Below are positions 1 to 57,937 of a DNA stretch of 57,937 nt, one piece after another. The notes beneath the pieces were generated by a model. The model searched no databases, was not told the DNA's origin, and saw nothing but the letters and a program-made list of their open reading frames with translations. The stretch is from the NCBI GenBank assembly GCA_002269645.1, contig NIVC01004148.1, forward strand, positions 1 to 57,937, given 5' to 3'. Position 1 is the stretch's first letter. Each line of letters starts with the position of its first letter. This DNA comes from Macrostomum lignano. Lineage: Eukaryota. The translations under genes were made by a program, and so were the position numbers.

Positions 1-219
1 AACAAAATGCAGGCCAAATTTCATAAACACCTTTTCGGCTTTATTCCGACAAACACTTCAGAAGTCTGTGAAAAACCGACAAAAACTGTAAATATGATTC
101 AAGAACTGGCAACAAATGCTTTTGAAAAAGAGCAGTAGTCAATCGGATTTGGCCTTTATCTCCAACTGCCTACAAAAATCCTACCTATAAGGAAGAAAGG
201 AAACTTTCCTTCGATTATT

Positions 220-2650
220 CACCGAGTGGCATCGATCTTATCGGGAGTAGATGTACCATTTTTACCGATGTTATCGGTTTGAAAACATGGCGGGAATGTC
301 GGCAACATGTCATCATCCGATATAATCGGGGCATAATGCTTTTAAATTGAGCATGTTTTGCGTTTTTTTGAATTTCACGTTGCTAAATGTATAGAACTGG
401 CCTAGCGTATTCATTTGCATAAAATATATATTATGCTTGTGCTTCATGTGTTTGAAACTTTACTCGAGGTCAAGGCTCCCCTCAGTGTGGAGAGTTTTTG
501 TATACAGGCTACAGGTTTTTATAACTATGACAAATATTAATTAATGCTTTTACTTGGGTGCTTTTACAAATTCATCACCATTTACTCTAACCAATAAAAT
601 ATTAATATTATTAATGTTACCTAAGAGTGACAAACTGCAAAACTTCTTCAAGTTAGGCCTACCTAAAAATTGTTTGAAACCTTTAGACCAAAATAGGAAG
701 AATTGATTTTAATTTATTGTCTATATATTTGATTATTTCTGCAAAATTCTTAAATTCTTAAATTCTTCTAGACCTTATAGAAGACTTCTTTCCTTAATTT
801 ATATTAGGAAAACTTTTGAAATATTAATATGGTCATGGATTAACTTAACTATAGCTAAAAACTTTGAAAAGGAAGACAGAATAGGAGTCTAGACTATAGT
901 CCTAGAAGGGGACAGATAGGGTATATCTATATTATATTGTCCTTTTATTGTCGATACTACCAATATATTCCTTATCCTTATGCTAGGCTCCTACTCTCTA
1001 TATCCCTATATCCTCCTTGCCTTCCTTGCCTTCCTACTAGCCCCCTAACCTCTCCTAACCTCCTAAGGATTCCCATATCCTTATTGCTCTCCTACTAGGC
1101 TTTTATCCTCTATACCTTCTATATATTTTTCCTTACCCTATTGCTAGGTTCTAATCCACCAAACACTATGCCCTCATTATCCTCTATATCCTCCTTTCCC
1201 ATCTACTGGGTCTTACCTTCTATAATATATATCCTCTTGACCTCTTATCCTCTTGCTGGCTCCTATCCTCCATATCCTCAATATCCTTCTCTTTTTACTA
1301 GGCTCCTACCCTCTATAGTCTATACCCTCCTTACCCTCCTTCCCACCTGCTGGCTCCTACCTTCCATATCTTCTTATTCTCTTGCTAGGCTCCTACCCTC
1401 CATGCCTTCCATACCCTCTATGTCTCCTCCTAGGCTCCTTTCCTCTATGCCTTCCATGTCCTCCATGTCTCTACTCTCCTAGGCTCCTACCCTCCATGTC
1501 CTTCTTACCCTCCATACCCTCCATGCCCTCCATACCCTCCATGCCTCATAGGTTCTTACCCTCCATGCCCTCCATACCCTCTATGCCTCCTAGGCTCCTA
1601 CCCTCCATGCCCTCTATACCCTCCATGCCTCCTAGTCTCCTACCATCCATGCCCTCCATACCCTCCATGCCCTCTATACCCTCCATACCCTCCTTGTCCT
1701 CCTACCCTCTATACCCTCTTATCCTCCTGCTAGGCTCTTACCCTCCATGCCCTCCATACCCTCATCCTCCTGCTAGGCTCTTACCCTCCATGCCCTCCAT
1801 ACCCTCCATGCCTCCTCCTAGGCTCCTACCCTCCATGCCGTTTTACCCTCCATACCCTCCATGCCTCCTAGGTTCTTACCCTCCATGCCCTCTTATCTTC
1901 CTGCTAGGCTCTTACCCTCCATGCCCTCCATACCCTCCATGCCTCCTCCTAGGCTCCTACCCTCCATGCCCTCCATACCCTCCTTGCCCTCCTACCCTCC
2001 ATACCCTCCTAGTCCTCCTACCCTCCATACTCTCTTACCCCCTCCTAGGCTCCTACCCTCCATACCCTCCATGCCTCCTCCTAGGCTCCTACCCTCCATG
2101 CCCTCCATACCCTCCATACCCTCCTTGCCCTCCTACCCTCCATACCCTCTTAGCCCTCCTACCCTCCGTACCCTATTTGCCCTCCTACCCTCCATATTCT
2201 CTTACCTCCCTGCTAGACTTGCTAGACTCCTACCCTCCATGCCCTCCATACCCTCTTACCCTCCTCCTAGGCTCCTATCCTCCATGCCCTCCATACCCTC
2301 CTTGTCCTCCTACCCTCCATATCCTCCTTGTCCTCCTACCTCCAACCCTCCATACCCTCCTTGTCCTCTACCTCCAACCCTCCATACCCTCCTTGTCCTC
2401 CTACCTCCAACCCTCCATACCCTCCTTGCCCTCCTACTAGGCTCCTACACTACGTGCCATCCTTACCCTCCTTACACCCCTTCCCCGCCTGCTAGGTTTC
2501 TATCTCCCATTCCCTCCTTGCCCTCCTGCTGGCTCGAGCCCGTGGCTCCCACTCTTTGTACCCTCTTTCCCCGCCTGCTAGGCTCCTACTCGCTGTACCC
2601 TCCATACCTTCAATACCCTTTTACTTGCCTGCTAGGATCCTACTCTCTAT
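220..2650 (+). repeat. Left terminal inverted repeat of the KDZ element, with an internal C/T-rich minisatellite (ccctccatg/ccctccata, ctaggctccta units, ~960-2450)
   Basis: 220-~1890 is the near-exact reverse complement of ~14610-16283, with scattered substitutions and 1-bp indels. The inner part is the same repeat family at a different copy number. The inner boundary is approximate. Confidence 0.9.
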
Positions 2651-3057
2651 TTCGTCCTTCCATGCTGGTAGGCTTCTACCTACCATACCCTCTGTACCCT
2701 TCTTGCTATACTTGCTATAATCGTACAAGCTTGGCTTGTCCGCGTGGTGATCTTGTGTCTGAAATTGCTAGGTTGTTGAATGTTCAAAGTCATCCGTGTA
2801 TTAGGTTTCAACAAGCAATTGGTGTCTGGATTGAGTGCTTTCTGTCTAACTTGATTGCCAGTTAATGTGATTTTTTTCTGTGACCATAGGTAGTTTTTGC
2901 TTTTTTTAACTCGGTCGGCTTCACTAGCGTCTAACTTGACTGCCTGTTGTTCAAACTTGACTGCAAAATGCTATATTTCCCCACCTTGTACCCTCTATGT
3001 GATGGTACTCCATCGGCTCTATTTAGAAATTGGTAGCATATTTGCAAACAATTTCAG

Positions 3058-5216
3058 ATGACGAAGAAGGTGTTCCAGCAGCGTAAGGTCAGCGCCTGGT
3101 CTGGGGTGTATAAGATACATGGCACACGTAAGGTTCCTTCTCTCTTTTTGGCTTTCCTATAGGATAAGCGTGCCTGTGTCAGGAAAATGTTGCATTGCAT
3201 TTGTCACGCAAATTAAATGTACATCGTGCGTGTGTGAGAGAGTGAACATTAGATACGTAATCTACGTCTACGTAGTAAAACTTATTAATATCATTCCTTT
3301 CGTTACTTTAGGCAATTTCTCAGCGGAACACATAAATCGGCTAAAAGCTTACTACAATGGTCTTACTGATGAGGAAAAAGCTAATTACGCAAGTATTGCC
3401 AACGAACAGAGGAGCGGTCCGTCTGTCGCAGATCTGGATCGAATGGTTTGTTATAAATTGCAGTGTCATATAAATTTCTTCTTTTTAGCCAGTAAAAATG
3501 AATCAAACTGCATACACTGCACTGAAAATCATTGATCATTTGTTGCTTGTCGTAGTGGGAGCGGGCGCGTGTCAAATTTCCCACCCCATGTTCCCCCAGT
3601 GGCGTAGCCAGGGGCGGGGGGCCGCGGCCCCCAATCGCCTGGGGGGTGGGGCCGCTGAGGGGGGCCCGGGAGGGTGGGCAAGGCAGCTAAGGGGGCCGCG
3701 CCCCTGGGGAGCAGCTTAAGTGCTCATTTTGAACCCATTTAGTGCCCTTTGGCGCCGATTTGACGCCCTTTAGCGCCTATTTGGCGCTATTTTAGCGCCC
3801 AGTTGGCGCTATTTTAGCGCCCCATTGTCGCCTCTTCCGTGCGTCCCCCCCAATCAGAAATCCTGGCTACGCCCATGTGTTTCCCCTGGCTTCTCCTTCT
3901 TTGAAGGCTTCCGCTGATTTCTAGAGGGACGATGACTTCTTACGTGTAGCATGTTAACTTTATTTTTAGGCTCGGTCTCTCTTCAAGGACCACCATGTGC
4001 TGCTTATTGTGAAGCGACGTAATGGCAGGAACACAAAATCATGCGCATCACCCGAAGTGCTGCCATTACTGCACTCTAACGACGCGAATGGCCTTCTCCA
4101 GGTAAGATGCCTTAAATTACATAATATTTATTATAAAATCTTGGTTTTTTGTATTGAATTACAGAGTACAATTTTGGTAAAATTACCCTGAATTATTTTC
4201 TACGCCTTTCCTTGCAGCAGTTTGAACTGCTCTCATCCCAAGAGCCTTCTGGCAATGGCGTGTCTACCAGGAAGCCTACTGTTGACGAAATGCGAAAAGA
4301 AGTCCGAGCTGAAGCAAGAGCCGCATACAGTTAGTTTAATTTTTTGAAAATTAATGAAAATGAATTTTTAGTACCTGGATCAAACAGCATGATTACGAAT
4401 CCTGAAATTATGGCAAAGTTCGTAATGTTCTTAATAGCTAAAGTTTTATGCAAAAAATTATGTTAAACTTTTATGCAAAGTACAATTCAATTAAAACACT
4501 TTCTCCTTACTCCCTGCCCCGTTTTAGTGAAGGCCGGAATGGGTGCGAAAGTAAATTATCGCCAACTTCAGGGGGTATTTCGACCTCATCTAAGCAACCC
4601 ATCAAAGCTAAAAGGACTAGCTTTGCGTCGAGCATACGACACACGCCTCGACCTAGTGTTCCTTCCAGGGCATGAAAATGGTCAGGAAGACAATGATCAC
4701 AATGTGCAGGCTTCTGGCGGCACAGCAGAACACGCTCAGGACGAGAGTGAATCCATGACACTCGATTTTTCTGTGCCGAATCCGCCGACCGTGCTGAATC
4801 CGCCGACCGTGCCGAATCCGCCGACCGTGCCGAATCCGCCGACCGTGCCGAATCCGCCGACCGTGCCGAATCCGCCGACCGTGCTGAATCCGCCGACCGT
4901 GCCGAATCCGCCGATCGTGCCGAATCCGCCGACCGTGCTGAATCCGCGTACCGTGCCGAATCCGCCGACCGTGCCGAATCCGCCGACCGTGCCGAATCCG
5001 CCGACCGTGCCGAATCCGCCGACCGTGCTGAATCCGCGTACCGTGCCGAATCCGCCGATCGTGCCGAATCCGCCGACTGCTGTGCGGGCAAATCGAGCCG
5101 CTTTGCGAGCGAAACCGGCCACTGTGACGCCATCTGTCGGCATTCCGACCATCACTGTTTCGACGTCCAGTACAAAGGCTGGGTTCAGCACCGACGACGT
5201 CGAAGTGGTTTTCTGA
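3058..5216 (+). CDS. Transposon accessory gene: HMG-box-like N-terminus and (VPNPPT)n tail, ~400 aa. Exons ~3058-3127, 3312-3445, 3490-~3550, 3970-4101, 4218-4329, 4528-5216
   Basis: GT/AG-bounded exons splice in phase to give MTKKVFQQRKVSAWSGVYKIHGTRNFSAEHINRLKAYYNGLTDEEKANYASIANEQR, which resembles HMG helices (Y..LT.EEK..Y...A). Later exons give VDEMRKEVRAEARAAYMKAGMGAKVNYRQL. The exon 3 donor and the true start are uncertain. Confidence 0.6.
3597..3877. mobile_element. hAT-like MITE (~280 bp) in an intron of the accessory gene
   Basis: TIRs CAGTGGCGTAGCCAGG / CCTGGCTACGCCCATG. Flanks tgttcccc and tgtttccc form an imperfect 8-bp TSD. GC-rich, non-coding interior. Confidence 0.7.
4770..5075 (+). 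repeat. 18-bp coding tandem repeat (gtgccgaatccgccgacc), ~17 copies, encoding VPNPPT
   Basis: Visible directly. In frame within ORF 4473-5216. Confidence 0.9.
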
Positions 5217-8200
5217 TGCTTATTTTGTTTGATTTATTTAGTTCCAGTTAAATAAATCTTAAAAGCCAGGTGTCAGGATCGGAACATCACATTGAGCAGG
5301 TTTCAAATGTTATCCCGTATTGGAGAAGACAGTTTAATGAATTCTGAAAAAATTGCAGAAAGTAATCATTTTTAAGACCAGAGTTTGCGCACAAAGTGTG
5401 GCCCTTCTTGGACACCCCACACCCGATAGAACGTTGGTTGTCAGTTGTTAATTTCAGATTGTCGATTTTGAAGACGCTTGTGCAAAACAGCAAAAGACAG
5501 CAAATTATCCCTGCAGTTATTTTTGTGCCTGGAATTTTGCAATCATTTTGGCAGCTATTTTTTCAAGACGCATGTAGTTATAGTGCGTGTTGCACTTTAT
5601 ACTTGCGCCCCAATTTCCTGCACCAAATTGTTATTAAATAAAATCTGTTAGTTCATTTCTAGGTCAAGATATGCAATTTTACTCCTTATGGCCGGTTGTT
5701 CCATCTTTTGAGAATGTGTTCACTTTATTTCAGATATTTTTGTTTTCCACTTCTTTTCACTCGATCCGGCAGCTTGGATATTCGTATATGGAAATAAAAA
5801 AATTGGGAGAAACGAAAAAGAGGTTAAATTCTCTTTTAGAAGACACTTTATAAGACAAGTTAAAAATCAACGTTTGTTGAGCTATACATGTACCATACCA
5901 TATCAAACATGCATAGTCTGCATGTCCACGTGTGCACAGATGCACTGGGTGTTAAGTGTCCACTTCTCCAAATGAACTGCAGTCTTAACAGAATAGAAAA
6001 GCAAGTTGTCAAGGTCCTTGGTGCAGCATCTCGGGGCATGCCTTGAGACCTGCATGGTCACGGGTGAAGGCCGCGCCGCCTGCAGTCAGTCAACGAAGAG
6101 CCGAGTTCGCGCCTGTCCTCACAGTTGGGCACTGAAGGAACTGCGCGTGTCATTTGCCCGATGGGACTGGTAATAGTAATCTACTCGTACTTTAGAGCAT
6201 AAAAATTCTTGTTTGTACGGCGAAAAAGGCCGGATAGTGCTTTTTCAGTTCGGTCCAATACTGTGAGCCTGTCTGTTGATGTTTCAGCAAGAATGATATT
6301 GAGCCTGATTTAACTCACAATTGCGCATCGGGCTAGGGACAGGCAAAGTGCAAAGTAAAATCATGTAAATTTCCGGTCAATTTGTGCCCCTGATAAATGT
6401 ATTTAATTTGAGCTGCAAGAAATTAATTATGCCGTTGAAAAAGATTCTGAAAAATTAACCGGTGCAGCTCTATTTGAAAATTTAAAGTACGAGTAGTTCG
6501 ATATAAGGCTTGATCAAACGATATTTCCTCAGAAGTTGCTATAATACACGTAACATAATTTTGTTGAAATGCAAAGTTATTGTTACAGGGCATGAAGTTG
6601 CTATTGATGGGTGGGGTTGGCTTTTTATAATGATTCTATTATTGTAAGGAGTTCAATTCTGCGGATATTGCTCCGTCACAAAGAGACTCCAGTCATCCAG
6701 TTCACCAACCGGGTTGTAAGAGTAAGAATGTGAAGGATGTGAGCTTAAGCGTGATTTGGACGGGTGAAATCACTGAAATATACATTTTATGGTCTGTGCC
6801 GTATCTCGACTGGGCACCTATTGACCAGTGCCCCTAATCCTATGGGCACAAATGAATCTAGAAAAGGGTACGACCTTCGTTCCTGATGGTGTCAATCTCT
6901 TGATGGTGTCAAGCTTACAATTTATTTAATAATGCAAACACGTGATGGTCTAACAAGCGGTGTAAGATAATGCGGTGTAAGATGTTAACTAAAACCCTTG
7001 TAGTCCCAAGATATTTTAGGACTGGTATGTGAACCTTGTAGTGCTAAGGAGTAACTGACAAACAGTTACGATGGACTTAGATACTCACGGTAGACTGGGT
7101 AGATGTCTCAGACTTGGGTTGTCCTTGATCTCAGGGAAAGAATGTTCAAAGGGTAATTAAAACTTTCCTAAGTGTAATAGGCAGAAGGCAAAAGTGGTAC
7201 AAGAGGGCAAAAGCGAAGGAAAAGGAGGGGGCAGGTCACTTCCAGTCCGAAAACTCCTTTTAAAACATAAAGAACGCATCCCATTAGACCCAGCGTCCCA
7301 ACGAATAATGCAAGCCTATCCTATTGAAAAGTTAAATCATGCATTCCAGTCAACCTTCCAATAATGCCAGAGGATAAAATGTTGCTTGAGATGCATAATA
7401 CGGGACGCATTGTTGGATATCGCATTGATAGAAAATCATTGTCATTTTCAGTCACTTCACGGGCAACGAGTGTAGAGTCATCAAAAATCCCATCTCTCTA
7501 CGATTTTGTGATCCCCAGTAGGAAGAATGTGGATACAGTAAATTAGGATTTCTAGATCTAGAAATCAAACCTCATCTGCAAACCTCAATCTTAAATCTAG
7601 ATTTTAAAGCGCGTTGGCCAACCGCAGCCTCGATGCCCGGGGTATCACTGGCAGGTGTGTAGATTGGCCAGGCATTGGCGGGTGCGACAGCACAGTCAGA
7701 AATACATGGTGCGCGAGGTTGCAGGCTAGCGCAAGAGGCCGTTTGGAGGGCGATGCCAAGTGCGCAGAAAACTGGCGGGCGAGGCCGGAAGCGCCGGTTG
7801 CGGGCGCGAGACCGGAGGTGAGTCGCAGTCGGAGTCGTTGCAGTCGAAGGCAGACAAGGCTCAACCGGAGCCTATTGCTTGCACGACCAGAGGAGTCGGT
7901 GATGAAGTCCTTGGCCAGGATGTACCACTGCTATTGCTAGCCATGCAGACCGCGCTCAGTTACCTTAGCGAAGGCACTGACGTCCACAACGGTACCACTC
8001 ATTTCGCAAGACCGATCGGGGGGGTGTAGGGTGGGCTGGTTGCCGGTGTGCACGGGACCCCCTGTGGGTAGACTTCGTGGACGCGTCTTCGGCGGGTAAG
8101 AGGTGTAGATGTACATATACATGTAGATTGAAGCTGGAAATTACAGGATGCAAGACTAAGCTGTACCTGAAGATTAAAACCGGGACAATCTGGACTATAT

Positions 8201-9425
8201 AGTGCACCAGTGAGTGCGCAAGTCGCACCTGTCTAGGCCAAGCGGTTCTTCAATGGCAGCCTGACAAAGTTGGACTAAACTAAGCCTGTCTATATAGACT
8301 TGCATATTTGGAGCACCACCAGGTGCAAAAGTGATTTCTGAATGCCCCTTAATCCGGACAGATCTTGGCGGGATTTGACGTCCCGCACTCTGGGATAATG
8401 TGGAAGCCATGTCCATTAAAGTCCGAGTCTGAAACACAAAATAGATCGCTTTGAATGGAGTGAGGCGATTATTACGTTTGACTTGGCATGCTGGTCCAAC
8501 ATAACGGATGCAGCTATCAGCGCGCCGCAAGCGCCAAATGACACTTCAACTATTGCCCTATCAGCCGACGCAAGCGGCGGCAGAATGGCGCGCATAGCGC
8601 CGAAGCGGCAGCTTTGCAAACTTGCCCTTATACCCCTCACGGAAATCCACACTAATCCTCCAAAAGACCCGGCCCAATCTGCACAACCCCAGCCACCTCT
8701 CCGCCAATCATTTCTTCAATTCTTTCCACTTTCCTTGCACCGGACTGCAGGCAACTTAACTCATTCGTAGTTACGGGACGAGCCACCCAGGCAATTGAAT
8801 CGGCTCAACTCTTATCTCTTGCATCGCTTCTTGCTGTCTCTGGCAGCTGGTGTACATTCCATCGATTCCAGGATTGATTCCATAATTCTGTGAGTGATTG
8901 TTTCGATTCAAGCCCCAAAATTTAGCTACTCACCTGAAACAGCATTGCGAAGTAAAGAAGCAAGCAAAAAATAAGCAGGATTTAACTTTCTCGCTTAATG
9001 TACAACCTTAAACCAATCAATTTAGAGTGACGCACATGTACAATTTGTATTTGACAAAACACACTTCTATATCAAATTTTAAGCAAATACATTATACACA
9101 CTCGCAAATTTGTATACATTTGTATGACTTGCTTGCGAAGCAGAAGCTAATATAAGTAATGTAACTTCAAATACAGAAGTTACAGGAAATACAAGTACTA
9201 GGACTAAGGCTAACTTTAACTAAATATGCATGAGTGGCAGTACAATCACACACGCATTAAGGTACAGAAAACGGCATTTGCTTTGCATTTACAACAAAGC
9301 ATACGCTAGTATTACATGTACTTTACTTCAAGAGCATACAAATAATTTAGAACAATTTAGACTTCATAAAGTCATTGCATTGAGTTTCTCATTTGCCACA
9401 GTTCATGGCTACAATCGGAAAAATC

Positions 9426-12400
9426 CTACTCGTCTTCGGAATCGGATACACCAGAGAAGCTAGAGGAGCTTTCACTGAAGTATTCTGGGAAGTCACAAAC
9501 GCTTTCGGTTTTGGTCATCAGGCTGCTCTGCTCAGCATTGACTCGACGGCGCTCCTCGGTAGAACGAATGGAAAGGATGTAAACCTCAATGACCAAAAGC
9601 TGGACAGGAATTGGAAACCGGCGGCTGACGTGGCGGTCCAATCGTGAGTATGCTTCCGAAGTCGTGTCTCGAAGCGTTGCTATTGAATACTGGTTTCCGT
9701 TGAGAGACCGAAGTTGATTCATCTCCAGTGCCAGCTTCTTGGCCTTGCGCAACAGCAGTCGATACTGATGGATGCCTGGTAAATGCAATGGAAATAATGT
9801 GGCCTACTTGTGAAGATAGCTGATACGTTATCGGGCAATCGAGCAAGTGATTTTATTAACTGTTTTCTTACTTTGCTACTTCATATCTCATACCTGTCAG
9901 TGGCGTAGCAAGATTTTGGTCTGGAGGGTCACGCCAGCTGGGAGGGGGTCATGTGGGTCATTGAGGGGATTTCAAATAGGATAGCAAGAATACTATCCTT
10001 TATCTTCAATAAAGGACTATTATACTATCTCTTTGTATTCAAATTTAATTTCTTTCCTTTCAAAGGAAGATGTTTATGTTCCAATAGGAGCTTACACACC
10101 AATTGTTCGATGAAGCTCTTTGAGAACTTTCCGTTCTTCGACCACCATTCGACGCATGCTTTGGAGCCAATCTCCTGACCGCAGAGCGGAAGCGATTGCA
10201 TCTTCGCAAAGCCATTTTTCTCCCAGTGAAATTAATTGTTGAAGACTAAGCTCTGTACCGGGTGTCCGGATTGAACGGAAACGCTGCTGATTTTTTGAAT
10301 ATTTTTTGCAATTTCTCAGCAAGACAAGCAGCTGTACCATTTATTTTTGACAACAGTAAACAGGAAGGTGTCAGCATTGTTCTCATTCAAAATGGCCGCC
10401 ATTGGCCGCGATCACGCGCTCCAGCCTCTTCCTGAACTGCTGGCACACCTTCCTCACATAGTTGGTGTCCATTCTCTCCCACGCCAGCCGAACAGCAGCC
10501 TGCAGCGCTTCCACACTGCTGTGGCAGGATCTGCAGGCCTCGCTCTCCACACGCTGCCAGATTGAGAAGTCCAGCGGATTCAGGTCCGGACTGGAGGGCG
10601 GCCACATCGTCTTCGGCCAGAAGTTCGCCATGTTGTCTGCCAAGAACTGCTGGGTTGTGGCCGCTGTGTGAGCCGGAGCACCGTCCTGCTGCCACACGTA
10701 CTGTCCGTCAGGGTACTGCTGATGCAGCCAAGGCAGCACGTGCTGCTGCAGCAGCTGCTGGTAGCATGCAGCATTCACTTTGGTGCCTGGGTTGATGAAA
10801 ATGGGGGGACACCTCCGTCCATCACTCGCAACGACGCCCAGCATCATGATGGAGGCCGGGTGCTTAGACTTCATACTGTACTTCACGTGGGCAGGTGTGT
10901 CCGCGCTGCTGGCGGCGCTGATGTAGCGAGTGTTGCGCCTGTTCACGGCTTGGTCACAGGTGAACAGTTTCTCGTCGCTGAACACGCGCACCAGCGAGCC
11001 GTGGTTCTTCACCCACGTGAGCAACTGCCTGCAACGCTTGAGACGCGATACCTTCTGCTTCGAAGTGATGAGGTTCTTCGGCACCACCACCCTGGACACC
11101 ATGCCGAGGTCTTCTTTGACGAGCTCCGACATTGTCGTCTTGCTCATGTCGTGCTCACGTGCCAGTCGGCGAATCGACCTTCGGGGATTTCGGTTGACCT
11201 TCGCCCGGACGGCTGCGACGGTCTTCTTCGTCCTTTTTGTCCTCGGACGACCACCCCCATGTCTTTTGGTGACATCTCCTGTGTCGTTCAGCAGCTTCCT
11301 CACAGTGAAAATCCTCTTTCTGCTCACATTGAGCACTTCTCTGATGTCGCTAGTTGACTTTCCAGCGCAAAGTAATTCAGCGATTGCTCGTCTTTGAGCC
11401 TCGTGCTCAGCCATGGTTAGGAATAAAGCTGCAAGAGTGGATGTATTAAATTCTGTGATTTCTGCTGGTTCTGACACCCATGCAAAATTTTGAATTTTGC
11501 GAAAGATTACGTAATTAACGACGTTTTAAGCAGCGTTTCCGTTCAATCCGGACACCCGGTAATGCAAAAAACGTAGGTAGAAAAAACTGAATTTTCGAGT
11601 ATGCTGATGGGAGGATATTGAAAGAAAAATCACTTACCGTGCCGGGGCTGAAGTCGATTTATTTCATTAACATGTTGAATGACGAGCTGATCCTTCTTCT
11701 CCAGAAGCTTCTGTCGTGACTTTATCCATGCATCTACAGTAATAAAATGTGAATGTTAGCTAGAAACTTAAAACCTTATGAAAAATCAGCTATTCTTATT
11801 TTGACTGAAAGCTTGATGCGCACCCGGGTTAAGACGCAGATGATACATGTTAATAATGTGTGAGACAAGCCGTGTACGACGGTCAATGCGCATTTCTTTC
11901 AAGATTCGCCCGAAAGGACGCAGAAAGGAGAATATGCGCTCGCAGATTTCTCCGTCTGTGATACCAGTGCCAGACACGACGCGGATGGAGTTGTTGAGCT
12001 GAGAGGAAAAAATTTATTAAAAATTTATTCAGAACTAAACTGAGAAGCCCGCAAAATGACAACACCGACTAACATGAAAAGCTCTTTTAAATTATTTGGG
12101 GCTGATTAAAGCTATGAACACAAAATAATGCCCACAAAATGCTATGAGTAAAATGGTAAAGACTCACGCGACACTTAGACTCGTGACCGTATGCATGAAA
12201 AACTGGTACGGCCAACTTCGAAGTGACTTTGTTGCCGAGTTTGCATGCGACATCATAGACAAATGTCACAGCTTCTTCTGGTACACCGATGCGCTGCACA
12301 GCGGCTTTAAGGAGCTTGACAGGGTAGACAAGCCTAAAGATGTGTTGCCAAGTTTCATTTTTAAATAAGGACAACGGAGCAAAAATGAAAAATAAATGCA

Positions 12401-14076
12401 TGAGTCGAATAAAAAGTCTTACTGCTCTCCGGGAGTGCGCACATCAGAGCAGGCCCAAATGAAACCGTGGCGACAGGCTACGATGAAAAAGCCTGTTACG
12501 TCCAGCTTCCTAGAACTCGTAGTAATGCGAGACGTTTCGCCTGCTGTCCAGTTTGGACACGCACCGCTCGCAGGCGCAATATTTTCAGATGCGACATCGA
12601 CATGCGCAAACGGAAAAGGAAGATCACCAATAGGCACAGAGGCCAAGCCAGGTGCAACTGAGGCTCGATGTTTCCAGCCCATCAGGGCATCTCCGTGCAG
12701 GATTGGGCCCTGAAAAGGAAAAACAATTATGCACATAGTTTGAGATAGTTGAAATATTAAAAATTAACCTCAAGGATACTAAAAATAGTTAAGTAGCATA
12801 GCACACATTGCAAAATCTGAATAAGCTCTCACCAAATCGCCCGTCGTACACATTGCGCAGCTTGTTGGAAACTTTACAATGGACGACATGAACTGTCGAA
12901 AGTAGCCAATAGTGTTATAGCGTTTCAAATCGTAATAGAGATCTCGCTGAAAAATTCGGATTGACGCTGATGATATCTCAAATAATGGGAACCTAACACC
13001 TTAAGTATATACAATAACGGATTATACTGCAGAGAACATAAATAAAACTCACTACTTTCAATTACCAATAAGTACTGCACAAGCATACCTGCGGATGCTG
13101 CCCAAAAGCTAATCGGCGATTTTGTATAGTCGCACAAGCTTTGTCCAAAGATGTGATCCCATTTATCATAATAGAATCCAAGTTAAGTAGCAGTTCACAA
13201 GATATGAATGTAGCACTAGTAGGTGCAGCAGGAAAGAAACCACGGCTGACAAGGAGTGCTGCAGTGTGCAAGACTTCAAGCAGGCTGTATGGTACCCTAA
13301 ATTGTATTAATTAAGAGGTGACTGGTTCATTGATTTGAGCTCGGTCTAACAAAAATGTAATAACAAAAGTATAAATAGATTTTACAATCTCACCTCCATA
13401 GCCGTCGACAATCTGAACGTCTCCAAACACCGCTTCATCGGAGCAGCCGCACGCTAGGGTCACAGCTTGATTTAGAGGAGTTCCATCCTTAAATAGACAT
13501 TAAAGGATAAGACCCTGCTTACTTTTATGCATAGCCCGTAGATGAATTGTAATTAGCTTGACGATAAAACTGATATGTGCCACTAAATAAGAAGTATATT
13601 TTTCCGCATTCTGCATCCCTCGTTCCTATAAGTGGTCAGAGCGTTTAACATAAATTAAGGCTTACTTTAAGAATGGTGTGCACAAGGCCAAGATGACGAG
13701 TGTCAACACAAACAGAGCAGAAATAATCCGCACACTGTGGGCAGTATACGTTGGCATCCTGCGAACATTCAGCACACCGTCCACGTCCATCCTTAAAGAA
13801 GTGCATAAATGCCGCCAATACGTCTGGCTCTGAATTCGGATTCAGAGCCTCCCAGTCGCAGTCTTCACGGATTTCAGAAGTCGGATCCTGACTAAATTCA
13901 GACTGACTGGAAGGACCATCACGTGTAGCATTAGGAACAGAGAGTTGCGACTGCGCAAGAGGTAGGGCGCTAATTATAGATTGCTTTCTGATGCTCTGCA
14001 GATATACAGTGCGCCCATTAATGCACACTTTAAGTCGCTTGCTCGGACGACCCAGGAACAAATAGGATAGAAGCAT
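9426..14076 (-). CDS. KDZ transposase, ~694 aa, 10 exons: 14076-13666, 13487-13394, 13296-13089, ~12976-12833, 12709-12423, 12333-12168, 11998-11824, 11733-11638, 10252-10100, 9775-9426
   Basis: B-box-like CAECSQDANVYCPQCADYFCSVCVDTRH, a CxC cluster (CGC...SC...RGFFP...CAMC), and KDZ motifs LHGDALM, GFFIVACRHG, YDVACKL, VPVFHAYGHESKC and GTGITDGEICERIFS. All junctions are GT/AG and in phase except one missing base near 13270. The exon 4 acceptor is tentative. Confidence 0.88.
10258..11559 (-). mobile_element. Tc1/mariner DD37D (maT) element, copy 1, 1302 bp
   Basis: Perfect 31-bp TIRs (CCGGGTGTCCGGATTGAACGGAAACGCTGCT). TA duplicated at 10256-10257 and 11560-11561. Intact transposase ORF. Confidence 0.96.
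10383..11414 (-). CDS. DD37D (maT) transposase, 343 aa from MAEHEAQ (the open frame extends to 11477)
   Basis: N-terminal HTH, then VFSDEKLF, WQQDGAPAHT and WPPSSPDLNPLD, with 37 residues between the second and third Asp. Confidence 0.95.
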   Translation of the reverse strand: MAEHEAQRRAIAELLCAGKSTSDIREVLNVSRKRIFTVRKLLNDTGDVTKRHGGGRPRTKRTKKTVAAVRAKVNRNPRRSIRRLAREHDMSKTTMSELVKEDLGMVSRVVVPKNLITSKQKVSRLKRCRQLLTWVKNHGSLVRVFSDEKLFTCDQAVNRRNTRYISAASSADTPAHVKYSMKSKHPASIMMLGVVASDGRRCPPIFINPGTKVNAACYQQLLQQHVLPWLHQQYPDGQYVWQQDGAPAHTAATTQQFLADNMANFWPKTMWPPSSPDLNPLDFSIWQRVESEACRSCHSSVEALQAAVRLAWERMDTNYVRKVCQQFRKRLERVIAANGGHFE

Positions 14077-14104
14077 GTAAGATAAAAGAGCTGCGGCAAG
14101 GAGG

Positions 14105-16283
14105 CTATGAAGGATATGGGGTTGGGGCCGGGGGAGATGGAGGGGGGTATGGAGGGTAGGGGGAAAGGCAGGTGCAAGGAGGATAGAGGCATAGAGGGTA
14201 GGAGGCTAGCAGGAGAGTAAGGAGGGCAAGGAGGGTAGGAGGGCAAGGAGGGCAAGGAGGGAAAGGAGGGTATGGAGGGCATGGAGGGTAGGAGCCTAGG
14301 ACTCTAGGAGGAGGCAAGGAGGGTATGGAGGGTATTGAGGGCATGGAGGGTAGGAGCCTAAGAGGAGGCATGGAGGGTATGGAGGGCATGGAGGGTAGGA
14401 GTCTAGCAGGGTGGTAAGAGGGTATGGAGGGTATGGAGGGCATGGAGGGTAGGAGCCTAGGAGGAGGCATGGAGGGTATGGAGGGTAGGAGCCAAGGAGG
14501 AGGCATGGAGGGTATGGAGGGCATGGAGGGTAGGAGCCTAGGAGGGGGTAAGAGGGTATGGAGGGTAAGAAGGGCATGGAGGGTATGGAGGGCATGGAGG
14601 GTATAGAGGGCATGGAGGGTAAGAACCTAGGAGGCATGGAGGGTATGGAGGGTAAGAACGGCATGGAGGGTAGGAGCCTAGGAGGAGGCATGGAGGGTAT
14701 GGAGGGCATGGAGGGTAAGAGCCTAGCAGGAGGATGAGGGTATGGAGGGCATGGAGGGTAAGAGCCTAGCAGGAGGATAAGAGGGTATAGAGGGTAGGAG
14801 GACAAGGAGGGTATGGAGGGTATAGAGGGCATGGAGGGTATGGAGGGCATGGATGGTAGGAGACTAGGAGGCATGGAGGGTATAGAGGGCATGGAGGGTA
14901 GGAGCCTAGGAGGCATAGAGGGTATGGAGGGCATGGAGGGTAAGAACCTATGAGGCATGGAGGGTATGGAGGGCATGGAGGGTATGGAGGGTAAGAAGGA
15001 CATGGAGGGTAGGAGCCTAGGAGAGTAGAGACATGGAGGACATGGAAGGCATAGAGGAAAGGAGCCTAGGAGGAGACATAGAGGGTATGGAAGGCATGGA
15101 GGGTAGGAGCCTAGCAAGAGAATAAGAAGATATGGAAGGTAGGAGCCAGCAGGTGGGGAAGGAGGGTAAGGAGGGTATAGACTATAGAGGGTAGGAGCCT
15201 AGTAAAAAGAGAAGGATATTGAGGATATGGAGGATAGGAGCCAGCAAGAGGATAAGAGGTCAAGAGGATATATATTATAGAAGGTAAGACCCAGTAGATG
15301 GGAAAGGAGGATATAGAGGATAATGAGGGCATAGTGTTTGGTGGATTAGAACCTAGCAATAGGGTAAGGAAAAATATATAGAAGGTATAGAGGATAAAAG
15401 CCTAGTAGGAGAGCAATAAGGATATGGGAATCCTTAGGAGGTTAGGAGAGGTTAGGGGGCTAGTAGGAAGGCAAGGAAGGCAAGGAGGATATAGGGATAT
15501 AGAGAGTAGGAGCCTAGCATAAGGATAAGGAATATATTGGTAGTATAGACAATAAAAGGACAATATAATATAGATATACCCTATCTGTCCCCTTCTAGGA
15601 CTATAGTCTAGACTCCTATTCTGTCTTCCTTTTCAAAGTTTTTAGCTATAGTTAAGTTAATCCATGACCATATTAATATTTCAAAAGTTTTCCTAATATA
15701 AATTAAGGAAAGAAGTCTTCTATAAGGTCTAGAAGAATTTAAGAATTTAAGAATTTTGCAGAAATAATCAAATATATAGACAATAAATTAAAATCAATTC
15801 TTCCTATTTTGGTCTAAAGGTTTCAAACAATTTTTAGGTAGGCCTAACTTGAAGAAGTTTTGCAGTTTGTCACTCTTAGGTAACATTAATAATATTAATA
15901 TTTTATTGGTTAGAGTAAATGGTGATGAATTTGTAAAAGCACCCAAGTAAAAGCATTAATTAATATTTGTCATAGTTATAAAAACCTGTAGCCTGTATAC
16001 AAAAACTCTCCACACTGAGGGGAGCCTTGACCTCGAGTAAAGTTTCAAACACATGAAGCACAAGCATAATATATATTTTATGCAAATGAATACGCTAGGC
16101 CAGTTCTATACATTTAGCAACGTGAAATTCAAATAAACGCAAAACATGCTCAATTTAAAAGCATTATGCCCCGATTATATCGGGATGATGACATGTTGCC
16201 GACATTCCCGCCATGTTTTCAACCCGATAACATCGGTAAAAAATGGTACATCTACTCCCGATAAGATCGATGCCACTCGGGTG
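14105..16283 (-). repeat. Right terminal inverted repeat of the KDZ element (G-rich minisatellite on + strand, ~14150-15520)
   Basis: Reverse complement of the left TIR. The repeat-derived translations of ORFs 1382(+) and 15117(-) are identical for ~150 codons. Confidence 0.9.
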
Positions 16284-16628
16284 CGATTATTTATCAGAGT
16301 TAGCACAATTAGGTTGAAAATTTTAAACAAAACTTTTTCTACTTTAGCAACCTCTTAAAATTTTTAAAATGAGGTTTTTAGAATTTTAATGTAAAAATTG
16401 CTTCTTGTTAGATAAAGCGGAAAGGTAGCGGCAAATAGAATTTTCCTTTTTTATATGAACTCTAAAATTCTGTTCTTAGACTGTGTAATGGCTTTCTGCA
16501 TTCTGCATTCTTTGATTTCTCAGGACAGTAGTGTATCTCCGATTTAATAATAATCAGAGCGATATCGTATTTTTTACCTGAATAAACGACTCCCACCGCA
16601 TCAAAATAAAAAGCATTAAAAACTAAAA

Positions 16629-19600
16629 ATGGGTATTTTTTGTTACTACTATTTGCCAGATAATGTGATTCGCGGTTTTGATTCTTACAAGGTAAGTCAA
16701 TTAAGTGTTTCCATTACCTATCTAAATGTACTAAATATTATACTATATGCATAATAGAACCTCTTGAGTACTAGTTATTGAATACGTTCACATCATTATA
16801 ATATTTGGGTTATGTCATATGATTATGATCTGCATTTTTTGTGTGTAGAGCAGGCGCCGTGGAATGAGTTTTTGCCAAGGGGGGCAGGACCAAGTTTCCG
16901 AAACTCAAGCCCAGACCCTGTCTTGGACAGTGACCAAAAATTTGAGCAAAATTATGCTGTTGAACGGTATTTGAGGGGGGGGGCAATGTCCCCCCAACTC
17001 AATGTCGGGGGGCAGCTTCCCCCCCTGCCCCCCTGTTCTGCAGCGCCTGGTGTAGAGTACTAGAGTATGCATATACATTATGCACCCTAAATTTTGAAAT
17101 TACATGCACCCTGAAATTGAAAAGTGGGTGCAGTTTAGGTGCAGTCTCACAACCTATTTTTTCCTTCTGAAGCATCATTTAATAAGACAATTTGCACTTC
17201 AAGACTTAAAGTTGCACCCTATAATTGGGCATGGCCATGGTGCAATTTCGCACCTTGTCTCTGGCAAGAAAAGAACCCAGGAACTTTATGACCTAATCTT
17301 TTGTTTGGCAGGCATTGTTGTATGCTTAGGCCCTACAAACTAGTGCTATAAGGATATATAGTACTATTAGAATTGCTTATATGAATAAGACTAATGAGAA
17401 TTTTAGGGCAATTAAGATAGGTAGTTGTTATAACTTATTTGTTTGGTGACCGGACGAATAGCATTGTGGTTATTTGTCTGGTTACTGGATCCTGACCATG
17501 CTTTCTTATTCATCTGGTTAATACTGGACAAATAGACATTTTGTTATTTTTTGTTGGCCGAAAGCCAACATGGGCTAGAAAGTATTTACGAGTAAATAAG
17601 TTAGACTCCCATGCATTTTGAAATTTCACATTTTTTTGATAAAAATGCTCTTGTTTTGCAACCACTGTACCAATTGAGTTGAGTAAGGTATTAAGTGCTT
17701 CTGGGAGATCTCAAAATACTAGCACACCTTACAAGATATGGCTTCGACATCTGGGGATCAAAGTTGTCAAACTAAATTTCCTACAAAATGGTATATGGTA
17801 CTTTAATTTTCTTTTGGCGTCTTTATGCAATTCTGGTCGGTTTTTTGGGTAAAACCTTCATTTTATTATTTCACCAATTTTTCCTATGAAGCTTTTTAAG
17901 TTTGGGCTTCAAAGCAGTGCTGGATGCACAATGAAAAAATCTACAAGTATCTAAAGTTTTGTTTCCCTACAATTCTGCAGTGTTGAAAAAATCAACAAGA
18001 ATTGATTTTTCAAAAAATCACATGACTTTCGCATTATTGCTTATTATAATTTTGAGAACATGGTGCAAATAAGTCAATTTCAAATTTCTATAGCATAGTT
18101 GCTATACTATATTGGTTTAAATTGCCGCCGTCTGATTTTGCTGCTTTTGGGTTGAAAAATTGATCAGAAATCGATAATTTGTGATTTTTGGCTGATTGGG
18201 TGCCAGAAAAATGGGTGATTACATTTTTAAAAGAATGGTAGATCAAATGCGGATACTGCAACAAGTTGTACTAAGGTCTCGCTAAAATTGACTAAGTTTT
18301 TGAGTGTCTGCAACAAGTGCTCATGTGTCAAAAATGATTGATAATCAATCAAAGTAGTGATTTTTTAATATTTTGCTTGAAATCAGGCAAAAAACACAAT
18401 AGGACGGCAATATTTTAATGACGCCTGATTTCCCACATAAAGAGGCATATTTGTGTGCAATTTCTAGAGATTTAGTTCATTGGGTAAAAAATTATTGATA
18501 AAAAACTGAAAACTTGACTTTTTATTTTTATGTTAGTTCTGGGGCTATTTAAACTGGAAATGGTACAAATTTTGCACTGAAACCAATGCACAGTGTTCCA
18601 TATAGTTAATTTAACAAATTTCTTGAATTTCATAACCATTGGATGTTTTTTTCATATAAAAAATACCTTTTTTGCATCTAAATTCATCACATTAAGCTGC
18701 ATACTGCTTTGCATAATCTGCATTTGCATGCAATTGCTTGCATGGCTTTGGCATTGGGCTGAGTTAAGCTGGTTAGAAAGGAAAGGAAAGGAAAAGAAAG
18801 GAAGGAATAATCATACATACAATATACACACCCGTCCCTTCCAAGTGGGGTTGTGGCAACGCGAGAGAGCTTGGTGGCTTGGTTTGGAGGGCGTGTAATA
18901 GAGCTTCGTTTGACTCGCGCACAGACCAAGGGAAATTAGATCAATAAATGGGCGTCACGTGATTAAAATTTCGTATTAAATTTAGCTCTTTAACTGCACA
19001 TTTGAATTGCAAGCCCAGTACAAAGTTTGTTGGGCGCAAGATCCAAGTCACTACATGTACAATCCTCCCCCCCAACTAAAAAGTCAGGCAATATGGCTTC
19101 TGAAGTAGGTATGTACAGTGTTTTGGAAAGACTTTATTTATAGCTTTCTTTGCAACTCTGTTAGAGAATGAAGAGCCTTAGGATAACTTAAGTGTACTAT
19201 CTGATTGAGTTGAGAGTACAAGGTTTATGTTTATGTCCCACAAAACTGGCCTGACTTTCCAAGCATTTAAGCTGATGCTAAGAGGAGCATGCGCCAAAAC
19301 AACCAGCTTAATGAGGTGGTATATAACCCTGCTATGCTCTGTAGACTTTAGTCATTAGAATTTTTTTATATCAGGGCCTTCTAGAGCCTATTATAGAAGA
19401 CTTGATTCCAGCTCATGGCTGCAGGTCAGATGAGAGAGAAAGGGAATAGAGAAGAGATAAGACTAAAGAGAAGATAGGAGATAAGACGAGAGCTAGAGGT
19501 GAGAGGAGAGGAGAGGGGAGACTAGAGAGAGTAGAGAGAAACAGAACAGACAAAGAGAGAAAATAGGAGAAGTAGAGATTTACATTTTTATTGAGCTTCT

Positions 19601-22600
19601 AAAAGTTCTTTTTAATCAGTACAAAACTAGGTTTATCAAAGTAGTATAAAGACCCACGTCTAAAAAGAAGCCCATTCACTGGTGGCAAAAAGACGTGTGG
19701 ATCTTCATACTACTTGTATATAAGAAAATATTAATCAGTATATGAGAAAAGGTCTTAAAAATCTAGAATATTCATCACAAAACAAATAAGATACTTGTGT
19801 TAACAATTTAACCAGACAAATAACAACTGCCATTAAGATAACCCTTAATATTTCATGTCATGTTATCTTGTGAGGGATGGAGATGGTTAACAAAAATGAG
19901 AGCAGAGAAAATTAAAAAAAGAGAGATTAGAAAAAAGGATTATTGTCATTTTGAAAGAAAGATTGAAAAATATTTTTTTTCTTTATTCATACATGCACAA
20001 CAGCTGGCCAAGTGATTGGCCGACCAATTTGGCAGCCAACCAAGGAAGTTGCAAAAATGCCCACCCAAAAAAATAACCAAGTAGTAGTACTAAGTATCTG
20101 ACATGGCATTTTGGCTTAATAGGACTCTTGCCATTTACCCAAAGTTGTGTTAATGTTTATTTAGGTTTTTTACATGTAAGTCACATTTTTGGCCAAAAAG
20201 TACATTGCATTTTTGTTAAAACTAAGTTGCATGGCCAACTGAATTTCAGAGGTTGCACATGTATGTCTATATTAATAAGTTTAGGCCTATGACTAAGCCC
20301 AAATTGTGGAAGGTTTTCTGTGTACGCCGTACACATTTTCATTGAATTTTCAATCATATGCCAACAAATTTTAAATGTATGCCAAATTTCTTAATGTATG
20401 CCAACATAACCAGAAGTCAGAACCAGAACAGTATATTACAATTAAAAACAGTTTAATGGTAAAAAAATTGATGAATATTTAAATTTAAATTTAAACTACA
20501 AAAAATTGATAATGACATGATGATTGTGGTGACAATTCCAGTAATTAAAATGATTAGTAAATGAGAAAATAGTAGCAGAAAAAAGGTTTTTGAAATAACT
20601 TGACATAGAAAAATGCACGAAAAGTTCTTTATATTAATTTGTATGCCAGTTATGTATGCCACACTGTATGCCACATTGTACATAGCCAAGAAATGTATAA
20701 TAGTGTACGCCATAGAACTCAAGTGTACACCATAGAACTCAAGTGTACGCCAGAAAATTCTGGTGTACACCCTTTCTTTTGCAATATGGGACTAGGCCCT
20801 ATTATGTACTGACTTTCAATTTAAGCTTCATTGCAATAGGATATCCTTTTCAAGATGGATTTTATCAATACAACCTTGAATAGGTCTTTATGCCTCTATT
20901 CAAGTTTATATTGATACAATCAATCTCTATGAAGAATCTCCCCACCCTAAAACAACCTATTTCCCATGCTATAATAATTGGTCATTGATCTTTTTGACAT
21001 AGTCACCTCCCCCCTTCTAAGACTAGAATTTATCAATATAATCTTAAATAGGGGTCTCCCTAAAATGTGTACCACACTGCCTTGCAATGTTACATATTAT
21101 AAATTTCTTTGTTAATGTAGATTGCAGTATTTGATTATAGAAAAAAACTATTTGTTGTAAGATAAACAGAATAAATACCTTTCATTAGTATATTAAATAT
21201 TATTATTATTTTTCTTATTCTTGTTTCCATTGTTATTATTATTTTATTATAGCATTTTCCAAGCCAATTAAGCTTAGGAGCAAGCAATTTAATCCTTAGT
21301 GGGAAAATCAAGCTATTGAAGACTGGTTTTTGATTGTCTATGGCCCGGAAGGGGTCTATGGAGCAACCAATCTGAGAATTCTTTTCATAGTGCTCATACA
21401 CTCAGCAACATTGAAAAGTTTCTACCCTAGCACGCAAAAGGTCAACATTTTGGTAGGTAGAGATATTCATGGTTTGAACCATAAACAGTTGCAGCCTCGA
21501 CTCTTGCAATTGTTGTTGGATGGTTTGGGCACTTAGGATATTCCCTCGCCTGCTTCTTTTAGCCCACATTAGCTGTAGCAAGGTGGCTGGCAACGTGGGG
21601 CTCATACATGTGTAAACTCCAAAATTTGGTTGGCCGTGCGACTTAGTTTTAACGAAAATGTGATACAGTTTTTGGCCAAAAATGTGACTTGCATGTAAAA
21701 GAAGCCCTAAAGCAAGGTTAGTGTAACTTTGGGTAATTGGCAGAAGTAACTAAGACTGTCTTATTAAGGCAAAATGCCTCATCATCTACTTAGTACTACT
21801 TTAGTATTAATTTGGATGGGCATTTTTGCAACTTACCTTGGTTGGCCACCAAATTGGTCGGCCAGATTGGCCGACTCAGCTGACTATTGCACATGTATGG
21901 TGGGGCTTCCCTTTACCATTCGCAACAATTGCAGATGTCTGCCCTCCTAGTTGTACTGCACATATTGAGCTGCTAGCCACGCGTAGCATGTGCCACGCTG
22001 CCCATTTCTCTGTACTTGATCTGCAGTTTGCGGATTGCTATGTATGACTATCCAATTTGGTGAGCAACAGCTTGGATAGACATCCCAGTGTCTAGCATGC
22101 CAATGGCGCGCTCGTTCCAGGTCAGTCATTTGGCAAACCATTGCATCCAGTTGCAAACATGGATTTTAGACTCCTGTAAGCTGCTGCTATCTGTTCCATG
22201 GACTGTTTCTTTCAACTTGTCTGGCATCTATGCCCCAAGTTTTTGTCTATGGCCCAAGTGCATGTTGAAAAAATCATCATTTGTCTATGGCACAAGTCTG
22301 GCAACAAAAACCAGTTTTGAAACTCTAAATATACATGTCTAGCGTGAGGGTAGAAACTTTCAATGTTGCTGAGTGTATATCCTTTACAAATAACTTCACT
22401 GAAATAATATCTGCAAAAAATGATTAACATTAACACTTTGATTTCAGAGAAACCAATCAAAACAGGCCTGTTACTTCATAGCAACACCTGCTAGAATACA
22501 CTTTTCTCTTTACATCTAGCCATTGCAAAATGTGCTCAGCACTATCACCTCTCTCAATGGTAGCAACAATCAGGTTGCACTTTTCGTTGCTTATCTTGTG

Positions 22601-25143
22601 ATAGGGTTCTTGCCCTGCAGGATTCTGCTCATCCACTGCATCTTGGGCTATAGCAAAACTTTTATCACTGCTCTGCTCACTAAATTTTGTCTGCTATATC
22701 AATGTTTGTCTAATGAAATGTTTGTCTATGGTTGCTCCATAGACCCTTCTTTTGGGCCATAGAAAATGAAAAGAAAGTCTTCAATAGCTTGATTTTCATA
22801 CTAAGGATTTAATTTAAAGTAAAAAAATAAATTGAATAAAAACTTGAACACACATGTGCAACCTTGGGAATCACTTGGCCATTTCTATTGGCAACACATA
22901 TGTAAATTGCTATTGGACAGAATAGTAGTCACATGACTACTTTCAGCCAACAGCGACTTACAAGGTTGGCCAAGTAAATTCCAAGGTTGTGCCCAAGCAT
23001 GAACTTGAAGCTTAAATAGACAATTCATTTTGAAATGTCTTTAGTTATAGTCCAATTTGTTTTAATGTGTAGCACTATGAGGTAGTGCAATACATGTTTT
23101 AGGAAGACCTTTTGAATAGGTCTCCATGCCTCTATTCAACTTTACATTGATAAAATCAATCCTCATAAAGAATCTCCTCATCCTAAAACCCCTTATTTCC
23201 CACACCCTAGTGGTTGGTCATTGATCCTTTTTTGGTATGGTTGACCCTCTTCTAAGACTAGAATTTATCAATATAATCTTGAATAGGTCTTCATGCCTCG
23301 TTTAGTTTACATTGATAGAACCATCTTTATTAAGAATCTCCCTACCAAAAAACCTCCCATTCCCCATGCCCTGTTGTTGGCTTGTTAAAACAAAGCTCAA
23401 ATTTGAAATCAGCATTATCAAAAACCTTTATAGAGATAAAATTATCATCCTATCAAAACTGCAACTAATTTATCAATATAAACTTGAAGAAGTCTTTCTA
23501 TATACCAATAGATCCTCTATATAGGCCTCTCTATATACCAAGTTATATACCAATGGTATATTCTAAGTCCCTCTATACACTAGAATTTTCTCGCATACAT
23601 GTATACTATCTGAAGTCTAGCCAAGAACTAATATTTTGTGATTCTATCTTTAATAGCAATCACCTATTGAAAAATTGCGTCTTCCATGCAAAATCTCTTT
23701 AACTCAACTAGATTTCTAAGTCTGTAAGCTTGAATAGTTTTCTTTAAATTAAACCAAAGATTTTTCAATAATCTTCTTAGCCTTGACTTAGCCAGTTTCT
23801 TAGCTTTAGTTTTTTATTCTTAAACCATGCCTAAGTAGATTTACTGATATGCTTAGGGTTATTATCTTGTTATACTTGCTATTATACTTGTTAATGTGCT
23901 ATAATCCAGTACCAAAATGTTTAAAATTGTTCAATTAATAGTCAAATGAGTCAATGAGCAATTGGCAACTTAAAGCAAAGGCTTGATTTTTTGCCTAATA
24001 TTGATTGATTGATCTCATTTAAGCATCTAATGCAAGTATGCAGTTATATGCAAGTATAAAAATTCATAAATATACTTTTATATTAATGAAGCCAAACTCC
24101 AATACTTGCATTTCATTTTATAAAGTTCATACTGAAAGTATAGGTTGGTCATAAAAAATGAGAAAAGAAGGAATTATATTGTAATATATTTGTGAACTTT
24201 TGTTTTTAAATCAATTCTGCTAAAATCTAGTCTTACAGATTTACAAACCCAGTTTATCTTAATATAATATTGCTACAAAAACTTCTTGCAATTGTAGAAT
24301 ATGATAATTTAGAAGTATCCTACTATGACTACCTATAGTAGAATTGATCCCCATTGTTAAATGTGGTTTTTAGCTAATGCTAGTATAGTTCAGCCCTGGG
24401 TTTGTACTCTGCTGAGTATAGGGTGGGTCCACTATGACACTAGCTAGAATTGGAATGGCTCCTATCAGAGGGAATACTATTACAAGTCTACTTTATACTC
24501 TAACTATACTGGTTTTACCTTCCAAAGTGCCAAAGCCCAGTCACTATCGTTAGTTCTTTAACGATAAAGATGCTTAATTACTCTTTGTTTCAGTTCATCG
24601 AGCTGTAAAATGAGTGCCAGCATTAGCTGGGGAATTGGAGGTGTGTGGCAACCCCCAGTCCTTAGACTAGACAGCCATATATAGCCTTCAGGGGGCCGTA
24701 GCCCAGCGGTAGCGCAGGCTCTGGTGTGCCAGCGAACCAGGCTCGATTCCAAGTGCAGTCACATTAATTTGGGACTGAATTGGAATCTCTGCTTGGCTCT
24801 GCTCGTGCAATTAACAGCCTTGAGAGCCAACCCCCAAGGCGCAGTGAAGTGTACATGCCTAACGATAATATAAAGTTAGGGCCGCTGTACACTCCTGTGT
24901 GAGTGTGTGCCTGTGTACAAATCCGCGCGCTTGTATGCCTGCTCAGGGGAGTTGGCGGAATGGGCAGTAATGCCTCTCGCCGGTTGTGTGCCTACATGTA
25001 CTGGTATGTCGCTTAAGTGCGCCAGGGTGCACACAACCCTCTGCCTCTAATAAAAAAAATATACAGCCTTCAGATGCACAATGCAATGGATGCACATGCT
25101 GAGCTGTCAGTTGCACATGTGCCCATCAGGGCAGGTGTAATCA

Positions 25144-25187
<44 letters not shown>

Positions 25188-28100
25188 ATTACACTTGTAA
25201 AAGTGCATCAATCCAGCCAGCTGTCTAGCCTAAGATATCAGTATCCTGTTTGAGCCTTGGAATCTCAGCAGGTCCATGCATCTGAGATCCATGGCATCTC
25301 AGAAATGACAGTATATTTAAAATTGAGGTCTGCGTCGACCCCAGAATCCTCATTGGTCTGCTGCAACTCCATTTCAGTACTCCTCGCAGGACACCAGCCC
25401 GTTCGCCAACTATGTGATGCACCCATTCTGGAACTGGCTTGTCAAGGTTTGCACCTGCTGCAGCAGCCCTGCTTCATGCTAAATTTACAGGACACTGGCA
25501 CCAACCCAGTGCGGGAGTGGGACGGCCCCTCAGGCCTGTGACCAGCAAAGGCAGGGTGACCCTCAGGCCTGTGACCAGCAAAGGCTGGGTGAACCTCAGG
25601 CCTGTGACCAGCAAAGGGCGGGTGACCCTCAGGCCTGTGACCAGCAAAGGCAGGGTGACCCTCAGGCCTGTGACCAGCAAAGGCAGGGTGAACCTCAGGC
25701 CTGTGACCAGCAAAGGGCGGGTGACCCTCAGGCCTGTGACCAGCAAAGGCAGGGTGACCCTCAGGCCTGTGACCAGCAAAGGCAGGGTGAACCTCAGGCC
25801 TGTGACCAGCAAAGGGCGGGTGACCCTCAGGCCTGTGACCAGCAAAGGCAGGGTGACCCTCAGGCCTGTGACCAGCAAAGGCAGGGTGACCCTCAGGCCT
25901 GTGACCAGCAAAGGCAGGGTGACCCTCAGGCCTGTGACCAGCAAAGGGCGGGTGACCCTCAGGCCTGTGACCAGCAAGGGCGGGGTGACCCTCAGGCCTG
26001 TGAACACCAAGGGCAGGGTGACCCTCAGGCCTGTGACCACCAAGGGCAGGGTGACCCTCAGGCCTGTGACCACCAAGGGCAGGGTGACCCTCAGGCCTGT
26101 GACCAGCAAAGGGCGGGTGACCCTCAGGCCTGTGACCAGCAAAGGCAGGGTGACCCTCAGGCCTGTGACCAGCAAAGGGCGGGTGACCCTCAGGCCTGTG
26201 ACCAGCAAGGGCGGGGTGACCCTCAGGCCTGTGAACACCAAGGGCAGGGTGACCCTCAGGCCTGTGACCACCAAGGGCAGGGTGACCCTCAGGCCTGTGA
26301 CCACCAAGGGCAGGGTGACCCTCAGGCCTGTGACCAGCAAAGGGCGGGTGACCCTCAGGCCTGTGACCAGCAAGGGCGGGGTGACCCTCAGGCCTGTGAC
26401 CACCAAGGGCAGGGTGACCCTCAGGCCTGTGACCACCAAGGGCAGGGTGACCCTCAGGCCTGTGACCACCAAAGGGCGGGTTGGCCCTCCAAGCTCTGCA
26501 CGGTGGCAGCTCAGCTGCTCACCCGCTCCCACCTGCCCGCAGTTCCTGCCCCGCAAGCTGGCGCCCAACCTGATGACTCTGTCCGGCTTCCTGTGCCTGG
26601 TGCTGAACTGCCTGCTGCTGGCCTACTTCGACCCGGACCTGCGCGCCTCATCAGCCGACTTCCCGGAGTACCCGGCAGTGCCCAGGGCCATGTGGCTTGT
26701 CAGCGCCCTGCTCAACTTCGCCTCGCACACGCTCGGTGAGTCAGGCGCTGCTGCTGCCTCTGCCTTGGCCGGGCACAACCATTTAGTTTCTTTTTGTTTA
26801 TACATACTGGGTTTTTAATACGCCACGATGTAAAAGCATCTGGAAATTAAATACTCCGCCCCTTGGCCTGCAGCCTTGGACCTCCCTTAGACTTCAAATA
26901 GTAAGTGCACCTTGTCCTTTATATTTCTGACTCAAATACATATGGAGTCTCCAATCCTCAGCGCAGACTCGAACCCAGGACCCTCGGAAGAATTTCTAAT
27001 GATTCCCGCATCCAATTCGAAGCAGTGAATCCTGCGAGCTTCAAACCCTGCCAGCAGTGAAATTCAATCTTGCAAGCCCACCCGACACCCCCACAGACGG
27101 CATGGACGGCAAGCAGGCCAGGCGCACCGGCACGAGCTCTCCAGTTGGCGAGATGTTCGACCACGGCCTGGACTCCTGGGCCACCCTGTTCTTCCCCATG
27201 TGCGTCTACTCCGTCTTCGGCAGGGGCGTCTACGGCGGGCACGAAGTGCGGGTGTACTACCTGTACCTGGCCATCATGGGCCAGTTCGTGCTGTCCCACT
27301 GGGAGAAGTACGTCACTGGCATGTTCTTCCTGCCCTGGGCCTACGACCTCAGCCAGGTGAGCCTCGTGTCCGTGTACGCCTTCACCTTCGCCGTGGGCGA
27401 CAGCTTCTGGCAGACTTTTGCCTTTGGCACCTGGACCTACACTGATCTGGTCATCCTCAGCTGCTACAGTGAGTCATGGGTGTCGTTGCATTGGTCATCG
27501 GGTGGGCTGGCACAGTCAGAGTGGGCTGGCACAGTCAGAGTGGGCTGGCACAGTCAGAGTGGGCTGGCACAGTCAGGGTGGGCTGGCACAGTCAGAGTGG
27601 GCTGGCACAGTCAGAGTGGGCTGGCACAGTCAGAGTGGGCTGGCACAGTCAGGGTGGGCTGGCACAGTCAGGGTGGGCTGGCACAGTCAGGGTGGGCTGG
27701 CACAGTCAGGGTGGGCTGGCACAGTCAGGGTGGGCTGGCACAGTCAGGGTGGGCTGGCACAGTCAGGGTGGGCTGGCACAGTCAGGGTGGGCTGGTACAG
27801 TCAGGGTGGGCTGCTGCTGCATTGGCCCTAGAATGGGGTGCCGCTGCATCGGTCGCGGCTTCCTGTTACCGCAAGCTTGAACTCGATGCCGACTCCCCGG
27901 TCCCGCAGTCGGCTTCTGGATCCTGTGCGTGCCGCTGACGCTTTACAACGTGTACTCCGCCTACGCCAACAAGACCGGCCGCCACAATACCCTGTCAGCC
28001 GCCATGACGCCGCTGCTGTCTCCGGCCATCCTGCTGGTTTTCTCGGCGTTGTGGGTTCACTTCTCGCCTAACCAGATCATCTTTCACTACCCGAGGCTCT

Positions 28101-31100
28101 TCTATGCTGCCTTTGGCACCGTCTTCAGCAACATTACTGTGAGCTGCGATTACCTGACTGTTGGCTGGGGTGCTCAGGGTGAAGCCTTGATGCTCACAGT
28201 AATGCTGGTATGTTGAGTGATGCTTGTGTACTCCGAGTGATGCTTGTGTACACAGAGTAATGCTTGTGTACTCAGAGTAATGCTTGTGTACTCAGAGTAA
28301 TGCTTGTGTACACAGAGTGATGTTTGGATACTCCTAGTGATGCTTGTGTACACAGAGTGATGTTTGGGTACTCAGAGTGATGCTTGTGTACACAGAGTGA
28401 TGTTTGGATACTCCTAGTGATGCTTGTGTACACAGAGTGATGTTTGGGTACTCAGAGTGATGCTTGTGTACACAGAGTGATGTTTGGATACTCAGAGTGA
28501 TGCTTGTGTACACAGAGTGATGTTTGGGTACTCAGAGTGATGCTTGTGTACTCAGAGTGATGCTTGGATACTCCTAGTGATGCTTGTGTACACAGAGTGA
28601 TGCTTGGATACTCAGAGTGATGCTTGGGTACTCAGAGTGATGTTTGGGTACTCAGAGTGATGCTTGTGTACACAGAGTGATGTTTGGGTACTCAGAGTGA
28701 TGCTTGGGTACACAGAGTGATGTTTGGGTACTCAGAGTGATGCTTGTGTACACAGAGTGATGTTTGGATACTCCTAGTGATGCTTGTGTACTCAGAGTAA
28801 TGCTTGTGTACTCAGAGTAATGCTTGTGTACACAGAGTGATGTTTGGATACTCCTAGTGATGCTTGTGTACACAGAGTGATGTTTGGGTACTCAGAGTGA
28901 TGCTTGTGTACACAGAGTGATGTTTGGATACTCCTAGTGATGCTTGTGTACACAGAGTGATGTTTGGGTACTCAGAGTGATGCTTGTGTACACAGAGTGA
29001 TGTTTGGATACTCAGAGTGATGCTTGTGTACACAGAGTGATGTTTGGGTACTCAGAGTGATGCTTGTGTACTCAGAGTGATGCTTGGATACTCCTAGTGA
29101 TGCTTGTGTACACAGAGTGATGCTTGGATACTCAGAGTGATGCTTGGGTACTCAGAGTGATGTTTGGGTACTCAGAGTGATGCTTGTGTACACAGAGTGA
29201 TGTTTGGGTACTCAGAGTGATGCTTGGGTACACAGAGTGATGTTTGGGTACTCAGAGTGATGCTTGTGTACACAGAGTGATGTTTGGATACTCCTAGTGA
29301 TGCTTGTGTACTCAGAGTAATGCTTGTGTACTCAGAGTAATGCTTGTGTACACAGAGTGATGTTTGGATACTCCTAGTGATGCTTGTGTACACAGAGTGA
29401 TGTTTGGGTACTCAGAGTGATGCTTGTGTACACAGAGTGATGTTTGGATACTCAGAGTGATGCTTGTGTACACAGAGTGATGTTTGGGTACTCAGAGTGA
29501 TGCTTGTGTACTCAGAGTGATGCTTGGATACTCCTAGTGATGCTTGTGTACACAGAGTGATGCTTGGATACTCAGAGTGATGCTTGGGTACTCAGAGTGA
29601 TGTTTGGGTACTCAGAGTGATGCTTGTGTACACAGAGTGATGTTTGGGTACTCAGAGTGATGCTTGGGTACACAGAGTGATGTTTGGGTACTCAGAGTGA
29701 TGCTTGTGTACACAGAGTGATGTTTGGATACTCAGAGTGATGCTTGTGTACACAGAGTGATGTTTGGGTACTCCTACCGGGTGTCCGGATTGAACGGAAA
29801 CGCTGCTGATTTTTTGAATATTTTTTGCAATTTCTCAGCAAGACAAGCAGCTGTACCATTTATTTTTGACAACAGTAAACAGGAAGGTGTCAGCATTGTT
29901 CTCATTCAAAATGGCCGCCATTGGCCGCGATCACGCGCTCCAGCCTCTTCCTGAACTGCTGGCACACCTTCCTCACATAGTTGGTGTCCATTCTCTCCCA
30001 CGCCAGCCGAACAGCAGCCTGCAGCGCTTCCACACTGCTGTGGCAGGATCTGCAGGCCTCGCTCTCCACACGCTGCCAGATTGAGAAGTCCAGCGGATTC
30101 AGGTCCGGACTGGAGGGCGGCCACATCGTCTTCGGCCAGAAGTTCGCCATGTTGTCTGCCAAGAACTGCTGGGTTGTGGCCGCTGTGTGAGCCGGAGCAC
30201 CGTCCTGCTGCCACACGTACTGTCCGTCAGGGTACTGCTGATGCAGCCAAGGCAGCACGTGCTGCTGCAGCAGCTGCTGGTAGCATGCAGCATTCACTTT
30301 GGTGCCTGGGTTGATGAAAATGGGGGGACACCTCCGTCCATCACTCGCAACGACGCCCAGCATCATGATGGAGGCCGGGTGCTTAGACTTCATACTGTAC
30401 TTCACGTGGGCAGGTGTGTCCGCGCTGCTGGCGGCGCTGATGTAGCGAGTGTTGCGCCTGTTCACGGCTTGGTCACAGGTGAACAGTTTCTCGTCGCTGA
30501 ACACGCGCACCAGCGAGCCGTGGTTCTTCACCCACGTGAGCAACTGCCTGCAACGCTTGAGACGCGATACCTTCTGCTTCGAAGTGATGAGGTTCTTCGG
30601 CACCACCACCCTGGACACCATGCCGAGGTCTTCTTTGACGAGCTCCGACATTGTCGTCTTGCTCATGTCGTGCTCACGTGCCAGTCGGCGAATCGACCTT
30701 CGGGGATTTCGGTTGACCTTCGCCCGGACGGCTGCGACGGTCTTCTTCGTCCTTTTTGTCCTCGGACGACCACCCCCATGTCTTTTGGTGACATCTCCTG
30801 TGTCGTTCAGCAGCTTCCTCACAGTGAAAATCCTCTTTCTGCTCACATTGAGCACTTCTCTGATGTCGCTAGTTGACTTTCCAGCGCAAAGTAATTCAGC
30901 GATTGCTCGTCTTTGAGCCTCGTGCTCAGCCATGGTTAGGAATAAAGCAGCAAGAGTGGATGTATTAAATTCTGTGATTTCTGCTGGTTCTGACACCCAT
31001 GCAAAATTTTGAATTTTGCGAAAGATTACGTAATTAACGACGTTTTAAGCAGCGTTTCCGTTCAATCCGGACACCCGGTAGTGATGCTTGTGTACTCAGA

Positions 31101-32313
31101 GTGATGCTTGTGTACTCAGAGTGATGCTTGGATACTCCTAGTGATGTTTGTGTACACAGAGTGATGCTTGGATACTCAGAGTGATGCTTGGGTACTCCGA
31201 GTGATGCTTGTGTACTCAGAGTAATGCTTGTGTACTCGGAGTGATGCTTGTGTACTCGGAGTGATGTTTGGGTACTCGGAGTGATGCTTGGGTACTCCGA
31301 GTGATGCTTGTGTACTCGGAGTGATGTTTGGGTACTCCGAGTGATGCTTGTGTACACAGAGTGATGCTTGTGTACACAGAGTGATGCTTGGATACTCAGA
31401 GTGATGCTTGGGTACTCAAAATGATGCTTGGGTACTCACGTTGAGTCGTTGACGCTGGAGTGCTCAAGTACTTTTGCACGGGTAATGCAGATGTACTGAC
31501 GCGAATACTGTGTGCCAGCACAGAGTGCTGCTTCGCTGACACTGAAGTGCTCACGGCCTAATTTCACAGCTTCGTTTTATGCAAAGCACTGAGTCTCTTA
31601 CTAGTGTGCTCGAGCCCACAACTCCGCTTGCAGTGCCGGCTGATCGTGAGCCAGATGAGCAGCACCAAGTGCCAGGCCTTCAACCTGCTCACCGCTATCT
31701 ACTCTGCCGTTTCCCTGGCCGTCTTCTTGCTGAGCCCGACGTTCCAGCAGGAGCTGGCGGTGCTGATCGGCTTGCTGGCTGTGTGCGTTCTGCTGCATGT
31801 GCACTACGGCTGCAATGTGGTGAGTGCTGTGTCTGCCTGTGCCTGTTTATCTCTCTGCTTGTGTCTGCCTGTGCCTGTTTATCTCTCTGCTTGTGTCTGC
31901 CTGTGCCTGTTTATCTCTCTGCTTGTGTCTGCCTGTGCCTGTTTATCTCTCTGCTTGTGTCTGCCTGTGCCTCTGTCTGTGTCTGCCTTTGCGTCTGCCT
32001 CTGCTTGTGCCTGCCTTTGTCTCTGCTTGTGCCTTCCTTTGCCTCCGTCTATGTCTGCCTTTCTCTGCCTGTGTCTCCCTTAGCCTTTGTGTCTGTCTGT
32101 GTCTGCCTATATCTCCCTCTGCCTCTTCGTGTGTCTTTCTGAATCTGCTTCTGCCTCCCTCTGCCTCTGTGTCTGCACGCGTCTGCCTGTCTGCGTACTC
32201 CTGTATCCATCTACCGACCTACCCGCCCGGCCGGCCCGCAGGTGAACCAGATGCTGGACCACTTCAAGCTGCGCGCATTCGTCATCGAGTCGCCGCAGAA
32301 GAAGTCCAAGTAA
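16629..32313 (+). CDS. EPT1: Ethanolamine phosphotransferase EPT1/SELENOI-like, 394 aa. Exons 16629-16691, 25378-25446, 26543-26735, 27097-27468, 27909-28138, 31634-31819, 32242-32313
   Basis: Spliced in phase: MGIFCYYYLPDNVIRGFDSYK|YSSQDTSPFANYVMHPFWNWLVK|FLPRKLAPNLMT. Contains the CDP-alcohol phosphotransferase motif DGMDGKQARRTGTSSPVGEMFDHGLD. Ends VIESPQKKSK-TAA. Confidence 0.92.
16851..17049. mobile_element. hAT-like MITE, 199 bp, in EPT1 intron 1
   Basis: Exact 8-bp TSD GTGTAGAG at 16843-16850 and 17050-17057. Short TIR CAGGCGC/GCGCCTG. Confidence 0.8.
19991..20262. mobile_element. ~275-bp MITE, copy A
   Basis: Ends cat|acatgcacaac ... gttgcacatgt|atg. Visibly homologous (roughly 80% by eye) to the reverse complement of 21606-21896. 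Confidence 0.65.
21399..22375 (-). mobile_element. Internally deleted, decayed Tc1-like element
   Basis: TA-flanked ~30-bp TIRs (CACTCAGCAACATTGAAAAGTTTCTACCCT). The minus strand gives broken Tc1 N-terminal peptides AIGMLDTGMSIQAVAHQIG, LLRMVKGSPT and ILSAQTIQQQLQESRL. No DDE domain was seen. Confidence 0.75.
21606..21896. mobile_element. ~290-bp MITE, copy B, inserted in the Tc1 relic
   Basis: Ends cat|acatgtgtaa ... ttgcacatgt|atg. It interrupts the Tc1 reading frame and is inverted relative to copy A. Confidence 0.7.
24691..25060 (+). mobile_element. tRNA-derived SINE-like element
   Basis: A-box TAGCCCAGCGG (~24699) and B-box-like GGCTCGATTCC (24740-24750), with no complementary acceptor stem. 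A ~300-bp body ends in an A-rich tail. Confidence 0.6.
25144..25186. repeat. (ATT)n microsatellite, ~14 units
   Basis: Visible directly. Confidence 0.95.
25527..26477. repeat. 33-bp minisatellite (ccctcaggcctgtgaccagcaaaggcagggtga), ~29 copies, EPT1 intron 2
   Basis: Visible directly. It produces the spurious ORFs 25439(+) and 26568(-). Confidence 0.95.
27502..27810. repeat. 20-bp minisatellite (gtgggctggcacagtcagag), EPT1 intron 4
   Basis: Visible directly. Confidence 0.95.
29777..31078 (-). mobile_element. Tc1/mariner DD37D (maT) element, copy 2, 1302 bp
   Basis: Same 31-bp TIRs. TA TSD at 29775-29776 and 31079-31080. Offset exactly 19519 bp from copy 1. Confidence 0.96.
29902..30933 (-). 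CDS. DD37D (maT) transposase, identical protein to copy 1
   Basis: The ORF track translation is identical to 10383-11477. Confidence 0.95.
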   Translation of the reverse strand: MAEHEAQRRAIAELLCAGKSTSDIREVLNVSRKRIFTVRKLLNDTGDVTKRHGGGRPRTKRTKKTVAAVRAKVNRNPRRSIRRLAREHDMSKTTMSELVKEDLGMVSRVVVPKNLITSKQKVSRLKRCRQLLTWVKNHGSLVRVFSDEKLFTCDQAVNRRNTRYISAASSADTPAHVKYSMKSKHPASIMMLGVVASDGRRCPPIFINPGTKVNAACYQQLLQQHVLPWLHQQYPDGQYVWQQDGAPAHTAATTQQFLADNMANFWPKTMWPPSSPDLNPLDFSIWQRVESEACRSCHSSVEALQAAVRLAWERMDTNYVRKVCQQFRKRLERVIAANGGHFE

Positions 32314-32899
32314 TTCGGGCAGCGGAGCTCCGAGCTCTGGCCGTAGCCGACAGTTTTTATTTCAATTTTAAACGCCGCACGCCAACTTTGCTACTCGCCA
32401 GCGCGGCAGTAGAGCAGCGCAAATTTTTAGCTTATTTTAGCATACATACACAGTTTGGCGTCACAGTTCGCTCGGGTGTTCGCCGACGCTTTGATTTCTT
32501 AGCTATTAGTAATTATCTGCGATACTCTTCCAAACTGCCCGAATTTAACACTCGTTCGCGGCTCCTCTCGAATTCGGCTTTTCTGTGTCATTTTGGAGTT
32601 CTGATTTTGCAGGCCCCGCGCCCGCCCGCCCCGATCTCCTAGTCAGACCCGTGCAATGCCTCCGCCTTCTGCTTTCTGCCACCCACAGGAAATCACAAGA
32701 GGCCTTTCGGCTTGATTCATCATTTTTGTCATCCCCAAATAGGGCAAGTTTTTTGTTCTTTTTCCGCGCAATTTTTGTCTCCACACGGAGTCTCCTGCTT
32801 TGGAATTGCTTCAGCAAATATAGAGGTGGCTGCTGGGTGACCGTCTGATCCGCTTATTACTGACACCGCTCTCATGTCTCTTTATTTGGGGCACCGTCC

Positions 32900-33024
32900 G
32901 TCTGTCTGTTTGTCTGTCTGTATGTCTTTCCGTCTGTCTGTCTGTCTGTCTTTCCGTCTGTCTGTCTGTTTGTCTGTCTGTCTGTTTGTCTGTCTGCCTG
33001 TGTCTGTCTGTCTTTCTGTCTGTT

Positions 33025-33079
<55 letters not shown>

Positions 33080-33149
33080 GTCTGTGTTTTTTGTCTGTCT
33101 ATCTGTATGTTTGTCTATCTGTCTGTCTGTCTGTCTGTGTGTGTGTGTC

Positions 33150-33209
<60 letters not shown>

Positions 33210-33210
33210 C
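32900..33210. repeat. (GTCT)n-type microsatellite upstream of TM9SF1, probably in a 5' intron or outron
   Basis: Visible directly. It ends at an acceptor-like ctgtttcccag (~33219). Confidence 0.9.
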
Positions 33211-33289
33211 CTGTTTCCCAGCTGTCCGCAGTGCTGTCAAAGTCCGCACCGCGCCTGGAATTGCTGCGCCCTCGCTCCTTCAGGCCGCA

Positions 33290-36261
33290 ATGACCCAGGT
33301 CGCGATGAAGCCGTTCCACAGCCTCCTACTGCTGTGCTGCGCCGCGGCGCTGCTCCGCGCGGCCGGCGGCGCCGAGCTGTACAAGCAGGGCGGCCCGGTG
33401 CAGGTGTACGTGAACAAGGTCGGCCCGTACTTCAACCCGCACGAGACCTACCACTACTACCAGCTGCCCGTGTGCCGGCCGGCCACCATTGTGCACAAGT
33501 CAATGAGCCTCGGCGAGCTGCTGGACGGAGACCGCATGGCGCAGTCCATGTTCGACATCCGGTTCGGCCAGGACGCCGCCGACAAGGTGCTGTGCAGCAA
33601 GCAGCTGTCTGCGGCGGACCTGGAGCAGCTGCGCACGGCCGTGGAGGACCTGTACTACTTCGAGTTCGTGGTGGACGACATTCCTGTGCGCGGCTTCGTT
33701 GGCCACCTGGAGGAGACGGGCTTCGTGCCGCACTCGCACAAGGTGTTCCTGTGGACGCACTTCTCGTTCAGGTTCTACTTCAGCGGCCAGCGCATCGTCT
33801 TCGTCAAGGTGGTCACGCAGGAGAAGGCGCCCGTGGACCTCGCCAAGCTGCAGCCGGGCAGTCAGGTCGCCTTCACCTACTCGGTGGCCTGGGTCAAGTC
33901 TGACGTCAAGTTCGAGGACCGGGCCAAGCTCATCAAGGACACGTCCTTCTTCCCCAAGACCCTGGAGATCCACTGGCTGTCGGTGATCAACTCGCTGATC
34001 CTCGTGCTGCTCCTCATCGGCTTTGTCACCGTGATCCTGTTCCGCATTCTCAAGAAAGACTTCGCCAGGTGCGGCTTGCAGCGCTTCTTTGCCCTGCCGA
34101 CCCTTCCCTGCCAACCTTTCCCTGCCGACCTTTCCCTGCCGACCTTTCCCTGCCGACCTTTCCCTGCCGATCATTGCCCGCCAATTACTTTTTTGACTTG
34201 AAACAAGAATACGTCAAGTTAAAGAGTAGAAAACACAGTTGCATAGTACAAAACACAGTTGGTTCCGCTTCATACCACCAAGCGCCTGTATCTCGAATGT
34301 TAAAACTTAAACAGTGGCGAATCCAGGACCTGATCCTTGGGTCCGCTGGCACCACTGACCCACTTGGACCCTCCGCTGCTCACACATTTGAAGGAAGACA
34401 AGGGGAGTGGGCATTCCACCCGGGCATGCCAGAGTGCACCAGCCAGACTGCTGTAAAAGTTTGGTCTGCCTTAGCAGCGTGAGCATACTGGTGACTTGAG
34501 TAAGGAGCAGGTGTTCTGCTTCCTTGGGGTCATGACCCCTAGTGTTTCTCCAGCTGCATCAGCTGAGCTGCATCCGCACTGGCAAAGCACGCAGTGAACG
34601 AACCGGTCGCCACCACCCTCAGGTACAACCTGGAGGACGAGGAGGCGGACGAAGACTCGGACAACGGCTGGAAGACGGTGCACAACGATGTGTTCAGGCC
34701 GCCCAAGCACAAGTGCTTCTTCTCCGCCACCATCGGGGTGGGCGCGCAGTTTCTGGCCATCATCACCGGCCTGTTCGTCATGGCGCTGCTCGGCCTGTTC
34801 AATGTACACCACCACGGCAACATCAACTCCGCCGGCATCGTGCTGTACGCCTTCACCTCTGGCATCGCCGGCTTCGTGTCCTGTCGAATGTTCCGCCGGC
34901 TGGGCGGCGAGCGCTGGGCCCGCAACGTGCTGCTGACCTCCTTCCTGTTCGCCTTCCCGCTGTTCATGGTGTGGGCCGTGGTGAACTCGGTGGCCTGGGC
35001 CTACGGCACCACCCAGGCGCTGCCCTGGTCCACCGTGCTGCTGCTGCTGTGCCTGTGGCTGTTCCTCGGCTTCCCGCTCACCATCCTGGGCGGCATGGCC
35101 GGCAAGAACGCGCCGCCCGGCCTGGACGCTCCCTGTCGCACAAAGAACATCCCCAGGGAGATCCCCGCCGTGCCCTGCTACAAGACCTGGCCCGTGCACT
35201 GCCTCATCGGCGGCTTCCTCAGCTTCAGCGCCGTGTCGGTGAGTGGCTGCGACAGATTCTCACTGCTGTGACCTCAGATTCTCACTGCTGTGACCTCAGA
35301 TTCTCACTGCTGTGACCTCAGATTCTCACTGCTGTGACCTCAGATTCTCACTGCTGTGACCTCAGATTGTCACTGCTGTGACCTCAGATTGTCACTGCTG
35401 TGACCTCAGATTGTCACTGCTGTGACCTCAGATTCTCACTGCTGTGACCTCAGATTCTCACTGCTGTGACCTCAGATTGTCACTGCTGTGACCTCAGATT
35501 CTCACTGCTGTGACCTCAGATTCTCACTGCTGTGACCTCAGATTCTCACTGCTGTGACCTCAGATTGTCACTGCTGTGACCTCAGATTCTCACTGCTGTG
35601 ACCTCAGATTCTCACTGCTGTGACCTCAGATTGTCACTGCTGTGACCTCAGATTGTCACTGCTGTGACCTCAGATTGTCACTGCTGTGACCTCAGATTGT
35701 CACTGCTGTGACCTCAGATTCTCACTGCTGTGACCTCAGATTCTCACTGCTGTGACCTCAAATTGCCAGCCCAGTGGGGGATGTGTGAAACCAATGCCGT
35801 ATCGCAGCTGAATGCCATGATTGGCCAGATGCAAGAGGCAGCCAAGGCGCACTCAGCATTGCTAGCCCCGCCCGCAGGTGGAGCTGTACTACATCTACGC
35901 CACAGTGTGGGGCCGGCAGCACTACACCCTGTACGGCATCCTGGCCGTGGTGTACATCATCCTGCTGTCCGTGACGGCCTGCGTGGCGGTGGCGCTGACC
36001 TACTTCCAGCTGTCCGCCGAGGACTACCGCTGGTGGTGGCGCTCCGTGTTCAGCGGCGGCTCCAGCGCCTTCTTCGTGCTGCTGTACTCGGCCTTCTTCT
36101 TCTACTTTCGCAGCAACATGAGCGGCCTGCTGCAGGCGGTGGAGTTCTTCGGCTACTCCATCCTGCTGTGCTACGTGTTCTTCCTCACGCTCGGCACCGT
36201 GTCCTTCGCTGCCTCCATGCAGTTCGTGCGCTACATCTACACCAACATCAAGATGGACTGA
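33290..36261 (+). CDS. TM9SF1: Transmembrane 9 superfamily member 1, 592 aa. Exons 33290-34068, 34623-35238, 35878-36261
   Basis: Signal peptide, [56 protein letters not shown], and C-terminal IYTNIKMD. Exons are in phase. Confidence 0.95.
35252..35760. repeat. 22-bp minisatellite (cagattctcactgctgtgacct), TM9SF1 intron 2
   Basis: Visible directly, ~23 copies. Confidence 0.95.
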
Positions 36262-36439
36262 GGGCTCGCCTGCCGGGGCTGCTGCGAACTCGCTGAGAAA
36301 CTCATCACTGCCCCTGCCGTGCCAACTCTGCCCCATCCTGTGTACATTGCATATCCTGCCTCACATTAGCTGGTGGAGACCTTTTGAGTTTTATTGTCTG
36401 TTTTATTCTCTTCCTCTGTCACCTGGCAGCCAGTAGCTG

Positions 36440-37220
36440 TCAGGTCTGCTGTCAGTGTCAGGCACTAGCTGTCAGGTCTGCTGTCAGGTCTGCTGTCAGG
36501 TCTGCTGTCAGGTCTGCTGTCAGGTCTGCTGTCAGTGTCAGGCACTGGCTGTCAGGTCTGCTGTCAGGTCTGCTGTCAGGTCTGCTGTCAGGTCTGCTGT
36601 CAGGTCTGCTGTCAGTGTTAGGCACTAGCTGTCAGGTCTGCTGTCAGTGTTAGGCACTAGCTGTCAGGTCTGCTGTCAGTGTCAGGCACTAGCTGTCAGG
36701 TCTGCTGTCAGGTCTGCTGTCAGGTCTGCTGTCAGGTCTGCTGTCAGGTCTGCTGTCAGGTCTGCTGTCAGTGTTAGGCACTAGCTGTCAGGTCTGCTGT
36801 CAGTGTTAGGCACTAGCTGTCAGGTCTGCTGTCAGTGTCAGGCACTAGCTGTCAGGTCTGCTGTCAGGTCTGCTGTCAGGTCTGCTGTCAGGTCTGCTGT
36901 CAGTGTTAGGCACTAGCTGTCAGGTCTGCTGTCAGTGTTAGGCACTAGCTGTCAGGTCTGCTGTCAGTGTCAGGCACTAGCTGTCAGGTCTGCTGTCAGG
37001 TCTGCTGTCAGGTCTGCTGTCAGGTCTGCTGTCAGTGTTAGGCACTAGCTGTCAGGTCTGCTGTCAGTGTCAGGCACTAGCTGTCAGGTCTGCTGTCATG
37101 TCTGCTGTCAGTGTCAGGCACTAGCTGTCAGGTCTGCTGTCAGTGTCAGGCACTAGCTGTCAGGTCTGCTGTCAGTGTCAGGCACTAGCTGTCAGGTCTG
37201 CTGTCAGTGTCAGGCACTGA
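36440..37220. repeat. 12-bp-based tandem array (ctgtcaggtctg with gtcagtgtcaggcactag variants) 3' of TM9SF1
   Basis: Visible directly. Confidence 0.9.
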
Positions 37221-37629
37221 CTGGCACTAGCTAGTTATTAGTCTATTAGGTGGCTGTAGATTGCAAAGGTTTTGCCTGCAAAATTCGCTTATTTCTCAGT
37301 TGGCCCTCTCGTTTCCCTAGCAGTAAGCAGTATCTGATGTTTGTTGAACCTTTCTGTTTGGGCTGCGGAGACTTCACTGACTCGGTTTTGCTTCTTTGTT
37401 TCAATACTGCCTGCCCGCAAATACACATGAACTAAATTATTTATATTGCCGCCGCTGCGCAACGGCTGTAGCGGATTCTTTAACAGCCAAATCCTTCGCG
37501 TCTCAGCAGTGTGTTCTGGAATTCTGTTCTTTGCTCTGGGGCGGCCCCTCCTCACCTCTGACGCCTTCTCTGTCACTATTCAACACTAAATATCATTTCA
37601 ACTGCTGCTCTGCTACTCCACAATCCACA

Positions 37630-39660
37630 TGTCACTCTGCCTCTCCCACTGTCACTCTGCTGCTCCCACTGTCACTCTACTGCTCCCACTGTCACTCTGC
37701 TGCTCCCACTGTCACTCTGCTGCTCCCACTGTCACTCTGCCACTCCCACTGTAACTCTACTGCTCCCACTGTCACTCTGCTGCTCCCACTGTCACTCTGC
37801 TGCTCCCACTGTCACTCTGCCACTCCCACTGTCACTCTACTGCTCCCACTGTCACTCTGCTGCTCCCACTGTCACTCTGCTGCTCCCACTGTCACTCTGC
37901 TGCTCCCAATGTCACTCTGCCACTGCCACTGTCACGCTACTGCTCCCACTGTCACTCTGCTGCTCCCACTGTCACTCTGCCACTCCCACTGTCACTCTAC
38001 TGCTCCCACTGTCACTCTGCTGCTCCCACTGTCACTCCGCGACTCATACTATCTTGTATTCGCACTCCTGCACTCGCACTCCTCCGAGTTCTCCCTTCCC
38101 TGCAGTAGTGCAGTCGCACTACTGCATTCGTATTCGCACTCCTGCACTTTTATTCGCACCCGGCACTCGTATTCGCACTCCTGCACTCGTATTCGCACCC
38201 GGCACTCGTATTCGCACTCCTGCACTCGTATTCGCACTCCTGCACTCGTATTCGCACCCGGCACTCGTATTCGCACTCCTGCACTCGTATTCGCACCCGG
38301 CACTTGCGCTCGCTACCCGCCGACCCCAACAGGCGGGCGCTCCCCACCAGCCACAATGGGGGGTTGGGGCGCTCTGTTTTTTTCTGCTGTCTCCGGTGGC
38401 AGTCTGTCGGCACGCCGGGAATTCCCACAGCCGGGGCGGGCAACTCACAATTGACTCAAGTAGTGAGAGCTCAGCGGAGACAGCGGCGAGGCTCCAGTCT
38501 AATTAATTGAGTCCCATACCTGCCTTCTCGGCAAACACCGGCCCTGCTCTGTCACTCTTTGTTGTCTTGTTTGCCCTGCTCTGCGGTGCTGAAGATCCCT
38601 GCGACACCGGTTGCTCAGCGGAAGGCCCGCAATTTTTATCGGCTCATTCGCTCTCGTGCTGTTCAACTTCCCGCCGGGACTGCTTCGTCTCCTGCCTGCC
38701 TGTTTGTTTTCCATTGCCGCTCCATTTGCTGACGGTATCTGCGACTGCTGAACCCCCCATCCCTGCCTCTGTCTCTGCGCTAGCTTTCTGCTCTCACCTG
38801 CCTCCTTCCTTCATCTTTCTCTTCGTCTGCCTCCCCTTCATCTGTCTTCTCCCTTCATCTGCCTCCTTTCATCTGTCTTGTCCCTTCATCTGCCTCCTCC
38901 CTTCATCTGTCTTCTCCCTTCATCTGCCTCCTTTCATCTGTCTTCTCCCTTCATCTGCCTCCCCTTCATCTGTCTTCTCCCTTCATCTGCCTCCTTTCAT
39001 CTGTCTTCTCCCTTCATCTGCCTCCCCTTCATCTGTCTTCTCCCTTCATCTGCCTCCTTTCATCTGTCTTCTCCCTTCATCTGCCTCCCCTTCATCTGTC
39101 TTCTCCCTTCATCTGCCTCCTCCCTTCATCTGTCTTCTCCCTTCATCTGCCTCCTTTCATCTGTCTTCTCCCTTCATCTGCCTCCTTTCATCTGTCTTGT
39201 CCCTTCATCTGCCTCCTCCCTTCATCTGTCTTCTCCCTTCATCTGCCTCCTTTCATCTGTCTTCTCCCTTCATCTGCCTCCTTTCATCTGTCTTCTCCCT
39301 TCATCTGCCTCCCCTTCATCTGTCTTCTCCCTTCATCTGCCTCCTTTCATCTGTCTTCTCCCTTCATCTGCCTCCTTTCATCTGTCTTCTCCCTTCATCT
39401 GCCTCCTCCCTTCATCTGTCTCCTCCCTTATCTGTCTTCTCCCTTATCTGTCTTCTCCCTTATCTGCCTTCTCTCCCTTTATCTGTCTCCTCCCTTATCT
39501 GCCTTCTCCCTTCATCTGTCTTCTCCCTTCATCTGCCTTCTCCCTTTATCTGTCTCCTCCCTTATCTGTCTTCTCCCTTCATCTGCCTCGCTTCATCTGC
39601 CTTCTCCCTTCATCTGCCTTCTCCCTTCATCTGCCTTCTCCCTTTATCTGCCTCCTTTCA
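37630..39660. repeat. Three adjacent arrays: 20-bp ctcccactgtcactctgctg (37630-38035), 20-bp gcactcgtattcgcactcct (38125-38300), pyrimidine-rich ccttcatctg array (38780-39660)
   Basis: Visible directly. They account for ORFs 37396 and 38507. Confidence 0.9.
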
Positions 39661-40024
39661 TCCGTCTCTTCTGTTAATTTCTCTTTTCATTTCTGTTGTC
39701 TTCAAGCCAATGCGTTCTCATAAAGTCTCCCCGTTTTCGACTGTCCAGTTTGAGTTCCCAGACCAGAGCGGAAATGAAGCCTCTGAAACTCGAATCGCTG
39801 TTTTCTCTAAACGCGGAAGCGGCTGCGGCCACCGCCAGCTGTACAGTTTATTTAGCCTCCTTGTTTAACGCACATGAGTGAATAAATGAGTGAATGAGCA
39901 GGCGGTGACGGCTTTGCGATTATCTACAGTGCAGACTGCGGGCGGACTCGCACAAATATGTAAATAAATCTAATTAAGAGGCTTAACACCGCAGCTGCTG
40001 AGGCCCTGCAGGTGCACAGAAACA

Positions 40025-40759
40025 TCAAACACGCAAATGTATGGGAGAAAGTGGGGGGGGGGGCGCTGTCCCCGCGGGAGTCGCGTGGCCGTACAAGCGA
40101 TGGCCATTAGCCCCTTGTGTCCGGGGGCGGCCGCTCCTTCGCCAGTCAAGCCGGCCGCAGCCGCTTCTCTTGCGGCTCGGCCTGCAGCTCGGGCCGAGGG
40201 GGCGCCGCTTCAGGCCGGAGCTGCGCGGCTCCGCCTGCTGCTGCTGGTCGGCCGCCCGCAGGAGGCTCTCCATGTGCTGGATGTAGCGGATGGCCGTCTT
40301 GAGGATCTCGACCTTGCTGATGCGCTTGTCCTTGTTCTCGAAGGGTAGCGTCTCCTTCAGCCGCTCGTAGCCCTCGTTCACGAAGCGGACCCGCTCGCGC
40401 TCGCGCTCGTTGCGGCGGCGGATGAAGGAGCTCTCGCAGCCGAAGTGGAACTCGCCGAACGGGTGCGGCAGCGGGATGCGGCTCTGCGGGTCGAACGGGT
40501 TGCGGCTGATCGCTGCCGGCCGCGGGTGATGGTGCTGCGGATGCTGCGGGTGCAGCGCCGGGTGCTGCGGGTGTCCGTGGTGCTGATGAGGCTGCCGCGA
40601 CTCCAGCAGAGCCGCCGCAGCCGCAGCGGCCGCAGCTGAGGTCGCCGAGCCGCCGGCGCCGCCGCCAGTGCCTCCGCTCCGGAAGTCCCAGGCGGCCGCG
40701 GCGGCAGCGGGGTAGAACAGCGCTGGGTAGGCCGGCTGGCGAGGAGGCTCCGCTGACAT
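40025..40759 (-). CDS. Achaete-scute family bHLH transcription factor (ASCL3/4/5, 'ASCb' type)
   Basis: SFIRRRNERERERVRFVNEGYERLKETLPFENKDKRISKVEILKTAIRYIQHMESLL, preceded by PLPHPFGEFHFG and by Ala- and His-rich tracts. Acceptor AG at 40813-40812. The C-terminus crosses a G-run and may be inexact. Confidence 0.9.
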   Translation of the reverse strand: MSAEPPRQPAYPALFYPAAAAAAWDFRSGGTGGGAGGSATSAAAAAAAAALLESRQPHQHHGHPQHPALHPQHPQHHHPRPAAISRNPFDPQSRIPLPHPFGEFHFGCESSFIRRRNERERERVRFVNEGYERLKETLPFENKDKRISKVEILKTAIRYIQHMESLLRAADQQQQAEPRSSGLKRRPLGPSCRPSRKRSGCGRLDWRRSGRPRTQGANGHRLYGHATPAGTAPPPPLSPIHLRV

Positions 40760-40811
40760 GTCGGTGGGAGGCTGGTTGGTGCACCTGCTTTTGGGACCGG
40801 CGTTGCAGTAT

Positions 40812-41952
40812 CTGAGTCAAGCTTGATGGGTGGGATAATTCTCCCCTTGCTCACCTGAGTTAAGCTGGATGGGTGGGATAATTCTCCCCTTGCTCACCTG
40901 AGTTATGGTGGGATAATTCTCCCCTTGCTCACCTGAGTTAATTAAGCTGGATGGGTGGGATAATTCTCCCCTTGCTCACCTGAGTTAAGCTGGATGGGTG
41001 GGATAATTCTCCCCTTGCTCACCTGAGTTATGGTGGGATAATTCTCCCCTTGCTCACCTGAGTTAATTAAGCTGGATGGGTGGGATAATTCTCCCCTTTG
41101 CTCACCTGAGTTAAGCTGGATTGGTGGGATAATTTTCCCCTTTGCTCACCTGAGTTCATTAAGCTTGATGGGTGGGATAATTCTCCCCTTGCTCACCTGA
41201 GTTAAGCTGGATGGGTGGGATAATTCTCCCCTTGCTCACCTGAGATAATTAAGCTAGATGGGTGGGATAATTCTCCCCTTGCTCACCTGAGTTAAGCTGG
41301 ATGGGTGGGATAATTCTCCCCTTTGCTCACCTGAGTTAAGCTGGATTGGTGGGATAATTTTCCCCTTTGCTCACCTGAGTTCATTAAGCTTGATGGGTGG
41401 GATAATTCTCCCCTTGCTCACCTGAGTTAAGCTGGATGGGTGGGATAATTCTCCCCTTGCTCACCTGAGATAATTAAGCTAGATGGGTGGGATAATTCTC
41501 CCCTTGCTCACCTGAGTTAATTAAGCTAGATGGGTGGGATAATTCTCCCCTTGCTCACCTGAGTTAAGCTGGATGGGTGGGATAATTCTCCCTTTGCTCA
41601 CCTGAGTTAATTAAGCTAGATGGGTGGGATAATTCTCCCCTTGCTCACCTGAGTTAAGCTGGATGGGTGGGATAATTCTCCCTTTGCTCACCTGAGTTAA
41701 TTAAGCTGGATGGGTGGGATAATTCTCCCTTTGCTCACCTGAGTTAAGCTGGATGGGTGGGATAATTCTCCCTTTGCTCACCTGAGTTAATTAAGCTGGA
41801 TGGGTGGGATAATTCTCCCTTTGCTCACCTGAGTTAAGCTAGATGGGTGGGATAATTCTCCCTTTGCTCACCTGAGTTGAGCTTGATGGGTGGGATAATT
41901 CTCCCTTTGCTCACCTGAGTTGAGCTTGATGGGTGGGATAATTCTCCCCTTG
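40812..41952. repeat. 35-47-bp (mostly 43-47-bp) tandem array, ~25 units, directly 5' of the ASCL coding exon
   Basis: Unit on the minus strand: gtgagcaaggggagaattatcccacccatccagcttaactcag. Confidence 0.95.
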
Positions 41953-42289
41953 TGCGACTCGCGCGGCGCAGATCGATATAACTGTGCTGAGATTGCCTGG
42001 TCTCGGGCTGCTCACAAGCGCTGGGGTGGAGGTTGTCCGCTTTTCTTTTTTATTTTTTAAAACAGGCAGCCGGGGCCGCCGAGCTCATGGAGGGGCTCTG
42101 GGCCAATGGCCGCCGCTCTCAGGTCTCTGCCTGCGCCGTCGCGGCCAATCGGAGGCCCCAGCCGCTGCCACGTGGACAGCCTGGGGTGACAGGCAGCTGA
42201 GTGGAGTGGCGGGAGCTGCTTCGGATGATGGCCCGTCGCGCCAGCCGCCCATTCGCTAATTGAGTCTCGTGGAAATGATAGTGGTGAAT

Positions 42290-43790
42290 GTGACTGAGTG
42301 AGCGAATGGGATTGAGAGTGGTGAATGTGACTGAGTGAGCGAATGGGATTGAGAGTGGTGAATGTGACTGAGAATGGAATTGAGAGTGGTGAATGTGACT
42401 GAGAATGGGATTGAGAGTGCGTGAATGAGATTAAGAGTGAATAAGGAGCGAGAGTGTCGAGTGAGTGAATGAAATTGAGAACGAGTGTATAAGATTTAGA
42501 GTGGGTGAATGGGATTGAGACTCAGTGAATGGGATTGAGAGTGAGTGAATGGGATTGAGATCGAGTGAATGGGTACTGAGAGTGAGTGAATGAAATTGAG
42601 AACGAGTGTATAAGATTTAGAGTGGGTGAATGGGATTGAGAGTGAGTGAATGAGATTGAGAGTGAGTGAATGAGATTGAGAGTGAGTGAATGGGATTGAG
42701 AGTGAGTGAATGGGATTGAGAGTGAGTGAATGGGATTGAGACTGAGTGAATGAGATTGAGAGTGAGTGAATGGGATTGAGAGTGAGTGAATGAGATTGAG
42801 AGTGAGTGAATGGGATTGAGACTGAGTGAATGAGATTGAGAGTGAGTGAATGGGTACTGAGAGTGAGTGAATATGATTGAATGGGTGATAAAGATTGCGA
42901 GTGGGTGAATGTGATTGAGTGAGGGAATAAGATTGAGAGTGACTGAATAGTAGGTGATCAATGGAGAGTGAGTGAATGGAGTCTGAAGGAAGTGAGCAGA
43001 GGAGCGAGTGGACATGAGTTGAGTGAATGGAGTCTGAAGGAAGTGAGCAGAGGAGCGAGTGGACATGTCTCTCACGCACCTCTTTCCCAGAGGCTGCAAC
43101 CTTGCCAGCGGCTTGCCAGTTTAATTAATAATTCACGCGGGAACAGGGCCGCAGGTGACTCCGCTCCATTGGTCTCGGTGCCAACTCGGAAACCAGCTTG
43201 GCACCGCTGCATTTCCGTTCTTGGCTTGCCGCTCACTCAGTGACTGCAGGGACTCATGGGAGATTTTTTAGTTGGCAGACTGGGCTTTATTGCGCAACTG
43301 TAGCATTGGCTGGCTGTGTTGCCGCAGTCTCCCAGCGGCGGCCCGCTGTGACTGGCAGGCCGAGCTTTTTTGATCTTTTGTGCCAACTGCCTGTCAGTCA
43401 CGCGGTTTGCTATGCAGCTTTATGGAGACAAAATTAAAAAATCGCAATGAGGGCCTGTAAAAACTGGCTGGGGCAGAGGAATGGGGGTCAATAAATTGTC
43501 TCTTATATGCCTCATAATTCTATAATGAAAGCCTACAGAATGAATGTGAGATGCATTGAGATTAGAGCATTAGATGCAAGTGAGATGAGATGCAGTGAGA
43601 TGAGAGCATGAGATTCAGTGAGATGAGAGCATGAGATGAAGTGAGATGAGAGCATGAGATGCAGTGAGATGAGAGCATGAGATGCAGTGAGATGAGAGCA
43701 TGAGATGCAGTGAGATGAGAGCATGAGATGCAGTGAGATGAGAGCATGAGATGCAGTGAGATGAGAGCATGAGATGCAGTGAGATGAGAG
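42290..43790. repeat. 20-bp gagagtgagtgaatgggatt array (42290-42960) and 23-bp gagatgagagcatgagatgcagt array (43540-43790)
   Basis: Visible directly. Confidence 0.9.
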
Positions 43791-44119
43791 GTTATCCAAT
43801 GCAGGCAGCAGTAGAAAGCGAACGTGTCGGGCAGCTGTGGCAGCTCAGCAGGGGCGGCCATCGATCGCCGGGCGCGGCAGCTGCACTGCGGGCGCGGAGC
43901 CGGCCGGGAAATCCGATAGCCGTGCGGAGCTGAGAGCGGCGCGGCCCCAGCTGGACCGCGAAAAACCGCCGAGCCCGCGGTCCGAGAGGGGCAAAACACC
44001 GGCCGTTACTGCCGAGCTTGAGTTCTGCGAGTGACCAATTCTGGGCGCGAATGCAGCTGCCCCTGTGCGTCCCTGCGCCTGGCATCCCCATGGCGCCACT
44101 GCGATTCCCAGCCTCCAGG

Positions 44120-46592
44120 CAATCCGTGCAGGGAATCTGTGCAGGGAATCTGTGCAGGGAATCTGTGCAGGGAATCTGTGCAGGGAATCTGTGCAGGGAA
44201 TCTGTGCAGGGAATCTGTGCAGGGAATCCGTGCAGGGAATCCGTGCAGGGAATCTGTGCAGGGAATCTGTGCAGGGAATCCGTGCAGGGAATCCGTGCAG
44301 GGAATCTGTGCAGGGAATCTGTGCAGGGAATCTGTGCAGGGAATCTGTGCAGGGAATCTGTGCAGGGAATCTGTGCAGGGAATCTGTGCAGGGAATCTGT
44401 GCAGGGAATCCGTGCAGGGAATCCGTGCAGGGAATCTGTGCAGGGAATCTGTGCAGGGAATCTGTGCAGGGAATCCGTGCAGGGAATCTGTGCAGGGAAT
44501 CTGTGCAGGGAATCCGTGCAGGGAATCCGTGCAGGGAATCTGTGCAGGGAATCTGTGCAGGGAATCCGTGCAGGGAATCTGTGCAGGGAATCCGTGCAGG
44601 GAATCCGTGCAGGGAATCTGTGCAGGGAATCTGTGCAGGAAATCTGTGCAGGGAATCCGTGCAGGGAATCTGTGCAGGGAATCTGTGCAGGGAATCTGTG
44701 CAGGGAATCTGTGCAGGGAAGTTGTGTAGGGAATCCGTGCAGGGAATCTGTGCAGGGAATCCGTGCAGGGAATCCGTGCAGGGAATCTGTGCAGGGAATC
44801 TGTGCAGGGAATCTGTGCAGGGAATCTGTGCAGGGAATCTGTGCAGGGAATCTGTGCAGGGAATCTGTGCAGGGAATCTGTGCAGGGAATCTGTGCAGGG
44901 AATCTGTTCAGGGAATCTGTGCAGGGAATCTGTGCAGGGAATCTGTGCAGGGAATCTGTGCAGGGAATCTGTGCAGGGAATCTGTGCAGGGAATCTGTGC
45001 AGGGAATCCGTGCAGGGAATCCGTGCAGGGAATCTGTGCAGGGAATCTGTGCAGGGAATCTGTGCAGGGAATCCGTGCAGGGAATCTGTGCAGGGAATCT
45101 GTGCAGGGAATCCGTGCAGGGAATCCGTGCAGGGAATCTGTGCAGGGAATCTGTGCAGGGAATCTGTGCAGGGAATCTGTGCAGGGAATCCGTGCAGGGA
45201 ATCCGTGCAGGGAATCTGTGCAGGGAATCTGTGCAGGAAATCTGTGCAGGGAATCCGTGCAGGGAATCTGTGCAGGGAATCTGTGCAGGGAATCTGTGCA
45301 GGGAATCTGTGCAGGGAAGTTGTGTAGGGAATCTGTGCAGGGAATCTGTGCAGGGAATCCGTGCAGGGAATCCGTGCAGGGAATCTGTGCAGGGAATCTG
45401 TGCAGGGAATCTGTGCAGGGAATCTGTGCAGGGAATCTGTGCAGGGAATCTGTGCAGGGAATCTGTGCAGGGAAGTTGTGCAGGGAATCTGTGCAGGGAA
45501 GTTGTGTAGGGAATCTGTGCAGGGAATCTGTGCAGGGAATCTGTGCAGGGAAGTTGTGCAGGGAAGTTGTGTAGGGAATCTGTGCAGGGAATCTGTGCAG
45601 GGAATCCGTGCAGGGAATCTGTGCAGGGAATCTGTGCAGGGAATCTGTGCAGGGAATCTGTGCAGGAAATCTGTGCAGGGAATCTGTGCAGGAAATCTGT
45701 GCAGGGAATCTGTGCAGGGAAGTTGTGCAGGGAAGTTGTGCAGGGAATCTGTGCAGGGAATCTGTGCAGGGAATCCGTGCAGGGAATCTGTGCAGGGAAT
45801 CTGTGCAGGGAATCTGTGCAGGGAATTAGTGCAGGGAATCTGTGCAGGGAATCTGTGCAGGGAATCCGTGCAGGGAATCTGTGCAGGGAAGTTGTGTAGG
45901 GAATCTGTGCAGGGAATTAGTGCAGGGAATCTGTGCAGGGAATCTGTGCAGGGAATCTGTGCAGGGAATCTGTGCAGGGAATCTGTGCAGGGAAGTTGTG
46001 CAGGGAAGTTGTGCAGGAAATCTGTGCAGGGAATCTGTGCAGGGAATCCGTGCAGGGAATCTGTGCAGGGAATCTGTGCAGGGAATCTGTGCAGGGAATC
46101 TGCGCAGGGAAGCTGTGCAGGGAATCTGTGCAGGGAATCTGCGCAGGGAAGCTGTGCAGGGAAGTTGTGCAGGGAAGTTGTGCAGGGAAGCTGTGCAGGG
46201 AAGCTGTGCAGGGAATTTGTGCAGGGAAGCTGTGCAGGGAAGTTGTGCAGGGAATCTGTGCAGGGAATCTGTGCAGGGAATCTGTGCAGGGAATCTGTGC
46301 AGGGAATCTGTGCAGGGAATCTGCGCAGGGAATCTGTGCAGGGAATCCGTGCAGGGAAGTTGTGCAGGGAAGTTGTGCAGGGAAGTTGTGCAGGGAAGTT
46401 GTGCAGGGAATCTGTGCAGGGAAGTTGTGCAGGGAATCTGTGCAGGGTCTGTGCAGGCAATCTGTGCAGGGTCTGTGCAGGCAATCTGTGCAGGGTCTGT
46501 GCAGGCAATCTGTGCAGGGTCTGTGCAGGCAATCTGTGCAGGGTCTGTGCAGGCAATCTGTGCAGGGTCTGTGCAGGCAATCTGTGCAGGGT
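44120..46592. repeat. 13-bp satellite (gtgcagggaatct), ~190 copies
   Basis: Visible directly. It explains the 916-aa and other multi-frame ORFs here. Confidence 0.97.
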
Positions 46593-47464
46593 CATGACAC
46601 GCAGCTCAATCTGGAATCAGCAATGCCTATAAAAGGCAGCAGCAGCGTCAGGGCATGAATCCGTCAGCACAGACAGCCGGCCCTTATCATATTATGAGCG
46701 CATTAATAAACCGCTAATGATGGAGTGTGGTGGATCAGGCAGTGCTGAGAGCTGCAGTTCAATTCGCTCCTGCAGGTGGCGGCTCCCCGGCAATTCGGGG
46801 CTCTCAGCGGCCAAGCGGAGCGGAGGGCGGGGCCTCGCAGCCGAGAGCGGCGATTTCATTCAGCCGCTGCGGCCCCGCCCTCCCGCATGCCGATCCGAGC
46901 CGCCGCTCCCGGCTGGGGGGGGGCAATCGGGCTCTCCAGAGTTCCCGCCTGGCAGGCCTTTATGAAGACCGGGATTGGAAACTCTTGGGGGTGCAGGCTT
47001 CAGTTTAGACGGTTTTGAGCTGCTCTGAGTTTGGGTGCCGCAGGTATTTGATTCTCACGGACAACTGCAGCAGCTGGAGGCCGAACAATTCCAAATCCAC
47101 CAAGGAGACGAAGCTGTCAGTTCAGAGGTGTATCAATTTTTGAAAATGAGTCCTTACTTTTCTGGTGTCTTCTGAGAAAGACTCTGCAATGACCTTTATT
47201 GTACCCCAGACAGCCAGCTGCCGGGTCCGGGAGGTCCAATTAATTCCAAGATATCGCGCTCCGGGGTGGCCGCGGATGAGCTCTGACTCTGCAGGCCACT
47301 CCGATCGGATTAATTAAGATTTAAGAGGCCTACTGGGCTCATGCGGGCCTCTTGGCCGCCAGTGACAGTCAGACAGACAGACAGACAGGCACTGATTGAC
47401 AGGTGTGCGAACCAAGGGCCACTCAGTGACCAGACTCACCGGCATGATCATCTCTAATAGCTCT

Positions 47465-49225
47465 GCATATACATATCTACATGCATACATATCTAGATGC
47501 ATACATATTACATATCTACATGCATACATATACATATCTACATGCACACATATACATATCTACATGCATACATATAAATATCTACATGCATACATATACA
47601 TATCTACATGCATACATATACATATCTACATGCATACATATAAATATCTACATGCATACATATACATATCTACATGCATACATATACATATCTACATGCA
47701 TACATATACATATCTACATGCATACATATAAATATCCATATGCACTGCAAACTGAGGCAGACCTGCGTTGCCGCACCGCTGCACGGGCTGGGAGGAATCC
47801 GAGAAGAGGAGCTCAAGGGAAAACAGGCAGAAATGGGAGACAACAACTGAGATCCCCTGCTGCAGCTATTTGCTCAGTGGTGTCTGGGGAGACAGAATTA
47901 AGGGGATTTTCTCCCGAGCCCATTGAGCGGAGGCCACTGAATCAACAGCGCTTCCGGAGTGGGGAGCGGGGCTGGTGGCTGGATTGGAACACCTGGACAG
48001 CTGGGCGGGGGCCGCAGCGGCCCGGGGCTGCTGCACTGCACACAGCGGGAAAGTTTCTTTTCTTCTCCAGCTCAAGAGGGAGCGGAGAGCGAGTAGCTGG
48101 GCCTGATTTACTGCCGCAATCTTCGATCTTTTTCTGTCCCGGTTTTGAGCGCTCGGGCTGACTGGCAGTAGCGGAAATTCGTCTGGCATGAAAACTTTTA
48201 TTGCATATTTTATGATGCTCCGCAGCGGCCTGCAGCTCTGCGGGAGTTCACGGCCCCAGTGACACACTGTGTGCGGAGTTCACGGCCCCAGTGACATACT
48301 GTGTGCGGAGTTCACGGTCCCCAGTGACACACTGCTGTGCGGAGTTCACGGTCCCCAGTGACATACTGTGTGCGGAGTTCACGGTCCCCAGTGACACACT
48401 GTGTGTGGAGTTCACGGTTCCCAGTGACACACTGTATGTGGAGTTCACGGTCCCCAGTGACACACTGTATGTGGAGTTCACGGTCCCCAGTGACACACTG
48501 TATGTGGAGTTCACGGTCCCCAGTGACACACTGTATGTGGAGTTCACGGTCCCCAGTGACACACTGTATGTGGAGTTCACGGTCCCCAGTGACACACTGC
48601 TGTCAGCGTTGCTCGCGCCTGTCTTGAGCTTATAATTCTGGGCAAACGCGCGCCGCCAATTATCATGTGATATTATGCTATCATATGATTTCGGTGCCAT
48701 GAGCGGCAGTTTGCATGCTAGGTTTGGCAGTTAGATGCCATGAGCGGCAGTTTGCATGCTAGATTTGGCAGTTAGATGCCATGAGCGGCAGTTTGCATGC
48801 TAGATTTGGCAGTTAGGTGCCATGAGCGGCAGTTTGCATGCTAGATTTGGCAGTTAGATGCCATGAGCGGCAGTTTGCATGCTAGGTTTGGCAGTTAGAT
48901 GCCATGAGCGGCAGTTTGCATGCTAGGTTTGGCAGTTAGGTGCCATGAGCGGCAGTTTGCATGCTAGGTTTGGCAGTTAGATGCCATGAGCGGCAGTTTG
49001 CATGCTAGGTTTGGCAGTTAGATGCCATGAGCGGCAGTTTGCATGCTAGGTTTGGCAGTTAGATACCATGAGCGGCAGTTTGCATGCTAGGTTTGGCAGT
49101 TAGATACCATGAGCGGCAGTTTGCATGCTAGGTTTGGCAGTTAGATACCATGAGCGGCAGTTTGCATGCTAGGTTTGGCAGTTAGATGCCATTAGTGGCA
49201 GTTTGCATGCTAGGTTTGGCAGTTA
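47465..49225. repeat. 22-bp (47465-47735), 33-bp (48250-48600) and 41-bp (48695-49225) minisatellites
   Basis: Units acatatctacatgcatacatat; gagttcacggtccccagtgacacactgtatgtg; catgagcggcagtttgcatgctaggtttggcagttagatgc. Confidence 0.93.
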
Positions 49226-51159
49226 AATGCTATTTGCGCCCAGTTCGAGTCTGGAAGTATGAGCACCGAAATCAGTATAAGCTGCTCACAGTTTCTCATG
49301 CAGCCTCTTCATGCCACTTCCCTGCACCCCCCGACTCTCCCACTCTCGATTCCCTCACAGAACGGCTGAATCACGGGCCCAGCTCAATCCCCGATCTATT
49401 TGCAGTCTCCGTCAAAGTTGAAAAACTACTTGAAAGTCCGTCTGACTCCGGCAGTCCCCAGCGCCCCCATGGCGGGCCGCTCCGCCCAGCTTCTCTGCAG
49501 GCGGTCTGTTTTGCGGCCGCCACTTTTTGGAACCCGCAGGTCTCCGCTGTTTGCCGGCACGCGAGACTCGAGTGGCTAAAAAGAGACTTGCGGGCCCTGC
49601 ACTATCAGCCCACATGGTTGGTGCCCCGCCCAGGTGCCAACAGACCTGGGGTCAGGTGTCATGCACGGCCCCGATGGCTTCATCGTTTTTTGCCTTCTCA
49701 GCTTTTCTGCGCTCGCAGAATCCCACAGCGTGCGGTAGACGGCCGCAGCCCCTTCACACCAATTTTGCCTTCTTGGCGGAGCGAAAGCCGCGGGAGGCTG
49801 ACGATGCGGGCCCGAGTCGCTCTCGCCCTGGTGATGGCATGAGGGCTCTTCGGAGCGGCCTCAAATTACAGCTTGAGCAGCCTCTGAGCCCCGTGAGCGA
49901 TCGGCCAGAATCGACAGATAAAAACAGTTGAGCTGGCTGGCTGACGGCAGATTACGATGAGGCAGACAGATGGGAGCTGCAGACTCTCCAGAGCAGAGAC
50001 CTGTTGTTGTTGTTGAGCCCGCTGAGCAAACTGCAGCGAAGTTAAAGCCGCCTGCCGTGCAAGATGTTTGCTGACCCCCCTGACCCCGGCCGTGGCCTCC
50101 TTAAGCAGTTCCGCGGTGCCACGCGAGTGCAACAGCGGAGTAGCTGGCGTGCGGCCAGGTGGGGCAGGTGGGCTTAGGGTAGGAGGCGAGTCGGTGGCTA
50201 CAAGTTGTTTGTTGTGACACGGGGCGGTCGCGATTGGAAACAAACAGAAGGAACTGAGGCTGAGCACAGGGCTCTGTGAGGCGCGGGCGTCAGTGAGAGT
50301 GGCTGATGCTCAAGCTGCCGACCTCGATGACATTGCAATGACACCGCATTCTGAGCTCTATTTACCCTCGGAGAATTTGAAATAAATACAGATAGGCTCT
50401 ACTTTCAGAGAAGGCATGACTTATCTGGTATAGGCATAGTGATGCTTTCAATTGAGTAGGGCTGCCTGGCGTTTCATGCCTGAGCACTGCCGCAAACTGC
50501 TGCTCAAGCTGCCCCGGCTCTCCAAAAACAGATCAGAGCAGACACTCAGACGCGGATGAATCGAGCTCGGCGTGAAGAGCCAGCGATGGAGCGCCACCCC
50601 AGACTCGCAGGCGCCAGCCGCGCACATAAATAAAACAATACATCAACTGACACCCAGAAAGAAAGCCATTGCGGTTGAATTCCCGTGACGAAGTCCTCAA
50701 GAAATCCCTGGCAAGAATATGCTAATTTGAAGAGGCGACCGCCAGTCGGCCTGAGACGGGCAGGGGCCACGTGGCACCGCCCAGGGGGTCAGCGAGTCTC
50801 TCAAGGCGCAGTAAACCGCCCGGAGGGGGCGGGAGACCCAATAAACAACGGGCGATCAAGTGGCCGGGGCGGCAGCGCGCCACGAGGCTCAGGTGACAAA
50901 ACTTGCGGCTCTCGCGCTGTCAGCTGCTGCCAGCGACTGTCGGGAAATCATTGCAACACCGGCACTTCAACAGCAACTCTTGAGAACTGCTTTTTTGCTC
51001 CGCATCGGTCCCGGCGTCTTAAGATGAAGCGCATATATTTCTGGGGAAACGCGTGCCGCACTTAGCGGGCTGGGAGCTGGGCCCAGATTCTGGACAGGTA
51101 AAGGTGATGATGAGCTTTATGGCCAGCTGGTCTACTGGAACGGCACAATGGGCCAGACT

Positions 51160-51675
51160 GAATGCTGAGATATCTGCTGCAAAACTGTACAGCTGAGATA
51201 TCTGCTGCATAACTGCACAGCTGAGATATCTGCTGCATAACTGCACAGCTGAGATATCTGCTGCATAACTGCACAGCTGAGATATCTGCTGCATAACTGC
51301 ACAGCTGAGATATCTGCTGCATAACTGCACAGCTGAGATATCTGCTGCATAACTGCACAGCTGAGATATCTGCTGCATAACTGCACAGCTGAGATATCTG
51401 CTGCATAACTGCACAGCTGAGATATCTGCTGCATAACTGCACAGCTGAGATATCTGCTGCATAACTGCACAGCTGAGATATCTGCTGCATAACTGCACAG
51501 CTGAGATATCTGCTGCATAACTGCACAGCTGAGATATCTGCTGCATAACTGCACGGCTGAGATATCTGCTGCATAACTGCACAGCTGAGATATCTGCTGC
51601 ATAACTGCACGGCTGAGATATCTGCTGCATAACTGCACAGCTGAGATATCTGCTGCATAACTGCACAGCTGAGAT
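51160..51675. repeat. 28-bp minisatellite (gagatatctgctgcataactgcacagct), ~18 copies
   Basis: Visible directly. Confidence 0.95.
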
Positions 51676-52270
51676 TATCCAGCAAGCCACTGAGCAGAGG
51701 CTGGCCAGGCCATGAAATCTGAGCTCCGCCCGCAGCCAGGCCAGGCACTTGGAGGCAGACAGCCTCATTCCCGAACCGGGGGGGGGGGATAATCTTTGAC
51801 AAGCGACACAGGCAGGCCAGCACAGGCAGTGTTTGCTCTCGCTGCTTGTTAAATAGATGGCGGCTCAAGTGGCTGAGTGGCGGCTCATCACGGCGCTATG
51901 AGCCCCGCTGATCGGACAAAAAACACCCCGTGTGCGAGCTGCATGCAAGCCGTCCCACGGATTAAACAAACAGCAAGCCGGCGCAGGCTGAGCTGCTCCA
52001 AAGAACCAATTGCCCGGTGCCGGTGGCAGTGCCTCGGATTTGTTTTCAGCATCGATGCGGCAAAGTCAGAGCCGCAATTCACGCACACTACTGTACACAG
52101 TAGTGAACAGAGTTTATTTAAACAAACAGAGGGCCGATGTAAATGCGCTGTGAAGCAGGCAGGATCATCAGGATTCTATTAGTCGTATGCGATGCGAGTT
52201 CGAATCAGCCTACTGGCAGTAGCAATGCAAGTAGAATGCCCTAGATATCCGGCAGCAACTCGGTCTCGGG

Positions 52271-55241
52271 TCAGTCCTGGCCGCTGCCGCGCCTTCTCTT
52301 GGCGTCCCGCCGCGCAGTGTCCAGCAGGAAGTGGTACAGCGTGCCCGTGCTCTGCAGCAGGTGCTGCTGCCCGCCCTCCTCCTCTCCCTGGCGCCGCTTC
52401 AGGTCCCGGCGCCGCTCCTCCTCCTGCTGCTCCTCTCGCTCGCGCACCTGCCTGACCAGGTCCGCCTTGCCCCCGCCGCCCGCGTCGGCTGCGCCCGCGT
52501 CCTTGGAAACCAGCCTGGCAACCAGGTCCAGCTGCAGGGCGGGCCCGTGCGAGTGTGACTCGGCCACGGAAACGCGCACAACCAGGTGGTCGAACAGGCT
52601 GTACACCTGCTGCTTCTGCTCAGGCCCGGTGCTCACCCGCAGGCTGCCGCCACTGGGGTCTCTGGAGACGCTCGCACCGCTGCCGGCCGGAATCCAGCGG
52701 GGCCCGCAGCCGTCCGGTGCGGCCTCGGCCAGAGGGGGCGCTGCCTGCACTGAGCGGAGGTCGCGAGCCGGCGGCCCGGCGTCCAGCACGGAGCCGTCGC
52801 TGCGAGCCAGCCGCACGGAGCCCTTGATGCCGTACCTGCGAGCGGGCGCGGTGGTTGCCAATTGCCAAGGACTGGGGTCGATCGCCGATATGTATCGTAA
52901 ACAACTTTATAAACCACTTTGTAAAACACCGCAATTGAGGCTTGAGACTCCAACCAACCATTGTCAGCGTCAGACCGCTTTCAGCTTTATCAGGGATCAT
53001 CAGTCAGTGGCATTAGACAGATAGGTGAGCGAGACAAAAAGAGAGGTAGAGAGTGAAAGCGAAACGGGGGGAGAGAGGGAAACAGAGAGAGGCAGAGATT
53101 AGGGAGACAGAGGGGAGAGAGGGAGGCGGGGATGGGGAGACAGAGGGGAGAGAGGGAGGCGGGGATGGGGAGACAGAGGGGAGAGAGGGAGGCGGGGATG
53201 GGGAGACAGAGGGGAGAGAGGGAGGCGGGGATGGGGAGACAGAGGGGAGAGAGGGAGGCGGGGATGGGGAGACAGAGGGGAGAGAGGGAGGCGGGGATGG
53301 GGAGACAGAGGGGAGAGAGGGAGGCGGGGATGGGGAGACAGAGGGGAGAGACAGAGGGGAGAGAGGGAGGCGGGGATGGGGAGACAGATGGGAGAGAGAG
53401 AGGCAGAGATGAGGGAGACAGAGGGAGAGAGAGAGGCGGGGATGGGGAGACAAAGGGGAGAGAGGGAGGCGGGGATGGGGAGACAGGTGAGGAGAGGTAG
53501 GAGAGAGAATTCTGATGTGTCAGGAAGGCAATATCTCGCGAGTTTCGGGAGCAGCAAGCGCATCGGTGTTAGCATACATGGAGAGCTGTGGAGGGTACAG
53601 TAAGCCGCACCCGGACGCAATGCTCTGAGCCTCTCACCTGGGCACGAAGACGCCGATGCTGGAGTCGCGCACCTGGCAGACCACAGCCTCCACCAGCCGG
53701 AGCGGGTCGGTGGGCGGCCTGGCCCTGAAGAACAGGCACTGGAATAGCTGCATGCTGGCCATCTGCGCGTGCTGGGCGGCCCGGTGCCGCTCGTTCATGA
53801 GGCAGCACTGCGCCTCCAGCTCCTGGTTGGGCAGCAGCGCGTCCTCGGCCTCGGAGTCGCCCAACGCGGCCAGCAGGCAGCGGTGCACCAGGATGTCGGC
53901 GTAGCGCCGGATGGGGGAGGTGAAGTGGGTGTACAGGTCCAGCGCCAGGCCGTAGTGCGCGAACTGGTCCCTGGGCAGGGCACCGGTGCTGAAGTACAGC
54001 GCGTTGGACATGGCCTGTGTGGCCAGGGTGCGCAGGATGCGGTTCACCTCGGGTCGGCCGGTCCACGCAACTGTCCAGCGACTCGGCCAGCTGCCGGTTG
54101 CTGTCTGCCTTGATGGTGAAGCCGCGGGCCTGAGCGCAGCGGATCAGGGAGTCGAAGAACTCCTGGCGCGGCGGCGGGTGGCGCCGCAGACAGGACTGAC
54201 TGGGGTAGTAGGCCACGATCTTGCGGGCCACCCAGTGGTTGGCGAATATCATGCACTCTGCGATCACCTGTGGGTGGGGCGGCTCGGGATTAAATGGGAC
54301 GCGACAGGTGTGCCAGGATGGCACAGGTGAAATGAAGATGATGAAGATGAACTAAGGTGAGATGTGATGAGACAGGTAAGATGAGGTGAGACAGGTGAGA
54401 TGTGATTAGACAGGTGAGATGAAGATGAGACAGGTGAGATGAAGATGAAACAGGTGTGATGAAGATGAGACAGGTGAGATGAAGATGAAACAGGTGTGAT
54501 GAAGATGATACAGGTGAGATGGGGTCAGACAGGTGTGATGAAGATGAGACGGGTCAAGCCCAAGCACCAAGGCAGTCCAGACTCACCTCGTGCATCTGCA
54601 GAGGCGCCTTGGGCACCAGGTCCTCCAGCTGGGTTCGCTCCGGGTCGGCGAACTTGGCCTGCACCTCGACACCCTCGAGCTCGAGCCCGCCGCAGGCCAT
54701 CCGCCTGGCCTTGATGGTGTTGGCCACGCCCACCAATAGGCTGACGGCCTCCCGCAGCTGGGCGAAGCGGCGGCGTAGCAGGTCGCGGTCTCGCTTGAGC
54801 AGCGGCGCGAGCTCCGGGATGTCCGGCACGGCTGTCTCCATGGCTTCGCCGTCGTGGATCCGCTGGGCCATCTCGTAGAACAGCTTGTAGGCGGAGCGGA
54901 TCACGGTGCGGCCGTACCACACACTGACCACCTCCGTGTCCGGGGTCAGCTCCCAAATCACCGACACGGCGTACCTGTCCACCTGCGGGCGTGACGAGTT
55001 AGACATACCTGAAATCCGGCTCAGATCTGAGTCAGGTGTCAGATCCGCAGCACTCACCTGACTCCACAGAGAGCAGAGGTTGCCGGACAGCAGCAGTGGT
55101 AGCATGTCGTACCGCCTGTCAGCCAGGTAGATGCTGGTGCAGCGCTGCCTGGCCTCAATGTCGCACAGCGAGTTGGCCTTCACAAAGTGGGTCACATCGG
55201 CGATGTGCACCCCCAATTCGATGTTGCCGTTGTCCAGCCGC
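52271..55241 (-). CDS. DIS3L: DIS3-like exonuclease 1, 3' half (RNB domain and C-terminus). Exons 55241-55058, 54982-54587, 54267-53638, 52835-52271; 5' exons lie outside the window
   Basis: [87 protein letters not shown]. There is an apparent frameshift at ~54050 (2 bases short of DPADPEVN). Confidence 0.9.
53050..53490. repeat. 33-bp purine-rich minisatellite in a DIS3L intron
   Basis: Unit gagagagggaggcggggatggggagacagaggg. Confidence 0.93.
54326..54550. repeat. ~20-bp gacaggtgagatgaagatga array in a DIS3L intron
   Basis: Visible directly. Confidence 0.85.
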
Positions 55242-55835
55242 CTGCCAAGTATCCGAAAATATGAGTGGCATCGGGATTGATTTACAAGTCAAACTAATGA
55301 ATAGGTATCAAGACAGGGTAAAACTGACAAGTGAGCTTCAAGTAGAGTCACGATCTTAGCTGCTCAATCAAACAGCTTCAAAGAAAGAAAAATGCCGACA
55401 AGTTAACTCTGAGGAAATTGGTTCGCCCTCCACCTGCGCCAACCTTCATCCTGTCGAGCCGTAACCCCCCCCCCTCTACAACTAGCCAATTATCTGCTTC
55501 TGGGCGGCTTTTTTCATTTCCGGAATCAGAATGCTGCGGGAGGCCAAATCAGTGGAGTTTCCAGAGCGGAAGCAGTTTTCAGACCCGATCGGCAGTCTTA
55601 AGGCATGCACGGACACGGCTTCTACCCGTTGGAAGCTAATAAAAAACTAGAGCTCGCATTCTGCAGGTAGAGGAAGTCAAAGAAGCGCTCGACAAAAGAA
55701 GTTATTAATTGCTCGGCCTGCGTAAAGCTAAAAAAGACAAAGAAAATGTCTAATCGGTTGCGGTGATACAGGAAGCTTCGTCATACAGGAAGGTCTGAAG
55801 TACTTTAACAGATTTGCCATTTAGTTTGTGACAGC

Positions 55836-57937
55836 ATGATGAACTGGCTGTCATTGCTGATACTGCTGCTGCCTTCCTGTTGCTGGGGCCAGCTCACCGA
55901 TGCTGAGAAGCAGGAGGGCTTGCAGTTTACCAATCACCTCAGGCGCAATGTGGTGCCAGAGCTGGTGACATGAACGGCGTGTGAGTCTTTAATATGTAGA
56001 CAGTAATATACACTGGCTTCGAGACTACGAGACCAGGACTCCAGCACCGGGAGAAGTTGCTGCTAGAAAGCGTCTTTCCAAGACGCGAAAATTCTTTCTA
56101 ACCAAGACGCGTAAATTCCAGACACGAACGAATCATTGCAGTTAATTTTATCCTCGTACACAGCTATGGGACGACAACCTGCGCCAGCTGGCCCAGAGCG
56201 CTGCTGACAAGTGCATCTTCCAGCACAACTACGACGGGCCATACGCCGGCTTAGGCGAGAATGTCTACAAAGGCGCCCGGCGCAACCTGTCCGAGATCTT
56301 CATGTTCATGTTCCTAGAGAGGGAGAACTTCAACTTCAAGACTTCCTCGTGCAATATCAACAGCGGCAGCAAGTACTCGATGTTTACAAACCTGCGGCCA
56401 CTACCTGCAGCTGGTGTCGGCCAATGTAATGCGCATGGGCTGCGGGCTGAAGCAGTGCCCCGACGGCAACCTCGTCTTCTGCGAGTATAACAAGTAAGCC
56501 TCTTAACTAATGATTTTTCCAGCTTCCATTGCATCAGCAGGGCAGACTTCACAAACCCTCCAAATCGGTAACAGGAGTGATGAACCCGCCTACGAAGCCG
56601 GGGAACCTGGCACCAAGTGCCGCCACCTGATGGCGTCCTACTCGCAGAACGGACTTGTTACTACAAGGGTATCGGAGAGCCCCTATCAGCGGCAGCTGGT
56701 GTGAGCTCGCATCAACTTAAGTACAATGGCTGCTTCACTCAGACACTAGTCTGACTGCACTAAACATTGCAGACTGCAAGATCACCTGCCTGAACTACGG
56801 CAACAGAACGGACGACGGGATTCAGTGCAAGTGTACTTGTCCGCTTGGCTTCTACGGAATGCGATGCGAGTGTAAGTTGCGCATTTTCTAAACCAAATTT
56901 GCAACAGCAAATATTTATTATTGCTCTAAAATATTTATTACACCGCAGTGAAGACGGCGCAACGCGCCGAACGTGCCAAACGACTGTACGGCTCAGCTAG
57001 TCAGTGTAAGAATGGCGGCACCCCCACAATGAACGGAGACGTGTGCAAATGCGTCTGTCCAGCTAACTATCGCGGCGACACCTGCGAAGGTGAGATTTGG
57101 GATCTAGAAGACGGACTGTATCCAGGATACTTATACACAAGTGCCTTCTTATTGAAAACTAGCTGACTGCTTATAAAGCTTGCCAGAGAATGCAAGATGC
57201 ATTTATGAGGCTGCAGAGAATGCAAGCCAGAAGCATAACTGAAATTTGAACCCTACAATTAAAAACCAGCCATTTCTTAAAAATGCTGCAACCTGCAGAG
57301 AATATCGCTCAAGCTGACAACAGCGTGTTCTGGTACTTCGGGGAGACAATGCTGTACTCGAGCTACTACCCGGTGGATCCGCAAATCGTAAGTTGCCTCA
57401 GCGCCAGCCAGTCGGACTAGGTAACGACGTAGTGCTCAAACTGATTGCCGATCATTTCAGTGGACTAAAAAGTACGTGCAGAAAACCCTGCAGTACTACC
57501 TGACCACGGAGCTGAACAAATACTGCAAGGCCAACTACGCAGCCTGCTGCCCGAACGGAGGCAGCGCTACAAGCAGCAACGACATTGTTGGCTACGGAGA
57601 CCTGCTGCTCACGGACAATTACCCGCAAAATGCGCTGGACGGATCGCTCAAGATTGGAGTGCACTACCGCATGCAGGACGCTACGGCGAGCACCTGCGGA
57701 GGTAGGCCGGACTCGCCTTATTGATTTAAGAAGGAACCTATTCGCTTTTTAACTTTTTTAGCATTGCTTTTTAACTTTTTTAGCATTGCTTTTAGCAGAA
57801 ATATAAGGACATGACTGCTGACGATAGATATAAATCCGCACATGCTTGTCTTTAACTTTCTTCCATGGACCGCTAATTTAACAGGACCTTCAACTCCCTA
57901 CGTGAACCGCAATGCAGTTCTGACGGCAGCTGCGAAA
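55836..57937 (+). CDS. Secreted CAP (SCP/CRISP/PR-1) domain protein with two EGF-like repeats, multi-exon, running off the window end
   Basis: Signal peptide MMNWLSLLILLLPSCCWG; WDDNLRQLAQSAADKCIFQH; LGENVY; CGHYLQLVSANVMRMGCG...VFCEYN; CLNYG...CKCTCPLGFYGMRCE; CKNGG...CVCPANYRGDTCE. Apparent indels at ~55960 and ~56385. Confidence 0.82.

Follow-up and report, generated by a model that had tools for sequence, protein, structure and literature searches.

The DNA at positions 220-16283 of Macrostomum lignano contig NIVC01004148.1 is a 16-kb DNA transposon of the KDZ (Kyakuja-Dileera-Zisupton) superfamily. It is very probably one copy of a cut-and-paste family with two inward-reading genes, a copy that has been disabled. 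The window analyzed is the whole contig of 57,937 nt. The element can be firmly assigned to the known KDZ superfamily as a new member, and its architecture is in part unusual. It is 14.8 kb long when a nested insert is subtracted, and its termini are CAC...GTG. The features, in order along the window, are:

212-219, no strand: left target site duplication (TSD), CGATTATT, identical to 16284-16291; the allelic copy L005 has the same TSD
220-1893, plus strand: left terminal inverted repeat (TIR), a near-identical arm starting CAC(C)CGAGTGGCATCGAT, with ATCGGG/CCCGAT motifs in the subterminal DNA after it
1385-2900, plus strand: left subterminal tandem array (TRF), with a 9-bp base unit (CTCCATACC-like) and a 45-bp higher-order unit
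3058-5216, plus strand: gene 2 (partner gene), 378 aa, reading inward from the left arm; five exons, 3058-3127, 3312-3445, 3970-4101, 4218-4329 and 4528-5216
5217-9425, no strand: internal spacer of ~4.2 kb with no recognisable gene
9426-14076, minus strand: KDZ transposase gene, reading inward from the right arm; ten exons, 14076-13666, 13487-13394, 13296-13089, 12946-12833, 12709-12423 (exons 1-5), 12333-12168, 11998-11824, 11733-11638, 10252-10100 and 9775-9426 (exons 6-10)
10258-11559 (10256-11561 with the flanking TA/TA), minus strand: Tc1/mariner-like element in KDZ intron 8
13254-13255, minus strand: site of a 10-bp deletion in KDZ exon 3, where L005 carries AATGATCGAT
~13776-13679, minus strand: putative B-box coding region of the KDZ gene
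14100-15200, minus strand: right subterminal tandem array (TRF and inverted matches), which mirrors the left array in inverted orientation
14605-16283, minus strand: right TIR, a near-identical arm ending ...ATCGATGCCACTCGGGTG
16284-16291, no strand: right TSD, CGATTATT, an exact 8-bp direct repeat of 212-219

Ends, inverted arms and other copies

Both copies of the TSD directly adjoin the termini, CAC(C)CGAGTGG... / ...CCACTCGGGTG, and the probability of an exact 8-mer match by chance at fixed boundaries is ~1.5e-5. The ends of the family are defined as CACCCGAGTGGCATCGAT...ATCGATGCCACTCGGGTG. The two arms are 100% complementary at 317-1344 vs 15156-16183 and at 1342-1842 vs 14657-15157, and just three substitutions and four 1-nt indels separate them over the first ~1.62 kb. 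Every one of these differences (indels at 222, 259, 317 and 1342; SNPs at 278, 366 and 953) occurs in the left arm of this copy alone, at the end of the contig. In the allelic contig L005, no difference separates the arms over 1600 bp (100% identity). The inverted arms, at least 1.6 kb of them perfect, continue into kb-scale 9/45-bp tandem arrays. The left TIR consists of tandem repeats from ~950 on. The outer part of the left array belongs to the identical TIR, the inner part, which is degenerate, does not keep register with the right arm, and many inverted matches connect the array to 14100-15200. A preliminary description of this DNA had reported the exact TSD, the near-identical kb-long TIRs and a spliced gene reading inward from each arm, the right one with ten exons, and all of these stand.

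The family is present at several loci at ~99% identity. L005 is the same insertion site on a second contig; it is 99.8% identical, lies mid-contig, and has neither the 10-bp deletion nor the mariner. The locus is filled in both contigs that carry the site. Since the insertion is common to two 99.8%-identical contigs, it predates their split, and the earlier wording "recently inserted" needs that qualification. L004 is an independent copy with different flanks and GAGAGGC on both sides (TSD 7/8), and L006 and L007 are partial copies. A search for further copies with 8-bp TSDs had been proposed: L004, L006 and L007 have unrelated flanks and all begin CACCC, and two independent complete insertions are available (n=2), one with a 7/8 TSD. 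A sister family, B (L001 and L002), has 63% aa identity to the family represented in the window, family A. The first 18 terminal nucleotides are identical between the two families, and the subterminal arrays of family B are 34 bp x 94.

The transposase gene and its frameshift

The exon borders of the KDZ gene are consistent with two annotated proteins: P0001, the NCBI model on the window contig, and P0006, an intact 679-aa protein encoded at both L004 and L005. In the family transposase (~687 aa), a putative B-box zinc finger and a Cys cluster accompany a KDZ catalytic core, which is encoded by exons 5-7. The KDZ profile (Pfam PF18758) matches P0006 at E = 1.2e-31, with 110.5 bits vs a cutoff of 26.6, and exons 5-7 of the window match profile positions 39-214. 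The preliminary description was thus right to place the element in the KDZ superfamily and in an animal, here a flatworm. Core residues D278, D394, H413/H417 and E439/E442 (P0006 numbering) are kept, and the secondary structure follows an RNase-H-like order. In A2 numbering, D148, D264, H283/H287, E309/E312 and C220-R-H222 are invariant in 12 relatives, as are the equivalent columns in 61 relatives. The core as modelled by AlphaFold (pLDDT 82, pTM 0.80) has D148 on beta-1, D264 where beta-4 ends, and E312 on the helix after it. Foldseek gave no significant match of the core in the PDB (best, PFV integrase, E = 0.04, TM 0.23), so the RNase-H fold rests on Pfam and the model topology.

On the N-terminal side, the Pfam zf-B_box profile scores 25.5 bits vs a cutoff of 24.1 on the exon-1 ORF, but 22.6 bits on P0006; the spacing read directly from the sequence is C-x2-C-x7-C-x2-C-x4-C-x2-C-x3-H-x5-H. 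UniProt labels the paralogues "B box-type", and both NCBI and UniProt already list proteins of the family, named as hypothetical KDZ or B-box proteins. In alignments, residues 131-230 of P0006 correspond to the part of the relatives that is CxC1/CxC2-positive, and Cys columns C14, C40 and C42 are kept. The HMMER-type profile check that had been proposed recovers the KDZ domain, but the CxC1-6 profiles have no match in P0006 at E <= 1. No fused peptidase, SWIM or SAP was found in the transposase. The best 61 full-length relatives include 41 with CxC1, 39 with CxC2, one with Peptidase_C48 (Ulp1), and none with SWIM or CxC4.

Translation of window exons 4-10 is identical to residues 233-679 of P0006. 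Upstream, the 10-bp deletion shifts the exon-3 frame (acceptor 13296), giving a premature stop at 13168-13166 and ending translation after 211 aa; annotated P0001 begins at the next in-frame Met downstream of the deletion. Judged by its reading frames, the window copy is predicted to make no transposase. Its ends are intact, and it should still be able to move if an intact copy, e.g., the L005 allele or the L004 copy, acts in trans.

The gene is also interrupted by the nested 1.3-kb Tc1/mariner, which lies 3 nt upstream of the intron-8 acceptor. The TIRs of this insert are perfect (a 33-nt inverted match including the flanking TA, 31 nt of it inside the element). Its transposase ORF (11414-10383, minus strand) is intact and uninterrupted, and encodes 343 aa with a DDE_3 domain (E = 1.2e-6) and HTH domains; a manual count on the ORF gives DD37D spacing. 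The insert is absent at L004, L005, L006 and L007, and a second copy in the window, at 29775-31080, differs from it by 1 nt. The insertion is very young. The deletion and the mariner together overturn the earlier view that the element is complete. The stand-alone ~694-aa transposase described then holds as a family type (putative B-box, Cys cluster, no fused peptidase) and fails for this frameshifted copy. The separate "cargo genes" reduce to one conserved partner gene, the other ORF (10383-11414) being the mariner transposase.

The partner gene, a proposed mechanism and alternatives

Gene 2 is annotated by NCBI as a partial 242-aa model (4290-5216). Its C-terminus has ~17 PNPPTV repeats, with an 18-bp DNA repeat at 4773-5077. 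The gene is kept in family B at 46% aa identity, in the same position and orientation and with the same 5-exon layout, while the non-coding DNA around it has diverged beyond detection between the two families. HMG-box and other Pfam profiles do not match the family A protein. The N-terminus of the family B protein gives subthreshold matches, both in register, to HMG_box_2 (E = 0.0038, 18.3 bits vs 22.4) and HMG_box (E = 0.01), and hhalign of gene 2 against eight HMG boxes gives a 72% probability over 29 columns. The AlphaFold model of gene 2 is unusable (pLDDT 35). These alignments weakly suggest an HMG-box-like N-terminus. No homologue of gene 2 was found outside family A/B elements, nor in the 10 kb around two Macrostomum KDZ genes that are more distantly related. 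The adjoining spacer has no Pfam match, no repeats and no annotated gene in any copy, and it does not resemble the corresponding part of family B at the DNA or translated level.

A plausible mechanism is that the transposase recognizes the conserved 18-bp terminus and the nearby ATCGGG motifs, excises the element and cuts the target with an 8-bp stagger. The partner protein and the subterminal arrays may help to assemble or bend the long ends, in the manner of the accessory proteins of En/Spm or Harbinger, or of HMGB1 in the RAG and Sleeping Beauty reactions. A contrasting possibility, to be taken seriously though less likely than not, is that gene 2 plays no part in transposition, being cargo captured passively or a passenger specific to the family. 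The want of a confident domain in family A and of homologues beyond the A/B elements, including near the two distant KDZ genes, would fit this, and ORFs of unknown function occur in the KDZ elements of Cryptococcus too (10.1101/2024.08.15.608186). It sits poorly with the retention of position, orientation and five exons in the midst of diverged non-coding DNA, and with the in-register HMG_box and hhalign matches.

The remaining alternatives concern the identity and state of the element. It could be an assembly artefact, such as a palindromic PacBio chimera where the contig ends, or else an ordinary inverted segmental duplication, as it begins 219 bp from the contig end and its left arm has several 1-nt indels of the kind that poor polishing leaves; this is already refuted by the same structure mid-contig in L005, by L004 with its own flanks and TSD, and by the partial copies L006 and L007. 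Equally refuted is a CACTA/EnSpm-type (CMC) element, which the CAC...GTG ends and the long arrays of short subterminal repeats might recall: the transposase is KDZ by Pfam profile and the TSD is 8 bp vs 2-5 bp in CMC-type elements (PMC12730594). That the window copy is complete and autonomous, making a full ~694-aa transposase and moving by itself, is very improbable: none of the ten exons is missing, nor is either end or the TSD, and exons 4-10 equal those of the intact protein, but the exon-3 frameshift relative to L005 stops translation after 211 aa, the NCBI model begins only downstream of it, and just 3 nt separate the mariner from the acceptor of intron 8. Membership in the fish-type Zisupton clade proper, rather than in another KDZ lineage, is unlikely, though far less so. 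The 8-bp TSD, TIRs and multi-exon transposase are all Zisupton characters (PMC12730594, PMC9297572), but 8-bp TSDs are also made by Dileera (PMC12730594). P0006 has no SWIM, CxC4 or Ulp1 at E <= 1, the best full-length relatives are of CxC1/CxC2 type, and an NJ tree of named relatives, built without Kyakuja, Dileera or Zisupton references, separates the nodes above the Macrostomum clade poorly. The label "Zisupton-type" in the preliminary description is not demonstrated on these grounds, and a disabled copy of a two-gene KDZ family is the preferred reading.

Comparison with known systems

Two-component transposons are known in other superfamilies: En/Spm encodes TnpA and TnpD, and PIF/Harbinger a transposase and a Myb-like protein. 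Arrays of subterminal repeats, too, are found in En/Spm. Shared with the Macrostomum element is a transposase accompanied by a second element-encoded, probably DNA-binding, protein, a role that is presumptive for gene 2. The transposases of En/Spm and PIF/Harbinger belong to superfamilies unrelated to KDZ.

Repbase places all KDZ elements under "Zisupton", and Zisupton itself was reportedly described by Boehne et al. in 2012. Its canonical domains are KDZ, CxC4 and SWIM, with or without Ulp1 (10.1101/2024.08.15.608186). Like Zisupton, the Macrostomum element is a eukaryotic element of cut-and-paste type with an animal host; it has TIRs and 8-bp TSDs, and its KDZ-domain transposase is encoded in multiple exons. 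It differs in having: i) a transposase of ~687 aa that has a putative B-box and a CxC1/2-like cluster but no SWIM, CxC4 or Ulp1; ii) at least 1.6 kb of perfect TIRs with kb-scale arrays; and iii) a conserved second gene. The TSD length also fits Dileera, and the best relatives are of CxC1/CxC2 type. Kyakuja elements share a KDZ-domain transposase and CA...TG termini with the Macrostomum element, but have a 7-bp TSD and no TIRs (PMC12730594). A Kyakuja identity was rejected, as the Macrostomum element has at least 1.6 kb of TIRs and an 8-bp TSD (7/8 in one copy); it also has no TET/JBP gene.

The closest non-flatworm relatives are B-box/CxC2/KDZ proteins of Lytechinus, Branchiostoma and Apostichopus (P0025, P0026, P0029, P0034, P0041 and P0048), with 25-31% identity to the Macrostomum transposase over the Cys cluster and core. 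Compared as proteins alone, they have a like stand-alone layout (~800-930 aa), some with a B-box-like finger, and form a clade separate from the Macrostomum sequences in the NJ tree. No description of this flatworm KDZ lineage was found in the searchable literature.

Movement has been shown for the multi-gene KDZ elements of Cryptococcus, which are 9-11 kb long with TIRs and TSDs (bioRxiv 10.1101/2024.08.15.608186). KDZ1, KDZ2 and KDZ3 (Dileera clade) resemble the Macrostomum element in their large size, TIRs, TSDs, extra ORFs and, probably, a CxC-type cluster N-terminal to KDZ. They are fungal and their mobility has been shown by experiment; the Macrostomum element is larger and comes from a flatworm. 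To this common plan it adds a putative B-box, subterminal arrays and a partner gene conserved between two families.

Ends, inverted arms and genes of the element

The KDZ element at 220-16283 of the window is bounded by the identical 8-bp sequence CGATTATT at 212-219 and 16284-16291, which bears out the target site duplication (TSD) proposed in a preliminary description of this DNA. Inside the TSDs, the element starts with CAC(C)CGAGTGGCATCGAT and ends with ATCGATGCCACTCGGGTG. The kb-long terminal inverted repeats (TIRs) proposed in the same description were also recovered. A repeat finder returned inverted arms that are 100% complementary at 317-1344/15156-16183 and 1342-1842/14657-15157, and when the outer 1.7 kb of each arm were aligned globally, the first ~1.62 kb differed by four 1-nt indels and 3 substitutions, with register lost past about 1893/14605. 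The inner parts of the arms are tandem arrays in which a 9-bp unit is organised into a 45-bp higher-order period. Across the window as a whole, TATCGGG shows no enrichment (6 matches vs 3 expected); the terminal clustering of ATCGGG, spotted post hoc, is suggestive as the sole motif signal.

Features of the element and of its neighbourhood in the window
Left array reaching ~2900, right array starting ~14100: subterminal tandem arrays, 9-bp/45-bp periods
3058-3127, 3312-3445, 3970-4101, 4218-4329 and 4528-5216, plus strand: exons of gene 2, canonical splice sites, 378 aa
14076 to 9426, minus strand: KDZ transposase gene, 10 exons, borders set by annotated proteins
10258-11559: nested Tc1/mariner-like element in KDZ intron 8, TA on both sides
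16629-27938, oriented away from the element: CDP-alcohol phosphatidyltransferase, host gene starting about 350 bp from the element's right end
33044-34201: EMP70 host gene
40025-40759, minus strand: bHLH host gene

Among stop-to-stop ORFs searched against Pfam, three consecutive minus-strand pieces match KDZ (PF18758) and the first coding exon matches B-box. The 10-exon gene structure agrees with the annotated proteins, as originally described, after two corrections. An exon-3 acceptor at 13345, which gives an in-frame TAA, was rejected; the NCBI model on the window contig (P0001, BOX15_Mlig010793g2), its sister-family paralogue (P0004) and the intact transposase encoded by other copies (P0006) all join HPQ directly to RDLYY via an acceptor at 13296. 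By the same three proteins, a 27-nt micro-exon at 13026-13000 is spurious. P0006 is annotated as partial with 679 aa, or ~687 aa if counted from the ATG at 14076. Its KDZ match is strong (E = 1.2e-31, 110.5 bits, cutoff 26.6) and its B-box matches are borderline, with a spacing, read from the sequence, of C-x2-C-x7-C-x2-C-x4-C-x2-C-x3-H-x5-H. P0006 has no Pfam match to SWIM, SAP, Peptidase_C48 or CxC1-6 at E <= 1. Of the domains attributed to the transposase earlier, KDZ is upheld by the profiles; CxC gives no profile match, yet residues 131-230 hold a Cys cluster that aligns with the CxC1/CxC2-positive region of relatives. The reported lack of a fused peptidase holds.

The catalytic core (residues 131-500) was modelled with AlphaFold from a 12-sequence alignment (pLDDT 82, pTM 0.80). 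The model places the invariant D148 on the first long strand, D264 after the fourth strand and E312 on the next long helix (numbering of transposase alignment A2), a predicted order that is the one expected of an RNase-H-like DDE enzyme. A Foldseek search of the PDB with the core gave nothing significant, the top match being PFV integrase (E = 0.04).

The second spliced gene reading inward from the left arm, gene 2, was found as claimed. It ends in about 17 PNPPTV repeats, and the NCBI model (242 aa, 4290-5216) covers only its 3' part. Neither gene 2 nor the plus-strand ORFs match Pfam. A homologue search with gene 2 returned nothing, its query probably being swamped by low-complexity words; a profile search against PDB sequences gave chance matches only (complement C9, E about 0.9), and an AlphaFold model from the single sequence is unusable (pLDDT 35). 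Intron 2 carries a GC-rich insert at 3540-3880 whose ends are short inverted sequences (GGCGTAGCCAGG...CCTGGCTACGCC) and which contains four direct repeats of 22 bp; the insert looks like an old MITE and is found in all copies. The spacer between the two genes (5217-9425) shows no Pfam match, no conservation with the sister family and no internal repeats. Neither an Rfam nor a tRNA scan gave any match in the window. Elsewhere in the window, a 916-aa minus-strand ORF without a Pfam match (43845-46595) spans a tandem array of ~13-bp period (44116-46593); this region could be a satellite or encode a repetitive protein.

Intact and defective copies of family A

The window element and four further loci (L004 to L007) form family A. 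L005 (NIVC01001211.1) matches the window at 99.8% identity, both flanks included, and therefore carries this very insertion on an allelic or homeologous contig; being common to two contigs, the insertion is older than their divergence. Three things set the window apart from L005: exon 3 is 10 bp shorter (no AATGATCGAT at 13255), intron 8 of the KDZ gene is interrupted by 1,304 bp of extra sequence, and the left arm (first 1.3 kb of the contig) shows seven small differences, mostly 1-nt indels. These seven comprise all the sites at which the two arms of the window disagree, and the L005 arms are 100% identical over 1600 bp. Since the left arm of the window sits at the contig end, the differences are probably polishing errors, not biology.

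When the gene is spliced correctly, the 10-bp deletion causes a frameshift and translation stops after 211 aa, at 13168-13166; exons 4-10 translate identically to residues 233-679 of P0006. As a result of the deletion, P0001 (473 aa) begins only at a Met shortly past the lesion, and by this comparison it is a truncated reading of the frameshifted transposase. The copy had been taken for complete, a description that does not survive the exon-3 frameshift and the Tc1/mariner insertion in intron 8. The window copy is predicted to be unable to supply transposase, yet its ends are intact, which makes it a candidate for mobilisation in trans.

The Tc1/mariner-like element was unexpected. In an uninterrupted stop-to-stop ORF of 380 aa (10386-11525, minus strand), Pfam identified a transposase of the DDE_3/HTH Tc1-mariner type; this long ORF belongs to the nested element and is not a cargo gene. 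The ORF is intact (343 aa, 11414-10383; catalytic spacing DD37D by manual count) and the terminal inverted repeats are perfect, matching over 33 nt when the flanking TA is counted in. The element lies 3 nt upstream of the intron-8 acceptor (...gcatTA-element-TAcag/AGCTTAG, the slash marking the splice junction) and would part that acceptor from its upstream intron sequence. It is missing from L004, L005, L006 and L007. A second copy at 29775-31080 of the window, with TA/TA flanks, differs from it at 1 base in 1306, which argues for a very recent insertion by an active family; the family is apparently active now or was so until very recently.

An independent complete copy of the KDZ element, L004 (NIVC01000042.1), is 15.3 kb long and about 99% identical internally. 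Its flanks are unrelated to those of the window (...ACTGAGAGGC/CACCC...GGGTG/GAGAGGCTCTT, slashes marking the element borders) and its target repeat is a 7-bp perfect direct repeat, or 7/8. L006 and L007 contain the transposase-side terminus, again exactly CACCC after unrelated DNA; similarity ends on the gene-2 side, leaving each with a single terminus and hence no further TSDs. Identical, intact P0006 is encoded by both L004 and L005. Family A is therefore multi-copy and young, and some of its members are apparently autonomous.

A sister family and a possible two-component mechanism

The transposase paralogue P0004 (63% identity) defines family B, with two copies, L001 and L002, that are 99.7% identical. 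Its subterminal arrays are kb-long and inverted, with a 34-bp unit repeated 94 times, and its B-box exon lies upstream of the annotated start. A gene 2 homologue occupies the same position and orientation as in family A, with the same five exons and 46% identity over 232 aa, and ends in another peptide repeat of 17 aa. The remaining non-coding DNA of the two families has no detectable similarity. The first 18 nt of the terminus are identical (CACCCGAGTGGCATCGAT) and the short blocks ATCGGGT and ACATGTC are kept within the first ~110 nt. The identity of the 18-nt terminus amid diverged non-coding DNA points to it as the predicted functional recognition/cleavage site. Retention of gene 2 through the same divergence argues that it is a retained component of the lineage. 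The N-terminus of family B gene 2 aligns in register with HMG_box_2 (E = 0.0038) and HMG_box (E = 0.01), both below threshold, and hhalign of both gene 2 N-termini against eight HMG boxes gave a probability of 72% over 29 columns; "HMG-like" is a lead only.

Two local features of family B were observed. In L002 (4890-4915), 12 nt of the KDZ terminus recur in inverted orientation (GCCACTCGGGTG) 4 nt outside the family B terminus, so that the junction is nearly palindromic; an old terminus, a footprint or target-site reuse might explain this. In L001, intron 4 of gene 2 contains a GC-rich segment (18960-19330) that is tRNA- or SINE-like by eye.

Seen directly are defined ends and a duplicated target site, several near-identical copies, a KDZ-domain protein that in some of these copies retains its full catalytic signature, and a partner gene that is conserved. 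The element would move by cut-and-paste transposition with 8-bp staggered target cleavage, the zinc-finger N-terminus of the transposase recognising the 18-bp terminus and subterminal motifs, and gene 2 and the arrays may have an architectural role. A more specific reading, which we regard as rather unlikely, is that families A and B form a two-component KDZ lineage. An HMG-like gene 2 protein, with its fast-evolving C-terminal repeats, would synapse the very long TIRs by acting on the family-specific arrays, and the B-box/CxC/KDZ transposase would cut the 18-bp terminus. If true, this would be the first accessory-factor-dependent KDZ system, and it might yield a large-cargo transposon tool native to a transgenesis-capable flatworm.

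KDZ/Zisupton elements are among the least studied superfamilies of eukaryotic DNA transposons. The locus delimits a flatworm KDZ family completely and offers both an intact and a defective allele of its insertion; the TIRs are unusually long, and both the 18-bp terminus and the partner gene are conserved across families A and B. Transgenesis is possible in the free-living flatworm M. lignano, so the intact copies can be tested as candidates for an active transposon of large capacity and used to ask whether an accessory protein is required for KDZ transposition. The family proteins are already deposited as hypothetical proteins; for genome annotation, several such models in assembly GCA_002269645.1 are transposon genes.

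Relatives and comparison with known KDZ elements

With P0006 as query, an exhaustive HMMER search returned 764 proteins (E <= 1e-3). Closest to the query, at 29-35% identity, are no fewer than six other M. lignano families, several of them multi-copy (gene numbers reach g29 in Mlig004599 and g20 in Mlig001681). Proteins of Lytechinus, Branchiostoma and Apostichopus come next, followed by basidiomycete proteins with core-only matches. A protein search with the spliced gene model yielded M. lignano proteins exclusively, and a profile search with alignment A2 found mainly Macrostomum proteins and one Lytechinus match. The deuterostome relatives (800-930 aa) combine CxC2/CxC1 with KDZ, some with a B-box-like finger. 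Among the 61 best full-length relatives, KDZ is present in all 61, CxC1 in 41, CxC2 in 39, CxC3 in 9 and Peptidase_C48 in one; none has SWIM or CxC4.

In a bootstrapped NJ tree of the named sequences, the Macrostomum proteins group together (94%), as do families A+B (100%) and the deuterostome proteins (70%), with deeper nodes lacking resolution. The M. lignano genome holds at least eight divergent B-box/CxC/KDZ families in one clade (P0014-P0022; 29-35% identity to the window family), which points to a radiation specific to this lineage. At L008 and L009, where two more distant Macrostomum KDZ genes lie, a search within 10 kb found neither the KDZ terminus nor long TIRs nor a gene 2 homologue. 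At L009, a SET-domain gene (14863-16865) lies 2 kb downstream of a transposase gene of the many-copy Mlig004599 family, on the same strand, and could be chromatin-modifier cargo, much like the TET/JBP genes of fungal KDZ elements.

No paper linking KDZ or Zisupton to Macrostomum was found in a literature search. Within KDZ, Zisupton alone is well characterised structurally (PMC12730594). Multi-exon KDZ/Zisupton elements are already known from animals (PMC9297572), and Cryptococcus has large multi-gene KDZ elements that are mobile and possess both TIRs and TSDs (10.1101/2024.08.15.608186). By its protein and ends the window element falls securely within the KDZ superfamily. Its structure is not Kyakuja-like: it has TIRs and an 8-bp TSD, whereas Kyakuja makes 7-bp TSDs and has no TIRs (PMC12730594). 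Zisupton and Dileera, in turn, make 8-bp TSDs (PMC12730594). Unlike canonical Zisupton, with its KDZ + CxC4 + SWIM architecture (10.1101/2024.08.15.608186), P0006 has neither SWIM nor CxC4, and membership in Zisupton proper is unproven. The element thus adds to a known superfamily, in which it is notable for array-bearing TIRs that are perfect over at least 1.6 kb, a conserved partner gene, a B-box, and intact and defective alleles of one insertion.
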